Shown here: one piece after another, positions 1-64,000 of the stretch | How the letters are laid out: each line of letters starts with the position of its first letter | Numbering within the stretch: the stretch's first letter is position 1 | Assembly (NCBI GenBank): GCA_963716395.1 | Contig: OY970309.1 | Span: 800,001-864,000, forward strand | Direction: 5' to 3' | Length of the DNA stretch: 64,000 nt | Origin: an uncultured Fibrobacteria bacterium | GTDB lineage: Bacteria > Fibrobacterota > Fibrobacteria > UBA11236 | Notes under the pieces: model-generated | The model's input: the letters and a program-made list of their open reading frames with translations, nothing else | What the model was told of the DNA's origin: nothing | Database searches by the model: none | Program-made: the position numbers and the translations under genes

Positions 1-2
1 CT

Positions 3-752
3 GAAGTGCAATCGTGGTTGCGCCAAAACGGCGAGTGGGGTTTTTATTTCTCGCCCGCCCAACCCCAAACCAACGGCTACGACAGTCCCGGTATTCGGGT
101 CTCGCTATCGGTGTTCGCCTTCATGCCCAAAATCGATCACCGCACCTTCGCCGAACGCCTCGCCGATCTCGAAGAAAAAAACCGCACGCAGGCCCGGCAA
201 TTGGAGGCGTTGAACGACAACCTGGCCACCCTGAAATCGGAACAGGAGGTGACGCGCCACGCGATGTATCAATTGGCCAACGGCAACCGCGGTCTGGCGC
301 TCGAAGGCCCCGAAGCCGAATTTCGGGTGCTGGTCGATTTGTACCAAAGCGAAAACGTGGATCCCGCCGCCGTGCGCGCGCAGGTGAACAAGTTGTTGGC
401 CTATCAGGATAAGGCCCACGCCGTGCTGAATCAAGCCGCGCGCGACACTTCGGCGACCGACGAAAAACGGGTGGCGGCCCTCCTGGCCATCGCTACCAGC
501 CGCGACAGCACCTATGCCCCGTTGCTCGTGTCGCTGTGCCGGGACCACAGCCCCCGCATCCGCCGCGAAGCGATCACGGCCCTGGCCCAGGTGCAACCGC
601 GCCTGCTGGCCACCGCCGTGACGCCCTTGCTGAAAGACCCCGACGACGCGGTGGCCCTGACGGCACGCATGGCCTTGCAGATGGCAAAGCCCGCCGCCGA
701 TTCGGCCCGGGTCGACTCCTCCGCGGCAGCGCCGTCGCAGCCGCCCCGATAG
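3..752 (+). CDS. HEAT-repeat protein with coiled coil (5' partial)
   Basis: Frame is open from the window edge. It has a coiled-coil segment (LADLEEKNRTQARQLEALNDNL) and HEAT-like units (LCRDHSPRIRREAITALAQV; LLKDPDDAVALTARMAL). Confidence 0.65.
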   Translation, partial: EVQSWLRQNGEWGFYFSPAQPQTNGYDSPGIRVSLSVFAFMPKIDHRTFAERLADLEEKNRTQARQLEALNDNLATLKSEQEVTRHAMYQLANGNRGLALEGPEAEFRVLVDLYQSENVDPAAVRAQVNKLLAYQDKAHAVLNQAARDTSATDEKRVAALLAIATSRDSTYAPLLVSLCRDHSPRIRREAITALAQVQPRLLATAVTPLLKDPDDAVALTARMALQMAKPAADSARVDSSAAAPSQPPR

Positions 753-845
753 ACCCCACCCCGGGAGCGAACCGGGCCCGTGAAAGTTCTGGCTCCGCAG
801 CCTGCGGACCCTGGGCGAAGGGGGTGGTGCGAACGGAACAAACCC

Positions 846-3305
846 TTAGAAGCCAGCCCCCAGGGATAGGAGCATGTTGGCGTAGGCGCTGTAACCCGCG
901 CCGCCCGGGCCCCAGCCCGCATGCAGGGAGAATTGGGTGATCAAGTCGCCGATGGCATCCTTATAGCGCAGGCCGCCCCCGATGCGCTGGTAGAATTTCT
1001 GTGCCATGGGAAGATCCTCGCGCCACAGGCACGGGCCCGCGTAAAAGCCCTGGCCCAAGCTGCTGTAGGCTTCGATGCGACTGAAGAATACGGCATTGTC
1101 GTCGGCCGTGCTTTGGTTCACGATTTCACCGATGACCCCGGAGTATTGATTCACCAACTGGTTGATCTCCTGATCGCGCAGGAGCAGGCGGAAGCTGCCG
1201 GTGTCGGCCAGCACCAAAGCCTGATGCACGTGGCCCGTGAACTCGGCCTCGACCCAGGAAATCAGCGAATGGGAAAAGGCCCATTCGCCTTCGATGCGGC
1301 CGTAGACGCCGCCCGTGGCGATATTCGCAGCGGGCAGGCGCAAGGTGAAGCCGAGATCCGTCCACAAGCGCCGGCCTTTAGCCTCTTGATCGCGCCCCAT
1401 GAGGTTGCCGCCGAAAAAGATAAAGGGATATTCGCGGTCCGATTGGGCCGAGAGGCTCAGCACCTGGCCGAGATTGGGCGAGTACAAGCCGATGCGACCC
1501 GTACCGAAATCGGCGGTCACCGTCCAGGCCGTCATATCGCTTTGCACGCGGTTCTCCAGAAACCAGCGCACCTTGCGCGGCGGCGGATCGGCGCGAAAGG
1601 CCACCCATTGTTCGGCCGTCTGACCGCCCAAGTCCGTGGCCGTTATGCGCGCGGGATAAATTCCGGGGCGGCCGGCTGTGAAGGACAGCTGGCGCCCGTC
1701 CCATTGGATCGGACTGCCCGGAGGCACTTCGGCGTGCAGCGTCACCGGCTCGCCCTGCGGGTCGACGGCCACGGGCCGGTAGCGCAGCGGCGGATCGCCG
1801 GCGCGGGAACGCCAGGCAGCGAGTTCGGTCACGAATTGCGGCGGTTGGGCCTGGCGCACCGGCAGGTAAATGCGGTGCACCAGAAGCGACCCCTGCACTT
1901 CGAAATGAAAATCGAGCTCCTGCGTGCCCGCCTGCATGGGGCGCAAATGCAACACGCCCCCGGCGAAGGCGGTGCTGTCGGAACCTTCGACCTGCTGCAG
2001 TACCACACCCTGCGCGGCCCAGGCCGCGGCGGTGGCGCCGGCTTTCCAAGTGTAGGACCGGCCCTGGAGCAACGTGTCCCAGGGCAGGTCGACCCGGATT
2101 TGCCCGGACCAGGGGATCTCGTCGGGGGTGATCACCTGCACGGCATACTGGAAATCCCGGCGCGACCCCAACGGGTCCTGCACGGCCAGGGAAAATGTCT
2201 GGCGCGACCCGGCCAAAGTGCTGTCGGGCGTCCAATCCAACTCCAGGCTGTCGGGGTCGAAGCGCATGCCGGGCGCCAGGGCCGTGGGCCAGACGCGCAG
2301 CAAGTAACTCGCGTGATCCGGGTCGACGGGTTCGGGGCGAAAGCGCCAGGGCTGGCCGATCACCGCCACCGGCTTAGGCGTGGCGGCCAACAGGGGCGGA
2401 CGGTTGAAATGCAGGCGCAGCGAAAACCCCAAGGTGTCGCGGCCGCCCTTGGCATCGCGCGCTTCGGCCGTCAGGCGAAAGCGGCCGCCTACGGTGGGCG
2501 TGCCCTGCAGTTCGTGCCGGGCCGCGTCCCAGGTGAGCCCCGCCGGCAGATCCCCCTGCAGACGGTAGGTCAGGTCGGTTGCGGGCGCGGTGGGATCGAT
2601 GGCCCAGACCTGATAGAAAAAAGGTTGGCCCACAAACAAAAGCGAATCGGGCGGAGGCGAAACGATGCGCGGTCCGCCCCGTTCGGCCACGCGCCGCACG
2701 CTCGTGAACCGCAACTGATCGAGCAGGGCGGCGGGCGCCAGCAAGGTGAGGTACCCGTCATGGAATTCGACCGTGAGCTGGTTGCGCAGCGGCGCGCCGC
2801 CGAAGGTGTCTTCGAACACCTTGATCAATTCCGCGCCGAGCTTGAAGGCCTTGCGCTCGCGGGGGCCCGTCACCAGGGCGGCGCGCTGTTCCCACGACGC
2901 GCTGCGGGTCTGGCCCTGCACGCGCACGACGGGCGCGGCGCGCAATTTTTCCAGGGCGTTCTCCGCCTGCAAGGTGTTCCACACGTCGCCATCTACCAGC
3001 ACGGCTTTGTTTTGGAAACGCATGATATCGCCCTGGCCGAGGCCGGCGCTGAGATCATGCACCAAAAATACGGGTTGGCCGACGGCCTTGAAGCGCGCGG
3101 CCAGGCGCGCCCCCACCGCCGAGTCCGAAAGGGTGAGCAAACCGTAATAGTTGAGCGCTTCATTGCCGTTGTCGGCCCGCGCCGGGAGAAACAAAAAGCC
3201 CAGGGCGACGATCAAACTGCCCCAGGAAAAAACGCGGGACCCGCTACGCCGCAGGAAGCGATGCCGCCGCCCGAGCGCGCAGCGATCTTTTTGCTCTGTG
3301 ATCAT
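846..3305 (-). CDS. Exported protein with several putative Ig/cadherin-like (He_PIG) repeats and a beta-strand-rich C-terminus
   Basis: Start reassigned to ATG 3305 (GAGG upstream). Signal-like LIVALGFLFLPARA; He_PIG motif LPAGLTWDAARHELQGTPTVGGRF; repeated DP-x-G motifs; ends in Phe (LSLGAGF). Confidence 0.7.
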   Translation of the reverse strand: MITEQKDRCALGRRHRFLRRSGSRVFSWGSLIVALGFLFLPARADNGNEALNYYGLLTLSDSAVGARLAARFKAVGQPVFLVHDLSAGLGQGDIMRFQNKAVLVDGDVWNTLQAENALEKLRAAPVVRVQGQTRSASWEQRAALVTGPRERKAFKLGAELIKVFEDTFGGAPLRNQLTVEFHDGYLTLLAPAALLDQLRFTSVRRVAERGGPRIVSPPPDSLLFVGQPFFYQVWAIDPTAPATDLTYRLQGDLPAGLTWDAARHELQGTPTVGGRFRLTAEARDAKGGRDTLGFSLRLHFNRPPLLAATPKPVAVIGQPWRFRPEPVDPDHASYLLRVWPTALAPGMRFDPDSLELDWTPDSTLAGSRQTFSLAVQDPLGSRRDFQYAVQVITPDEIPWSGQIRVDLPWDTLLQGRSYTWKAGATAAAWAAQGVVLQQVEGSDSTAFAGGVLHLRPMQAGTQELDFHFEVQGSLLVHRIYLPVRQAQPPQFVTELAAWRSRAGDPPLRYRPVAVDPQGEPVTLHAEVPPGSPIQWDGRQLSFTAGRPGIYPARITATDLGGQTAEQWVAFRADPPPRKVRWFLENRVQSDMTAWTVTADFGTGRIGLYSPNLGQVLSLSAQSDREYPFIFFGGNLMGRDQEAKGRRLWTDLGFTLRLPAANIATGGVYGRIEGEWAFSHSLISWVEAEFTGHVHQALVLADTGSFRLLLRDQEINQLVNQYSGVIGEIVNQSTADDNAVFFSRIEAYSSLGQGFYAGPCLWREDLPMAQKFYQRIGGGLRYKDAIGDLITQFSLHAGWGPGGAGYSAYANMLLSLGAGF

Positions 3306-3330
3306 TGCGCTTGGCACTTTGCCTTCCTCT

Positions 3331-3882
3331 TCAATATCCCCGCGTGCGTTTGGTCCATTGGCGAAAGGCGGCTTCCATAGCCTTGGACTCCGGGCTCGAA
3401 CCGTAGTCGACGGTGTCGGCGCCCACGAACCATTCGCCTTCATCCTGGCTCCACAAAACGCGGCCGCGGCGAAAACTGTGCGTATGGCCCTGGCCCTGCA
3501 CGCGCAAGGCGACAAAGCTGGCGGCGTCGGGCAAATGCCGCAGGATGAGCAGATTGCTGTCGGCTTGGGCGGCTTCGATGTAAATCGTATCGCCCAGACG
3601 CGTGAACAGGGCCTTGGCGTCACCCAGTCCGAAGGCCGCCCGGTAGGGTTGCACCGCCGCGCTGTCGTCGGAAGCATGCGAAAGGATGTGCACGGCCTCT
3701 TGCGACCAGTACAAATCGGTTTTGGCCGTAACGGTTTTGGCCTTGTCGAGATTGACCAGCGGCACCATGAAGATGATGCGCAACAGCAACAACACCGTGA
3801 TGATGGTGAGAATGTCCTCGAAGCTGATGGCCTCGCCCAGGGCCGCGCTGTTGTCCAGGGTTCGCCGCCGCCGTCGCATCAC
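3331..3882 (-). CDS. ExbD/TolR/MotB-like single-TM protein
   Basis: Basic N-terminus, then a TM segment with the conserved acidic residue (ISFEDILTIITVLLL). Overlaps the upstream ExbB-like gene by ATGA. Confidence 0.6.
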   Translation of the reverse strand: MMRRRRRTLDNSAALGEAISFEDILTIITVLLLLRIIFMVPLVNLDKAKTVTAKTDLYWSQEAVHILSHASDDSAAVQPYRAAFGLGDAKALFTRLGDTIYIEAAQADSNLLILRHLPDAASFVALRVQGQGHTHSFRRGRVLWSQDEGEWFVGADTVDYGSSPESKAMEAAFRQWTKRTRGY

Positions 3883-4973
3883 GCTTCCCCCGGCGCCGGC
3901 GGCGCCGCCGCCTGCTGCTTGGCGGCCAGAAAGGTCCGGTATTGCTTTTCATAATCCCCCAGTTCGCCCACGCGTTTGCCCACCTGCGCCTGAATGCGCG
4001 CGATTTGATCCAACTGCGTCGCCGAGTTGCGCAAGGCCTCGGTGAGCTTGCTCAGGTGGGTTTCAATCGCCTGCTGCGCATGCATCAGCGAGTGCTCCAT
4101 TTTTTCCCGGCGATCCTCCAAAGCATGCAATTGCGCCTCGGCGCCGTAATGCTTGCGAATCCACGGCTGCAGGCGCGTCAGATTCCAGTCGTTGATATGC
4201 GAGTTCACCATGTCGAAACCGTTGAGCACGCGTTCGAGCAGTTGCACGGTTACGAATTCGATGAAGATGGAAAGCGCCGTGGCGATGAGGGTGTTCAGAA
4301 TGGCGTATTGGTCGCCGTCGATGGCCTTGGCGATGTCGGCGATGAATTTGAACTCTCCCTGGCTGTCCGACAGGCCGAGTACCGCGCGTTTCATGGGGGG
4401 AAAGGTGAGGATGAGTCCGATTAAAGTGCCCAGGAAACCCAGCTTGAGCGTGGTGCGGTTAAGCGAGATATGCCAGGACAGGGCGCGGCTGTCGCCCAGC
4501 GAGCGGCGCTCCCAGGCGCTGTCGAGCAAGGCGTCGGAGCCTTCGACTTCGCCGCGCAGACCGAGTTCGATCCAGCGCAGCAGAAGATCGCGCAAATGCC
4601 CGCCGGATGTATGCTCCAGCAGGGTTTGCCGCAGCGCTTCCAGGTCGGGCTCGTCGCCGGCCGCGCGCAGCACTTCGATCACTTTTTCGGTGCCGGCCAC
4701 GCCCGGCAACAGGCGCCGGATCTGCGCCAGCGCCAGCAGTTGGCCGAACACGAAGATGCCGTAAATGAGGGCGAGAAAGAAAAAGAGAAAGCGGTCTTGC
4801 AGCCAATTCCCCTGAATCATGTACCATCCCCCGGCCGTGGCCGCGGCCACCAGCGGCAGGGGAAAGCTGGCGCAGATGCGCGCCGTTTTGCGAATGCGGC
4901 GTAAAGCCCGCTGCGCCTGCTCCAGCGGGTTTTCAGACAGTTGGAAAGACGGGGAGACCGGCGGTGCGTTCAT
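3879..4973 (-). CDS. MotA/TolQ/ExbB proton-channel family protein with C-terminal coiled coil
   Basis: Start ATG 4973 overlaps the upstream stop. Motif LGFLGTLIGL followed by TM AILNTLIATALSIF. Confidence 0.75.
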   Translation of the reverse strand: MNAPPVSPSFQLSENPLEQAQRALRRIRKTARICASFPLPLVAAATAGGWYMIQGNWLQDRFLFFFLALIYGIFVFGQLLALAQIRRLLPGVAGTEKVIEVLRAAGDEPDLEALRQTLLEHTSGGHLRDLLLRWIELGLRGEVEGSDALLDSAWERRSLGDSRALSWHISLNRTTLKLGFLGTLIGLILTFPPMKRAVLGLSDSQGEFKFIADIAKAIDGDQYAILNTLIATALSIFIEFVTVQLLERVLNGFDMVNSHINDWNLTRLQPWIRKHYGAEAQLHALEDRREKMEHSLMHAQQAIETHLSKLTEALRNSATQLDQIARIQAQVGKRVGELGDYEKQYRTFLAAKQQAAAPPAPGEA

Positions 4974-6103
4974 GGTTTCACTCCGGGCCGGCGCAGAAGG
5001 GGATTGTCCCAATCGATGCGCACGGCGGCGTTGAGGTGGACGTCTTCTTTGTTGCGGAAGGCCAATTCCAAATGCAGTACGGTAAAGCGCACGGCGCTGG
5101 GGAAGGATTTTGGAACCGGGATACCGAAGTCGGCGGGAAAGAAATCGGCCTGCACCTGGGTGTAGATCGCGCCGCCGATGAGAAAGCCGAAGCCGAAGGG
5201 GCCGAAGGGCGATGCCAGGTCGGCCAATCCGATTTCCTGCACCGGAGTGCGGTAGGCGTCGCCATCGAAATGGATGGAGTAACGCAGCGCCGCGAATTTC
5301 AGATGCAGGGCCTGGGACAAATTGCCCGGCAGCGTGACGCCCTTCTCCCATTGACGCACCAGCACGCCGGATGTGCGTGTGAGCGCCGCATGCGACGCAT
5401 CGATGTCCATCCAGTAAAACTCGGGAAAGGGCCGGTCGGCGAGATCGACCTCCCACTTCACACCCGGCACGCCTACGGCCGCATGCCACCACCAATATCC
5501 CGGGCCCCAGGCTCCCGCATTTCCGGTGTCGGCCGGATCGAGAAGCTGCTGCGACAGGCCGCCGCCGTATTGGCTGCGGTGCACGCCGACTTCGAAAGAC
5601 GTCCACCGGATGGGCCGATCCCGCCAAACAAAATCCACCCGGCGATCGAACTCGGGACCGGCGCCTTTGACCAAGGTCACCGCGCTCTGAAAATCCAGAC
5701 TGACGCCGGTCGGCCATTGCAGCCAGTCAAAGGCGCTGTCCCGGCGATCCCACAGGCCACGCCATACATTGGTTTCGGATGGCCGGGGCGTTCCCATGGG
5801 CTCCTCGCGGCGGACGGTGCCCCCCAACAAGGCCAGCGCAAAGCCGGGTAATTCCTGAATCTCCGTACCGGCGCGCAACAGCACCAACTGGGGATGCGCC
5901 GTGTCTTTGGCGGGACGGCGCACCAGCACCTGGTAATTTCCCGGCGGGGGATTGCCGGCGGCATCGGCAGCGCGCCAGAAGGCGCGCACCTGCGCGGTGT
6001 CCCGGATTTCGAACAGCGAGAGCGAGTCGGCGGCTGAGGCGGCGGCGACAAGCAACCCCGTCAGTCCTACCACGCAGCACGTGCGGACGCGGAAGAAAAT
6101 CAT
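4970..6103 (-). CDS. Hypothetical exported protein, beta-strand rich (possible outer-membrane protein)
   Basis: Signal peptide (GLLVAAASAA/D) and alternating aromatic strands. First gene of a translationally coupled operon. Confidence 0.55.
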   Translation of the reverse strand: MIFFRVRTCCVVGLTGLLVAAASAADSLSLFEIRDTAQVRAFWRAADAAGNPPPGNYQVLVRRPAKDTAHPQLVLLRAGTEIQELPGFALALLGGTVRREEPMGTPRPSETNVWRGLWDRRDSAFDWLQWPTGVSLDFQSAVTLVKGAGPEFDRRVDFVWRDRPIRWTSFEVGVHRSQYGGGLSQQLLDPADTGNAGAWGPGYWWWHAAVGVPGVKWEVDLADRPFPEFYWMDIDASHAALTRTSGVLVRQWEKGVTLPGNLSQALHLKFAALRYSIHFDGDAYRTPVQEIGLADLASPFGPFGFGFLIGGAIYTQVQADFFPADFGIPVPKSFPSAVRFTVLHLELAFRNKEDVHLNAAVRIDWDNPLLRRPGVKP

Positions 6104-6362
6104 GTTGATGCGATGGTTCTCAGCGGCCGGCCACCGCAGCGATGATCATAATATAGGCGGACTCCCGATTGCCCGGTGGCAGGACCACCGCGGCCGTACC
6201 GGTTGCCAACCGCGGCGTGCGGAACGAAAACCGATGGCTGACGTAACGCCGACCCGAAGGGTAGCTTTTCCCTTCGGCCCGCCTGCGGTCCGCATCGGGC
6301 GGACGGCAGGGGATTGGTTTCCTAACCTGTCGTGGAATGTCCGAGGCCGAAGGGGAAATGCG

Positions 6363-7355
6363 ATGGAACTGCGAAATTTGACCGTGGGGGTCGGAGCGGC
6401 GCTGGTCGACCTGCTGATTGAAGAGGACGACGCCTTTGTCGGCCGTCTCGGATCGGCCAAGGGCGGCATGACCTTGGTGAAGGCGGAGGCCATTCGCGCC
6501 GCCCTGGCGCAAACCGAAGCCGAGCCCACCATGGTTCCGGGTGGTTCGGCCTGCAACACCTTGGTCGGCCTGGGACGCCTGGGAGCCCGCGCGCGTCTGA
6601 TCGGGCGGTTGGGGCGCGACGCGCTGGGCGACGCCTTTCACGCCGGCCTGACTCAGGCCGGTGTCGAGGCCCGCCTGCGGATTTCCCCGGATGCGGGCAC
6701 GGGGCACGTGCTGTCCGTGGTCACCCCCGATGCGCAGCGCACCATGTTCACCCACCTGGGGGCCTCGTCGCAACTGCATCCGGACGACCTGGAAGAATCC
6801 GACATGCGCGACGCCGACTGGGCGTACCTCGAGGGCTACCTACTGTTCAATTTTCCCGTGGTCGAACGCGTGTTGGAGTTGGCGGGCCGCCATCGCGTGC
6901 GCGTGGCCCTGGACCTCAGCTCGTTCGAAGTGGTCGAAGCCTGTCGGGCCCGCATCGACGCGCTCCTGGCCCAGCGGCGCATCGACCTCGTTATCGCCAA
7001 CGAAGACGAGTCGCGCGCCTACACCGGATTGGGCGAATCCGACGCGCTGGCTTTTCTGGCCGAGCGCGCCAATCTGGCCGTGGTCAAATGCGGCAAACAC
7101 GGCGCCTTGGCCGCGCGCGGATCCGAGCGCGCCGACGTCGCCGCGCACGGCGTCACCGCCGTCGACACCACCGGTGCGGGCGATTTGTGGGCCGCGGGAT
7201 TTTTGTTCGGCTGGCAGCATGGGCTCGGTTTGGAAAGTTCCGCGCGCCTGGGATGCAAACTCGGCGCCGAAGTCGTGCAGGTGACGGGCGCGGCGATTCC
7301 CGCGGACGGCTGGCGGCGCGTGCACGCTTACCGCGACGAATTGATGCGGGAATAG
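6363..7355 (+). CDS. PfkB family carbohydrate/adenosine kinase
   Basis: PGGSACNT, QRTMFTHLGAS, DTTGAGDLWAAGFL. ATG 6363 follows a purine-rich SD-like GAAGGGGA. Confidence 0.9.
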   Translation: MELRNLTVGVGAALVDLLIEEDDAFVGRLGSAKGGMTLVKAEAIRAALAQTEAEPTMVPGGSACNTLVGLGRLGARARLIGRLGRDALGDAFHAGLTQAGVEARLRISPDAGTGHVLSVVTPDAQRTMFTHLGASSQLHPDDLEESDMRDADWAYLEGYLLFNFPVVERVLELAGRHRVRVALDLSSFEVVEACRARIDALLAQRRIDLVIANEDESRAYTGLGESDALAFLAERANLAVVKCGKHGALAARGSERADVAAHGVTAVDTTGAGDLWAAGFLFGWQHGLGLESSARLGCKLGAEVVQVTGAAIPADGWRRVHAYRDELMRE

Positions 7356-7377
7356 AGGTGAAAATAAGCGCGAAGGT

Positions 7378-8370
7378 TTACGGTTGCCGCGGTGCGGCGG
7401 CGGCCTTGCGCAAGCGGTCGTTTACCGCGCGCCCCAAACCCCTCTCCGGCAGCAGACGCGCATAAATGCGAACGCAGCCGGCAGCGTCGAGCCGGTGCAG
7501 CGCCGCGAAAAGCTCGGCGGCCGCGGCGCGCAGGTCGCCGGCCGGCGAGAGGTTTTCCACGCGGACGAATCCCGCGGGCGGATGGGGACCGAACCACAAC
7601 AAACCGCAGGACGACGCCGAAGCCGGAACCGCCGATGCATTTTCCGGCCACAGCGAAAGCGGCGTGCGGGGCGCATAATGCCAGGGCATTTGGCCCGGTG
7701 CCGAGGCCGGCGCATCACTTGGGTGACTCGGTTCGGCTGGCGGCAAAGGTCGGCGGCCCAGGGTCTCCGCCAAATCTTCGGCCACGACGCCCCCGGCGCG
7801 CAGCAGCACAGGTTCGCCGGCGGCATTCCAACCCAGGACCGTCGATTCGACACCTACGGCGCAGGGCCCGCCGTCGAGCACGCAGTCGACGCCGTCGCCC
7901 AGGGCCGCCGCGACATGCGCGGCCGTGGTCGGACTCAGGCCGCCGAAAGGATTGGCACTGGGTGCGGCCAAGGGGCCCGCGGCCCGCAACAGCGCCAGAG
8001 CCGCGGGATGCGCGGGCATGCGCAATGCCACGGTGGGCAAGCCCGCGGTGGCGAGATCGGGCACCGCCGGACGCTTGGGAAGCACCAAGGTCAATGGTCC
8101 CGGCCAGAAGCGCGCCATCAACGCTTCGGCGTCGGGCGGAAGGCGCGCGCACAGATCGTCGACCCGCGCGCGCTCGGCGACGTGCACGATGAGCGGATCG
8201 AAAAAGGGCCGGCGTTTGACTTCGAAGATGCGGGCCAGGGCGATTGGATTGAAAGCGCTGCCGGCCAGACCATATACGGTTTCGGTGGGCATGCCCACCA
8301 CGCCGCCGCGCCGCAAGGCTGCGGCCGCGCGGTCCAGGTTCTCCGGCGAGGGATCGAGAATGGGAATCAA
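7378..8370 (-). CDS. sua5: L-threonylcarbamoyladenylate synthase (Sua5/TsaC)
   Basis: PTETVYGL, PLIVH, FWPGPLTL, APSAN, GVESTV and a C-terminal SUA5 domain (APGQMPWHYAP...NDRLRKAA). TTG start inferred. Confidence 0.93.
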   Translation of the reverse strand: MIPILDPSPENLDRAAAALRRGGVVGMPTETVYGLAGSAFNPIALARIFEVKRRPFFDPLIVHVAERARVDDLCARLPPDAEALMARFWPGPLTLVLPKRPAVPDLATAGLPTVALRMPAHPAALALLRAAGPLAAPSANPFGGLSPTTAAHVAAALGDGVDCVLDGGPCAVGVESTVLGWNAAGEPVLLRAGGVVAEDLAETLGRRPLPPAEPSHPSDAPASAPGQMPWHYAPRTPLSLWPENASAVPASASSCGLLWFGPHPPAGFVRVENLSPAGDLRAAAAELFAALHRLDAAGCVRIYARLLPERGLGRAVNDRLRKAAAAPRQP

Positions 8371-8402
8371 AACCGGGTCGGGTGGGCGCCGTCCGCCCTG
8401 CG

Positions 8403-9113
8403 TCAGGGCTCGGTGGTCGCCGCCATGCGTTCCGCCTCGTGGACGGCGCCGGGTTGTTCGGCCGTGACATGGGCGCCGGTCCACTCCGCCGGTTCCTCGG
8501 CGGTCTGACGCCCCTTCGACTTTTGGAAGCGGGTGCGGAATACATCGTCCCAAAAACGCGTGGTCACCCCGTAATTGCGGTCGGGAAATTGGTGGTGGAT
8601 GCGGTGGTAGGCTTTGAGCTTGCGCATCCAAACGCTGCGGATATCCCAGTGATGGTGGCTGTGATGCACCAGCGAATACCACACGTATCCGGCCAACCAT
8701 CCGGCCAATCCGGCGGAAAAACGGGGAACGCGCAGCACTTCGGCGACCACGTACCACAGGCCGAACACCGAAATCGTGGTCATGAACCAGGGCATGGCGA
8801 TAAGCGCCAAGGCATCTTCGTGGTGCATGCGGTGGCCGTCGCCGAAAATGCCGTCGGGCTGATGGTAGACCCAACGGTGCACGATGTATTCAGTCAGGCC
8901 CCAGAGAAAGTATCCCAGCGCCAAAGCGGCCAACGCGAACAACGGACGCTCATGCTTGGCGAAAAGGTCCCACGCCAGGAAAAACAACGCGCTGGAAGAG
9001 TCGGCGATAAAAGTGAACCAGTAATTTTTGACGCCCAAGGCGAAATTTTCCAATAGCCACTTGCGCGCATTCGCGCTCAGCAAACTTTGAGTCAGCAAAC
9101 TTTTGCTTTCCAT
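8403..9113 (-). CDS. Fatty acid hydroxylase/sterol desaturase family protein
   Basis: Four His boxes (HRWVYH, HRMHH, HHSHH, HRIHH), NYGV motif and TM helices. Confidence 0.85.
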   Translation of the reverse strand: MESKSLLTQSLLSANARKWLLENFALGVKNYWFTFIADSSSALFFLAWDLFAKHERPLFALAALALGYFLWGLTEYIVHRWVYHQPDGIFGDGHRMHHEDALALIAMPWFMTTISVFGLWYVVAEVLRVPRFSAGLAGWLAGYVWYSLVHHSHHHWDIRSVWMRKLKAYHRIHHQFPDRNYGVTTRFWDDVFRTRFQKSKGRQTAEEPAEWTGAHVTAEQPGAVHEAERMAATTEP

Positions 9114-9291
9114 CACTTCGATGCCCTTTTCAGCATGGCGGGGCAAAAAATACTAAAAGGACAGAGAGTGACATTCTCGGACAATCCTATTCGCGGCCAA
9201 AACGCGGATGTGCCAGGCTGGCAATAAGTTTTTAAAAAGCTATCAAACGGGGGGCCGCAATCGGTGCGGCGAACAAAACAATTTCAAAGCC

Positions 9292-9603
9292 TCAGATAAA
9301 CAATTTGGCAATACGCGCCGCAATGGTTTGCACGGTTTTGTCGTCCAACTGATAATTCCCGCTTTGCACCAAAGACTTCAGGCGTTCGACCTTCATCGAT
9401 TGTTCGTTTTGATACGCGTTGCCACCCTGCGTTGAAGTCGCGCCCTGGGTGTATTGCACCGCGGTTTGCGTCAGGTCGACCTGATCCTGATTGTGCTCAA
9501 CCGGCTCTTGCTGGATTTTGGCATCCTTATTCGGATCTCTTTCCAGCAACGCTCGCTGGCTGACCAGCCGCGCCACTTGCGAAACGATTTGCGGAGAATC
9601 CAT
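9292..9603 (-). CDS. flgM: Anti-sigma-28 factor FlgM
   Basis: DQVDLT...KVERLKSLVQSGNYQLD...IAARI FlgM signature; 103 aa; sigma28 promoter match upstream. Confidence 0.85.
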   Translation of the reverse strand: MDSPQIVSQVARLVSQRALLERDPNKDAKIQQEPVEHNQDQVDLTQTAVQYTQGATSTQGGNAYQNEQSMKVERLKSLVQSGNYQLDDKTVQTIAARIAKLFI

Positions 9604-9664
9604 GACACACCATCCTACTGAAAGCCCTCCGGCTGAACCTCCCCATCTTGGGCCTTCATCAAAT

Positions 9665-9692
9665 TTATCGGGTGGGATGCCAGGTTACTTTA
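9665..9692 (-). promoter_or_regulatory. Sigma28 (FliA/SigD) promoter of flgM
   Basis: Minus strand reads TAAA-N16-CCCGATAA against consensus TAAA-N15/16-GCCGATAA, about 60 nt upstream of the flgM ATG. Confidence 0.75.
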
Positions 9693-9754
9693 ACCTTGAC
9701 TCCTGGAAATCCTGCAAATTTCGGCTACGCTTTGAAAAAGTTCAATCAAAAACC

Positions 9755-12700
9755 TCAAATCGAAGCCACAACCGAAACCGGAATTCGGGCGTCGGCGTAA
9801 TACCGTTGCAAATCCTCCCGGGAAAAGCCCTTTCCCTTTGGAATGGCCAAGCCGGCCTGGAGAAGGCGCACGGCCAAATCCACACGCCCTTTTTCATGCC
9901 AATAGCCGCCCAGGAATTCCAGGGCTTTGATCTTCAACATGGCGAAGTCCACGGGAATGAAGGCCGGCCCCGATTCGACGGCGAGCAGCGCTTCAAAGTC
10001 GGCCCGGGCTTGTTCGCGCCGGTTCAAGGCGTGCAGCAATTGGGCGCGCACCAGCCGCGCTTCGGGTAACTTCCAGGTTTCTTCCCCGGATTGTTCCAGC
10101 AGCCGCAGGCCTTCGGCGTAACGCCGCAACCGGGCCAGGGCCACCGCGCTTTTGACCGGAACCGCGGCGGCGATATGGGGATTGGAATCGGTGCGCGCGG
10201 CCGCCGCGCGGGCGTCGGCGAAATGCCGCAGCGCAGCTTCGGGGTCATCGAGATCGAGACAGGCCATGGCCAAGGTGTAATGGGTGACGGCCGTGACGTC
10301 GCGACCGTCGCGGAGTTGGGTTTCCAGAATCGCGCGGTTGCGCGCTTGCTTGGCGCGCGCTTGCGCGGCGTCGCTGTAACCCGTGTGCAGAATGCGGATC
10401 GTCCGATATTCCACCGGCAATCCGACCTTTTCCAGGGCGGGTAGAATCTGTTCATGCACGGGCGCGGTGAAGCGCAACTCCGGCCGGTTGGGGAACAGGC
10501 GAATCTGGTGGAACACCGTGCCGGTGGCGCCGCCGTCGCCGGTGTTCTGCACCAGAAATCCGTAAGCCCGATCGGCCGGCCGCTCGGCCAGCGCGCGCAG
10601 GGCGGCCTTGTCTTCGGGCCGCAGCCGGTCGTCGGCGTCGAGCCAGAGAATCCATTCGCCGCTGGCGGCATCCAGCGACAGATTGCGCGCCCGGCTGAAA
10701 TCATGCTGCCATTGCGTGCGCAACACCGTGGCCCCGCGGCCTTCGGCCCAGGCGTCGGTGCCGTCGCCCGAGCCGGTGTCGACCACAATCACCTCTTCGG
10801 CCAGGCCTTCGGCGTCGGCCAGGCACAGGGGCAGGTTCGCCATTTCGTTTTTCACGATCATGCACAAACTGAGCCGCGGCTTTTTCGCGGCCGAGCGGGT
10901 GGGAGCTTCGAGCCAAGTCGCAAACGCAGCCGCGGGAAAGGCCGCGCGGGCCCCGGCCAACGCCGCGGCATATTCTTCGCGCCGGCCCAGTTCGATCAGC
11001 AGATCCAGGCGATCGCGATGCACGGCCTCCAAGGCGCCGGCGTTCAACTCCGCCGCGCGGGCAAAACACTCAGCAGCCTCCTCGCGTTCACCCTTCCGGC
11101 GCAGCAATTGACCCAGAAAATGCCAGGCTTCCACCACTTGCGGATAGGCTTGGTTCAGGCGGCGCAAGGTAGCGATGGCTTCGCCTTCCGCGCCGCGCCC
11201 GGCCTGCAGGCGCGCCCCATGCCAAAGCGAAAAAATGCGCACGGTGTCAAATTGCGAAGCCGTGGCCGAAAAAATCAAAGGCATTTCGGCTACGGCGGCG
11301 AAAGCTTTTTCCGCCGCTTCCGGCTGCCCCATTTCCAGCAGGCATTCGGCCTCGTAATAGGCCGGTTCGATTTTTTCCGGCTGCAAGTCGCGGCTGCGCC
11401 GGAACCACGCCAGCGCTTCGGAGTAACGCCCCAGTTTCTGGTGGCCCCGGCCGATGCAGGCCGGCAGTTCGGAATACACGTCGGAGTTGATCTCGCGGCC
11501 ACCCGGAATCTCAAAGGCGCGTGTATAGGCGGCGATGCCCTGCTCCCATTCCCCCAAAATGAAATGCGAATCCCCCACGCTCATGGCCAACGACGGCTCC
11601 TGCGCCACGCGCGCGTCTTCGCGCGCCAGGATTTCCAGGTTGCGCCGCGCCTTTTTCTGCTTGAGCTCCGGATCTTCGTACCCGGTATGGTGGAGGGAGG
11701 TGGCGGTGTAAAAGCAATGCAGGCCCATTTCGGCCAGGGCATGCAGCACCTGTTCATGCACCCGGTAGCGGAAACGCAAGCGCGGGTGGTTGGGGAACAT
11801 GCGCATTTGCATGAAGCGCCCGCCCAAAGGCAGCCCGGCCTGGGTATTGATGACTTGAAACCCGAAGGCGCGGTCGAGCGGCGCGGTTTTCAGCCTGCGG
11901 AAGTTCTCGTATTGATCCGCGGGAATGCGGTCGTCGGCGTCGAGCCACAGCACCCATGCGCAGTGGGCCTGGTCGATGGCCTGGTTACGGGCCAGGCTGA
12001 AATCATTTTGCCATACCGTTTGAAACCACCGCACGCCCAATTCCTGCAACAGGTCCTGGGTGCCGTCGTCCGACCCGGTGTCGTTGACCACGATTTCATC
12101 GGCGATGGGGCGAAAACTTTCGATGGCCGCACGGATATTGCCGGCCTCGTTCTTGACAATCATCACCACCGACAAGGTGCCCGGCGGATAGGGGCTTGGC
12201 AGCGGCGCGCGGATGGTGCCGAAGCGCTTGTGCAAGGGCTCGGGCGCGGTGATTTTTTTGGGCGGCGCGGAAGGTTCGGGTTGTTCCCCAGCGGCCTCGG
12301 GCCGTCCCCGTCGGTAAGCTGCGTAGGCTTCGGCCAACGCCCGATCCTCGGGGTGGCGCGCCAGCCGGGCTTCGGCATAGGCGCGCAGGGTTTCGGCGTC
12401 GCCCCGATCGCGGAAGAACTCGAAAGGAAACAGCGAATCCACCGGCAGCGGGTCGAGGCCTTCGCGCAGCAAGGTCCGCAAACAGGCATCGGCCGACTCC
12501 GCCTTCGCCGCTCCGTGCACCTGCGTGTCCAGCAGCGCGGCATAACCCAACGCGTTGCGCCGCACCGAGGCGTTGTCGGCGGCCAACAGGCCCACGCCGG
12601 CGGGCCGGTGGGCGATGGAGAGGAAAATCGTAAGGGCGCCTTTGAATCGCCCGCGACCCAAGGCGCGCTTGGCATTGCGGAGGGCGGGCAAAAGGTGCTC

Positions 12701-13534
12701 CGGCTCCCAACTGTCGGCCAAAGCGTCCCAGCGTTCCGCCCCGGCCGCGTCGCCCAGGCGTTCGCAGCATTCGGCGATCAGGCAGGGGAAACGCCGAAGA
12801 TACGGGTGTTCGGGCGGATCGTGCGGCGATTCGCCCAGGCGCTCACGGAAAATGCGCAGGGCTTCGGCCGGAGCGCCGGTCTGGCACAAGGCGTTGCCGA
12901 GGGCCATGGCCACGGCCGGGTCGCCGGGATGATCGGTCATCTCGCGGCGCAACAAATCCAGGTTGCGGCACGCCTTGGCGGCGCGCTGTTCCGGGGTGGC
13001 ATAGCCGGTATGCACCACTTCGAGATCCGTCTCGCGCACGGGTAGGTGCAGACGCGCGCAGGCCGTGCCCAGTTGTTCGTGGATGCGGCCTTCGAAGACC
13101 AGACCGCGCCGGTTGGGAAACAGTCGGATTTGCCGGAAGACGTCGCCGCCGCCGTCTTCGCGCGGGCTGCGCACCACCAGCCGCCAAGCTGCCGCAGGCG
13201 CACACAGCAGTTCGCGAAGGCCCGCCGCGGTTTCCGGCGGCAGGCGGTCGTCGGCATCGAGCCATAGAATGAAATCGCCGCGGCATTGCGCCAAGGCGGC
13301 ATTGCGGGCCGCCGCGAAATCATCGTTCCAGCAAAAGTCATGCACCTCCGCGCCGTGCGATCGCGCCACCTCGGCCGTGCCGTCGCGGCTGCCGGTGTCG
13401 ACCACCACGGATTGGATCAAACCGGGAATTTTGGCGGCGTCGTCGAGCAAGGCGGGCAGCCGCGCGGCTTCGTCGCGCGCAATCACGGCCAGCGACAGGC
13501 TGGGCGTGAGGGCGGAATCGGATGCTCGGCTCAC
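9755..13534 (-). CDS. Triple GT2 glycosyltransferase with TPR repeats
   Basis: Three copies of LS(L/V)xxI(A/V)(R/K)(D/N)E...DTGSxDGT...DF(A/S)xARN...WLDADDR...HEQ...HTGY, separated by TPR-like helices. Confidence 0.88.
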   Translation of the reverse strand: MSRASDSALTPSLSLAVIARDEAARLPALLDDAAKIPGLIQSVVVDTGSRDGTAEVARSHGAEVHDFCWNDDFAAARNAALAQCRGDFILWLDADDRLPPETAAGLRELLCAPAAAWRLVVRSPREDGGGDVFRQIRLFPNRRGLVFEGRIHEQLGTACARLHLPVRETDLEVVHTGYATPEQRAAKACRNLDLLRREMTDHPGDPAVAMALGNALCQTGAPAEALRIFRERLGESPHDPPEHPYLRRFPCLIAECCERLGDAAGAERWDALADSWEPEHLLPALRNAKRALGRGRFKGALTIFLSIAHRPAGVGLLAADNASVRRNALGYAALLDTQVHGAAKAESADACLRTLLREGLDPLPVDSLFPFEFFRDRGDAETLRAYAEARLARHPEDRALAEAYAAYRRGRPEAAGEQPEPSAPPKKITAPEPLHKRFGTIRAPLPSPYPPGTLSVVMIVKNEAGNIRAAIESFRPIADEIVVNDTGSDDGTQDLLQELGVRWFQTVWQNDFSLARNQAIDQAHCAWVLWLDADDRIPADQYENFRRLKTAPLDRAFGFQVINTQAGLPLGGRFMQMRMFPNHPRLRFRYRVHEQVLHALAEMGLHCFYTATSLHHTGYEDPELKQKKARRNLEILAREDARVAQEPSLAMSVGDSHFILGEWEQGIAAYTRAFEIPGGREINSDVYSELPACIGRGHQKLGRYSEALAWFRRSRDLQPEKIEPAYYEAECLLEMGQPEAAEKAFAAVAEMPLIFSATASQFDTVRIFSLWHGARLQAGRGAEGEAIATLRRLNQAYPQVVEAWHFLGQLLRRKGEREEAAECFARAAELNAGALEAVHRDRLDLLIELGRREEYAAALAGARAAFPAAAFATWLEAPTRSAAKKPRLSLCMIVKNEMANLPLCLADAEGLAEEVIVVDTGSGDGTDAWAEGRGATVLRTQWQHDFSRARNLSLDAASGEWILWLDADDRLRPEDKAALRALAERPADRAYGFLVQNTGDGGATGTVFHQIRLFPNRPELRFTAPVHEQILPALEKVGLPVEYRTIRILHTGYSDAAQARAKQARNRAILETQLRDGRDVTAVTHYTLAMACLDLDDPEAALRHFADARAAAARTDSNPHIAAAVPVKSAVALARLRRYAEGLRLLEQSGEETWKLPEARLVRAQLLHALNRREQARADFEALLAVESGPAFIPVDFAMLKIKALEFLGGYWHEKGRVDLAVRLLQAGLAIPKGKGFSREDLQRYYADARIPVSVVASI

Positions 13535-13579
13535 GAAATCCCTTTCCGATTCGCTTCCGCGCCGCGGCGCGGGCTGGGG

Positions 13580-16500
13580 TCAAACCGCCCCGCTCAAAAT
13601 TTGCCGCACCTCGTGGAATTCGGGGTGGCGGTGGAGCGACTGCTCCAAAGCCGGACGCACGTCGCTTTCGCGCCGCACGGCGCGCGCCGACTCCCACAGG
13701 TTGAGGAGAATGTCCTGATCCTGCGGGTTCAAACGCGCGGCCTGTTCGAACAGACGAAACGAGTCGTCGAAGCGGTTCTGGGCAAAGGCGATGATACCCA
13801 AACCGTTCAGGGCCTGGGGATTTTCCGGGCGCTTTTCCACGGCGTCGAGAAAGCTGCGCAAGGCTTCGGCCGGCCGCCCCGCCTTCATATCGGACTCGGC
13901 TTTTTCCAGCAGCGCGGCGCCGGCTTCCAGTTCGTCAAAGGCGCGCGCGGCATACAAGGCTTCTCCCTCGCCTTCCAGATGGCGCTGCATGCGGCGGGCC
14001 AGGACGTGATCCGGCTGCGCGCGCAGCGCGGCCTCAAGCCGGCGCGCCAGCGCCTCTTTGTTCCGCGTGGCCAAAGCCGCGTCAAAGGCATTGGCCAGGG
14101 CGTCGTCCCAGTCGGGCCAGAGATCCAAGCTGCGTTCAAAACAGCGCCAGGCCTCATCGGCGCGGCCCAGTTGAAAGGCCGCCACGCCGCGGTTGTTCCA
14201 GGCGCGGAAATCGCCGGGATGCGCCTCCGCCTGCGGGGCGCACTGCGTTTCGGCTTCGGCCGATTTTCCGGCGCGCAGCGCCGCTTCGGCGCGGGAATTA
14301 ACGTCCCAGGAAAGAAACAATGCGTCCCAATCCGGCGCCGGCTGCGTGAGCGTGCGCCGCAGTTGTTCGGCGGCCGCAGGATATTCGCTGTGCGGCCGCG
14401 CTCCGGCGGCGGTTTCAAGCACCGACTGCGCTTCGGACGGCCGCCGGAGCCGAATCAAGGTTTCGGCCAGGTTCAAGGAGAAATTGGCTTCGCCCGGATC
14501 TTGAGCCGCAGCCTGGCGGAAGTAATCCAGCGCCTCCTCGAAGCGGTTGAAGCCGGCGGCGATGACGCCCATGAAATTGTGGCAGGCGCCCGCATCGCGG
14601 CCGCTTTGCAATTGCGTTTCGATGCGGTTCAGGGCTTCGTCGAAGCGCCCGCCGCGAATCAGCTCTTCCACCGCGGAGCGCCAATCGCCGGGAGCGGCGG
14701 CCACGGGCGTCCACGAAGTCTGCGGCGTCACGGCAAACGCCGAATTGGCGGGAAAACGTTGGCGCAAAGCGGCTTTTTCCGATTCCGACACTTCGCCGTT
14801 CAAGGCCCGCAAGGCGTCCAATACATTCATGCCGGTGTCCTTGTCTTCGGGCCGGCGAATCAGGGAGCGGATGGAAAGCAGGGCCGAGTCGCGATATTCG
14901 CCCTGATGGAAGCACAACGCGCCCAGGGCGCTCAGCACTTCGGCCTGGCCGGGATCGGCGTCGGCGGCGCGGAGAAATGACCGGCGGGCCGCATCGAGGT
15001 CGCCGCGCGCATAGGCGGCATGGCCTTCGGCGATCCAGCCTTCCACCTCGGCCGAAGCGGCGAAACGCAATTGCACGTCGCCCACGGCCGTGGCGCCGTG
15101 TTGCCATTTGGCCGTGAACTTGCGCTCGTTTTCTTGCATGAGCGCGGTCCAGTCCGCGTCCTCCTGACCGAACGACACGCTGCCGTAGTGGTGGATGTAG
15201 CTGTCGTGCGCGATGCAGGTGCGGTAGCCGAGATAGCGCGCGCGCAGGCAATAGTCGTCGTCTTCGAAATTGCCTTTGCCGAAGCGCTCGTCGAAGGGCC
15301 CGATCTTTTCGCAGGCGGCGCGCGGGATCAGCAGGCACACGCCTTTGAGCCAATCGTAATCGGCGCTGGCCAGATCGCGTTCGCGCTGCCATTCCGCGGC
15401 GAAGGTTTCCATCTCGGGCCGGGAGCGGTAAGGGACGCCTTCGACGGCCTGGGCGCCGGCGATGCGGTTGCAGCGCGGTCCCACGATGCCGATGGAGGGA
15501 TCGGTTTCACACAGGCGCACCAAATGCTCCAGCGTTCCGGGAAACAGCACGGTATCGTTGTTGAGAATGAGCACATAGTCGCCCTGCGCGGCGCGCAGGC
15601 CCTGGTTCCAACCCGCGGCCACGCCCCGGTTATCCTCGTTGCGGATGCAGCGCGCGCCCGGCACCGACTGAAAATATTCCCAGGTGCCATCGCGGCTGCC
15701 GTTATCGATCAGAATCAGTTCGTAGGACTGGCGCACATTCCGTCGGATCGATTCCACGCATTGGCGCGTGTATTCGACTTGGTTGAAACCGAGCAGAATG
15801 ATGGAAACGCGGGCGTCGAGGCGGTGGGACTGCGCCCGCGGGCGGGCGTCGAGCTGCCACCAGCCCACGCGCGGGCCGCCGTCGGCGCGGCCGGGAAAAC
15901 CGTGGTAGGGCCGCACGGCGGTGACGTCATATCCCGCCAACCGCAACGCGGCAGTGACGCCTTCCGACGTCACGTCGACGGGCGTTTCGAAACCGCGCGG
16001 ATGACGCGGCCGGCCCAGGGCCTGGTTCGCATTGAGAATGGCCACCAGGCACCGCAGTCGGTTCAACTGGCCGCGCAGATTGCGCAGGCGCTGCGGCAGG
16101 GCGTCGACCAGATCGGGTGACACGCGCAGGACGAGCAAATCCTGGCGGGCCAGGGCGATTTTCTCTCCGCGCAAATCCACGCCTTCGCCCGGCCCTGCGA
16201 CGGGAACGGGTGCCACCGCCGAGCCCGCGAAACCGACATTTTCGGCCTCTTGCAAATGATCGCGCAGGGTTTCGGGATAGTGCAGAAACAATCCTCCCGC
16301 GTTCGGGTCGAATGGAATTTCGGCCGTCGAGGCGGTTTGCAATTCGGCGCGCAGCGTCAACGCCGGGGCACCGGCCGGCGCGGCCGACGTCGTGAGCCGC
16401 AGACGCGCCACGCGCACCAGCTCGGGTTCGGTCAGATGGTCTTCCAGCCACGATCGCCGGCAGGCCAGGGCCAGCAGAGAGTCGGCGACCAGCCGTGATC

Positions 16501-17782
16501 CGTTTTCGGCCGCACACACGTCGAGCGAGAACGCGCCGGAAAAATCATCCTGTTTTTCCAGCCATTGGTTGAGCAGGGTCGATGAACACAGGCCCGCATC
16601 GAGCAGCAACAGGTGGGTATGGCGCGCCATGTGCGCGGCCAGACGCAGCCCTTGGCCCAGGGGCAAATCCGGCCCCACATCGAGCTTGCGCACTTGATCT
16701 CCGCCCGGCGGCAAAAAGCCGGTCTGCGCCGACCGATTGAGCACGATGACGTCGGCCTGGCCGCGCATGGGCAGCGAGTCGAGGGTTTCGCGCATCAGGC
16801 CTTCGGTGTCTCCGGCGGGCGGAAGCACCACCACGTGGGTCCAATGCGGAGGGCGGGTTGTTGCGTCGGTCGCCATGGCGGCCTCCTGGGTTGGGGTCGA
16901 AAAATGTGCGTGCGCGGCCGGCGAGGGCCGGAACCACTGCATGTCCCACAGCATTTCGGGGCCGGGAACTTTGTCGTCTCCGCCGTAATGGCGGGACAGC
17001 TTGCGGAACAAGGCGTCGGTGGATTCCTGCACCAACCGATCGGTGTCTCCCCGGGGTTCGGTGCGAAAACTTTTCTGCCCTTCGTGAAAAACGAAGGCGT
17101 CGCGGGCCACGACCAGCCGCAGGCCCTTGCGCCGCAGCCGCCACGACAGTTCCAAATCGTCGTTGCCCAGAAACAGGTTTTCATCCATGCCGCCCAGCGC
17201 GGCGTACTCTTCACGGCGCAGCATGAGGCAAAAACCGATGAGCAACTTGGTTTCGATCAGGGCGCCGGCATGTTCGCGGCGCAAGACAGCGGCGACGGCT
17301 TCGGCCCGATCGAGGGCCGTGGCGCCGCCCACCGCGGCGAGTTCGCCGGCCGATGCGGGCCAATGGTGATCGAGGCGCTGGCGGCCGGCCACATAATTGG
17401 AAACCGGGCCCGCCGCTCCCACCTGGGAATCGGCGAACGCAGCCGCCATGCTTTCGCAGGCGTGGCGGGTCAACAGGGCGTCGGGATTGAGGAAAATCAG
17501 AAACTCGCCACGCGCCAATCGGGCGCCTTGGTTGCAGGCGCGCGCAAACCCGAGGTTCTCGAGGTTGTACACGGCGCGCACGCCCTCAAGGCCGCGCAAC
17601 AGGTCGGTGGTGCCGTCACGCGAGGCATTGTCGACCACGATGAGTTCGGCACAATCGAGAGCGTCGTTGAAGGCGCGCCGGAAAGCCTCGCTACAGGCGG
17701 GGAGGTTTTCGCGGCTGTTGTAGGCGACGACGACGACGGAAAAACGGGGCACGGGAAGACTAGGCTGCGACCTGGAGCTCAT
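13580..17782 (-). CDS. Multi-domain GT2 glycosyltransferase with C-terminal TPR array
   Basis: Two intact GT-A domains (FSVVVVAYNS..VDNASRDGT..FLNPD; VSIILLGFNQ..IDNGSRDGT..ILNNDT..FEDDDYC), a degenerate middle region and TPRs (AWNNRG, ALNGLG). Confidence 0.88.
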   Translation of the reverse strand: MSSRSQPSLPVPRFSVVVVAYNSRENLPACSEAFRRAFNDALDCAELIVVDNASRDGTTDLLRGLEGVRAVYNLENLGFARACNQGARLARGEFLIFLNPDALLTRHACESMAAAFADSQVGAAGPVSNYVAGRQRLDHHWPASAGELAAVGGATALDRAEAVAAVLRREHAGALIETKLLIGFCLMLRREEYAALGGMDENLFLGNDDLELSWRLRRKGLRLVVARDAFVFHEGQKSFRTEPRGDTDRLVQESTDALFRKLSRHYGGDDKVPGPEMLWDMQWFRPSPAAHAHFSTPTQEAAMATDATTRPPHWTHVVVLPPAGDTEGLMRETLDSLPMRGQADVIVLNRSAQTGFLPPGGDQVRKLDVGPDLPLGQGLRLAAHMARHTHLLLLDAGLCSSTLLNQWLEKQDDFSGAFSLDVCAAENGSRLVADSLLALACRRSWLEDHLTEPELVRVARLRLTTSAAPAGAPALTLRAELQTASTAEIPFDPNAGGLFLHYPETLRDHLQEAENVGFAGSAVAPVPVAGPGEGVDLRGEKIALARQDLLVLRVSPDLVDALPQRLRNLRGQLNRLRCLVAILNANQALGRPRHPRGFETPVDVTSEGVTAALRLAGYDVTAVRPYHGFPGRADGGPRVGWWQLDARPRAQSHRLDARVSIILLGFNQVEYTRQCVESIRRNVRQSYELILIDNGSRDGTWEYFQSVPGARCIRNEDNRGVAAGWNQGLRAAQGDYVLILNNDTVLFPGTLEHLVRLCETDPSIGIVGPRCNRIAGAQAVEGVPYRSRPEMETFAAEWQRERDLASADYDWLKGVCLLIPRAACEKIGPFDERFGKGNFEDDDYCLRARYLGYRTCIAHDSYIHHYGSVSFGQEDADWTALMQENERKFTAKWQHGATAVGDVQLRFAASAEVEGWIAEGHAAYARGDLDAARRSFLRAADADPGQAEVLSALGALCFHQGEYRDSALLSIRSLIRRPEDKDTGMNVLDALRALNGEVSESEKAALRQRFPANSAFAVTPQTSWTPVAAAPGDWRSAVEELIRGGRFDEALNRIETQLQSGRDAGACHNFMGVIAAGFNRFEEALDYFRQAAAQDPGEANFSLNLAETLIRLRRPSEAQSVLETAAGARPHSEYPAAAEQLRRTLTQPAPDWDALFLSWDVNSRAEAALRAGKSAEAETQCAPQAEAHPGDFRAWNNRGVAAFQLGRADEAWRCFERSLDLWPDWDDALANAFDAALATRNKEALARRLEAALRAQPDHVLARRMQRHLEGEGEALYAARAFDELEAGAALLEKAESDMKAGRPAEALRSFLDAVEKRPENPQALNGLGIIAFAQNRFDDSFRLFEQAARLNPQDQDILLNLWESARAVRRESDVRPALEQSLHRHPEFHEVRQILSGAV

Positions 17783-18128
17783 GTTTCACCAGGGCCAGGA
17801 TTTTTTCCGCCATTTCCGCACTGATCGAATCCATGTCGCTGTCTTTGACATTGGATGCTTGATTCTGCTTGATCAAGGCGCGCCGGGCGCCGGCGATGGA
17901 ATAGCCGTCTTCCTTGAGCATGCGAAAAATGGTGCGCAGGCGATCGATTTGCTCGTCACCGTAACGCCGTTGTTTCCCCAAAGTGCGGGTGGGAATGAGA
18001 AAATCCGCGAATTCCTTTTCCCAATACCGGATGGTATGGGTGGGCACGCCGATGATTTTAGCGGCATCGCGAATACTGACGAGCGGGTCTTCTCTCTTGT
18101 CGATGACTTCCAGGGTTTCTGCCAACAT
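17760..18128 (-). CDS. MerR-family HTH regulator
   Basis: SIRDAAKIIGVPTHTIRYWEKEF...QRRY...GYSIAGAR; SD AAGGAG before ATG 18128. Confidence 0.88.
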   Translation of the reverse strand: MLAETLEVIDKREDPLVSIRDAAKIIGVPTHTIRYWEKEFADFLIPTRTLGKQRRYGDEQIDRLRTIFRMLKEDGYSIAGARRALIKQNQASNVKDSDMDSISAEMAEKILALVKHELQVAA

Positions 18129-18183
18129 GGTTCTCTCCTTTTGCGCTCCGGTCTTGGGCGGGTTTGAACGCGTCGGCCTAGAA

Positions 18184-18200
18184 AGCAATTCCGGTACCAA
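18184..18200 (-). promoter_or_regulatory. Sigma54 (-24/-12) promoter for the merR-GT-GT unit
   Basis: Minus strand TTGGTACCGGAATTGCT: GG-N10-GC spacing, close to TGGCAC-N5-TTGC. Confidence 0.65.
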
Positions 18201-18291
18201 AGTTTCGACCCGTTTTCAAAGCTCGTTTTGAAAAATTTTCGAGGTTTCGGGTCAAGCTTGGCTTCAGCCGGCCCAGCAAATTTTTCCCCGT

Positions 18292-18318
18292 TTACCGGGA
18301 AGGCGGCAAAAAACTTCA
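18292..18318 (-). promoter_or_regulatory. Possible second, sigma28-like promoter upstream of merR
   Basis: Minus strand TGAAGTTT-N11-CCCGGTAA against TAAAGTTT-N11-GCCGATAA (3 mismatches). Confidence 0.4.
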
Positions 18319-18352
18319 AGCGGAAGGTCAGATATTCTCCGACCCGGTTCTT

Positions 18353-19483
18353 TTAGAGCAACGATTTCAGGGCCGCGAGAAAAGCGCGGTTCTGAGCGGC
18401 CGTTCCCACGGTGACCCGGCACCAATCCGGCAGTCCGAAGCTGCGTAGCGCGCGGGTAATCACGCCTTGTTTCATCAGGTCTTCGCAAAATTCCACCGCG
18501 GGGCGGGGCGTTTGCCAGCAAATGAAATTGGCCTGTGTGGGCAAAAATTTAAGGCCCAGTTTTTTCAGCCCCGCTTCCAATTGCGCCTTGCCGCGACGGT
18601 TCACCGCCAATGATTTCCGCACAAACGCGCGATCGCGCAGCGCCGTTACGGCCGCGGTTTGCACCAGCAGGTTCACATTGAACGGGGTTTTGACGCGCAG
18701 GGTTTCGCGCACCAGCGCGGCATCGCCCAAGCCGTAACCCAGGCGCAGGCCGGCCATGCCGTACAGTTTGCTGAAAGTGCGCACGATGACCAGGTTCGGA
18801 TAAGTTCGCCGCAATTCCAGGCTACGGGGAAAATCGCGCGCCGTGGCGTATTCGGAATAGGCTTCGTCGACCACCACCAGGCAACCGCGCGGTGTCTGGC
18901 GCAGCAAGGCTTCCAGCTCGGCATGGGTGAAATAGGTGCCGGTGGGATTGTTCGGGTTGCACAGGAACAGCATTTTCGGCTTGCCCCGCAAGGCTTGGGC
19001 GAAGCCGGCGAGATCGTAACGCAAGCCGCGCAAAGGCACCTTGAGAATTTCCGCAGCGAGCACGCGTCCGGAAAATTCGTACTCGGAAAAGGTGTTTTCG
19101 GAAATCACCGTCTTTTCCCCCGGACGCAAAAAGGCCAGCGCCAGCATGAGCAGCACTTCGTCGGAACCGTTGCCCACCATGACCTGTTCGGGTTCGAGTT
19201 GGAAATGGGCGGCGATGGCTTTTTTCACGGCGCGGCTGGAACCGTCGGGATATAGCGACACCTTGGGCAGCGCCTGCGCGAGGGCGCGCAGCACCTTGGG
19301 GTTGGCGCCCAGGGGGTTTTCGTTGGATCCCAATTTCACGATACGCGGCGGGTGGTATTGCGCGGCCACTTCGTCGATGGAACGCCCCGGCACATAGGGC
19401 TTGAGCGCCTGGATGCAGGCGCGGGCCAGTTTCAGTGTTTCGGCTGCGGAGTAAGGAGCGCGGCGCGCCGCGGAATTCGGCAT
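18353..19483 (-). CDS. hisC: Histidinol-phosphate aminotransferase
   Basis: KLGSNENPLG, GNGSDE, LCNPNNPTG, DEAY, RTFSKLYGMAGLRLGY. Confidence 0.93.
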   Translation of the reverse strand: MPNSAARRAPYSAAETLKLARACIQALKPYVPGRSIDEVAAQYHPPRIVKLGSNENPLGANPKVLRALAQALPKVSLYPDGSSRAVKKAIAAHFQLEPEQVMVGNGSDEVLLMLALAFLRPGEKTVISENTFSEYEFSGRVLAAEILKVPLRGLRYDLAGFAQALRGKPKMLFLCNPNNPTGTYFTHAELEALLRQTPRGCLVVVDEAYSEYATARDFPRSLELRRTYPNLVIVRTFSKLYGMAGLRLGYGLGDAALVRETLRVKTPFNVNLLVQTAAVTALRDRAFVRKSLAVNRRGKAQLEAGLKKLGLKFLPTQANFICWQTPRPAVEFCEDLMKQGVITRALRSFGLPDWCRVTVGTAAQNRAFLAALKSLL

Positions 19484-19613
19484 TGGGGTCAAGGTAATTT
19501 CTGCGCCCGCACCTTGTTGCAACCCTCTGCGGCCCGTTCTACCTTGCTCTTCCACCCCGCATCCTTGGGGTTACCCCGGGGACGCGACGGGCGGGAGCGG
19601 ACGGAAACTCAAG

Positions 19614-21542
19614 ATGGCAAAAATCTCGTTGACCTTGCCCGACGGCAAAACCCTGGAAGCCGAAGCCGGCGCGCCGTTGGCGGAAGCGGTGAAATCCATC
19701 GGCATGGGATTGTACCGCGATTCCCTCGCGGCGCTATGGAACGGCGCCGAAGTCGATCTTTCCTTTCGACCCGAGGCGTCGGGATCGCTGCGGGTGATTA
19801 CCTCCAAAAGCCCCGAGGCCCTGGAAATCATCCGCCATTCGACCGCGCATCTCATGGCCATGGCCGTCACCGAATTGTTTCCCGGCACCCTGCTCACCAT
19901 CGGCCCCGTCATCGACACCGGCTTTTACTACGACTTCGATTCGCAACATGTGTTCACGCCCGAGGATTTCGCGGCCATCGAAAAGCGCATGGCCGAATTG
20001 GCGGCCCGTGACATTCCCGTGGAGCGCTATGAAATGCCGCGCTCCGAAGCCATCGCTTATTTCAAGGATCCGCAGCATGCCGAACCGTACAAGGTCGAAT
20101 TGCTCCAAGGCTGGGATTATCAAAGCGTGAGCTTTTACCGCCAGGGTTCGTTTTCGGATTTGTGCCGCGGGCCGCATGTGCCTTCCACCGGCAAGCTGCG
20201 GTTTTTCAAGCTGCTGTCGGTGGCCGGCGCCTATTGGCGCGGCGACGTGAAGCGCCCCATGCTGCAGCGCATTTACGCCACGGCTTTTCAGACCAAGGAG
20301 CAGCTCGACACCCACCTCTTTCAAATCGAAGAGGCCAAGCGGCGCGATCACCGCAAGCTGGGCCGCGAACTCGATTACTTCCACTTCGACGAAAACACCC
20401 CGGGCATGGTCTTCTGGCATGCCCGCGGCTGGCGGCTGTACCAGAACCTGATGAATTACATTCGGACCAAGCTCGACGCCCGCGGCTATGTCGAAGTGCG
20501 CACCCCCGAAGTGGTGGATATCGGCATGTTCACCAAGTCGGGCCATGTGGGGAATTATTCCCACAACATGTTCTTCACCGAAAGTGAAAACCGCAAATAC
20601 GTGCTCAAGCCCATGAATTGTCCGTGCCATATCGCGGTCTTCAATCAGGGCCTGAAAAGTTTTCGCGACCTGCCCCTGCGCATCGCCGAGTTCGGCAAAT
20701 GTCACCGCAACGAACTGGCCGGAACCATGCACGGGCTCATGCGCGTGCGCGGTTTCACGCAAGACGACGCCCACATCTTCTGCACGCCCGAGCAAATCTC
20801 CGCCGAGGTGGCGGACTTTTGCCGCCTGCTGCAAGAGGTATACGCCGATTTCGGGTTCCGCGACATTCTGGTCAAACTCGCCGATCGCCCCCCGCAGCGC
20901 GTCGGCGACGACGCCACCTGGGACTTGGCCGAAGAAGCCTTGCGGGCTGCCTGCCGCGCCGCGGACATGCAGTACGAACTGAATCCGGGCGAAGGCGCTT
21001 TTTACGGACCCAAACTCGAATTCACCTTGCGCGACAGCATCGGCCGCGAATGGCAATGCGGCACCATTCAGGTCGATTTCAATTTGCCCAAATTTCTCGG
21101 CGCCGAATACGTGGGATCGGATTCGGCCCGCCATACCCCGGCCATGTTGCATCGTGCCATTCTCGGATCGCTGGAGCGCTTTATCGGCATTCTGATCGAG
21201 CATTTCGCCGGCGACTTGCCTTTTTGGATCAATCCCCAGCAGGTTCGCATCTTGCCGGTGTCGGAGAAATTCACCGCTGCCTGCCAAGACATTCAGGTCA
21301 AAATCCACGATGCAGGCTTTGACTGCGCGGTGGACGTTCGCAATGAAAAAATCGGATTTAAAATCCGCGAAGGCGAAAAAGACAAGGTTCCCTACCTGCT
21401 CGTCGTGGGTGAAAAAGAAGTGTCGTCCGGCACGGTTTCGGTGCGCCAACGCAAAACCGGCGATCTGGGCAGCTTTAGTTTAGACGGAATGCTGGAAAAA
21501 TTTAGATTGGATGCAGCCGGTAAAGGTCGAAAAAAGCCTTAG
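19614..21542 (+). CDS. thrS: Threonine--tRNA ligase
   Basis: TGS domain, RHSTAH, DLCRGPH, RDHRKLG, KPMNCP, RVRGFTQDDAH, GAFYGPK. Confidence 0.98.
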   Translation: MAKISLTLPDGKTLEAEAGAPLAEAVKSIGMGLYRDSLAALWNGAEVDLSFRPEASGSLRVITSKSPEALEIIRHSTAHLMAMAVTELFPGTLLTIGPVIDTGFYYDFDSQHVFTPEDFAAIEKRMAELAARDIPVERYEMPRSEAIAYFKDPQHAEPYKVELLQGWDYQSVSFYRQGSFSDLCRGPHVPSTGKLRFFKLLSVAGAYWRGDVKRPMLQRIYATAFQTKEQLDTHLFQIEEAKRRDHRKLGRELDYFHFDENTPGMVFWHARGWRLYQNLMNYIRTKLDARGYVEVRTPEVVDIGMFTKSGHVGNYSHNMFFTESENRKYVLKPMNCPCHIAVFNQGLKSFRDLPLRIAEFGKCHRNELAGTMHGLMRVRGFTQDDAHIFCTPEQISAEVADFCRLLQEVYADFGFRDILVKLADRPPQRVGDDATWDLAEEALRAACRAADMQYELNPGEGAFYGPKLEFTLRDSIGREWQCGTIQVDFNLPKFLGAEYVGSDSARHTPAMLHRAILGSLERFIGILIEHFAGDLPFWINPQQVRILPVSEKFTAACQDIQVKIHDAGFDCAVDVRNEKIGFKIREGEKDKVPYLLVVGEKEVSSGTVSVRQRKTGDLGSFSLDGMLEKFRLDAAGKGRKKP

Positions 21543-21601
21543 TCGCAAGTTTTCGGGAGCGCCGGCAACCAAGCGAAAGCCCCCGCCAAGAAAGGATCAG
21601 A

Positions 21602-22243
21602 TTGCTAAAACGACGTCCCTTTTATAGTCCCCCCAAAGAAACCATCCGCATCAACGAACACATCCGCGTTCCCGAAATCCGTGTGATAGATCATGATGGC
21701 AGCCAACTCGGTATTTTGGCGGTTGCGCAGGCCATGGAAAAAGCCCGCGAGCGCGGACTCGATCTCGTCGAAGTGGCGCCCAACGCGGCTCCACCCGTTT
21801 GCCGCATCATGGATTTCGGCAAATACAAATATGAGATCTCCAAAAAACAGAAGGCTTCCAAGGCCAAACAGCACGTCATCAAGGTGAAAGAGATCAAATT
21901 CCATCCGAAAACGGGTGAAAATGATTACAATTACCGCCTCGTTCAGGCGAGAGAATTCCTGGACAAAGGGTACAAGGTCAAAGCCACCGTGGTGTTCCGC
22001 GGCCGCGAAATGGCCCACCTCGATTACGGATCGCGCTGGCTGAAAAAGATGGGCGTGGATCTGGCGGGTGTGGCTGCGGCCGAAAATAATTCGGTGGTGG
22101 AAGGACGCAACGTCACCATGATCTTTGCCCCGGTGAAAACCGCTGGCAAGGTCAAGAAAGCTGAAGCCAAGCCGGCTGCGCAAGAAACGCCGACGACGCT
22201 GCCCGTCTCCCCCGCGCCAACGCCGGTGGCGGCGCAAAGCTAA
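21602..22243 (+). CDS. infC: Translation initiation factor IF-3 (non-ATG start, Ala/Pro/Lys-rich tail)
   Basis: RINEHIR, LDLVEVAPNAAPPVCRIMDFGKYKY, KVKEIKF, FRGRE; SD AAGGA at 21592. Confidence 0.97.
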   Translation: MLKRRPFYSPPKETIRINEHIRVPEIRVIDHDGSQLGILAVAQAMEKARERGLDLVEVAPNAAPPVCRIMDFGKYKYEISKKQKASKAKQHVIKVKEIKFHPKTGENDYNYRLVQAREFLDKGYKVKATVVFRGREMAHLDYGSRWLKKMGVDLAGVAAAENNSVVEGRNVTMIFAPVKTAGKVKKAEAKPAAQETPTTLPVSPAPTPVAAQS

Positions 22244-22258
22244 GCGGCGCAAAGCTAA
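22229..22258 (+). repeat. Perfect 15-bp tandem duplication spanning the infC stop
   Basis: GCGGCGCAAAGCTAA x2. Confidence 0.9.
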
Positions 22259-22283
22259 GAGGTCGCGGAGAAATGAGGAACAA

Positions 22284-22478
22284 ATGCCGAAGATGAAAAC
22301 ACATAGCGGAGCCAAGAAGCGCTTTCGGGTCACGGCTTCGGGCCGCGTGAAGTACCGCGGGTCCAATTTGAACCACATCAATGCGAAAAAAAAGCCGGAG
22401 CGCAAGAACCGCATCGGCGGTCCGCATTATGTCGACCCTTCGATGGAAGCCAACATCAAACGCATGTTGCTGCAGTAA
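22284..22478 (+). CDS. rpmI: 50S ribosomal protein L35
   Basis: MPKMKTHSGAKKRF; synteny with infC and rplT. Confidence 0.97.
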   Translation: MPKMKTHSGAKKRFRVTASGRVKYRGSNLNHINAKKKPERKNRIGGPHYVDPSMEANIKRMLLQ

Positions 22479-22498
22479 TCCGCGCAGGAGATTGAATC

Positions 22499-22849
22499 AT
22501 GCCCAGAAGCACCCACCGCGTCCCGGCCCGGGCCCGACGCAAAAAAGTTCTCAAAGCCGCCAAAGGCTATTACGGCCGCCGCAAATCCAATTTCAAACTG
22601 GCCAAAGAGGCCGTGGATCACGCCGGGCAATATGCCTACGCCCATCGTAAGGATCGCAAGGCCTGGTTCCGCTCGCTGTGGACGGTGCGCATCAACGCGG
22701 CCGCACGCGAACTCGGAATGACGTATTCGCGTTTCATCGCGGGGTTGAAAAAGGCGCAAGTCGCATTGGATCGCAAGATTCTCGCGGACCTGGCCGTGTT
22801 CGACGGCAACGCCTTTGCCAAATTGGTGGAGATGGCCAAAGCGGCGTAA
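22499..22849 (+). CDS. rplT: 50S ribosomal protein L20
   Basis: [14 protein letters not shown]...[12 protein letters not shown]...[10 protein letters not shown]. Confidence 0.98.
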
Positions 22850-22855
22850 GCCGGC

Positions 22856-23890
22856 ATGGATTCCACCGCCCCCCTGGATGCGCTGAAATCGCGGCTGCTG
22901 GCCGATGTAAAAACGGTATCGGCCGCTCCCGATATCCTCGCCGTCGACGCGCTTAAAACCAAATACCTCGGCAAAAAAGGCGAGATTTACGGCTTGCTTC
23001 GCGCCATGGGCAGCATGCCCGCCGAAACCCGCCCCGCCTTCGGCAAGGCGGTGAACGAACTGCGCGATTTGGCCGAGCAGAACTTCGCCGGGCTCGAAGC
23101 CGAGGCCGCAAACCGCGACATCGAAGCGCAGTTGGCTCAAAGCGCCGCCGACCCCACCTTGCCCGGCCTGCGCACCGAACTGGGTCATTTGCATCCCTTG
23201 ACCCAGGTACGTGAAGACACCATCGACTTTTTCCGCGGGCTGGGGTTCGAACTGGCCGAAGGACCCGAAGTCGATCACGAGTGGTACAACTTCGAGGCCC
23301 TCAACATTCCGCCCGAACATCCGGCGCGCGACATGCACGACACTTTTTATGTCGACGACGGCGTGGTGCTGCGCACCCACACCTCCAATGTGCAGGTGCA
23401 TTATCTGCTCGGCCGCCGCGAGCCGCCGGTGCGCATGCTGGCCCCGGGATTCGTGTACCGCGTCGACAACGACGCCACGCATTCGCCCATGTTCCAACAG
23501 GTCGAGGCGCTGGTGGTCGACGAAGGCATTTCCTTCGCCCATCTCAAGGGCACCTTGTACCTGTGGGCCCGGCACGTGTTCGGGGCCGACACGCGCCTGC
23601 GCTTCCGGCCCAGCTATTTCCCCTTTACCGAACCCTCGGCCGAAATGGATGTGTCGTGCATTTTCTGCGGTGGCAAGGGCTGCCGCGTTTGCAAGCAGAC
23701 GGGCTGGATTGAAATCGGCGGCTGCGGCAGCGTCGACCCGGCTGTGTTCGCGCAGGTGGGTTGGGACGCCGAGCGTTACACCGGCTTCGCCTTCGGTTTC
23801 GGCATCGATCGCATCGCCATGCTGAAATACGGCATTCCTAATATCGCGCTGCTCACGCGCAACGAAGCGCGCTTTCTCCGGCAATTCTGA
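22856..23890 (+). CDS. pheS: Phenylalanine--tRNA ligase alpha subunit
   Basis: HPARDMHDTF, LRTHTS, FRPSYFPFTEPS, GFAFGFGIDR. Confidence 0.98.
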   Translation: MDSTAPLDALKSRLLADVKTVSAAPDILAVDALKTKYLGKKGEIYGLLRAMGSMPAETRPAFGKAVNELRDLAEQNFAGLEAEAANRDIEAQLAQSAADPTLPGLRTELGHLHPLTQVREDTIDFFRGLGFELAEGPEVDHEWYNFEALNIPPEHPARDMHDTFYVDDGVVLRTHTSNVQVHYLLGRREPPVRMLAPGFVYRVDNDATHSPMFQQVEALVVDEGISFAHLKGTLYLWARHVFGADTRLRFRPSYFPFTEPSAEMDVSCIFCGGKGCRVCKQTGWIEIGGCGSVDPAVFAQVGWDAERYTGFAFGFGIDRIAMLKYGIPNIALLTRNEARFLRQF

Positions 23891-23903
23891 AGGCCGAGGC
23901 GGC

Positions 23904-26330
23904 ATGCTCATCAGTTTGCATTGGCTGCGCCGCTACGTCGATCTCGACGCGCCGGCACACGATATCGCGGCGGCACTGACCGCGCTGGGTTTCGAGGTCG
24001 AAGCCTGGCACGAACGCGGCGCCGGCGTGCGCGGCGTGGTGGCGACCGAAGTACGCCGCTGCGAAGCGCATCCCGAAGCCGACCGCTTGCGCCTGTGCCG
24101 CGTATTCGACGGGGTCGAAGAATTTTCCGTAGTCTGCGGCGCGCCCAATGTGGCCGCGGGCCAGAAGGTTTTGTTCGCACGCGTGGGCGCCGAATTGCCG
24201 GGCGGAATCATCATCAAACCCGCCAAATTGCGCGGCCGTGAATCGTTCGGTATGCTTTGCGCCGAAGACGAACTGGGCCTGGGCCCGGCGCATGACGGCA
24301 TCGTGGTGCTACCGCCCGACACCCGGCCGGGGACGCCCCTGGCCGAAATTCCCGGGCTCTGCGACGCGACCTTCGAGATCAACGTCACGCCCAACCGTCC
24401 CGACGCCTTGGGCCACCTGGGCGTGGCGCGCGAGTTGGCCGCCCGCTTTGCGAAACCGCTGCGTTACCCCGATTTGGCGGTAGCCGAAACCGGAAAGCCC
24501 ATCGCCGAGCGGGTGGATCTGCGGGTCGAAGACGAAAGCGCCTGCCCGCACTATGTGGGGCGGGTGATCGAAGACGTGCACGTGGGGCCCAGTCCCGACT
24601 GGCTGGTGCAGGCCCTGGCGTCGGTGGGCAAGAAGTCGATCAACAACGTGGTCGATCTCACCAATTTCGCCTTGCTCGAGTGGGGCCAGCCGACGCATGC
24701 CTTCGACCTGGATCGATTGCAAGGGCGCCGCATCGTGGTGCGCCGCGCCCGCGACGGCGAGACCCTGACTACGCTCGACGGCGTATCGCGCCGCTGCGAC
24801 GCCCGCGACCTCGTCGTCGCCGACGCGGAAAATCCCCAGGTGCTGGCCGGTGTCATGGGCGGCGAAAGCAGCGGTGTCACGGAAAACACGCGCCAGGTAT
24901 TTCTCGAAACCGCGTACTTCGAACCCCGCACGGTGCGCGGCCAGGCGCGGCGGCATGCACTGCACAGCGATTCGTCGTACCGCTTCGAACGCGGCGTCGA
25001 TCCCCTGGCCACAGCGCGCGTATGCGACACCTTGGCGGCCCGGATCGCCGAAGTGTGTGGAGGCCGCGTGGCCCCAGGCCGGGTCGAAGCCCGGGCGCCG
25101 GGCCATCCCGTCGGGCCGCGCGCGGTTTCCCTGCGGCCGGCGCGCGTGGAAAAACTGTTGGGCCTCGCCTTTCCGGCGGACCGCATCACCGCGCTGCTGG
25201 CCAGCATCGAAATCCGCGGCGTCGACCGCGGCGCCGAGACCCTGCGCTTCGAGGTGCCGGGCTTTCGCGGCGACCTGGAACGCGAAGTCGATTTGATCGA
25301 AGAAGTGGCGCGACTCTCCGACTACAACTCGCTGCCCGCGCTGCTGCCGAGCTTTCCCTTGCGGCCGGCCCCGCTGCCGGCCGGCGAAGAAACGGCCGCG
25401 GCCCTGCGCCGCGCCTTGCGCGATCTCGGCTGCTGCGAAGCCGTAACCTTGCGGTTTACCTCGCCGCGCGCCCTGGAGCGCCTGCGGCTGACGGCCGATG
25501 ATCCCCGCCGCGACGCCGTGGCCTTGCGCAACCCGATCTCGGAAGAATGGAGCCTCTTGCCGACCACGCCCTTGCCGGCCTTGCTGCAGGCCCTGGAGCA
25601 TAATCAAAACACGCAGGAGCGCGATCTGGGCCTGTTCGAAATCGGCCGCGCCTTTTTCCGCCGCGCCAAAACCGGCGCGCGCGATGCGGGAGTGCGCGAA
25701 GAGGCGGTCTTGGGCCTGGCCTTGATGGGTCGATGGGATGGCGTCGGAGACGGAACCTCTTCCGGAACCACTTCCCCGGTGGAGTTCGCGCGCCTCAAAG
25801 GCTTGGTCGAAAACCTGCTCGATCTTCTGCGCGTGACCGCGCGCTGGCAATACGGCGCCCAGGCGGGATTTTTGCATCCCCGGGAATCGGCCGCCCTGTA
25901 CGCGCCGGCGGCGGACCGGCCCTTCGCCGAACTCGGCCTTTTGCATCCCAAGGTACAGGCCGATTACGGCTTGCGCCAGCCCGTGGCCGTGGCCGAAATC
26001 CGCCTCGAGGCTTTGGGCCCGCGCCGGCCCCGGCAATTCGCGCCCTACAGCCTGCATACCGCCGTGGTGCGCGACCTCAACGTGGTGGTGGCCGAAGCGG
26101 TGCGCCACGCCGACGTATTATCGGCGTTACCGCCGGACCGGCCCCAGCTCGAAACGGTGCGCCTCAACAGCGTGTACCGCGGCCAGGGTTTGCCCGCCGG
26201 CCACAAGGCGCTGCATTATAGCTTCCTCTACCGCCATTCCGACCGGTCGCTGACCGACGAAGAAGTCAACGCGCTGCACGAACGCCTGAAGGCGGAATTG
26301 TTGAAAAACCCGGCGATTCAGATCAAGTAG
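23904..26330 (+). CDS. pheT: Phenylalanine--tRNA ligase beta subunit
   Basis: VCGAPN, TPNRPD, NNVVDLTN, GQPTHAFD, RFERGVD, DLIEEVAR and a C-terminal FDX-ACB domain. Confidence 0.97.
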   Translation: MLISLHWLRRYVDLDAPAHDIAAALTALGFEVEAWHERGAGVRGVVATEVRRCEAHPEADRLRLCRVFDGVEEFSVVCGAPNVAAGQKVLFARVGAELPGGIIIKPAKLRGRESFGMLCAEDELGLGPAHDGIVVLPPDTRPGTPLAEIPGLCDATFEINVTPNRPDALGHLGVARELAARFAKPLRYPDLAVAETGKPIAERVDLRVEDESACPHYVGRVIEDVHVGPSPDWLVQALASVGKKSINNVVDLTNFALLEWGQPTHAFDLDRLQGRRIVVRRARDGETLTTLDGVSRRCDARDLVVADAENPQVLAGVMGGESSGVTENTRQVFLETAYFEPRTVRGQARRHALHSDSSYRFERGVDPLATARVCDTLAARIAEVCGGRVAPGRVEARAPGHPVGPRAVSLRPARVEKLLGLAFPADRITALLASIEIRGVDRGAETLRFEVPGFRGDLEREVDLIEEVARLSDYNSLPALLPSFPLRPAPLPAGEETAAALRRALRDLGCCEAVTLRFTSPRALERLRLTADDPRRDAVALRNPISEEWSLLPTTPLPALLQALEHNQNTQERDLGLFEIGRAFFRRAKTGARDAGVREEAVLGLALMGRWDGVGDGTSSGTTSPVEFARLKGLVENLLDLLRVTARWQYGAQAGFLHPRESAALYAPAADRPFAELGLLHPKVQADYGLRQPVAVAEIRLEALGPRRPRQFAPYSLHTAVVRDLNVVVAEAVRHADVLSALPPDRPQLETVRLNSVYRGQGLPAGHKALHYSFLYRHSDRSLTDEEVNALHERLKAELLKNPAIQIK

Positions 26331-26448
26331 CCCAAATGCGGGAATAGCGGGCTTCCTAATTTATTTTCCGGGGGTCGGCTCCAGGACAATCGCGGGGTGT
26401 GTTTTCCCATACCGCCCGCGCGGGTGGGGCATTAGAATAGGAGAGGTC

Positions 26449-26718
26449 ATGGAAACGGGTGAATTCGAAGCACTGGCGGGTAAGGTGGATCAGGCCGTGG
26501 GCTTGATCGAGGATTTGAAACGCGAACGCGATGCCCTGAAAACCGAATTGCATAGCGCGCTGGAGCGCGCCGGCCATCTGGAAAAAGAATTGACCGAACG
26601 GCATGAAGAAACCGAAGGCCTGCGGCGCGAGCTGGGGCAGAAATCCGAAAACATCTCGCTGGCGGGAGAGCGCATCCGCGGCTTGGTTTCGCGCCTGGAA
26701 GCGGCGCTCGCCCCATGA
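26449..26718 (+). CDS. ZapB-like coiled-coil cell division protein
   Basis: 89-aa heptad coiled coil directly upstream of zapA (ATGA overlap); SD AGGAGAGG. Confidence 0.7.
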   Translation: METGEFEALAGKVDQAVGLIEDLKRERDALKTELHSALERAGHLEKELTERHEETEGLRRELGQKSENISLAGERIRGLVSRLEAALAP

Positions 26719-27017
26719 CCCTGCAAGCCCTCAAGGTGAGCATCGGCGGCGAAGCCATTTCGCTGCGCTCGGATCAACCGCAGCGGGTGGTGGAGCAGGT
26801 GGCGGATTATCTCAACGGTAAGATCGAAGCCGCGGGTCGCGGGTCGCTCAGCGGAGACAAGTTCAGTTTGCTGGCTTTGGCCGCGCTCACCGTGGCCGGA
26901 GAAGTCTTTGAACTGCAATCGCGATTGGAGGAACACGATCAGTCCCAGCGCCGAATGCTGGCACAGGCCAAAAGCCTGACCGATACGCTGGATCGCGCCT
27001 TGGCGCCCCTGCGTTGA
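26715..27017 (+). CDS. zapA: Cell division protein ZapA
   Basis: VSIGGEAISL...VADYLNGKI...LLALAALTVAGE; position pheT-zapB-zapA-6S. Confidence 0.85.
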   Translation: MTLQALKVSIGGEAISLRSDQPQRVVEQVADYLNGKIEAAGRGSLSGDKFSLLALAALTVAGEVFELQSRLEEHDQSQRRMLAQAKSLTDTLDRALAPLR

Positions 27018-27026
27018 AGCCGGTAA

Positions 27027-27209
27027 AAAAGGGCCCTGTCGCTCGCGTCATGCGTCTCGACTTTACAAACCTTGAAATGAACAGATTGAGTCTTCCGGTT
27101 GTCTAGCGCATGCCCCCCCGTCGGGGAAGCGCGAACCAGCCGGGGCTTATCAACCCTTTTCAAACGCAAGGTCCGAGACTTATGCGCGGTAAGCCGGCAG
27201 GGCCTTTTT
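27027..27209 (+). ncRNA. ssrS: 6S RNA
   Basis: About 180-nt rod: GGGCCCTGTCG/CGGCAGGGCCT closing stem, GTCTCG/CGAGAC inner stem, AU-rich central bubble and apical stem. Canonical position after zapA. Confidence 0.85.
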
Positions 27210-27306
27210 ATGCCGGAGCCACCACACGCGTCGGGTTCCGATCGTCGCCTAAGGGGATGCGGCGGAAGTTACCGAATCCTTTGGCCGCGGGAAAGGGGAA
27301 CTGCAC

Positions 27307-27906
27307 GTGAGCGGCAAGAGAAAAGACGCGGGGCGCTCCCCGTCTTCGGTGGCCGCCAATTGGGGCTCGCGGCGCATTCGCCGCGCTTTGATTGCGGCTG
27401 CCCTAATTTTTTTCGGCATCATGGGCTTGGATCGCTTTGATCCGCCCGCGGCGTATCGTTGGATTCCTGGACCCTTGTTGTTCTTCGCGCAGATGAGCGG
27501 GCTTTTCCCCTACGCCGACCGCCACATCATCGATTATCGCGCCGAAGCGTGGCTATGCGGCGAACAGCGTTTCGCGCCCGCGGATGAAACGCCCTACTTC
27601 CCGGTACTGGCCGGAACCAAGGAGAGCCGCTTCCACCGCACCTTGTACTTCTACCATAACCATCGTCCCACCATGCGCGCGCTCGACGACTATCTGACCC
27701 GTCACTTCGCGCAGGGCAAGGAATTCGCCGGCCAACCCGTGGGCGGCGTGCGTTTTCTCCTGGTCGACGCGCCCATCCCCCATCCCGGCGAGACGGTCGA
27801 GCGGTTTCGGCGTCCTCCGCTGGACAGCATTCCGCCCGCAGAATTGCACGTGCTCTATTACACCCCCCTGGAGATGCGCATCGGCCGCTGCGGAGAAGCC
27901 CCGTGA
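27307..27906 (+). CDS. Hypothetical membrane-anchored partner of the HTTM protein (SdpA/DUF5819-like)
   Basis: One N-terminal TM helix; GTGA overlap with the HTTM gene. Confidence 0.55.
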   Translation: MSGKRKDAGRSPSSVAANWGSRRIRRALIAAALIFFGIMGLDRFDPPAAYRWIPGPLLFFAQMSGLFPYADRHIIDYRAEAWLCGEQRFAPADETPYFPVLAGTKESRFHRTLYFYHNHRPTMRALDDYLTRHFAQGKEFAGQPVGGVRFLLVDAPIPHPGETVERFRRPPLDSIPPAELHVLYYTPLEMRIGRCGEAP

Positions 27907-28805
27907 CGGCAAGCTGGAAGCGAATCTTCTTCGCACCCCAGCCCGTAGAAAGACTGGCCTTTTTCCGCATCGGCATTCCCCTGGCCGTGCTCGGGTTTTT
28001 AATGCTGCGCCTCATCCACGCCGATACCTGGCTGGGATCCAACGGCTTCTGGGTGCCGCGCATCGAGGGCCGCGACTGGCGCCAGCCTTTCTACCTGCCG
28101 CCCATGCCGGTCTGGTTGTCGTGGGTGTTCGCCGCAGTCACCATTTTGTCGGCGCTGGCCGCCGCCGCCGGCTACCGCACACGCACCGCGCTGATCACTT
28201 TTCTCGCCTGCCTGGTATACGCTTCGTTGGCCGACCGCATGGAGGCGTTCACCGTGAACAAACTCGGCACGGCCTTGATCACGGGCCTGGTGTTCACTCC
28301 CTGTGGCGCGGCTTATGGGTGGGACGCCTGGCGCGCCGCCCGTCGCGGACAAAGGCTTCCGGATCGGGTCACCTGGGGCAACGTGCGCTACTTCCAATGC
28401 CTGCTGGTCATCTTGTATTGCCTGTCGGGCATATCCAAATTACAGGGCGATTGGCTGACCTATCCCTATGTGCTGTGGACGCACATGCAGGATTCGTATC
28501 AAACCTTTCTGACGCCTTGGGTGGCCAACCATATTCCCACCGCGGCCTGGCCCTGGCTTTCCAAGGGCGTGCTGACCTTGGAAACCTTGGCCCCGCTGTG
28601 GTTTTCCTGGCCCAAAACAAGAATGCCCGCCTTGATCGCGGCCTTGGGCATGCATGCCTTCATCGGTCTTTGTTTCGGTCCCGTCCTGTGGTTTGCCCTG
28701 CTGATGATGGCGCTTGTGCTGGGGAGCTTCGCGCCGCTACCATGGCTGGCGGCGGCATTCCGGCGTCTGAGATTGGCTGCGGCCGGGCCGGCAGCTAGGT
28801 TCTAG
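27903..28805 (+). CDS. HTTM-domain (vitamin K-dependent carboxylase/SdpB-like) membrane protein
   Basis: ERLAFFRI, GYRTR, PCGAAYGWDA, ILYCLSGISKLQGDW, GMHAFIG. Confidence 0.8.
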   Translation: MTASWKRIFFAPQPVERLAFFRIGIPLAVLGFLMLRLIHADTWLGSNGFWVPRIEGRDWRQPFYLPPMPVWLSWVFAAVTILSALAAAAGYRTRTALITFLACLVYASLADRMEAFTVNKLGTALITGLVFTPCGAAYGWDAWRAARRGQRLPDRVTWGNVRYFQCLLVILYCLSGISKLQGDWLTYPYVLWTHMQDSYQTFLTPWVANHIPTAAWPWLSKGVLTLETLAPLWFSWPKTRMPALIAALGMHAFIGLCFGPVLWFALLMMALVLGSFAPLPWLAAAFRRLRLAAAGPAARF

Positions 28806-28839
28806 TTTTCCCCAAGTTGATTTCGGCAAGGAAGACGGC

Positions 28840-29742
28840 ATGGCGATTTTGATCGATGGCAAAAAAACCGCGCGGGAAATCCGCGCCGAGCTCAAGACCC
28901 GGGTGGAAGCGCTGCGTAACCGGGGCGTGACTCCGGGGTTGAGTGTGACCTTGGTGGGCTATAACGCCGCCAGCCAGGTGTACGTAGCGGCCAAAGACGC
29001 GGCGGCCCGCGAAGTTGGCATGCAGGCGGTCACGCATAAATTGCCGGCCTCGATTTCCGCATCCGAATTGCGCGATCACCTATTGCGCCAGAACGCCGAC
29101 GCGGCCGTGCACGGCATTCTGCTGCAATTGCCCCTGCCGCGACACCTGCCGGAAGAAAATCTCCTCAACCTCATCGCGCCGGAAAAAGACGTCGATGGCT
29201 TTCATCCCATGAATCTGGGCAATCTCATGCTGGGGCGCCCGGGCTTCAAGCCTTGCACGCCGTGGGGCGTGCAGGTGTTGCTGCGGCGCTACGGCCTCGA
29301 AACGCGCGGCCGCCATGTCGTGATCGTGGGGCGGTCCAACATCGTGGGCAAACCCCTGGCCAACCTTCTGCTGCAAAAAGCCGAGGGCGCCGACGCTACG
29401 GTCACGGTGTGCCACAGCGCCACGCCCGACCTGGCCCGGTTCACGCGCCAGGCCGACATTCTGGTGGCGGCCATGGGCCGGCCCGAATGTATCGACGCCG
29501 ACATGGTGGCCGAAGGGGCCGCGGTCATCGACGTGGGCGTGAACCGCGTCCCCGACGCCTCTGCGCCCAAGGGCTATCGCCTGTGCGGCGACGTGCATTT
29601 CGAAAGCGTGGCGGCCAAAGCCGCGGCCATCACCCCGGTTCCGGGCGGGGTCGGGCCCATGACCATCGCCATGCTCCTGAGCAACACGTTGCGCGCCGCC
29701 GAAGCCGCGGCCGGAATCCAAAATCCGGATCCGGAATTCTGA
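28840..29742 (+). CDS. folD: Bifunctional methylenetetrahydrofolate dehydrogenase/cyclohydrolase
   Basis: IDGKKTA, GILLQLPLP, KDVDGFH, PCTP, GRSNIVGKP, PVPGGVGPMT. Confidence 0.97.
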   Translation: MAILIDGKKTAREIRAELKTRVEALRNRGVTPGLSVTLVGYNAASQVYVAAKDAAAREVGMQAVTHKLPASISASELRDHLLRQNADAAVHGILLQLPLPRHLPEENLLNLIAPEKDVDGFHPMNLGNLMLGRPGFKPCTPWGVQVLLRRYGLETRGRHVVIVGRSNIVGKPLANLLLQKAEGADATVTVCHSATPDLARFTRQADILVAAMGRPECIDADMVAEGAAVIDVGVNRVPDASAPKGYRLCGDVHFESVAAKAAAITPVPGGVGPMTIAMLLSNTLRAAEAAAGIQNPDPEF

Positions 29743-29792
29743 AGATCGTCCGCCTCGGGCGGACCGCCGGGAAAAGTCGGGGAAACGATACC

Positions 29793-30935
29793 TTGATCAC
29801 CCTATTGCGTCCGCAACCCGCGGACCACTCCGCGGCCGAGGCGCCGCACACCGAAGGCGTCAAGTACGCCGGATCAAAGCGCAAACTTCTGCCCCATATT
29901 CTGCGGCTGGCGCGGCAAACCGGAGCCCGCAGCGTATTCGACGGATTTTCGGGCACCACCCGGGTATCGCAGGCCTTGGCCCAAAGCGGATTCCGCGTGA
30001 TCGCCAACGACGCCGCCATCTGGTCGCGCGTGTTCGGAACCTGCTACCTGATGAACGCACGCCCGGCCCCTTCCTATCAATCCTTGTTCGATCATCTCAA
30101 CGCCTTGCCGGGCCGGGACGGATGGTTCACCGAGCATTACGGCGGCGATCCCCGGGACGGCCGCTCGGCTGGAGCCGATGGTTTGAAGAAGCCCTGGCAG
30201 CGGCACAACACGCGCAAACTCGACGCCATACGCGAAGAGCTCGAAACCCTGGCTATGGACGAAATCGAAAAATCCGTGGCGCTCACCGCTTTGATGCTGG
30301 CCATGGATGCGGTGGACAGTACCTTGGGCCATTTCGCCGCCTATCTTGAGGTCTGGGCGCCACGCTCCTACCGCACCATGAAACTCGAACTGCCGCGCCT
30401 GTTTCCGCGCGCGGACGATCACCGGGTTTTGCAGCAGGACGTGTTTGACGCGCAAGCGAACCTCGCCGTCGATTTGGCGTATTTCGATCCGCCCTACGGG
30501 TCGAACAACGAAAAGATGCCCTCGTCGCGCATCCGCTATGCCGCGTATTATCACCTGTGGACCTCGATTTGCCGCTTCGACAAACCTGCCTTGTTCGGAA
30601 AAGCCGGGCGCCGGCGCGATTCGGCCGATCTGTCCGCCGCTTCGGTGTTCGAAGATTTTCGGAAAAACGAACAGGGGCGCTTCGTGGCCACGGCCGCGGT
30701 GGAAAAGCTGCTGCAAACCGCCCCGGCCCGGCATATTTTGCTGTCATACAGCTCCGGCGGCAGGACGACCGCCGAAGAATTGCTGGCCGCCCTCACGGCG
30801 GCCGGAAAGCTGGTGGAAAGCGTCGAAATCGATTACAAAGAGCATGTGATGGCGGGTATGAAATGGACTTCGGAATGGTTGCGCGCCGCGAAGGCCCCGC
30901 ATAAAGAATTCTTATTTTTAATCGACAAATCGTGA
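29793..30935 (+). CDS. Orphan N6-adenine DNA methyltransferase (Dam/D12, FokI-like)
   Basis: KYAGSKRKLL, motif I FDGFSGT, motif IV DLAYFDPPY, HILLSYS. TTG start inferred. Confidence 0.85.
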   Translation: MITLLRPQPADHSAAEAPHTEGVKYAGSKRKLLPHILRLARQTGARSVFDGFSGTTRVSQALAQSGFRVIANDAAIWSRVFGTCYLMNARPAPSYQSLFDHLNALPGRDGWFTEHYGGDPRDGRSAGADGLKKPWQRHNTRKLDAIREELETLAMDEIEKSVALTALMLAMDAVDSTLGHFAAYLEVWAPRSYRTMKLELPRLFPRADDHRVLQQDVFDAQANLAVDLAYFDPPYGSNNEKMPSSRIRYAAYYHLWTSICRFDKPALFGKAGRRRDSADLSAASVFEDFRKNEQGRFVATAAVEKLLQTAPARHILLSYSSGGRTTAEELLAALTAAGKLVESVEIDYKEHVMAGMKWTSEWLRAAKAPHKEFLFLIDKS

Positions 30936-31822
30936 TCTCGCAAAAAACCGATCTCTCCTTATTGGCGGAAGAGTATCTCCGCTACGCTTCCGAACGCGTA
31001 AACCAGGCGTTGGATCGGTATTTGCCGAAAGAGCAAAGCGTACCGGTGGAATTGCACAAAGCCGAGCGCTATTCGGTCTTCGCCGGCGGCAAACGCCTGC
31101 GGCCCGCGCTTTGTCTGGCCGCTTTCGAAGCCTGCGGCGGCACCGGCGACGCGGCGCTGCCCGCGGCCTGCGCCCTGGAAATGACGCATACCTTTTCGCT
31201 CATCCACGACGACTTGCCCTGCATGGACGACGACGACTTTCGCCGCGGACGGCCCACCAGCCACAAAGTATTCGGCGAAGCCGTGGCCGTGCTGGCCGGC
31301 GACGCCCTGCTGGTACAGGCTTTCGAACTCGTGGCGGGCAGCGGCAACGCCGCCTGCGTCGCCACCTTGGCCGAGGCGCTGGGATCAAACGGCATGCTGG
31401 GCGGCCAGGTCGTCGACATTTTGAGCGAAGGCCGGCCCGTGGATTTGCCCACGGTCGACTACATCCACCGCCATAAAACCGCGGCGCTTTTGGCCGGCGC
31501 GCTGGTGATGGGCGCGCAAATGGCCGGCGCCGCCCCCGAGGTCGTCGAGGGATTGCGTGCCATCGGCCTGCAAGTCGGCCTGGCCTTTCAAATCATCGAT
31601 GATTGTCTGGATTTGGAGCAAACCACCGAAACCCTGGGCAAAGACGCAAAATCGGATTTGGCCAACGGCAAGGCGACCTATCCTTCCATCCTCGGGCTGG
31701 AAGCCTCGAAACGCCGGGCCTCCGAACTCATCGAAGCGGCCGTGGCCGATTTGCATCTTCTGCCCATCGACGGCGCCGTGCTCGAAGCACTGGGCCGGTA
31801 TATTTTCACCCGGGTACATTGA
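30932..31822 (+). CDS. ispA: Polyprenyl (farnesyl-PP) synthase
   Basis: GGKRLRP, LIHDDLPCMDDDDFRRG, HKT, FQIIDD. Confidence 0.93.
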   Translation: MISQKTDLSLLAEEYLRYASERVNQALDRYLPKEQSVPVELHKAERYSVFAGGKRLRPALCLAAFEACGGTGDAALPAACALEMTHTFSLIHDDLPCMDDDDFRRGRPTSHKVFGEAVAVLAGDALLVQAFELVAGSGNAACVATLAEALGSNGMLGGQVVDILSEGRPVDLPTVDYIHRHKTAALLAGALVMGAQMAGAAPEVVEGLRAIGLQVGLAFQIIDDCLDLEQTTETLGKDAKSDLANGKATYPSILGLEASKRRASELIEAAVADLHLLPIDGAVLEALGRYIFTRVH

Positions 31823-31855
31823 CCCTTACCCGACCCATCGTCGCCGGAAACACGC

Positions 31856-33751
31856 ATGCTGGAAAACATTCACTCGCCCGCGGATCTCAAAACGCTCAGC
31901 CTCGACGAGCTGAAGCAATTGGCGCGTGAAATGCGCGACACCGTGGTGCGCCAGGTGGCGGCCAAGGGCGGGCATTTGGCCAGCAATCTGGGCGCGGTGG
32001 ATTTGACCGTGGCCCTGCACAAGGTGTACGACGCCCCGCGCGACAAGATCGTGTGGGACACGGGCCATCAGGCCTATCCCCACAAACTGATTACCGGGCG
32101 CTACCGCGAGTTCCACACCTTGAAACAATTCGGCGGGCTGTCGGGTTTTCTCCGGCGCGACGAAAGTCCCTACGACGCCTTCGGCGCCGGGCATGCCTCG
32201 ACGTCGCTGGCGGCAGCTCTGGGCATGGCGGTGGCGCGCACCAAGCTCCGGCAAGATCACGACGTGGTGGCGGTGATCGGCGACGGGGCCATGACCGGCG
32301 GCATGGCCTTCGAGGCCTTGAACAACGCCGGCGAAATCGAGGAAAAGATCGTTTTCGTGCTCAACGACAACCGCATGTCGATTTCCAAAAACCTGGGCGG
32401 CATTTCCAAATACCTGAACCGCATCATCAGCAACCCGGCCTACAACAAATTCAAAGACGAAGTGTGGGAAATCACCGGCAAGCTGCCGCAGGGCAAGGGC
32501 CTGCAAAAAATCGCGTCGCGCATCGACGACGGCCTGAAGCGCCTGCTCATGCCCGGCGGATTTTTCCAGGATCTCGGCCTGCGCTATTTCGGCCCGGTCG
32601 ACGGCCACAACCTCGGGGAACTCATCGAAATTCTGGCCGCCGTGCGGCTCCTCCCGGGTCCGAACCTGGTACACGTGGTGACCACCAAAGGTTATGGTTG
32701 GGAGAAATCGGAACAGGACGCCATCAAGTGGCATGCCTCCAACCCCTTCGACATCGAATCGGGCAAACCCAAGGCCGCGCCGTCCAAGGTGCCGTCGCTC
32801 ACCAAAGTCTTCGGCGAGGCCATGCTCGAACTGGCGCGGGCCGATGAACGCATCATCGGCATCACCGGCGCCATGCTCGAAGGCTGCGGGCTCAACATCA
32901 TGCAGGCCGAAATTCCCGCCCGCGTCTACGACGTGGGCATCGCCGAGCAATACGCCACCACCTTCGCGGCCGGCGCCGCCTGCGACGGCCTCAAGCCCGT
33001 GGTGGCCGTGTACTCGTCGTTTCTCCAACGCGCCTTCGATCAAATCGTGCACGACGTGGCCATCCAGAATCTCAACGTGACCTTCGTGCTGGATCGCTCG
33101 GGGCTGGTCGGCCTCGACGGGCCCACGCATCACGGCGCCATGGACCTGAGTTATCTCGGCCTGATTCCGGGCATGGTAATTTTGGCCCCCAGCGATGAAA
33201 AGGAATTGCGCAACCTGTTGTATACGGCCTTGCAATACGACGCCGGTCCCATCGCCTTGCGCTATCCCCGCGGCAACGCCTACGCCCCCGATGAAAAACG
33301 GCCTTTCGAAGCGCTGCCCATCGGCATTCCGCATGTGCTCGAAGAAGGCGACGACCTGTTGTTGCTCGCGGTCGGTCCTATGCTGGCCTCTGCGCGCCAG
33401 GCCGTCGCGGCGTTGCAGAAAGAGGGCTTTCGCCCCACCTTGGTCGATGTGCGCACGGTCAAGCCCTTGAACCCCAAGGCCTACGGTGATTTGTTCGCAC
33501 GCCATCGCGCGGTGCTCACGGTGGAGGATAACGTTCCCCACGGCGGATACGGCGACGCCGTAGCGCGCCTGTTGCGTGATCTGGGACGCGGGGAAATGCC
33601 CGTAAAACACGTCGCGCTTCCCGATGAATTCGTGACCCATGGCGATGTTCCCACCTTGCATCGCATTCTCGGCATGGACGCGGACGGCATCGCCAAAAAG
33701 GCGCTGGAATTGCTGCACCAGGTTTCGGCCGTCGACGGGCACGCGGCTTGA
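31856..33751 (+). CDS. dxs: 1-deoxy-D-xylulose-5-phosphate synthase
   Basis: GGHLASNLG, WDTGHQAYPHK, GDGAMTGG, GIAEQ, DGPTHHG. Confidence 0.97.
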   Translation: MLENIHSPADLKTLSLDELKQLAREMRDTVVRQVAAKGGHLASNLGAVDLTVALHKVYDAPRDKIVWDTGHQAYPHKLITGRYREFHTLKQFGGLSGFLRRDESPYDAFGAGHASTSLAAALGMAVARTKLRQDHDVVAVIGDGAMTGGMAFEALNNAGEIEEKIVFVLNDNRMSISKNLGGISKYLNRIISNPAYNKFKDEVWEITGKLPQGKGLQKIASRIDDGLKRLLMPGGFFQDLGLRYFGPVDGHNLGELIEILAAVRLLPGPNLVHVVTTKGYGWEKSEQDAIKWHASNPFDIESGKPKAAPSKVPSLTKVFGEAMLELARADERIIGITGAMLEGCGLNIMQAEIPARVYDVGIAEQYATTFAAGAACDGLKPVVAVYSSFLQRAFDQIVHDVAIQNLNVTFVLDRSGLVGLDGPTHHGAMDLSYLGLIPGMVILAPSDEKELRNLLYTALQYDAGPIALRYPRGNAYAPDEKRPFEALPIGIPHVLEEGDDLLLLAVGPMLASARQAVAALQKEGFRPTLVDVRTVKPLNPKAYGDLFARHRAVLTVEDNVPHGGYGDAVARLLRDLGRGEMPVKHVALPDEFVTHGDVPTLHRILGMDADGIAKKALELLHQVSAVDGHAA

Positions 33752-33800
33752 AACGATTGCTTTTCCCCGGACATGACGGAGTGAATTTGGAAAAGACGCC

Positions 33801-34871
33801 ATGACGGCCGACGAAAACGGTTCCGGGGAAAATCGCGCAGAGGAAACGCCGCGTCCGGCCGAAAACCAACCGAAGCCGGAAACTCCCGACGCCTTTGATT
33901 TGCCGGGATTCCTGCCGCCGGCCGCGCCCCGGAATCCGGAGCCGCGCCGTTCCGTACGCCCCTTTAAGCCGCGCCCCAAATTCGACGCGCGGGAAGGCAA
34001 AGATCGCGGAGCGTTCCGGCCGCAGGCAGCGCGCCCGCCGGGACGGTTTGCGCCGCCCGGCGATCGCCGCGGAAGCCGGCCCCCCGAACGCGGGTTCGAC
34101 GACCGCATGGCGCCCGAAGTGCGCAAGTTTTTGCTCCTGCGGAACGAAAAAGGCCGGCAGCGCGAATCGCGCTTTTTGATCGAAGGCGCCAAGAACGTGG
34201 CCGACGTCGCGGCCGTGTTACCCGGCATGCTGCATCTGGTGCTGGCGGCGCGGGGGTTCGTCGACACGGCCCTACTCGAAACCTTGCGCCGGCAACGGGT
34301 GCATACGCGTGAAGTGCATCCGCGCGATCTGGCCGCCCTATGCGACACCGAGACGCCGCAAGGCGTGGTGGCCGTGGCCAATTTCGCCGCCTTGCGGCCC
34401 GACTGGAATGCGGCCCATTATGTCACCCTGCTCGACGGCGTGCAGGATCCCGGCAATGTCGGCGCCATCTTGCGCACCGCGGCGGCCTTGGGCCTCGATG
34501 CCGTGGTGCTGGGCAAGGGCACCTGCGACGCCTACAACCCCAAGGTGGTGCGCGCCTCGCTGGCCTCGCTGCTGCGCCTGCCGGTGGAAACCGGAGAAGA
34601 TTTGGCGGCCAAAATCCATTTTCTGCGCACCAAGGGTTTTTCGGTGGTGGCCACGTCGCCGCATGCCAAGATCACCTTGGGCCAAGCCAAGCTGCGCCGC
34701 AAAGTGGCGCTCCTCTTCGGCAATGAAGGGGCGGGCGTGGGCGAAAACCTGTTGGATCAAGCCGACGCGGCCGTGCGCATCCCCATGCGCGGCCCGGTCG
34801 AGTCGCTGAACGTGTCCGTGGCCCACGGCCTGTTGACTTACGAGTTACTGCGCCTGCGCGACGCACTGTGA
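33801..34871 (+). CDS. TrmH/SpoU family RNA methyltransferase with a disordered N-terminal extension
   Basis: ETPQGVVAV, QDPGNVGAILRTA, GNEGAG, IPMRGPVESLNVSVA. Confidence 0.9.
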   Translation: MTADENGSGENRAEETPRPAENQPKPETPDAFDLPGFLPPAAPRNPEPRRSVRPFKPRPKFDAREGKDRGAFRPQAARPPGRFAPPGDRRGSRPPERGFDDRMAPEVRKFLLLRNEKGRQRESRFLIEGAKNVADVAAVLPGMLHLVLAARGFVDTALLETLRRQRVHTREVHPRDLAALCDTETPQGVVAVANFAALRPDWNAAHYVTLLDGVQDPGNVGAILRTAAALGLDAVVLGKGTCDAYNPKVVRASLASLLRLPVETGEDLAAKIHFLRTKGFSVVATSPHAKITLGQAKLRRKVALLFGNEGAGVGENLLDQADAAVRIPMRGPVESLNVSVAHGLLTYELLRLRDAL

Positions 34872-34875
34872 CGGC

Positions 34876-35472
34876 ATGAAACTCCGCCTGCTGCCCACCT
34901 ACAACGCCCCCGTCGTTCTCACCTTCGCGCTGCTGGCTTTCCTGGTGCATGTGGCCGACGTGGCTTCGCACGGGCGCATCGCCCCCATGTATTTCGCGGC
35001 CTGGCCGCATTTCGAATTCCGCTCGCCGCTGTCGTGGTTCCGGCTGGTGTCGCACGTCTTGGGGCACAAGAACCTGGCCCACCTCACCGCCAACTTTTCG
35101 GTGATCCTGCTCATCGGCCCCGTGCTGGAGGAGAAATACGGCGCCAAGGCCATGCTGATCATGATCCTGATCACGGCTTTGACCACGGGCGTGCTCAACA
35201 CCCTGTTCTTCAACACCGGGCTCATGGGCGCCAGCGGCATCGTGTTCATGATGATCGTGCTGGGATCGTTCGCCAACCACAAGCCGGGCGAGATTCCCTT
35301 GACGTTTATTTTGGTGGTGGCGCTGTATCTCGCCGGCGAAGTCACGGCCGGATTCCGCCACGACGACGTTTCGCATTTCGCGCACCTCCTGGGCGGCCTG
35401 TGCGGCGCGGTGTTCGGATTTCGTTCCGGCGCGACGGCCGGGGCCAAGAGCAAAGGCGGCTCCAAAGCTTGA
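34876..35472 (+). CDS. Rhomboid family intramembrane serine protease
   Basis: HLTAN, GASG, HLLGG; multiple TM helices. Confidence 0.85.
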   Translation: MKLRLLPTYNAPVVLTFALLAFLVHVADVASHGRIAPMYFAAWPHFEFRSPLSWFRLVSHVLGHKNLAHLTANFSVILLIGPVLEEKYGAKAMLIMILITALTTGVLNTLFFNTGLMGASGIVFMMIVLGSFANHKPGEIPLTFILVVALYLAGEVTAGFRHDDVSHFAHLLGGLCGAVFGFRSGATAGAKSKGGSKA

Positions 35473-35543
35473 GGGCCGGCCCGGGCGGTTTTGTACCATT
35501 GCCAGAAGGCGAGAATGAGGGGCGCCCGCAAGACGGGGGAAAA

Positions 35544-35924
35544 ATGGATGGGGAGCAAAAAAGAACCGTAGTCATCGTGGGTGCATCGGACAAACCCGAT
35601 CGCACCAGCCATCAGTTGCTCGCACGGCTGCGGCAACGCGAAGGTTACGCACCCATTCCCGTGCATCCCCGCCTGCGCATTATCGATGGGTGGCCCGTCT
35701 TGCCGGCGCTGTCGGCCGCGCCGGAACGCCCCGACGTGATCTCGCTGTACGTGAACGCGCAGACCAGTGCGGGGCTCGAAGCCGATCTCAAGCGCCTGCG
35801 GCCGGGAAAAGTGATTTTCAATCCGGGCGCGGAAAATCCCGCCTTGCAGCAACACCTGCAAGACGCGGGCATTGCAACCGAAGCGGCCTGCTCGCTGGTG
35901 CTGTTGTCCCAAAACGCGCTGTGA
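35544..35924 (+). CDS. CoA-binding protein (YccU-like)
   Basis: VVIVGASDKPDRTS, PVHP, IFNPGAE, ACSLV. Confidence 0.85.
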   Translation: MDGEQKRTVVIVGASDKPDRTSHQLLARLRQREGYAPIPVHPRLRIIDGWPVLPALSAAPERPDVISLYVNAQTSAGLEADLKRLRPGKVIFNPGAENPALQQHLQDAGIATEAACSLVLLSQNAL

Positions 35925-35942
35925 GCGGAAGGCGGAGCGGCC

Positions 35943-36686
35943 TTGTCTTTATACGACCTGCTGCAAAACTTGCCCTGGAGTTTGACGCAGCTCAGCGACG
36001 CCGGCATCGTGCTCGGCACGTGGCTGGCTTTTTGGCTGGCCCCGCCGGCCTTGCAGCGCGGGCGCTGGTGGCTGCCGGCCTGGTTCGCCGCCCTGAACCT
36101 TTTCTTGTGGTACGCGCCGCGCGCTTGGCAGCCGCGCACCAACCTCTGGATCTATTTCGGCTGGGCGCAATTGCCGTGGATTCTGGCCGCGCTGGATTTG
36201 GCCGCACACGGTACGATGGCGCGCGGGGTGTCCAGCCTGTCGCTGCGCGCGTTGTTGGCTTGGTCGCTGTTTCGCGTCATGGGCGCGGTGCTGGTGCTGG
36301 CCGTACTCCAGGGCGATTTGCCGCCGGCCCTGGGTATGACCCTGGCCATCGGCGAAGTCTTCACCGCGGGCCTGGCCGCTTTGCTGTGGCTGGTCTATCG
36401 GCCCCAAAGCCTGTGGTACCGCCTCGTGCTGTTGTTCTGGAACGCCTATGGATTGACCGCCGCGCTTTCCCTGGGAATCAAAGGTCTGCTCGCCGATCCC
36501 GATTTTCCCGCGGTGCGGCTGCCTTACGAGGTGCACCAGTTTTGGATGGGGTTTCCGCAGGCGTGGATTCCGTTTTTTTGGACGCCCCTCGCCATCATCG
36601 TGCACGCCCTGGTTTTTTATAGAATGTATCTCGAATGGACGGCACCATCCTCCCTACAGCCGGCGGCCGGGGAAATTCCCGGATGA
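35943..36686 (+). CDS. Hypothetical integral membrane protein
   Basis: About 7 hydrophobic helices; codon usage matches neighbours. Confidence 0.6.
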   Translation: MSLYDLLQNLPWSLTQLSDAGIVLGTWLAFWLAPPALQRGRWWLPAWFAALNLFLWYAPRAWQPRTNLWIYFGWAQLPWILAALDLAAHGTMARGVSSLSLRALLAWSLFRVMGAVLVLAVLQGDLPPALGMTLAIGEVFTAGLAALLWLVYRPQSLWYRLVLLFWNAYGLTAALSLGIKGLLADPDFPAVRLPYEVHQFWMGFPQAWIPFFWTPLAIIVHALVFYRMYLEWTAPSSLQPAAGEIPG

Positions 36687-36714
36687 ACGGAACCACGCGC
36701 CGGAGGTTCACGGC

Positions 36715-37098
36715 ATGACGGATTATCTGCCGGCGGTGATTTTCGGAATGGTCGGCATTGTCTACGGCGCCGGCGCCTTGATCGTGTCGCGCTGGTTCGC
36801 CCCCAAGGGCCGCGACGTGGGTCGCAAATACGAAGCCTACGAATCGGGCGAAGCCAATATCGGCGACGCACATGTGCAGTTCCGGCTGGGGTACTACCTC
36901 TTCGCCCTGGTCTTTCTGGTTTTCGACGTCGAAGCCTTGTTCCTGTTTCCGGCCTTGAGAATTTTCCGCGCGGCGGTGCGGGGCGAAGTACCGCGCGTGA
37001 GCGCGGGCCTGGCCTGGGCCGAAGTGGCGGCCTTTATCGCCGTGCTGGGGGTAGCCCTCTTTTACGCGCGCCGCAAAAAGGCGCTGGAATGGAGTTGA
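36715..37098 (+). CDS. nuoA: NADH-quinone oxidoreductase subunit A
   Basis: [19 protein letters not shown], ends LEWS. Confidence 0.95.
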
Positions 37099-37102
37099 AC
37101 CC

Positions 37103-38317
37103 ATGACGCAACCGGTGCCGCTGCCCGCTCCCGAAGCACCCGCGCTGCGGCTCACCAATGCGGTCGAGTTCATCACCGATTGGGCCCGCGCCAATTCGCT
37201 GTGGCCGCTGGTATTCGGCACCTCCTGCTGCGCCATCGAAATGATGGCCACCGGCGCCTCCGACAACGACTGGGCGCGCTTCGGACTCGAAGTGGCGCGG
37301 GCGTCGCCGCGCCAGGCCGACCTCATCATTCTGGCCGGAACCATCGTGGAAAAAATGGGCTCGCGCCTCGTCACCTTGTACGAACAGATGCCCGAGCCCA
37401 AATACGTCATCGCCATGGGCGCCTGCACCATCTCGGGCGGCCCTTTTTATTACGACAGCTATTCCGTGGTCAAAGGCGCCGACCGCCTGATTCCCGTCGA
37501 CGTATACGTTCCCGGCTGCCCGCCGCGGCCCGAAGCCCTGCTCTACGGCGTCCTGCAATTGCAGCGCCTCATCCGCGACAAGAAATTGCGCGCCGCCTTG
37601 GGTCCGCGCCGCGTGCATACCGTCCCTTTCACCGACCCCATGACCGAAGCGGCCAAAGCCTGGGATGAAGCGGAAAAACAGAAACAGACCGAGATCAAAG
37701 CAGCCCAGGAAAAATTCAAGGCCGAGAATCCCGATTACAAAGGCTATGTGTACAAGCGCGCGCCCGTGGTCAAGTTCGACGAGGTTCCGCGCCGGCCCAC
37801 GCCGCGGCGCGGCATGGACCCCGAAGCCCTGTTCACCGCGGTGCGCGAAAAAATTCCGGCGGTTGCCTTGCCCGGCGGGGCGGATCCCACGTCCGATTTT
37901 TTTGCCAAAATGGCCCCGGACGCCGTTCTCGAACTGAGCGTGCCGCGCGAGGATTATCTTGCCACCGTGGAATTCCTGCAAGAGGATCCGCGTCTTCGCT
38001 GCGACTTGTTGATCCAGATCACCGCCGTGGATTGGAAGGATCATTTCGACCTCGTCGTGCACTTGCAGTCGGTCGAGCACGGGCATAAAGTGTTCGTGCG
38101 CGTGGCGCTGCCGCATGACGAACATCCCGAAATCGAAACCCTGACGCATCGCTACGCAGGCGCGGACTGGCATGAACGCGAAGTGTGGGATTTCTTCGGC
38201 ATCCGCTTTCTGGGGCATCCGGACTTGCGGCGACTTTTTCTCGAAGACGATTTTCCCGGCCACCCGCTGCGCAAGGATTTCACCGACGTCACCCGCATGG
38301 TACGGAGGCCGTATTGA
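37103..38317 (+). CDS. nuoBC: Fused complex I subunit NuoB-NuoC
   Basis: N-half [26 protein letters not shown]; C-half [24 protein letters not shown]; one ORF. Confidence 0.92.
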
Positions 38318-38399
38318 GTCTTGAGGGTTTGAGGTCTGCGGGTTTGAGGCGCGCGGGCGTCCGCCGTAGGCGGATTTCCCGGGCCGCGCGGCGGCGGCC

Positions 38400-39566
38400 A
38401 TGCTGATCGATTCCGGCTCCGGGGCGCGGCCGACCTTGCCCCCGGGGTTTTCGCCCGGCGCCACGTTGCCCGACGGCAGCCGCGAATTTTACCTCAACAT
38501 GGGGCCGCAGCACCCCAGCACGCACGGCGTGCTCAAACTGGTCTTGCGCCTCGAAGGCGAAACCGTGCTGGAAGTGGTGCCGCACCTGGGCTTCATCCAC
38601 CGCGCCATCGAGAAGATGGGCGAGAACGAATCCTACGTGCAGTACATCCATCTCACCGATCGCATGGATTACCTGTCGAGCCACATCAACAACCTGTGCG
38701 TGTGCCTGTGCATCGAAAAGGCGCTGGGCATGGGGGTGCCCGAGCGAGCGGAATACATCCGCGTGATGGTGTCGGAGCTCCAGCGCATCCAAAGCCATCT
38801 TTTGTGGTGGGGCGCTTTCGGGCTGGATCTGGGCGCGGTCACCGCCTTTCTATACGGATTCAAGGAGCGCGAGAAAATCACAGCGCTGTTCGAAGAGCTG
38901 TGCGGGGCACGCCTGACCATGAATTACTTCCGCCCCGGCGGCGGCTTCGCCGACGTGCCCGAAAATTTCCTGGCGCGCGTGCGCGAAATCATCGAAGCCA
39001 TGAAATTCTCGCTCGACGAATTCGACACCCTGGTGACGCGCAACCCCATCATGCGCGAGCGCACCGTGGACGTAGGCGTGCTGACGCGCGCCCAGGCGCT
39101 GTCGTTCGGCTGCACCGGGCCGGTGGCGCGCGCTTCGGGGGTCGATTTCGACGTGCGCAAGCACGACCCGTATTCGCTGTACGACCGCTTCGCCTTTGAC
39201 GCGCCCCTGGGCACAAACGGCGACTGCTACGACCGCTATGGCGTGCGCATCGAAGAGATGCGCCAATCGTTGCGTATTCTGGAGCAGGCGGCGGCGTCGT
39301 TTCCCGCAGGCCCGTTCCGCGCCAAGGAAAAGCCCAATCTCCGCCTGCCGGCCGGCAGCCATTACGCCGCGGTCGAAACCGCGCGCGGCCTGTACGCCAC
39401 CTATATCGTGTCCGACGGCGGCGCCAAGCCCTATCGCATCAAAAGCCGGTCGCCGGGAATGTCCAACCTTTCGGCCCTGCCGGTCATGGCCCAAGGCGGC
39501 AAGATCGCCGACATGGTGGCCATTCTCTCGACCCTCGACCTCATCATTCCGGACATCGACCGATGA
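38400..39566 (+). CDS. nuoD: Complex I subunit D
   Basis: NMGPQHPSTHGVL, DRMDY, ELQRIQSHL, DIDR; no NiFe CxxC motifs. Confidence 0.95.
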   Translation: MLIDSGSGARPTLPPGFSPGATLPDGSREFYLNMGPQHPSTHGVLKLVLRLEGETVLEVVPHLGFIHRAIEKMGENESYVQYIHLTDRMDYLSSHINNLCVCLCIEKALGMGVPERAEYIRVMVSELQRIQSHLLWWGAFGLDLGAVTAFLYGFKEREKITALFEELCGARLTMNYFRPGGGFADVPENFLARVREIIEAMKFSLDEFDTLVTRNPIMRERTVDVGVLTRAQALSFGCTGPVARASGVDFDVRKHDPYSLYDRFAFDAPLGTNGDCYDRYGVRIEEMRQSLRILEQAAASFPAGPFRAKEKPNLRLPAGSHYAAVETARGLYATYIVSDGGAKPYRIKSRSPGMSNLSALPVMAQGGKIADMVAILSTLDLIIPDIDR

Positions 39567-40633
39567 GCGGAAATTTCGCGGGCGACTTCGTACGCGCGCA
39601 TGTGCCGGCGCCGGCGGCGGTGGCGGTGAACCTGGTGATCGGGCTGGTCGCGATGCTGGCCTTCATCTCGCTCAATTCCATGTTCCTGATCTGGCTGGAA
39701 CGCAAGGTCTGCGCGCGCTTTCAGGCGCGGCTGGGTCCGATGCGCGTGGGCTTTCACGGCCTGCTCCAACCCGTGGCCGACGCCATCAAGCTTCTCTTCA
39801 AAGAAAACATCCGGCCCAAGGCCTCCGATACCGTCGCCTATTTTCTCGCCCCCATTCTGCCGATGACGGCGGCCTTCCTGGTGTTGGCCGTGCTGCCGCT
39901 GGCGCCGCAGTTGCAAATCGTCGACGTCAACGCGGGCGTGGTGTATGTCAGCGCGGTATCGGGGCTCGGCATTCTGGGCGTGCTGCTGGGCGGGTGGGCC
40001 AGCAACAGCAAATACTCGCTGCTGGGATCGATGCGATCCGGGGCGCAGCTTTTTTCCTATGAGCTGTCCATGATCCTCTGCCTGCTGCTGGTGGTCCTGG
40101 CCAGCGGCACGGGGTCGCTGCAAGGCGTGGTGCAATCGCAGCAGGGGCGGCTGTGGGATTGGTGGATTCTCAAATTGCCCGGGGCGGGCGCGCTGGCTTT
40201 TCTGCTCTTTCTGGTGTCTTCGACCGCGGAGTTGAACCGCGGTCCGCTCGACCTGGCCGAAGCCGAATCCGAACTCACCGGCGGCTTTCACACCGAATAC
40301 ACGGGCATGGCCTTCGCGCTTTTCTTTCTGGCCGAATACATCAATCTGTTCGCGGCCGCGGCGTTGGGCGCCACCTTCTTTCTGGGCGGATACCTGCCGC
40401 CGCAATTCGGCATTCCCGGGCTCGATCCCGCGCTGGCCGCCATTCCCTATGTCGTTTGGTTTCTGCTCAAGACCTACGCCTTGATCTTCGTGTATATGTG
40501 GTTCCGCTGGACTTTTCCGCGCCTGCGCATCGATCACCTGCTGGCGTTGGAATGGAAATTCCTGCTGCCGGTGTCGCTGGGGAATCTGTTGTTCGCCGCA
40601 ACCTTAATCACCCTGAGGTGCGTCCTCCCATGA
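39563..40633 (+). CDS. nuoH: Complex I subunit H
   Basis: ERK..QARLGP, QPVADAIKL, SKYSLLG, AESELTGG, PRLRID. Confidence 0.95.
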   Translation: MSGNFAGDFVRAHVPAPAAVAVNLVIGLVAMLAFISLNSMFLIWLERKVCARFQARLGPMRVGFHGLLQPVADAIKLLFKENIRPKASDTVAYFLAPILPMTAAFLVLAVLPLAPQLQIVDVNAGVVYVSAVSGLGILGVLLGGWASNSKYSLLGSMRSGAQLFSYELSMILCLLLVVLASGTGSLQGVVQSQQGRLWDWWILKLPGAGALAFLLFLVSSTAELNRGPLDLAEAESELTGGFHTEYTGMAFALFFLAEYINLFAAAALGATFFLGGYLPPQFGIPGLDPALAAIPYVVWFLLKTYALIFVYMWFRWTFPRLRIDHLLALEWKFLLPVSLGNLLFAATLITLRCVLP

Positions 40634-41082
40634 AGACGGCTTCAGCTCCCCGTCCCTCGCTGTGGGCCGACCTGCGCAGCCTGTTCCAGGGCATGGGCGT
40701 GACCCTGCGCTATTTGATCCACCCCAAGCGCGTGGTCACACGCCAGTATCCGGAGAACCGCGCCACCCTGAAATTTCCCGAGCGCTTCCGCGGCCAGGTG
40801 GTAATGCCGCATGACGAGAACGGCGATCACAATTGCACCGCCTGCCTGCTGTGTGAAAAGGCCTGCCCCAACGGCACCATTTCCATCCTCTCCACCAAAA
40901 CCGTGACGGGAAAGCGCGTGCTGGGCCAATTCATCTACCGCTTTTCGCAATGCACCCTGTGCAACCTCTGCATCGAAGCCTGCCCTTTCGACGCCATCCG
41001 CATGGGCCATGGCTTCGAAGAGGCCACCTTCCGCCGCGAAGATTTGCTCCGCGTCCTGAATCAAAAAGAAGGCCGGGGATGA
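40630..41082 (+). CDS. nuoI: Complex I subunit I
   Basis: Two CxxCxxCxxxCP motifs; QYPE, RFRG. Confidence 0.93.
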   Translation: MKTASAPRPSLWADLRSLFQGMGVTLRYLIHPKRVVTRQYPENRATLKFPERFRGQVVMPHDENGDHNCTACLLCEKACPNGTISILSTKTVTGKRVLGQFIYRFSQCTLCNLCIEACPFDAIRMGHGFEEATFRREDLLRVLNQKEGRG

Positions 41083-41609
41083 TGCGCGACGTGGCTTTCT
41101 ACCTCATCGCGACGGCCCTTCTGGTTTCGGCCCTGGCCACGGTGACGTTGCGCCATCTGTTCCACGCGGCCCTGGCCTTGCTCGCCACCCTGTTCGCGTC
41201 GGCCACGCTGTTCCTGCTTTTGGGCGCCGAGCTGGTGGCGCTGGGGCAAGTGCTGGTTTACATCGGCGGCGTCATGGTGTTCGTGCTTTACGCGGTGTTC
41301 TTGACCACCGATCTGGGCCGACGCATGCCCGCGCCCAGCCGGTGGAAAACCGCCGGAGCTTTGCTGACCGCCGGGGCGGTCTTCGCCCTGCTGACGGTGG
41401 CGCTGCACCAGGCCCGCGCCTTGGCGGGCGGTGCCGCGCCCGCGGACTTCGCTTCGCTGGCGACCTTGGGCGCCCGCCTGCTCGATCCCGGTCCGTCCGG
41501 ATTTCTTATTCCCTTCGAAGGCGTCTCGGTGCTGCTGCTGGCCGCCCTGGTGGGCGCGCTGGCCCTGGCCCGCGGGCTCGACGCCGGCGGCAAAGGGGCG
41601 AAACCTTGA
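41079..41609 (+). CDS. nuoJ: Complex I subunit J
   Basis: QVLVYIGGVMV, PFEGVSVLLL. Confidence 0.9.
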   Translation: MMRDVAFYLIATALLVSALATVTLRHLFHAALALLATLFASATLFLLLGAELVALGQVLVYIGGVMVFVLYAVFLTTDLGRRMPAPSRWKTAGALLTAGAVFALLTVALHQARALAGGAAPADFASLATLGARLLDPGPSGFLIPFEGVSVLLLAALVGALALARGLDAGGKGAKP

Positions 41610-41911
41610 CGTTACCTGCCTGCCTGGCGCTGTCGGCCGCCCTGTTCGCCATCGGCGTGTTCGGCCTGCTGACGCGCCGCAACCTCATCGCCGTGCTCAT
41701 GTCCCTGGAATTGATGATCAACGCGGCGCTCATCAATTTTACCGCCTTCGCCCGCTTCGGGGGCGGCGACGCCACGGCGGGAGCGGCCTTTCCCCTGTTC
41801 GTCTTCGCGCTGGCGGCGGCCGAAATGGCCCTGGCACTGGGCATTGTACTGGCGTTGCAGCGCAACCGTCGGCGCATCGACGTCGAGGAGCTGACCGACC
41901 TGCATGGATAA
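41606..41911 (+). CDS. nuoK: Complex I subunit K
   Basis: RRNLIAVLMSLELM, AAAEMALAL; TTG start overlaps the nuoJ stop. Confidence 0.9.
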   Translation: MTLPACLALSAALFAIGVFGLLTRRNLIAVLMSLELMINAALINFTAFARFGGGDATAGAAFPLFVFALAAAEMALALGIVLALQRNRRRIDVEELTDLHG

Positions 41912-43895
41912 CCTGCAATTCTACGGCGTTTCGCCCTCGCTGCAATTCTGGGCCTACGCGGTTCTGGTTCTCCCGCTGGCGGCTTTTCTGCTCAACGGCC
42001 TGTGGCTGGGGCGGCGCAACGCCCGCACCGCGGCTGCGGTAGCCACCATTTTAATTGGTTTTTCCTTTGTAGCCGCGCTGGCCTTGGCCGTGGGTTGGCG
42101 CGACGAAATCCTCTACCGGCCTACGCTGTTTCCGGCCGGCGCCGCGCTGGCTTTCGACTACGCCTGGCTGCCCTTTCCTGCGCCGCGCTTCGCGGCCGAT
42201 TTCGGCTACTACCTCGACGCGCTGTCGGTGGCCATGACCTGCATCGTCACCGGCATTTCCTTTCTGGTGCACCTCTATTCGGTCGGCTACATGCGGGAGG
42301 ATCGCAGCGCCGGGCGCTTCTTCGCCCTGCTGCCGTTCTTCACTTTCACCATGCTCGGGCTGGTGGCGGCCCACAATATCGTGCAGACCTTTTTCTTCTG
42401 GGAATTGGTGGGCGCTGCCTCCTATCTGCTTATCGGCTTCTGGTACGAGAAGCCGTCGGCCGTGGCGGCCAGCAAGAAGGCCTTCATTCTCACGCGCCTG
42501 GCCGACGCATTTTTTCTGGCCGGGCTCCTGCTCGCCGGACTCAACGCCCAGAGCTTCGACTTCAGCCATTTGACCACGGCGGCCACGGCCGAGGTACTGA
42601 ACCGCGCCGTGGGCTTCGGGGGAGTTTCCGTCAATCTTTTATTCATCGTCACGATTTTCCTGTATGCCGGCGCCTGGGGCAAATCGGCGCTGTTTCCCCT
42701 GCATGTGTGGTTGCCCGACGCCATGGAAGGTCCGACGCCGGTGTCGGCACTGATCCATTCGGCCACCATGGTGGTGGCCGGCGTTTACCTCACCGCGCGC
42801 CTGTTCCCCTTGTTCGCCGCCTGCCCCGCCACCTTGCATGTGGTGGAACTCACCGGCGTCGTAACCGCGGCCTTCGCGGCTTTGGTGGCCTGCGCACAAA
42901 CCGATCTCAAGCGCATACTGGCCTTTTCGACCCTGTCGCAGATCGGCTATATGATGTTCGCCCTGGGCGTGGCCCAGCCCGGCGACGCCACGGCGGCCGG
43001 ATACAGCGCCTCGTTGTTCCACGTTTTCACCCACGCCTTTTTCAAATGCCTGCTCTTTCTGTCGGCCGGCATGGTGATTCACGCCGTGCACGGACAGGAG
43101 CTCAAAGACGCGGGCGGCTTGCGCAAGCGTCTGCCGTGGACCTATCTCGTGACCTTGATCGCCTGTCTCGCCATTTCCGGCGTATGGCCTTTCTCCGGAT
43201 TCTTTTCCAAAGACGCCATCTTGATGGCGGCGCTGGCCAACGGGCATCGCCTCACCTTTGCCGTCGGCTTGGCCACCGGCGGCCTCACGGCCTTCTACAT
43301 GTTCCGCTATTTCTTTTTGGTGTTTCACGGACCGCAATCCGACCATGCGCCCCGAGGCCATGACGCCTACCACGAACCCGTGGTGATGGTGCTGCCCATG
43401 CTGGCGCTGGCCGTGTTCAGCGTGTTGGGCGGCGCGGCCAAGAGCTGGTACTTCGATTGCGTGCGTCCCTTTCCCGCGCCGCCCTGGTTCGGTCAAACGC
43501 CGCCGATTCCCGCAGGCCATGGCTGGCTGCCCTATGCGGCGCTGTGCATGGCCGCGCTCGGCATCGCCGCGGCCTATGTCTTGTATGTGCAACGGCGGCT
43601 CGAGCCGGGAGAAACCGCGACCTCGCCGCTGTGGTATCGCTGGATGGCGCGCAAGTTTTATCTCGATGCCGTCTGGCTGTACGTGGGCCGCCGCGTGGGG
43701 CTGCGCGGCATGGCGCAACCCCTGGCCACGGTGGAACGCCGCGTGGTGAATGGAGCGTTTGATGGCGGAACCTGGCTGGTCCGCTCCGCCGCCTGGGTGG
43801 TCCGCACCTTCCAAAACGGCCGCCTGCAATTTTATTCCGCGCTGGGTTTGCTCGGCCTGTGCGTTTTTTATTGGGTCGAAGGGGTGGGGCGATGA
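41904..43895 (+). CDS. nuoL: Complex I subunit L
   Basis: WELVG, GKSALFPLHVWLPDAMEGPTPVSALIHSATMV, THAFFK. Confidence 0.95.
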   Translation: MDNLQFYGVSPSLQFWAYAVLVLPLAAFLLNGLWLGRRNARTAAAVATILIGFSFVAALALAVGWRDEILYRPTLFPAGAALAFDYAWLPFPAPRFAADFGYYLDALSVAMTCIVTGISFLVHLYSVGYMREDRSAGRFFALLPFFTFTMLGLVAAHNIVQTFFFWELVGAASYLLIGFWYEKPSAVAASKKAFILTRLADAFFLAGLLLAGLNAQSFDFSHLTTAATAEVLNRAVGFGGVSVNLLFIVTIFLYAGAWGKSALFPLHVWLPDAMEGPTPVSALIHSATMVVAGVYLTARLFPLFAACPATLHVVELTGVVTAAFAALVACAQTDLKRILAFSTLSQIGYMMFALGVAQPGDATAAGYSASLFHVFTHAFFKCLLFLSAGMVIHAVHGQELKDAGGLRKRLPWTYLVTLIACLAISGVWPFSGFFSKDAILMAALANGHRLTFAVGLATGGLTAFYMFRYFFLVFHGPQSDHAPRGHDAYHEPVVMVLPMLALAVFSVLGGAAKSWYFDCVRPFPAPPWFGQTPPIPAGHGWLPYAALCMAALGIAAAYVLYVQRRLEPGETATSPLWYRWMARKFYLDAVWLYVGRRVGLRGMAQPLATVERRVVNGAFDGGTWLVRSAAWVVRTFQNGRLQFYSALGLLGLCVFYWVEGVGR

Positions 43896-45409
43896 ACGGC
43901 TTTCCCCTGGAAACCTGGACCCTCAACTTCGTCTGGATTTTTCCCCTGGGCGCGGCGCTGCTTTTGGCGGCGATTCCGGCCGAGCGCAAACAGGCCATCC
44001 GCAAGCTCGCGGCCGCGGCCGCGGGCATCAACCTCTTGGCCGTGGCCTGGCTCACCGCGCGTTTCGCCTGGGCCGGACCCATGGCCGATTTCGGCGCCAC
44101 GCGTTCGGATTTGATGTTCGTGGTGAAGGTGCCGTGGATTCCCAAAATCGGGGCCGAGTATTTCGTGGGCGTCGACGCCATCTCCATGTTCCTCATGCTG
44201 CTGGCCGCCGTCATCGTGTTCTGCGGCACCTTGGCCAGTTGGCGCATCGAGTCGCGGGTCAAAGAGTTTTTCATTCTGCTGCAAGTGCTGGCCGCGGGAA
44301 CCTTCGGCGCCTTCATGTCCTTTGACTTGCTCGCCTTCTTCTTCTTCAACGAGCTGACTTTGATCCCGACCTATCTGCTCATCGCGATGTACGGCACGGG
44401 GCGCAAGGAATACGCGGCCATGAAACTCACCTTGATCCTGCTGGGGGGATCGGCGCTGGTGCTGCTCGGCATTCTGGGCGTGTATTTCGAAGCCGGCGCG
44501 CATACCTTCAACCTGCTCGACTTGGCGCAGGTTCATTTCGATCTCGCCTTCCAACACTGGGCATTTCCCGCCCTGTTTTTGGGCTTCGCGATTCTGGGCA
44601 ACCTGTTTCCCTTTCACATCTGGTCGCCCGACGGCCACGCCTCGGCGCCCACGGCCGTGTCGATGTTTCTGGCCGGCGTGCACATGAAACTGGGAAGTTA
44701 CGGGTGCCTGCGTCTGGCCCTGTACCTGCTTCCCGAAGGCGCGCGCTATTGGGCCGGACCCTTTTTCGCCCTGTCCGTGGCCGGCGCCTTATGGGGCGCC
44801 TTCGTGGCCGCGCGCCAAACCGATCTCAAATACATGAACGCGTATTCGTCGGTGTCGCATTGCGCTTTGGTGTTTCTGGGATTATGCGCGCTCAACGCCA
44901 CGGCCCTGCGCGGGGCCGTGCTGCAAATGGTGTCGCATGGCCTCATCACCGCCGCCCTGTTCTGCGTCATCGGCATGCTTTATGAACGCACCCACACGCG
45001 GCAAATTTCCGCGATGGGCGGCCTGATGCGCTCCGTGCCTTTTCTGGGAGTGTGCATGGTGCTGGCTGGTTTCGCCGGACTGGGCCTGCCCGGATTCTCG
45101 GGCTTTCCCGCGGAAATCAATATTTTCCTGGGCGGCTTTCTGGGCGCGACGCCGGCCATGCGCGTGGGCACCTTGCTGGCCCTGGGTTCCATCGTGGTGG
45201 CGGCCGTGTATCTGTTGCGGGCGGTGAACGCCGTCTTGCATGGCCCGCCCAAAGGCCCGGCTCCGGGAGCCGACGCAAGCCGGGTCGAGCGTTGGGCGCT
45301 GGGGTTGCTGCTCTTTGGCATCGTGGCCATGGGATTGTTCCCACAATGGATGGCGGTGCGCCTCGACGACGCCCTCATTCCCATCCTGAACAATTTGAAT
45401 CGCGGATGA
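43892..45409 (+). CDS. nuoM: Complex I subunit M
   Basis: FPFHIWSPDGH, AYSSVSH, QMVSHG, GLPGFSGF. Confidence 0.93.
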   Translation: MNGFPLETWTLNFVWIFPLGAALLLAAIPAERKQAIRKLAAAAAGINLLAVAWLTARFAWAGPMADFGATRSDLMFVVKVPWIPKIGAEYFVGVDAISMFLMLLAAVIVFCGTLASWRIESRVKEFFILLQVLAAGTFGAFMSFDLLAFFFFNELTLIPTYLLIAMYGTGRKEYAAMKLTLILLGGSALVLLGILGVYFEAGAHTFNLLDLAQVHFDLAFQHWAFPALFLGFAILGNLFPFHIWSPDGHASAPTAVSMFLAGVHMKLGSYGCLRLALYLLPEGARYWAGPFFALSVAGALWGAFVAARQTDLKYMNAYSSVSHCALVFLGLCALNATALRGAVLQMVSHGLITAALFCVIGMLYERTHTRQISAMGGLMRSVPFLGVCMVLAGFAGLGLPGFSGFPAEINIFLGGFLGATPAMRVGTLLALGSIVVAAVYLLRAVNAVLHGPPKGPAPGADASRVERWALGLLLFGIVAMGLFPQWMAVRLDDALIPILNNLNRG

Positions 45410-46821
45410 ACGCCCCCTACCTGCCCGATCTTCTGCTGCTGGCCACGGGTGTGGCGGTATTGCTGGTCGACGCCGGACGCCGCGACGAAGAAGGCGCCCT
45501 GTGCGGGCGCGTGGCCATGGCCGGCTGCGCGCTGGTGGTGGCCGCTTTGTTCCTGACCTGGCCGCGGGAGTCCGCGGGCTGGCCCACCTATGTGCTGGGG
45601 CCGCACGAATACCGTTGGCGGCTTTTCTTCACCGTAACCTTGCTGTTTACCCAGTGGTTTTCCACCGCCTATTTCCGCGGCGACGAAGAATCCGCCTACG
45701 GCGGACGTCCCGCCCTGACCCGTCCGGGCGCGTTTCACGCCTTGCTTCTCTTCTGCACCACGGGCATGTTCGCCTTGGTGTCGGCGCGCGACCTGCTCAC
45801 CCTGTTCGTGGCGCTTGAACTGGCAACCTTGCCGTTATTCGCTTTGGCCGGATTTCAATCGCGCCAAAACGACGGGGTCGAAGCCGCGTCCAAACTGGTG
45901 GTCACCGCCGGCCTGGCCGTGGCCTTGAACCTTTTCGGCATTTCGCTGTTGTACGGCGCCTCGGGCGGTTTGTCGTACGCGGCCCTGGCCGCGGCGGCCG
46001 CACATCCCGGGCCGGCGTTGTGGCTGGGAACCCTGCTGGTATTCGGCGGGTTGGCCTTCAAGATTTCGGCGGTGCCGTTCCAGATGTGGGCGCCCGACGT
46101 GTACGAAGGCGCGCCCACGCCGGTGACCGCTTTTTTATCCGTGGCTTCCAAGGCCGCGGGTTTGGCGGCTCTGGCCGTGTTGTTCTTCGGGCCGCTCGAC
46201 GCGCTGCGCGCGCGCTTTTATCCGGTGCTGGCCACCGCGGCCGTGATCACCATGTCGGCGGGAAACCTGGGCGCCATCCGGCAGACACGGATGCGGCGCT
46301 TCATCGCCTATTCCTCCATCGCCCAGGCCGGCTATTTTCTGCTGGCTTTCACGGGCGCGGCCGATCGCGGACGCAACGCGCTGATGTTCAACCTGTGGGT
46401 ATACGGCGCGGCCAATCTGGCCTTGTTCTACGTCATGCGTTCCTGCGGGCCGCGGCGCAAAGAAACCTTGCGCATGTTCCGCGGCCTGTCGCTGGAGCGG
46501 CCGGGTTTGGCGCTGCTGCTTTTGCTCAGCCTGTTCTCGCTGGCGGGCCTTCCTCCGCTGGCCGGGTTTCTGGGAAAATTCCAGCTCTTCTCCGTGGCCG
46601 CAGCCGGCGGACATTACCCGTTGGTCTTTATCGCCTTGGCCAACGCCGTGGTTTCGCTGTACTACTACCTGCAGCCGGTACGCGAAGCCTATATCTCGGC
46701 CGCCGATCCTGATTTGCCGGCCATGGGGCGGCTCGGATGGTTCGATACCGTGCCGCTCTGGGTGTTGGGCGCGGCCGTAGCCTTGCTGGCGGTTTGGCCC
46801 GGCCCGTTTCTCGGGCGTTAA
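45406..46821 (+). CDS. nuoN: Complex I subunit N
   Basis: FKISAVPFQMWAPDVYEGAPTPV, AYSSIAQAGY, SLAGLPPLAGF. Confidence 0.93.
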   Translation: MNAPYLPDLLLLATGVAVLLVDAGRRDEEGALCGRVAMAGCALVVAALFLTWPRESAGWPTYVLGPHEYRWRLFFTVTLLFTQWFSTAYFRGDEESAYGGRPALTRPGAFHALLLFCTTGMFALVSARDLLTLFVALELATLPLFALAGFQSRQNDGVEAASKLVVTAGLAVALNLFGISLLYGASGGLSYAALAAAAAHPGPALWLGTLLVFGGLAFKISAVPFQMWAPDVYEGAPTPVTAFLSVASKAAGLAALAVLFFGPLDALRARFYPVLATAAVITMSAGNLGAIRQTRMRRFIAYSSIAQAGYFLLAFTGAADRGRNALMFNLWVYGAANLALFYVMRSCGPRRKETLRMFRGLSLERPGLALLLLLSLFSLAGLPPLAGFLGKFQLFSVAAAGGHYPLVFIALANAVVSLYYYLQPVREAYISAADPDLPAMGRLGWFDTVPLWVLGAAVALLAVWPGPFLGR

Positions 46822-47131
46822 GCGTATCGTTCTGGTTACCGGATCGTAGCAGGTACGATTCGCCCCGGTTTCGCCGGAGGCCGGCTGCGGCTTGAGCGTG
46901 AACCCGCCATCCGGCGGATGGAAACCGAAACAGACGAATACAGCAATATTCAGGCCCATTTCCGAAAGCTCTACCAGCCCCGGCAAACCCCGTTGACAAG
47001 ATGTGAATAGTTATTGGAGTTAACCAATTTTATGGATTTTTAAAACCAAAATCGCCAACACATTTGAATATTTATCGAAAATCACATTTTTGTTTCAAAT
47101 CTATTTTTTCCGCGACTTGGCAAAAATCCGC

Positions 47132-47160
47132 TTGACCATATTCACAATACGGTTTTAATT
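47132..47160 (+). promoter_or_regulatory. Candidate sigma70 promoter in the AT-rich leader of the teneurin-like gene
   Basis: TTGACC-N16-TTTAAT; a second TTGACA lies at 46993. Confidence 0.35.
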
Positions 47161-47266
47161 TCCGTCTAATCTCGGAAACGAGATCGAAATTTATTCGTGG
47201 CGGACATCACACTCGCGCGTGAGAGCCCGTCAATTTGGTTTACACAATAAACGATCGGGTTCGAGC

Positions 47267-50200
47267 ATGCGCCTTTTACCCGACCTTCGCGGGGGCTTTA
47301 ACGGCAGAAGCATAATTCCGGGAGTCGTTCTGATTACCGCGTTGATGGCGCGGGCCGGGCTCCCCGGCTGCCTCGACGGCTACGCCCTATATTCCAAGGC
47401 TCAAACCGTAATGGGTGATCGCGACAGCCTTTACTCCGGCACAATCGGCTCCAACGGCACCGTGACTCTCGGCCAGGATGCCAAGCTCATGGGTGATGTG
47501 ACGTCGCACGGCAATATCCTCTTGATGGATCGATCCACGGTCTACGGCCATGTGACTTCCGGCGGCTCGGTGACCTTACAGTCCGGCGCCCAAATCACCG
47601 GCAACACGCAACAAAACGCGTCGGTCCCGATTTGCAACTTGCCCCAGGATACTTTTTCCATCGGGTCTCAGGACATCACGATATACGCCGGTGTCACTAC
47701 GGATCTTCCGCCGGGGAATTATAAAGACGTGCATGTTTACGGAAATGGACGGTTGAAACTGCATTCCGGCACCTATGCCTTGCAATCTTTGACCACCGAT
47801 GCCGACGGCCAATTCGAGTTCGATCCCTCGGAAGGCGCTATCGAGGTGTATACCAAAGTCAATATGGCTTTCGGTGATCGCACGCAATTCAATTTCACCG
47901 GCACCGCCTCTCCCGACAAAATCGAGTTCTTCAGCCGGCAACCCAGCGCCTTGACGGTGGGGACCGACATGCAATTCCAGGGCACTTTGGTAGCGCCTTG
48001 GGCGCAGGTGCACGTTTTTTCCCGAACGACTTTTTCCGGAGCGGTGTACGCCGATTCCCTGAATTTCGAGCCCGACGTGCGCGTGCATGATGTTCCCTAT
48101 GCTTCGCTACCCGTCGTCGCGATTACCAGCCCCTCCAATGGCTTTTTGACCAAGCAGAGCACCATTCCCGTGGCCTGGACCATCAACGGCGTGAGCCAAA
48201 CCTCGCAAACCACGGAGAATCTCACCGTAGAAGGAAACAACGAGGTCATTCGCTGTTCAGATGGCGTTTGCGATTCGATCACCGTGGTTCGCGATCAAAC
48301 GCCGCCCGTCGTCAAAATCACCAGCCCGGCCAACGGATTTTACACCAATCAAACATCGGTTCCGGTGGCATGGACGGTGGATGGGGTGAATCAAACCACG
48401 CAAACGACCGAAACTCTGGTGGAAGGGGCGAACGCCATCACCCGAAGCGCGACTGATTCGGCCGGGAATACCGGGACGGCTGAAATTACTGTGACTCTCG
48501 ACACGCAACCTCCGGTGGTTCACATTACTTCTCCGGTCGATGGCGCCACCCTGGAAGACGGCAACCCGATTCAGGTCGAGTATACGGTGGATGGGCAGCC
48601 GCAAGCACCCACTCCTTTCACCTTGGTGGAAGGGGAAAATCAAATTGTGGTGACGAATACCGATGCAGCGGGAAATGTCGGCGCCGACACCATTCATGTG
48701 ACTTATATCACGAATTCCCCGACCTGGCCGACCGGAACACAGATAACCGCCACGGATATCCAGGCGTCCAGCATAACCTTGCATTGGCCGGCCCCCCCAT
48801 CCGGCCATGGAATCCTGCATTATTTGGTATACCAGGGCGACGTATTGCTCGCCACCTTGCCCGGCAACCAAACCGATTATGCGGCGACCGGTCTTCTCAT
48901 CAACACCCATTACGCCTTTACCGTCGCCGCCGTGGATACGTTGAACAACATGAGTTCCGGCGGGCCGCAAGGTTCGTTCACGACCGCCAACCAATTGCCG
49001 CCCGATCCGGCGACCATTGCCCCCTCCTTGCCGGCTGAACAGACCACCAGCATGATTTCCGAAGTCGCCTTTCTTTTCCAGGGTCCGAATGCCATTCAAA
49101 CCGGTGTGGCCGACAGCGCCATCAATGCCGTTCACCTCGCGGTTTTGCGCGGGGTAGTGCAGGACAAGCAAGGAAACCCCATTCCCGGCGTTACGGTTTC
49201 GCTGTTGGGGCATTCCGAATTCGGCAGCACGGTGACCCGGACCGACGGCGAATATGATTTGGCCCTCAACGGCGGAGGCCAAGTCACGGTGTCTTTTGCG
49301 GCCCAAAATTATTTGACCGTGGAGCGCAGCCTGCATCCGCGTTGGCAGGAATTCGATGCGGTGGATACCGTGGTCATGGTTTCTATCGACACTGCGGTCA
49401 GCCAAATCTCCCTGGCCCCGCTTTTACCCATGCAAGTCGCGCAGGGCAGCGAAGTCTCCGATTCCAGCGGCGTCCGTCAGGCCACCTTGCTGTTCCCGAC
49501 CAACACCCAAGCCACCATGACGTTGCCCGGCGGTGGCATGCAAACCCTTAGTTCCATGCACGTACGCGCCACCGAATTTACCGTGGGGCCCAACGGTCAA
49601 AAAGCCATGCCGGGAAATTTGCCTCCCAACAGCGCCTATACCTATGCCGTGGAATTTACCGTAGACGAGGCACAGGCTGCGAGCGCCACCCAGGTGCAAT
49701 TCAGCAATCCGGTTTGGAATTACGTGCAGAACTTTTTGAATATTCCCGTGGGGTACGATGTGCCTTCGGCTTACTTCGATCCGCACAAGGGGCAATGGAT
49801 TCCCACCGCAGACGGGCGGGTTATCCGCATCGCCGGCATCACCAACGGCGAAGCCGACGTGGTGGTGGATACCGACGGAACCATTGCCGCGGCGCAAAGA
49901 CTCGCCGATTTCGGAATCACCGACGAGGAAAGAACCAAACTCGCCACGCTTTATTCGCCCGGGCAAACTCTGTGGCGCGTGCCCGTTCAGCATTTCACCT
50001 CCTACGATTACAATTACCCGCCCGGGTTGCCGCCCGACGCCGCCAATCCCAATGCCGGTGATCCCGATCACGATCACTCGGGGTCTTGCGGCGACGGCGG
50101 CGGGCAGGGTGATGACGTCGTGAGCGGGTCCGACATCGATTGCCAGACCCAATCCTTAGGCGAAGACGTTGCGGTACCGGGCTTTCCCGGTCTTCACTAC

Positions 50201-53200
50201 CGCAGCGATCGCGTGCCGGCCCCGCGCTGGAACACCCTGCAAATTCATGTCAGTGATGCGTCGCTTCCGGCCAGCGTCGAATTCATCAACTTGCATGTCT
50301 TCGTGGCCGGCAGAACGTTTACCTATACCTTTCCGCCCCAGCCCAATATCGTTTTTCCCTTTACTTGGGACGGCATGGACGCTTATGGGAGGCATCTCTC
50401 CGGTCGGCAACCCTACTCGTATACCCTAGATTACGCATACCCTCTTGCCTATCAAACTCCGGTCTATTCCGGCTCGCCGTCCTGCGGTCAAAGCGGCAAT
50501 CTCGTAACCCCGTGCTTCAGTTTCGGGTTGAACGGCCTACCCAGTATTACGCCGATTCAAGCCAGGTCGATTTATTTCATGGGCGACAGTTATCAAGGCT
50601 ATTTGGGCGCGCCCGAAATCGAAGACGTGGGCCGGGGTTGGACTTTGGATTCCCATCACAGTTACGATCCGACTTCGGGCATTTTGCATCTCGGCAGCGG
50701 CCAGGATCGCTCGGTGCAAACCCTGCTCGGCGCGATTTACACTGTGGCCGGCGTCAAAGGCACCAATGGTTATAGCGGGGATGGGGGGCCGGCGCTGAAC
50801 GCCGAACTTTCCAATATCAACGATATGGACATCGGCCCCGACGGCTCCATTTACCTGGCCGAAAGAGGCTCCGACCGAATTCGTAAAATCGATCCGAACG
50901 GCAATATTTCCACCGTCGCCCAAGGACACGAATGGTATACGGTGAAAGCCGCGCCGGACGGCTCTTTGTATATGGGCGACGGAGGCAGCGGCGTAGAAGT
51001 TTGGAAGCTCTCCCCGCAAGGCCAATTATCGGTATTTGCCGGGGGCGGTTCGCCCGACTCCGGATACGGCGACGGGGGTCCCGCCACCCAGGCCAGCCTT
51101 TCCTATCCGCATAACGTCGACATCGGTCCGGATGGCAGCGTATACATCGCGGATTTATACCATAATTTGGTGCGACGCGTGACTCCGGACGGCATTATCC
51201 ATACCGTGGCCGGCGGGGGCAGCGGTTACGCCGACGGGCTCCCCGCCACTTCTGTCAATATCAGCGTAGACTGGGTTTCGGTGGCGGCCGACGGCAGCAT
51301 TTACATCGCCGACGCCGTCGGGGGTGCCATTCGCAAGGTCAATCCCGCTGGGATCATCTCCACCGTGGCCGGAAACGGCACATCCGGCACCGACGGCGAC
51401 GGAGGCCCCGCCTTGCAGGCGCAAATCGTCACCTCGCGCGTCAAGGTTTTCAATACCAAGGACGGCGGAACCCGCATTTATTTCTTTGACGAACTTAATC
51501 GCACCGTTCGTTTCATCGATGAAAACGGCATCGTCAATCGGCTGGCCGGCGGAGGAAGCGATGCCACCGACGACGGCATTCCGGTCTTGGCGGCCAATGT
51601 CAGCGAACCCCGAGGCATTGCCGTGGATCCCGACGGCAATGTTTATCTCGGCTTATTCGGCGGCCAAGGTTTGGTGCGAAAAATCATCGGGCAATTTCCC
51701 GCCTTTACCGATCAAAACCTTTCCATTCCCTCGTCCGACGGCAGTGAGGTTTATCTCTTCAGCCCCGAAGGCCGCCATTTGAAAACCTATAACGCCTATA
51801 CCGGCCAGGAATTATTGAATTTCAGTTATGACGACTTCGGTGATTTGACCCAAATCACCGACCCGTACGGCAATGCCACAAGCATCGAGAGAGATGCCAA
51901 TGGCGCGCCCCTGGCCCTTCACAACGCCTATGGGCAAAGCTTGCGACTCAATACCGACGCCGACGGCAACCTGACCCAGATTGCCTTGCCGAACAACGAC
52001 ACCCATGCGTTTACCTACACCGACGGCAATCTCATGGCCACCTACACAACGCCCAATGGCCAAGTGCATACTTTCACCTATGACGACGAGGGGCGCTTAA
52101 CCAAAGATCAGGATCCGGCCGGCGGGTTTACGACGGTGGCAAAACAGACCATGCCGGATCAAAGCTGGGTATCGAAATTGACCTCGGCCTTGGGGCGCAT
52201 CCATTCCTATGAAACCGATTTCACCCCGGATTTGAGCAAGGTCAAGGTGAACACCGATCCCGCGGGATTGGTCACCACCACCGAAACCGCAGCGGCCGGC
52301 GTTGTCATCACCGACAATCCCGACAGCACGGAAACACGCGTCGTTCTCGGGCCCAACCCGCAACTCGCTTTTCAAGGCATGGTACCCACGGTCACCCTGA
52401 CCGATTTGCCCAGCGGATTGACGCAACGAGTTTATGAAAACCAGAGTGCGACCTTGGCCGACCCGAATAATTTCTTAAGCCTTACAAGTTTCGCCGATAC
52501 CAACACCATCAACGGCCGCGCCTTCTTGACGCGCTATGATAATTCCGACCGCGAATGGCTGGCCACTTCGCCCGAAGGCCGGAGCACGGCTTCTATCGTG
52601 GATCAGTTCGGCAAGGTGGTGGAGCGCGACGTGCCCGAAGTGGACAAGATGAATTACTCCTATGATGACCGTGGCCGCCTGACCTCGATGACGCAAGGCT
52701 CGGGTGGCGACGCCCGCGTCACCGCCTTCGCCTATGACAACGCCGGCTACCTGGCTGCGATTCAAGACGCCGAGAACAGGACCTTCGCCTTCACCTATGA
52801 TGGCGCAGGACGGGTCACCCAGGAAACCATGCCTGACGGCCGCCAGGTGAATTACACCTATGACGGCGACGGCAACGTGGCCTCGATCACACCGCCGGGA
52901 AAACCCGAGCATGATTTCACCTATACCCCCATTGACCTCGAAGCAACCTATTCGCCGCCACCGCTCGGCGCCGGGCTTTGGACCACGCAAAACGGTTATA
53001 ACCTCGACCAGCAATTGCTCGACGTGAATCGGCCCGACAATCGCAACATTCATTACAACTACGACACGGCCGGAAGGGTTTCGTCCATCAACACGCCAAG
53101 CGGAGACTATACCTTCGGGTATAATTCGACGACCGGGCATTTGCAAACATTGTCTTCACCCTATTCTGAAACCCTCGGCTATAACTATGACGGATTTTTG

Positions 53201-54766
53201 CCGACTTCGGTGGCTTGGTCGGGAACCGTGAATGGAAGCGTGTCCGGGGGCTACGACGCGAATTTTTGGATGACCTCGCAAACAGTGAATGGCGCGAATG
53301 CCGTTGATTTCTCCTATGACAATGACGGCTTGCTTACCCAAGCGGGGGATCTCGCCCTATCGCGCGATGCACAGAATGGCAGAGAAACAGGAAGCTCCGT
53401 CGGCGCGGTCAGCGATCAGATTGCGTATAATGAATTCGGTGAGTTGAGCGCTTATGAAGCCGACGCCAACGGGAACCCCGTTTATCAATGTGCTTATGGC
53501 CGCGATAAATTGGGACGCATCACCACCGACACCGAAACAGTTCAGGGCGTCACGCACGTTTTCGAATACACATACGACTTGGCAGGCCGGTTGCAGCAGG
53601 TGAAAGAAGATGGCGCTGTGACGGCCACCTATTCGTATGATTCGAACGGCAATCGCCTGACTAAAGTCGATGGTTCGGGGACTACGAATGGAACCTATGA
53701 TGATCAGGACAGGCTGACCCAATATGGCAACGCGACTTATGTCTATAACAACAACGGGGATTTGCAAACCAAAACCGAAACCGGCCAGACGACCACTTAT
53801 AATTACGATGTGTTCGGAAACTTGACCGAGGTACAGTTACCGGGTGGAACCGATATTCAATACGTGATAGACGGACAGAACCGGCGAGTGGGCAAAAAGG
53901 TGAATGGCGTTTTGGTGCAGGAATTTTTATATCAGAACCAATTGAATCCGGTGGCCGAGTTGGATGGGTCGGGGAATGTGGTGGCTAAATTTGTTTACGG
54001 CAGCAAAGGGAATGTGCCGGATTTGATGATCAAGGGTGGAGTGACGTATCGGATTATTTCGGATCATCTTGGCAGCCCGAAACTTGTCATTAATTCCGCT
54101 ACGGGAGCCGTGGTGGAGCAGTTGGATTACGATGAGTTTGGGAATGTGATTGGGGACAGCAACCCCGGATTTCAACCGTTTGGGTTTGCGGGTGGGTTGT
54201 ATGACGAGGATACGAAGTTGGTGCGGTTTGGGGCAAGGGATTATGCCAGTGATATTGGCAGGTGGATTACCAAAGATCCCGCTGGACTCAATTTTGGAAT
54301 GAATCTTTATGCTTATGTTAAGAACAACCCAATGAATCGGATAGATCCTTTAGGCCTGTACGAATGTACTTATTACACTAGTACACATACGATGGTGTGC
54401 ATTTCTGATGACGGAAACAATAATATTTCGAGTAGGAATTGGACTTCAGGGAACAATGGTTCAAATTGTATTACTGGAGACTGTCAGGATAATCCAAATC
54501 ATAGCGATGAATCTTATGCAGGACCTGCACCACAAGGTCATTATACTTTAGGCCCGCCAACAGCGCCTGGTGGCGGAAGGAGGAGGATGACTCCTGACGC
54601 CGGTACAGATATGAAGGGGCGGAGTGGTATTGAGACGCATGGATGCACAAACCCGGCAACTTGTTCGGAAGGATGTTTAGCAGCAAAATCAAATAATACT
54701 AGGGATAATTTTAACAATGCGATGTCTCATGAAGAGGGTCACAATACCGTCACAGTTGTACCTTAA
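47267..54766 (+). CDS. Teneurin-like YD/Rhs polymorphic toxin: signal peptide, beta-helix, 3x Ig, FN3, TTR-like, FN-plug, NHL, YD shell, Rhs core, Tlde1-like tip
   Basis: Teneurin-type motifs AVLRGVVQD..TRTDGEYDLALNGGG, FTWDGMDAYG, GWTLDSHHSYDPTSGILHLGSG; NHL repeats (GDGGPA, GPDGSIY); YD repeats; core ...PMNRIDPLGL; tip GPAPQGHY..GRSGIETHG..SEGC. Confidence 0.9.
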   Translation: MRLLPDLRGGFNGRSIIPGVVLITALMARAGLPGCLDGYALYSKAQTVMGDRDSLYSGTIGSNGTVTLGQDAKLMGDVTSHGNILLMDRSTVYGHVTSGGSVTLQSGAQITGNTQQNASVPICNLPQDTFSIGSQDITIYAGVTTDLPPGNYKDVHVYGNGRLKLHSGTYALQSLTTDADGQFEFDPSEGAIEVYTKVNMAFGDRTQFNFTGTASPDKIEFFSRQPSALTVGTDMQFQGTLVAPWAQVHVFSRTTFSGAVYADSLNFEPDVRVHDVPYASLPVVAITSPSNGFLTKQSTIPVAWTINGVSQTSQTTENLTVEGNNEVIRCSDGVCDSITVVRDQTPPVVKITSPANGFYTNQTSVPVAWTVDGVNQTTQTTETLVEGANAITRSATDSAGNTGTAEITVTLDTQPPVVHITSPVDGATLEDGNPIQVEYTVDGQPQAPTPFTLVEGENQIVVTNTDAAGNVGADTIHVTYITNSPTWPTGTQITATDIQASSITLHWPAPPSGHGILHYLVYQGDVLLATLPGNQTDYAATGLLINTHYAFTVAAVDTLNNMSSGGPQGSFTTANQLPPDPATIAPSLPAEQTTSMISEVAFLFQGPNAIQTGVADSAINAVHLAVLRGVVQDKQGNPIPGVTVSLLGHSEFGSTVTRTDGEYDLALNGGGQVTVSFAAQNYLTVERSLHPRWQEFDAVDTVVMVSIDTAVSQISLAPLLPMQVAQGSEVSDSSGVRQATLLFPTNTQATMTLPGGGMQTLSSMHVRATEFTVGPNGQKAMPGNLPPNSAYTYAVEFTVDEAQAASATQVQFSNPVWNYVQNFLNIPVGYDVPSAYFDPHKGQWIPTADGRVIRIAGITNGEADVVVDTDGTIAAAQRLADFGITDEERTKLATLYSPGQTLWRVPVQHFTSYDYNYPPGLPPDAANPNAGDPDHDHSGSCGDGGGQGDDVVSGSDIDCQTQSLGEDVAVPGFPGLHYRSDRVPAPRWNTLQIHVSDASLPASVEFINLHVFVAGRTFTYTFPPQPNIVFPFTWDGMDAYGRHLSGRQPYSYTLDYAYPLAYQTPVYSGSPSCGQSGNLVTPCFSFGLNGLPSITPIQARSIYFMGDSYQGYLGAPEIEDVGRGWTLDSHHSYDPTSGILHLGSGQDRSVQTLLGAIYTVAGVKGTNGYSGDGGPALNAELSNINDMDIGPDGSIYLAERGSDRIRKIDPNGNISTVAQGHEWYTVKAAPDGSLYMGDGGSGVEVWKLSPQGQLSVFAGGGSPDSGYGDGGPATQASLSYPHNVDIGPDGSVYIADLYHNLVRRVTPDGIIHTVAGGGSGYADGLPATSVNISVDWVSVAADGSIYIADAVGGAIRKVNPAGIISTVAGNGTSGTDGDGGPALQAQIVTSRVKVFNTKDGGTRIYFFDELNRTVRFIDENGIVNRLAGGGSDATDDGIPVLAANVSEPRGIAVDPDGNVYLGLFGGQGLVRKIIGQFPAFTDQNLSIPSSDGSEVYLFSPEGRHLKTYNAYTGQELLNFSYDDFGDLTQITDPYGNATSIERDANGAPLALHNAYGQSLRLNTDADGNLTQIALPNNDTHAFTYTDGNLMATYTTPNGQVHTFTYDDEGRLTKDQDPAGGFTTVAKQTMPDQSWVSKLTSALGRIHSYETDFTPDLSKVKVNTDPAGLVTTTETAAAGVVITDNPDSTETRVVLGPNPQLAFQGMVPTVTLTDLPSGLTQRVYENQSATLADPNNFLSLTSFADTNTINGRAFLTRYDNSDREWLATSPEGRSTASIVDQFGKVVERDVPEVDKMNYSYDDRGRLTSMTQGSGGDARVTAFAYDNAGYLAAIQDAENRTFAFTYDGAGRVTQETMPDGRQVNYTYDGDGNVASITPPGKPEHDFTYTPIDLEATYSPPPLGAGLWTTQNGYNLDQQLLDVNRPDNRNIHYNYDTAGRVSSINTPSGDYTFGYNSTTGHLQTLSSPYSETLGYNYDGFLPTSVAWSGTVNGSVSGGYDANFWMTSQTVNGANAVDFSYDNDGLLTQAGDLALSRDAQNGRETGSSVGAVSDQIAYNEFGELSAYEADANGNPVYQCAYGRDKLGRITTDTETVQGVTHVFEYTYDLAGRLQQVKEDGAVTATYSYDSNGNRLTKVDGSGTTNGTYDDQDRLTQYGNATYVYNNNGDLQTKTETGQTTTYNYDVFGNLTEVQLPGGTDIQYVIDGQNRRVGKKVNGVLVQEFLYQNQLNPVAELDGSGNVVAKFVYGSKGNVPDLMIKGGVTYRIISDHLGSPKLVINSATGAVVEQLDYDEFGNVIGDSNPGFQPFGFAGGLYDEDTKLVRFGARDYASDIGRWITKDPAGLNFGMNLYAYVKNNPMNRIDPLGLYECTYYTSTHTMVCISDDGNNNISSRNWTSGNNGSNCITGDCQDNPNHSDESYAGPAPQGHYTLGPPTAPGGGRRRMTPDAGTDMKGRSGIETHGCTNPATCSEGCLAAKSNNTRDNFNNAMSHEEGHNTVTVVP
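53741..53973 (+). repeat. Near-identical Rhs-core repeat (copies at 56409-56641 and 59278-59510)
   Basis: Compared by eye. Cassettes 1 and 3 match further, to 56914/59783. Confidence 0.9.
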
Positions 54767-54781
54767 AGGAATGCGTATTAA

Positions 54782-55354
54782 TTGATCATGAAATCCAAAA
54801 CACTTTATATAGCTCTCGGGTGGGGTTCAATACTAGCCTGCTCAGCTGGTGCCAATAAGGAAAATGATACTTCAGGTATAAAAATTTGCGAAAGATCAGA
54901 TTGCCTTACCCCGCCCACTATTCTTAGGGAAATAAATATTATGGGACCAAAGCGCGAAGTTGAGCGACTATGGGAAAGTGACTCGTTGTGGCTGATAATA
55001 TTAAAGGCTATTTCAAATGGAAGTGCGGAATGGCTAGATGTAGCAGACGCTTTGAGGCCGGGATCTGATGCTGGTTCTTCCGAGGAGTTATCGTTCGCAA
55101 TTGGAGACGCCTTGGAGTATAATGCGGAAGACATTTTAAAACGCTATGGGATGAATAAAAATGTTTGCGGAGCCCCTGATATCGACGACCCGAAATACAA
55201 CACATATGCGAAAGCGGTTCGAGCAATAAATATCAGAATTCAAAAAATACAAGCCGTAACTGATATTAAGTTAAATGAGTCGAAAGATAGCTGTTTAGGC
55301 TCTTTGAATGAATCGCTTCCGGGACTTCAGCGTTTCTTCGGGGTTAAGAAATAA
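54782..55354 (+). CDS. Putative cognate immunity lipoprotein
   Basis: Immediately follows the toxin; AT-rich; lipobox-like ILAC after a hydrophobic stretch (alternative ATG 54788). Confidence 0.7.
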   Translation: MIMKSKTLYIALGWGSILACSAGANKENDTSGIKICERSDCLTPPTILREINIMGPKREVERLWESDSLWLIILKAISNGSAEWLDVADALRPGSDAGSSEELSFAIGDALEYNAEDILKRYGMNKNVCGAPDIDDPKYNTYAKAVRAINIRIQKIQAVTDIKLNESKDSCLGSLNESLPGLQRFFGVKK

Positions 55355-55481
55355 CTGAGGTATCCAGCTGGCCAACAGGTGAATTCACGCGCCGCAACTT
55401 CATTTATCTTCCCTGCGCTTCCGTGAGTTGTTCCCGGCCTAATTGTCGTTATAGCTTGTGTCATAGCTCGTAGATGTCTCG

Positions 55482-57356
55482 ATGACGCAAGGCACGGGTA
55501 GTGACGCCCGCGTCACCTTGTTCACCTATGACGGCGACGGCAACGTGGCCTCGATCACACCGCCGGGAAAACCCGAGCATGATTTCACCTATACCCCCAT
55601 TGACCTCGAAGCAACCTATTCGCCGCCACCGCTCGGCACCGGGCTTTGGGCCACGCAAAATGGCTACAATCTCGATCGCCAATTACTCAATGTGAACCGG
55701 CCCGATAGCCGTGACATTCATTACAACTATGACGACGCGGGCCGGGTGGCCTCGATCACCACCCCCGGCGGCGATTTCACGTTCGGCTATAATTCCATTA
55801 CGGGCCACTTGCAAACCTTGGCCTCGCCTTACGGCGAAAACCTGGCTTACAGTTATGACGGCTTTCTGCCCACGGCCGTTTCCTGGTCGGGCGCCGTCAA
55901 CGGGAGCATGGCAGTGGGATATGACGCAAATTTCTGGGTCACCACGCAAAGCGTGAACGGATCAAACCCGGTGACCTTTAGGTATGACAACGACGGCCTG
56001 CTCACTCAGGCCGGCAGTCTCAACCTGACGCGCGATGTGCATAACGGCCGATTGACCGGAAGTGCCATCGGCGTGGTCAGCGATCAACTGGCTTACAACG
56101 AATTCGGCGAAATGAGTGATTACGAGGCCGATGCCAGCGGGAACCCCGTTTACCAGTACGCTTTTGGTCGCGATAAATTGGGACGTATCACCACCGACAC
56201 CGAAACGGTTCAGGGCGTGACGCATGTAAATACTTACACCTATGATTTAGCGGGAAGGTTGACGCAAGTCAAGCGCGATGGATCGGATTCAACAAGTTAT
56301 TCCTACGACGCCAATGGGAACAGGCTGGCCAAGGTCGATGCTTCCGGAACCACAAACGGAACCTATGATGATCAGGATAGGCTGACCCAATATGGCAACG
56401 CGACTTATGTCTATAACAACAACGGGGATTTGCAAACCAAAACCGAAACCGGCCAGACGACCACTTATAATTACGATGTGTTCGGAAACTTGACCGAGGT
56501 ACAGTTACCGGGTGGAACCGATATTCAATACGTGATAGACGGACAGAACCGGCGAGTGGGCAAAAAGGTGAATGGCGTTTTGGTGCAGAAATTTTTATAT
56601 CAGAACCAATTGAATCCGGTGGCCGAGTTGGATGGGTCGGGCAATGTTGTGGCCCGATTCGTGTATGGATCTAGGTCCAATGTACCCGATCTCATGATCA
56701 AGGGTGGGGTTACGTACCGGATTATTTCGGATCATCTAGGAAGTCCGAGGTTTGTGATTAATACCGCAACAGGAGCCGTAGTACAGCAGATAGATTACGA
56801 CGAATTCGGAAACGTCACCCTCGATAGCAATCCCGGATTTCAGCCGTTTGGTTTCGCAGGTGGGTTGTATGACGAGGATACGAAGTTGGTGCGGTTTGGG
56901 GCAAGGGATTATGCGGCGGAAAGTGGGATGTGGAGCACAAAGGATCCCGTAAAGTTCGCTGGAAAAAGCCCGAACCTTTACACCTATGTTGTCAATGACC
57001 CTATAAATCGCATTGATCCAACCGGCTTGGTTGGCGCGGGATGTAAAGACAATAAGAAATGCATGTCTGATTGCTTAGACAATCAGCGCGCGGATGTGGC
57101 GTTGGCTGGTTTGGCACTCAGTTTGCCGGGCATCTCCATACCCAAGCTTGGTAGGGCTGCTGCCATAAGCGAGGGAATGGGCGGTAGCCCTTGGACTACC
57201 CCCTTAAGCGTCGCCCAGTTCTTTGTACCTGCAATCGGCCCCATGGCTCGTAATCTTGGTCGTGCTTTGAATCCTTATGCGGACTTGGCCGCCGCCTTTT
57301 TTGCAAGCTATCTCGCCACCTCGCTTGCTATCTGTGCGATTCAGTGCTCGGACTGA
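55482..57356 (+). pseudogene. Orphan Rhs cassette 1 (truncated YD shell and core, hydrophobic Cys-flanked tip)
   Basis: Colinear with main gene 52684-54358; DPTGL at 57015; tip 57030-57356. Confidence 0.85.
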
Positions 57357-57357
57357 A

Positions 57358-57753
57358 ATGTATTTGGCAGCAGTACTGATAGGGATTGTGGCGGTGGTGT
57401 TCGCCTTCAAAGCCGCAACGAGTCGCCCCAAAAATCGTGACGGACATCTGACGTGCGAGGGGATTTTAACCAGGAATGATTTGGATCTTGAGGAAATATT
57501 TTCCAAATCTTTTCCGGGTCGAGATAAAGATCGCCTATTGCACTTATGGACCGCAATCTCCGAGAAGATGGTTATCCCACCCAAAAAACTTCGGGCCGAT
57601 GACCGGGTTGCCGATTTGTGTCCCGGTTCAAAGTGGAGCGCGGTGAACGTAAGAATGGAGGACTTGACCGACTTCGTGATCAAGGAATCCGGTGGACGAG
57701 AAGTTCCGAAGGATATGAAGACGATCAGCGAGGTAGTGAACTTCCTGTTCTGA
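57358..57753 (+). CDS. Putative immunity protein 1 (N-terminal TM, ACP-like C-terminus)
   Basis: ATG 1 nt after the toxin stop; [19 protein letters not shown]; ends ..[22 protein letters not shown]. Confidence 0.65.
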
Positions 57754-57782
57754 TTGTTGGGTTATCTTCCCTGGTTCGCCAT

Positions 57783-58637
57783 GAGTTATACCAGAATCAA
57801 CTGAATCCGGTGGCCGAACTCGATGGTGCGGGGAATGTTGTGGCGAGGTTTGTTTATGGCAGCAAGGGGAATGTGCCGGATTTGATGATCAAGGGCGGAT
57901 TGACGTATCGGATTATATCGGATCATTTAGGCAGCCCGAGGTTGGTAGTGAATTCCTCCGACGGCACTGTTGTGCAACGAATGTCATTCGATGAATTCGG
58001 AAATATTCTGGAAGATTCGAACCCTGGGTTCCAGCCCTTTGGATTTGCGGGTGGGTTGTATGATCAGGATACGAAACTGGTGCGGTTTGGGGCGAGGGAT
58101 TATTCTTCAGTAGATGGCCGGTGGACGAGCAAAGATCCAATTCGATTCAGAGGCGGGACAAACATTTACGTTTATGTCGAAAACGATCCGATTAATTTGA
58201 CTGATCCTAATGGTCTAGGTGGCACCGTTCATTACCCATGTTATACAAAGAAAGGGGGATCAAAAGCATGGAGAAATAATAATCCCGGAAATATTAGGGC
58301 CGGTGCAAAGGCAATTAAGCTTGGAGCGGTTGGGCAAAATGGCGGTATGGCGGTCTTCCCCACAATTGAAGCTGGAATAGAAGCGCAAAAGGCCGTATTA
58401 GCTGAAACATATGGAAACATGTCGGTTACCGATATGGTTCAGGATTACGCTCCACCTGTTGAGAATAATACTCAACAATATCTTGACAACTTGGCTTCTT
58501 TCGGTATTGATACGGCTGGAAATGTTGGTGACCAGATTGATGCACTTCAACAAGCTATGGCTCAGGAGGAGGGGTGGAAAACCGGCGATTCAATTCCAGA
58601 GCCTTCTAACGGTAACGATTGTGGGTGCGGACAATGA
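57783..58637 (+). pseudogene. Orphan Rhs cassette 2 with lysozyme-like (RNNNPGNI...YAP..ENNT..Y) tip
   Basis: Core from LYQNQLNP to DPNGL (58203); no proper start codon; tip 58218-58637. Confidence 0.85.
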
Positions 58638-59062
58638 AATATATATTCGCAATACTTTTATTTTACATCAATGTGTTATGTACAGAATCATATAGCGTAA
58701 AGCAAAAGATTTGTCTCGAAGGCAAAAACGAAATATTTGTTATTGTCGATTCTTCAGGTGAAAAACCAATTAATGTGAAAGTTCATGGTCTTAAAATTAG
58801 GCATCCAATTCAAGCTATTGATTCTGCATTGGGGGATGAAACGATCGGAGATTCACTTCAATACATACCTAAAGACCAAGCAAGTTGGAATTGGCTATTA
58901 AATTTAAAAAATCAAAATAAAAAAATAAAAATTTGTGGTAACTTAGAAGTCCAAATTACTGCGCATCACTACACTCCTGTACTGATTGTGGTAGATTCGA
59001 TTTTTCTTTTAAAGCCAACTTTTAAAAAAATCTGGCCGACGAAAATAAACTCAAGCCATTGA
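58634..59062 (+). CDS. Putative immunity protein 2 (exported)
   Basis: ATGA overlap with the toxin; signal-like [16 protein letters not shown]; very AT-rich. Confidence 0.65.
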
Positions 59063-59116
59063 CGGCATGAATAAACAACTTGTAGCAAGTTTCGAGGAAT
59101 CAATTTCGAGGTGTTT

Positions 59117-59278
59117 CCTTATGAATCCCCTCATTTCGAATAAGCGCTTGATTTTAAAAGGGTTGCAGGTGTTGCGATATTTGTAACATCTGGTTTTATG
59201 CGGCCTTGCAGGCCGCGCCAAATAAGGATTGGAAGGCGAGGAAACATCTAGGTTACCAAAATGAGGGGATTCATAAGG
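59117..59278. mobile_element. 162-bp MITE / internally deleted IS with perfect 20-bp terminal inverted repeats
   Basis: CCTTATGAATCCCCTCATTT (59117-59136) and AAATGAGGGGATTCATAAGG (59259-59278). Internal IHF-consensus TAAGCGCTTGATT and a GCGGCC/GGCCGC hairpin. Confidence 0.8.
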
Positions 59279-60457
59279 TCTATAACAACAACGGGGATTT
59301 GCAAACCAAAACCGAAACCGGCCAGACGACCACTTATAATTACGATGTGTTCGGAAACTTGACCGAGGTACAGTTACCGGGTGGAACCGATATTCAATAC
59401 GTGATAGACGGACAGAACCGGCGAGTGGGCAAAAAGGTGAATGGCGTTTTGGTGCAGGAATTTTTATATCAGAACCAATTGAATCCGGTGGCCGAGTTGG
59501 ATGGGTCGGGCAATGTTGTGGCCCGATTCGTGTATGGATCCAGGTCCAATGTACCCGATCTCATGATCAAGGGTGGGGTTACGTACCGGATTATTTCGGA
59601 TCATCTAGGAAGTCCGAGGTTTGTGATTAATACCGCAACAGGAGCCGTAGTACAGCAGATAGATTACGACGAATTCGGAAACGTCACCCTCGATAGCAAT
59701 CCCGGATTTCAGCCGTTTGGTTTCGCAGGTGGGTTGTATGACGAGGATACGAAGTTGGTGCGGTTTGGGGCAAGGGATTATGCCAGTGATATTGGCAGGT
59801 GGATTACTAGAGATCCGATTGGGTTCGCTGGAGGGTCGAATCTTTATCGATACTGTATGAATGAACCAGTAAATGTACTTGACCCAACTGGCTTACTTGT
59901 GGTATTTGCCGGGCCGAACTTTAATGCGGCTGCGGGACCATCCGGAGTTGCAGGCGGATCGGGCCCGTACTGGGATTTTTCAAATGGTTCTGGTGGAACG
60001 TATGACTACTCAGGGAAATCTACTGGTGCTAATGTAAGCGCGGGATGGGAGTTTGGGATAGGTAGAGGTTCCGCAAATGATTTTGCAGGAGACTTTAACA
60101 ATATATCCTTCTCTGGATTTGGAATTGAAGTTTCTGCTCATTTTGACAGTGATGGTAATTTTTGGGGATTCAGTGCGGGACCGAGTGAGGGTTTTGGGGT
60201 ATCCGGTTCTCAAACGAATACCGAAACTTCCTCACCTAACAGGGTGTTGAAAAAGGATTTTTGGCACCCTGAAAATGATCTCCCAGTATCGAATTCATTC
60301 AGATTTCAAAGATCGTGGGTAACATACATGGTACATAAATCGACTTTTTCAACACCCTGCTAATGCAAATGGAAAACAATCCGAAAGTACTAGTAGTAAT
60401 GGTGGAAATAATGGTGGTGATAATACTAATGGAAACAAAGGTACCAATTGTAACTAA
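59278..60457 (+). pseudogene. Orphan Rhs cassette 3 with Gly/Ser/Phe beta-rich tip, frameshifted by an ACAT duplication
   Basis: Core to DPTGL (59881). Removing one ACAT at 60322-60329 extends the frame to TAA 60457. Confidence 0.8.
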
Positions 60458-60468
60458 AAAGGTCACTC

Positions 60469-60714
60469 ATGCGCGTAAGAATAAAATATTGGTTTGGAAT
60501 AATGGGTTTTACCGTAGTGTCCCTATTGACCGGGCTAGTTGCTTTGCGTTTTCAGCCGCTACTATTTTTGGTATTAGTTTGGATTGGGTGTTGGATTCTT
60601 TTTGTATTGGAGTTGAAATGCCCTTCATGCAAAAAGCCTGCAATTCCTAGGTGGCGAATATGGTTTCATGCAATTCCACCGAAAAAGTGCAGTAGTTGTG
60701 GATTTAAGTTCTAG
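60469..60714 (+). CDS. Putative immunity protein 3 (2 TM helices plus CxxC/CxxC zinc ribbon)
   Basis: SD AAGG; CPSC and CSSC motifs. Confidence 0.65.
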   Translation: MRVRIKYWFGIMGFTVVSLLTGLVALRFQPLLFLVLVWIGCWILFVLELKCPSCKKPAIPRWRIWFHAIPPKKCSSCGFKF

Positions 60715-60715
60715 C

Positions 60716-61201
60716 CGGTATTCGAGTAGAAATCCAATTCAGTTTTGGGGAGGGTTGAATTTATACGAATACGCGTGTGGGAACCCAGTCATCTATATCG
60801 ATCCTTTTGGCCTTTGCTGGATTTACAGACAATCGACGGAAAAATTGACGCTTGTCGACAACGAAGGCTCCGCATACGTCGGGACTGGTTATGCCGGCTA
60901 CGGGATGGGTCTTAATAACCCGTCGATGCAGAATATTCCGGATACCAGCCCTTTGTCACACGGGCAATATACGATCGGCCCCCAGCACACAAATACCACT
61001 CAAGCAGGTGTAACCTTTCCAGGCTCTATGCGACTGACTCCGAATCCGAATAATCAAATGTATGAACGTGATGGTTTCTTGATTCACGGACCACATGCTA
61101 ACGACAAACACAATTCTTCCGAAGGCTTTCCCGTTTTCAACAAGAATGTTCGAATTTGAATCTGTAATAGTGGAGACAACTGCTTCAAGGTCGTGCCATG
61201 A
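60716..61201 (+). pseudogene. Orphan Rhs cassette 4: degenerate Tlde1-like tip
   Basis: NLYEY..NPVIYIDPFGL; RDGFLIHG..SEGF (Cys lost); internal TGA at 61157; the frame continues to VVP-stop at 61201. Confidence 0.8.
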
Positions 61202-61710
61202 AAGTCACTTGCATTCTCGCGTGCTTGGGAATCGCTTTGGCAACTATGAATTCTGCACAGGCAGATCAACACTCAACTAAAGTAGCTCCAAAGGGAGAAA
61301 CGTTTGTCGAAACAACTGCTGGAAAGTCGACAGTGCAAGTGAAGCTTAAGACACATGAAGTGCAAATCGGGAGACAAAGTGATCCTCGTCCGACTGTAAT
61401 CGAATCGAACTGCACTTACAGCAGGTACCCGTGCAGCATTGTCGATCAGGTCGACATCACGGTGGATGGTAACCCGCTCTTTGTTCAGCGATCAATATTC
61501 GCTGACCTAGCCGACTTAAATAAAGCGGAGATAAGAATAGGGGGAAAGGGGCGGGGCCTCACGCTTTATGGCGGTGATGCTTCGGAGAGCTATATCGTCA
61601 AGATCGCCTTTGATTCCACACAGATAAAGAGCCGAACCGTTTCCAGCGGTATTTCACCGGGTCACGTTTTACAAGAAACGATTTACCATCAAGATGTTGT
61701 TGGAGAGTAA
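61198..61710 (+). CDS. Putative immunity protein 4 (exported)
   Basis: ATGA overlap with the restored toxin stop; signal peptide ending AQA. Confidence 0.7.
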   Translation: MKVTCILACLGIALATMNSAQADQHSTKVAPKGETFVETTAGKSTVQVKLKTHEVQIGRQSDPRPTVIESNCTYSRYPCSIVDQVDITVDGNPLFVQRSIFADLADLNKAEIRIGGKGRGLTLYGGDASESYIVKIAFDSTQIKSRTVSSGISPGHVLQETIYHQDVVGE

Positions 61711-61720
61711 TTTCTGGCAA

Positions 61721-61917
61721 TATGGCAGCAAGGGTAATGTTCCGGATTTGATGATAAAAGGCGGGGTTATTTGCCAGATTATTTCAGACGCTGAGACAGT
61801 AATCCCGAGCGCGTTTTGATCGGGTGGCAGGAAGGTCGTTTTGAAGTGGTGGCCAGCCCGAGCATCGTCTGGGAATATGCGGCAGTAGGCAGGTGGATTT
61901 CCAAGCATCCCAACTGA
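61721..61917 (+). pseudogene. Scar of Rhs-core and PIN-toxin fragments
   Basis: [19 protein letters not shown] (61721-61789), NPERVLIGWQEGRFEVVASPSIVWEY, GRWISKHP. Confidence 0.55.
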
Positions 61918-61942
61918 TGTAGAAATGCCAATACGAAAAAGG

Positions 61943-62302
61943 CTAGATGAACCGGTCCGCCGAGACTTTGAAAAGGTGGCCGAGATCCTTGGCCACGCCC
62001 TTGCTGATGGCACGCTGGTTGTTCTCGAAGTCGGAGACGCGGGCGGCCTTCACACCGCCGAGCTTCTCGCCGAGTTCAGCCTGCGACCATCCATGCGCTT
62101 CGCGCAGGTGCCTAACCCAAAGCCCCGCCTTCATGGTCGCCGAAACCTGCTTGTGCAGTTCAGTCTCGAAATATTCCACCGCCACATCTTCCTCCTTGAG
62201 GAGATAAGGGGCATAACGCCGCCGCACGTCCTGCAGGACACGGCGAGGGGTGCCGGAACGGAAGTGAAGATCAATAGAGCGCGTCTTTGTGGCTACCGAC
62301 AT
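61943..62302 (-). CDS. Xre/HTH antitoxin (HigA-like)
   Basis: LREAHGWSQAELGEKLG..VSDFENNQRAISK; downstream of the toxin. Confidence 0.85.
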   Translation of the reverse strand: MSVATKTRSIDLHFRSGTPRRVLQDVRRRYAPYLLKEEDVAVEYFETELHKQVSATMKAGLWVRHLREAHGWSQAELGEKLGGVKAARVSDFENNQRAISKGVAKDLGHLFKVSADRFI

Positions 62303-62552
62303 AATACACCTCGATGGCGATGATCTCTTTCTGATGCTCCCAGCAGGCCACGTAGCCGTGGCTTCGCGCCAGGTGGCAGTGATACTTGTTCTTCCGGCCT
62401 TTCAGCTTGCCGAAGTTCGTCCAGCCGTTCGGGCCTGTAGGGCCGCTGGTTCTAAGCACTCCCGCCAGAGCCTCGAACCGCTGTTGAACCTCCAGGGGCA
62501 TCTTGGAAAGGCTTTTAAGGGCCGAGTTCCTGATAGTGACCCGGTACTCCAC
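62271..62552 (-). CDS. RelE/HigB-like toxin
   Basis: YRVTI..ALKSLSKMP..FGKLKG..YHCHL..IEVYYVGSH; toxin-first order; GTG start. Confidence 0.8.
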   Translation of the reverse strand: MEYRVTIRNSALKSLSKMPLEVQQRFEALAGVLRTSGPTGPNGWTNFGKLKGRKNKYHCHLARSHGYVACWEHQKEIIAIEVYYVGSHKDALY

Positions 62553-62559
62553 CAAAAGC

Positions 62560-62588
62560 AGTATACCCCATATCGGGGTATATGTCAA
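62560..62588 (-). promoter_or_regulatory. Sigma70 promoter with embedded operator palindrome (TA autoregulation)
   Basis: TTGACA-N17-TATACT; TATACCCC-N5-GGGGTATA at 62562-62582. Confidence 0.85.
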
Positions 62589-62967
62589 ACGAAGCCTCGA
62601 AAAGCGAAGGATAGCGCAGACGGCCCGGGATTAGCCCACCGGAGGCGGACGTAGCCGAAGCCGGGCGGTTGACAGCATGCTGTTACCTATAGAGGCCACC
62701 TTTAAAATATATCGAATATGTCGATCTCTAAATCAGAGTAACATGCTTTGACGGGTTTTGGATCAAGGAAGCTTTGAGATGGAAGAAGTAGAGGCCGACG
62801 ACTTGTTCACAGGAGCGCATCTCCTTAGCCGGGTCGGGCGGCGGCTGCGTACCGAGCTTTCCGCCCGCGATCACGTGACCTCGGTTGCGACCTGAATCAA
62901 ACCCGCATCAAGATCTCGCTATTTGATCGAATTTCTCGCACGGGCCGCCAAGCCACTCCTCTCCCCA

Positions 62968-63909
62968 TCACCCGCCGAACCCGATACTCCGGGTTTTCAG
63001 GATGCGCTCGGAAATCGCGTTCTCAGGCAAAGTCCGGGACGGCGGGAGCGAGCGCGTGGGCAACAGCGCGTCGACCAAATCATTCGGCGACGCCATGCCG
63101 AGCAAGCCGCTGATCTGGGCGGCACTTTCTGTTCCGACCCAATACGAACCGTGGCCGTATTGCAACGACGTCATATCTTTGCCGCCATTCCATACGCCCG
63201 CGGGGCCTCCGGTGCGGCCCACCGCCGTGGCCAAGCCTTCGCCCGCCAGCAATTCGCCGGGCGGAAAGGCGTAATGCAACACATCGTCGGCGCGCGAATG
63301 CAACACCAGCCGATCGGGCAAGGCCACCGAAGTTGGAAACAGCCACCGATCGGACGGCACATCGGAGTCGCGTTGCGGATGCTCCAGCCCTTCGGGCACG
63401 GCAGCCGCCATCAGGCAAATCGCCTTGATCACCGCCGATCCGCGCTTGGCGGCCACCGAGGTGGGAAAGGCTTTGACGCATTCGAGCGCCACGCGGCAAC
63501 CGAGGGAATGGGCGATGAGCACGATTTCCAGGGGCATGGATGCGGGGCCGGAAAAGACCGCCAAGTAATCGGCCAACAGTTTTCCCGTGGCCTCGGCCTT
63601 GGGCACCTGAAAGGGATAGGCCAAGGGCGAAAGCGGACTGTTCACGTCGCCGGGCCAGAGGAATCCCACCATGCCGTTGAGCGGCGCGGGAAAGCCCCAG
63701 ATGGCGATCAGGTTTTGGCACAGGTGCTGGTAGGCGGCTTTGCCGCCGGGTTCGTCCACATTGAACCCGTGGATTAAAATCACCACCCGGCATTTTCCCT
63801 GCAGGCTGAAATTGCCGAGCCCGGCCTCGCTCACGGCGGAAGCCAAGCCGCCGCCCTCGGCCTGCTGACGGCTGTTTAAAAGCGGGAGATCGTATTCCGC
63901 GTCGGCCAT
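62968..63909 (-). CDS. Alpha/beta hydrolase (DUF900-like)
   Basis: ILIHGFN, GFLWPG, IAHSLG, LMAAA, GHGSY. Confidence 0.8.
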   Translation of the reverse strand: MADAEYDLPLLNSRQQAEGGGLASAVSEAGLGNFSLQGKCRVVILIHGFNVDEPGGKAAYQHLCQNLIAIWGFPAPLNGMVGFLWPGDVNSPLSPLAYPFQVPKAEATGKLLADYLAVFSGPASMPLEIVLIAHSLGCRVALECVKAFPTSVAAKRGSAVIKAICLMAAAVPEGLEHPQRDSDVPSDRWLFPTSVALPDRLVLHSRADDVLHYAFPPGELLAGEGLATAVGRTGGPAGVWNGGKDMTSLQYGHGSYWVGTESAAQISGLLGMASPNDLVDALLPTRSLPPSRTLPENAISERILKTRSIGFGG

Positions 63910-63921
63910 GCGTTCTTTCTT

Positions 63922-64000
63922 TCAATCCCGCAGCGCCTGCACGGCGGCGATGACGTCCCGCGCCACCGGAGCCAGAAATCCGCTCAAGACCGCGATTAAA
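63922..64000 (-). CDS. 3' end of a membrane protein (partial)
   Basis: LIAVLSGFLAPVARDVIAAVQALRD* upstream of the hydrolase. Confidence 0.45.
   Translation of the reverse strand, partial: LIAVLSGFLAPVARDVIAAVQALRD

What the first reader, a model, noticed from the sequence alone, without database searches (positions are those of the whole stretch)
47267..61710. Teneurin-like protein used as a polymorphic toxin with a downstream array of swappable toxin/immunity cassettes
Seen: the ~2500-aa protein has the teneurin superfold order (TTR-like, FN-plug, NHL, YD shell, DPxGL core) and motifs that I recall as resembling animal teneurins. It has a predicted signal peptide and adhesin-like N-terminal domains, with no PAAR/VgrG/Tc genes in the window. 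It is followed by an immunity gene and four startless core+tip+immunity cassettes. Known: orphan cassettes reload classical Rhs/CDI toxins by recombination, and bacterial teneurin-like proteins exist. Inference: a T6SS-independent, Sec-exported teneurin toxin with its own reload array. This is the best candidate for an undescribed system in this window.
Basis: partly seen in the sequence, partly recalled or inferred. Interest (0 to 1): 0.9.

Follow-up and report, generated by a model that had tools for sequence, protein, structure and literature searches.

The report
Bacterial teneurin-like toxin with spare tips
This is a bacterial teneurin-like toxin gene, a class first described in print in February 2026, followed by its protection gene and a row of spare toxin and protection modules that have swapped DNA with the main gene.

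Summary
ORF 47219/47267-54766 (+) encodes a roughly 2500-aa protein with the domain order TTR, TIP-like region, FN-plug, NHL, YD-shell, Rhs core and a 135-aa Tlde1-type tip.

It is not an undescribed system. The protein matches two solved bacterial "Teneurin-like protein" structures (9pt5, 9ifo) at E=0. Its FN-plug/NHL model finds 9ifo first and animal teneurins next. PMC13018210 (Nat Commun, Feb 2026) already describes these proteins as Sec-targeted polymorphic toxins with a downstream immunity gene and an unknown delivery route.

What I did not find in that paper is the orphan array. Exact 115-233 bp identity blocks between the main gene and the orphans, against a 55-75% background, show DNA exchange among the copies. 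Similar truncated copies follow TLP-type genes in 6 of 83 other loci.

T6SS independence is plausible but untested: the genome has T6SS genes elsewhere. Toxicity, immunity and present-day tip swapping are also untested. Verdict: a new member of a known kind. Interest 0.3.

The parts
46822..47266 (+). AT-rich upstream region between nuoN and the TLP gene, likely holding the promoter
   Evidence: GC 46.1% against 63.8% for the nuo operon. No consensus promoter was found here.
47267..47371 (+). Signal-peptide-like N-terminus (aa 17-51, numbered from the GTG at 47219): charged start, hydrophobic stretch, then Cys51
   Evidence: Read from the translation. A paralogous N-terminal module elsewhere in the genome has the same hydrophobic stretch followed by Cys-Leu-Asp-Gly-Tyr. 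No signal-peptide predictor was available.
47372..49126 (+). Variable adhesin-like N-terminal modules: beta-helix-like (DUF7305, sub-threshold), Ig-like repeats, FN3
   Evidence: Pfam fn3 aa 508-574 at 33.2 bits; DUF7305 and Big_13 below their cutoffs.
49127..49378 (+). Teneurin TTR-like domain (aa 637-720)
   Evidence: PF25020, 80.7 bits.
49379..50098 (+). TIP-like region between TTR and FN-plug (aa ~721-960; boundaries approximate)
   Evidence: Continuous alignment with 9ifo/9pt5 residues 440-913, E 5e-107. The TIP domain is named in PMC13018210.
50099..50635 (+). FN-plug (boundaries approximate), with predicted autoproteolytic site Gly970|Ser971 (Ser codon at 50129-50131)
   Evidence: Gly-Ser aligns with the solved TLP's G723|S724. 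Across 33 TLPs the columns read Gly in 26 of 33, and Ser in 23 plus Cys in 9 of 33. Fold match.
50636..51898 (+). NHL beta-propeller (aa ~1140-1560; boundaries approximate)
   Evidence: PF25021, 70.9 bits. AF2 model pLDDT 82.9. Foldseek hits to TLP, teneurins and NHL proteins.
51899..54127 (+). YD/Rhs-repeat shell
   Evidence: PF25023, 163.4 bits, and 7 RHS_repeat stretches. PDB matches.
54128..54358 (+). Rhs-associated core (aa 2304-2380) with R2340, D2353 and D2376. Predicted cleavage after Leu2380 of Asp-Pro-Leu-Gly-Leu
   Evidence: TIGR03696, 76.8 bits. These residues align with R2103, D2116, D2140 and L2144 of the solved TLP (residue roles from PMC13018210).
54359..54766 (+). Main toxic tip, 135 aa: Tlde1-type (L,D-transpeptidase-like, peptidoglycan-directed), with its Ser-x-Gly-Cys motif intact
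   Evidence: PF10908, E 3.8e-10. Motif comparison. GC 43.9%.
54782..55354 (+). Candidate immunity protein for the main tip, 190 aa, with a lipoprotein-like N-terminus (Ile-Leu-Ala-Cys). No known family
   Evidence: Assigned by position only.
55478..57029 (+). Orphan 1: 5'-truncated shell plus core, matching main aa ~1822-2380 with one repeat unit missing
   Evidence: 81% nt identity over 1429 bp, with exact runs of 115 bp and 180+52 bp. Core HMM E 4.9e-42.
57030..57356 (+). Orphan 1 tip, 108 aa, hydrophobic, no family match
57358..57753 (+). Candidate immunity 1, with an N-terminal transmembrane segment. The ATG directly follows the tip's stop codon
57771..58217 (+). Orphan 2: last ~150 aa of shell plus core
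   Evidence: 78.7% nt identity over 356 bp. tblastn 71%.
58218..58637 (+). Orphan 2 tip, 139 aa: a cell-wall-hydrolase-like domain shared with phage lysins
   Evidence: PHROG 873 'endolysin' E 1.7e-14; PHROG 2276 tape measure E 2.1e-11; PHROG 7182 tail injection transglycosylase E 3.7e-5. Nothing in Pfam.
58619..59062 (+). Candidate immunity 2 (DUF4431), with a hydrophobic N-terminus. The ATG at 58634 overlaps the tip's stop codon
   Evidence: PF14485, 26.4 bits, cutoff 24..
59278..59895 (+). Orphan 3: last ~206 aa of shell plus core
   Evidence: 89.4% nt identity to the main gene, with exact runs of 233 bp and 80 bp. Exact runs of 180, 82 and 242 bp (near 100% identity) with orphan 1 over main coordinates 53741-54246.
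59896..60363 (+). Orphan 3 tip, 155 aa, glycine-rich, unknown family
   Evidence: no significant match.
60469..60714 (+). Candidate immunity 3, 81 aa: hydrophobic N-terminal two-thirds (read as two membrane spans) and a Cys-x-x-Cys pair. The overlapping 95-aa ORF 60363-60650 is an alternative
60716..60814 (+). Orphan 4: only the last 33 codons of the core. No exact run of 20 bp or more with the main gene
60815..61159 (+). Orphan 4 tip, 114 aa: Tlde1-like, but Phe replaces the motif Cys and the C-terminus is shorter, so it is probably decayed
   Evidence: PF10908 E 5.7e-8. PHROG 24118 E 1e-16. Alignments.
61198..61710 (+). Candidate immunity 4, 170 aa, with a signal-peptide-like N-terminus
61721..61789 (+). 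Terminal scar: 23 codons matching main aa 2260-2282, with no core or tip
   Evidence: blastn 78% over 68 bp. tblastn 87% over 23 aa.

Best explanation
This is a member of the bacterial teneurin-like protein (TLP) family of polymorphic toxins, on a low-GC island next to the nuo operon.

Shown by sequence and fold:
- The protein has a signal-like N-terminus and variable adhesin-like modules, then the TTR, TIP, FN-plug, NHL and YD-shell scaffold.
- An Rhs aspartyl-protease core should cut after Leu2380, and a second autoproteolytic Gly970|Ser971 site lies in the plug.
- The 135-aa tip is a Tlde1-type peptidoglycan-directed enzyme.
- Behind the main gene and its candidate immunity gene lie four truncated shell/core + alternative tip + small-ORF cassettes and a scar.
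- The cassettes have exchanged DNA with the main gene.

Inferred:
- The protein is exported by Sec, probably lipid-anchored and displayed on the surface.
- The tip is enclosed in the shell and released into a neighbouring cell's envelope by an unknown route.
- The downstream lipoprotein protects the producer.
- RecA-type recombination between the shared core sequences can put an orphan tip on the full-length gene, as in classical Rhs C-terminal displacement. The distal cassettes (orphan 4 and the scar) are decaying.
For: Family identity:
- E=0 (1120 and 1116 bits) to solved TLPs 9pt5 and 9ifo, against 1e-97 or weaker for animal teneurins and 2e-30 or weaker for T6SS Rhs proteins.
- aa 680-1160 align continuously with TLP residues 440-913.
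- The AF2 model of aa 960-1600 (pLDDT 82.9) finds 9ifo first (E 3.2e-55, TMq 0.62), then 12 animal teneurin chains (E 2e-41 to 8e-36).
- The cleavage residues are conserved.

Tips and candidate immunity proteins:
- The tip sizes of 108-155 aa match the 86 complete tips of other TLP-type loci (median 130.5 aa) and the paper's ~15 kDa.
- All five candidate immunity proteins have a signal-like or transmembrane N-terminus. That fits tips that act on the envelope.

Recombination:
- Exact runs of 115, 180 and 52 bp (main vs orphan 1) and 233 and 80 bp (main vs orphan 3) sit in a 55-75% identity background.
- Identity ends about 27 codons before the cleavage site.
- In six other loci the truncated copies are 68.5-90.6% nt-identical to their own main gene and follow the same order of gene, small ORF, truncated copy, small ORF.
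- One such orphan tip is Ntox33. A Tlde1 tip related to orphan 4's ends a full-length TLP in L031.

Accessory island:
- GC is 32-57% against 59.8% for the genome.
- The gene is absent from 11 of 11 other genomes of the genus with this query.
Against: - No experiment or read evidence shows toxicity, immunity, export or present-day tip swapping. The one public run holding the region is low-depth contigs with no joints.
- The Pfam FN-plug hit alone is below its cutoff.
- The residues before Cys51 (Leu-Pro-Gly) are not a textbook lipobox, and no predictor was run.
- Orphan 4 has only 99 bp of poor homology and lacks the motif Cys, so it is not a usable spare.
- Orphans are not a general TLP feature. 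Only 2 of 25 confirmed TLP loci with 3 kb or more downstream have core-bearing ones (after dropping two split-hit artefacts), and 0 of 4 loci from the same phylum do.
- The genome has a T6SS, so that route is not excluded.
Confidence: 0.82

Rival explanations
1. The downstream cassettes are only a fossil record of past tip replacements by incoming DNA. Today they serve at most as a store of immunity genes against neighbours' toxins, not as spare tips for the main gene.
For: Orphan 4 keeps only 33 core codons, has no exact run of 20 bp or more with the main gene and lacks the motif Cys. The last element is a 23-codon scar. Each cassette has its own GC content, from 32% to 55%, which fits separate acquisitions. 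No joint reads were seen.
Against: Orphans 1-3 keep intact frames through core and tip. Exact blocks of 115-233 bp shared with the main gene, including synonymous sites, show recent exchange and give ample substrate for homologous recombination.
Confidence: 0.3
2. The protein is delivered by the genome's type VI secretion system, like classical Rhs effectors, and not by Sec and surface display.
For: The genome encodes TssC, VgrG and two PAAR-domain proteins. Tlde1-type domains are known as T6SS cargo (PMC9638812, passages).
Against: The protein has no PAAR or VgrG-binding module and starts with a signal-like hydrophobic segment. The T6SS genes lie 0.32 to 2.5 Mb away. Full-length relatives also begin with signal-like segments, for example L012, L020, L031 and L087 (read by eye). 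The published family analysis predicts Sec signals.
Confidence: 0.05
3. The protein works mainly as a surface adhesin or cell-to-cell recognition molecule, and the tip is secondary.
For: It has long adhesin-like N-terminal modules. The authors of PMC13018210 leave a communication role open (Discussion).
Against: The cleavage residues and enzyme motif in the main tip are intact. A dedicated downstream ORF and a set of alternative tip/ORF pairs make sense for a toxin, not for an adhesin alone.
Confidence: 0.08

Closest known systems
Bacterial teneurin-like proteins (TLPs): PMC13018210, Nat Commun 2026; structures 9ifo and 9pt5 (Bacillus inaquosorum TLP)
   Same: Same scaffold order (TTR, TIP, FN-plug, NHL, YD-shell), both autoproteolytic sites, a short variable tip, a downstream small gene, a Sec-type N-terminus and a rare, accessory distribution.
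   Different: Only about 38% identical over the FN-plug/NHL part. The N-terminal modules and the tip (Tlde1-type) differ. The locus carries an array of four truncated cassettes plus a scar. That paper's main text has no occurrence of 'orphan', 'cassette', 'recombination' or 'truncated', and its five readable supplements have none of 'orphan'. Six PDF supplements could not be read.
Classical Rhs loci with orphan rhs-CT/immunity modules (C-terminal displacement). PMC3150448: passages on teneurin only. PMC7043789: search listing and abstract start only. Jackson et al. 2009: seen only as an entry in a reference list
   Same: Same-strand 5'-truncated core copies, each with its own tip and small downstream ORF. 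They share nucleotide homology with the main gene that ends just before the Asp-Pro-x-Gly-Leu site.
   Different: The carrier is a teneurin-type scaffold with a signal sequence, not a PAAR/VgrG-linked T6SS Rhs.
Animal teneurins (e.g. 6FB3, 6CMX)
   Same: FN-plug, NHL and YD-shell superfold (E ~1e-97 by sequence; E ~1e-41 by fold).
   Different: According to PMC13018210, animal teneurins lack the Rhs cleavage motif and carry their C-terminal domains outside the shell. Here the motif is intact and the tip is small enough to be enclosed.
Tlde1/Tldi1 of Salmonella (T6SS effector/immunity pair; PMC9638812, passages read)
   Same: The main tip matches the Tlde1 domain (E 3.8e-10) and keeps a His ... 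Ser-x-Gly-Cys arrangement. The candidate immunity protein looks exported, as a periplasmic target requires.
   Different: Here the domain is the C-terminal cargo of a TLP, not a free T6SS effector. The downstream ORF has no detectable family.

Membership tests
Bacterial teneurin-like protein (TLP) family, as defined in PMC13018210 | FN-plug, NHL and YD-shell present together and in that order | tested here: met
   Pfam order. E=0 to 9pt5 and 9ifo. FN-plug alignment. Fold search top hit is 9ifo, E 3.2e-55.
Bacterial teneurin-like protein (TLP) family, as defined in PMC13018210 | TIP domain upstream of the FN-plug (in 96% of TLPs) | tested here: met
   aa 680-960 align without a break to 9ifo/9pt5 residues 440-~700. 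Exact domain limits were not available, because figures are not held.
Bacterial teneurin-like protein (TLP) family, as defined in PMC13018210 | Rhs-core autoproteolysis motif: two Asp-Pro-x-Gly motifs plus the conserved Arg | tested here: met
   R2340, D2353, D2376 and L2380 align with R2103, D2116, D2140 and L2144. These positions are invariant in 6 of 6 aligned cores. The cleavage itself was not tested.
Bacterial teneurin-like protein (TLP) family, as defined in PMC13018210 | Conserved Ser at the FN-plug cleavage site | tested here: met
   G970|S971 aligns with G723|S724. The column reads Ser in 23 and Cys in 9 of 33.
Bacterial teneurin-like protein (TLP) family, as defined in PMC13018210 | Sec signal, of the lipoprotein type in Gram-negative members | tested here: inconclusive
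   A hydrophobic stretch followed by Cys51 is visible and is shared with a paralogous module. The preceding residues are atypical for a lipobox, and no predictor was available.
Bacterial teneurin-like protein (TLP) family, as defined in PMC13018210 | Short (~15 kDa) polymorphic C-terminal toxin with a cognate immunity gene directly downstream | tested here: inconclusive
   Size (135 aa), the Tlde1 match and the downstream ORF are present. Toxicity and protection are not testable here. The complex prediction never ran because the queue stayed full.
T6SS-associated Rhs effectors | PAAR or VgrG-linked N-terminus, or a neighbouring vgrG, PAAR or chaperone gene | tested here: not met
   No PAAR domain in the protein. 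The genome's PAAR and VgrG matches lie outside the window.
Rhs-type orphan (C-terminal displacement) arrays | Same-strand 5'-truncated core copies with distinct tips and small downstream ORFs, homologous to the main gene up to the core | tested here: met
Tc (ABC) toxin complexes | Separate TcA translocator gene and a TcB/TcC pair | not tested
   No search with Tc families was run. With the whole protein as query, no other YD-shell match was found in the genome at E 1e-5 or better.

The most novel reading that the evidence does not exclude
Teneurin-like toxins diversify by the same C-terminal displacement and orphan-cassette recombination as classical Rhs toxins, which I did not find in the searched literature on this family. 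In this genome all five cassettes pair a tip with an exported or membrane-bound partner. That suggests a Sec-displayed TLP of a diderm delivers its cargo only as far as the target's envelope.
Probability: 0.3. Interest if true: 0.45.

Novelty: new member of a known kind. Interest (0 to 1): 0.3.

Why it matters
The locus adds a well-preserved example to a toxin family whose delivery route is still unknown. It shows that TLP loci can carry recombining spare tips, as Rhs loci do.

Every candidate immunity protein here looks exported or membrane-bound. Two tips are cell-wall-directed and one is a decayed copy of a cell-wall enzyme. This gives a testable hint about how far the cargo travels.

It does not change the picture of the family.

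Tried and rejected
- **Read evidence for tip swapping.** One public run (X1, a soil metagenome kept as contigs) held 0.09 of the sampled words. Laid on 46500-62500 it gave 13 short pieces, no joints, and no cover over 53976-58247. This says nothing either way.
- **Toxin-immunity complex prediction** (main tip plus the downstream ORF). The job was never accepted because the queue stayed full at every attempt, so there is no result.
- **Single-sequence AF2 of the orphan 2 tip.** pLDDT 46.4, unusable. No fold search was made on it.
- **ESM Atlas for tips 2 and 3.** Only unnamed clusters came back. For tip 2 the named leads (glucosaminidase, phage tail lysozyme) scored 0.77, so they are leads only. 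The PHROG hits are the usable evidence for tip 2.
- **The search for related loci in genome contigs with a single protein.** It returned 1 weak hit (L002, 40% over 83 aa) and was not useful.
- **Island borders by synteny.** Three genomes of the genus have nuoN, but none of the window's right-flank ORFs lies within the 4-14 kb fetched beside it. The borders rest on GC content and the scar only.
- **Promoter and terminator scan of 46800-62700.** Counts were no higher than in shuffles: 14 against 16.7 and 21 against 20.1. Nothing can be said about separate expression of the orphans.
- **Two apparent orphans (L060, L081).** They were dropped as artefacts, because the main gene's hit was split in two. 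L057 holds two tandem full-length TLPs, not an orphan.
Full report
**1. What is in the sequence**

A single frame is open from 47219 (GTG) to 54766. The first ATG is at 47267.

| Feature | Residues | Evidence |
|---|---|---|
| fn3 | 508-574 | Pfam, |
| Teneurin TTR-like | 637-720 | 80.7 bits, |
| Teneurin FN-plug | 1007-1062 | 23.0 bits, below the 27.8 cutoff, |
| Teneurin NHL | 1190-1333 | 70.9 bits, |
| Teneurin YD-shell | 1811-2376 | 163.4 bits, |
| RHS repeats | seven stretches | |
| Rhs-associated core | 2304-2380 | NCBIfam, |
| Tlde1 domain | 2420-2510 | 33.9 bits, cutoff 30.1, |

Upstream lies a nuo operon. The region 46822-61789 has a GC content of 32-57%. The nuo operon has 63.8% and the genome 59.8%.

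**2. Is it teneurin-like?**

Yes, by sequence and by fold.

- The whole protein matches two solved chains named "Teneurin-like protein" (9pt5_A, 9ifo_A) at E=0. Animal teneurins follow at 1e-97 to 8e-58, and T6SS Rhs proteins at 2e-30 and weaker.
- Residues 680-1160 align without a break to residues 440-913 of those chains (E 5e-107). Their FN-plug part aligns to animal teneurin FN-plugs at about 1e-13. This rescues the sub-threshold Pfam hit.
- I folded residues 960-1600 with a 33-sequence alignment (pLDDT 82.9). Foldseek against the PDB ranks 9ifo first (E 3.2e-55, TMq 0.62). Twelve animal teneurin chains come next (E 2e-41 to 8e-36, TMq 0.43-0.47), then NHL-only proteins.

**3. It is already described**

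PMC13018210 (Nat Commun, 14 Feb 2026) covers this family. I read the whole Results and Discussion. The paper reports the following:
- TLPs occur in 139 genomes of six phyla.
- The scaffold is invariant. N-terminal adhesin modules vary, and a TIP domain is present in 96%.
- Gram-negative members have predicted Sec/SPII lipoprotein signals.
- There are two autoproteolytic sites.
- The C-terminal domains of about 15 kDa are polymorphic, enclosed in the shell and toxic in E. coli.
- A gene directly downstream acts as immunity.
- The delivery route is unknown.

All the sequence features listed there are present here:
- Gly970|Ser971 aligns with the published G723|S724 site. Across 33 TLPs that column is Ser in 23 and Cys in 9.
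- R2340, D2353 and D2376 align with R2103, D2116 and D2140, and Leu2380 with L2144.
- The tip is 135 aa.

The signal is visible as a charged start, a hydrophobic stretch and Cys51. It recurs in a 52.6%-identical paralogous N-terminal module at genome position 2.062 Mb. I could not run a predictor, and the residues before the Cys are not a textbook lipobox.

**4. The array**

| Element | Shell/core copy | Extent against the main protein | Tip | ORF that follows |
|---|---|---|---|---|
| Orphan 1 | 55478-57029 | aa ~1822-2380, one repeat unit missing; 81% nt over 1429 bp | 108 aa, hydrophobic | starts at 57358, N-terminal membrane segment |
| Orphan 2 | 57771-58217 | last ~150 aa | 139 aa; PHROG endolysin 1.7e-14, tape-measure lysin part 2.1e-11, tail transglycosylase 3.7e-5 | DUF4431 |
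| Orphan 3 | 59278-59895 | last ~206 aa; 89% nt | 155 aa, glycine-rich, no family | 81 aa, hydrophobic N-terminal two-thirds (read as two membrane spans) |
| Orphan 4 | 60716-60814 | last 33 codons only | 114 aa, Tlde1-like | 170 aa, signal-like start |
| Scar | 61721-61789 | aa 2260-2282 | none | none |

The cassettes are 5'-truncated, not startless, because each frame holds a possible start codon.

Orphan 4's tip has Phe where the main tip and a related full-length TLP tip (L031) have the Cys of the Ser-x-Gly-Cys motif. It also ends about 14-20 residues early (motif from passages of PMC9638812). I read it as decayed.

**5. Evidence for exchange between copies**

Identity along the aligned copies is mosaic.
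- Main against orphan 1 has exact runs of 115 bp (from 52855) and 180+52 bp (from 53741), among stretches of 55-75% identity.
- Main against orphan 3 has exact runs of 233 bp and 80 bp.
- Orphans 1 and 3 share exact runs of 180, 82 and 242 bp (near 100% identity) over main coordinates 53741-54246.

Exact identity, synonymous sites included, inside a diverged background means recombination or conversion, not selection. Identity to the main gene ends near aa 2354, about 27 codons before the cleavage site. The exchangeable unit is therefore the end of the core, the tip and the following ORF. No recombinase gene was among the ORFs I scanned. Homologous recombination is the likely mechanism, but that is an inference.

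**6. Is the array peculiar to this genome?**

- **Same phylum.** 15 of 296 genomes, including this one, have a TLP-type match at E 1e-20 or better. None of the 11 other genomes of the genus has one. Four relatives with complete downstream sequence carry no core-bearing orphan, and one (L007) has a short fragment.
- **Metagenomes.** A scan with an alignment of shell ends kept 78 loci out of 463 relatives.
- **Counts.** I examined 83 loci together.
  - 41 of the 83 have the TLP-specific upstream part.
  - 27 of those 41 show 3 kb or more downstream by the script. That becomes 25 after dropping L060 and L081, where the main hit was split.
  - Of these 25, L030 has one truncated shell/core copy and L036 has two.
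  - L011 has a 40-aa scar and L057 has a second full-length TLP.
- **Shorter contigs.** Four more carry core-bearing truncated copies (L015, L043, L072, L075). Three more show short fragments (L017, L041, L054).
- **Relation to their own main gene.** These copies are 68.5-90.6% nt-identical to it. They sit in the same order of gene, small ORF, truncated copy, small ORF.

So orphans recur at TLP loci but are not the rule. The window has the largest array seen, although only 10 kb downstream was available elsewhere.

**7. Tips across the family**

The 86 complete tips from other loci have a median length of 130.5 aa and a range of 76-290. Of 85 scanned, 10 have a Pfam match: Ntox33 (an orphan in L036), Tlde1 (the main tip in L031), VanY, phospholipase A2 twice, DUF4329, eCIS_core, PT-HINT and Ntox16.

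**8. Secretion**

The window holds no PAAR or VgrG. The genome has TssC at 3.318 Mb, VgrG at 2.677 Mb and PAAR proteins at 0.055 and 1.181 Mb. With the whole protein as query, no second YD-shell gene was found in the genome. Sec export followed by surface display is the best reading, and it agrees with the paper. T6SS independence is not shown.

**9. What is in print about orphans on TLPs**

- The 2026 paper's main text has no occurrence of 'orphan', 'cassette', 'recombination' or 'truncated'.
- Its five readable supplements have none of 'orphan' or 'Tlde1'. Six PDF supplements could not be read and may bear on this.
- The 2019 review PMC6425310 has none of 'orphan' (passages).
- A search for teneurin + orphan + polymorphic toxin + immunity found five papers, none about TLP orphans. 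Two deal with classical Rhs/CDI orphans: PMC3150448, of which I read only the passages on teneurin, and PMC7043789, seen only as a listing and abstract start.

**10. Verdict**

This is a well-preserved member of a known, recently published family. It has one feature I did not find described for that family, recombining orphan cassettes, and that feature is itself classical for Rhs toxins. The interest is modest.

Noticed in passing
window 61943-62588 (-): A 105-aa ORF (62271-62588) overlaps and precedes an HTH_3 protein (61943-302). The HTH protein has weak antitoxin-family matches (HipB 3.1e-5, MqsA-type 4.2e-4, both below cutoff). An 11-of-12 sigma-70-like promoter sits at 62588-62560. It looks like a toxin-antitoxin pair right after the island's scar.
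   Followed up: partly
G000:C1:2061839-2063683 (outside the window): A 615-aa ORF has a first half 52.6% identical to TLP aa 31-380. It carries the same hydrophobic stretch plus Cys-Leu-Asp-Gly-Tyr start and a second copy of the beta-helix-like module. The N-terminal display module is therefore shared with another exported protein.
   Followed up: partly
L057:6491-18464: A metagenome contig holds two full-length teneurin-like genes in tandem, 74.6% nt-identical over 5.4 kb, each with its own tip.
   Followed up: no
L036:9148-12895: An unusually long orphan reaches back into the NHL region (matches main aa ~1182-2381) and ends in an Ntox33 tip. A second short orphan follows it.
   Followed up: partly
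window 60363-60650 (+): A 95-aa ORF has an ATG that overlaps the stop codon of orphan 3's tip. It overlaps the 81-aa membrane/zinc-ribbon ORF 60469-60714 in another frame. Which of the two is the real partner of tip 3 is open.
   Followed up: no
window 9755-17782 (-): Two very large neighbouring proteins (1259 and 1400 aa) combine several family-2 glycosyltransferase domains with long TPR arrays.
   Followed up: no
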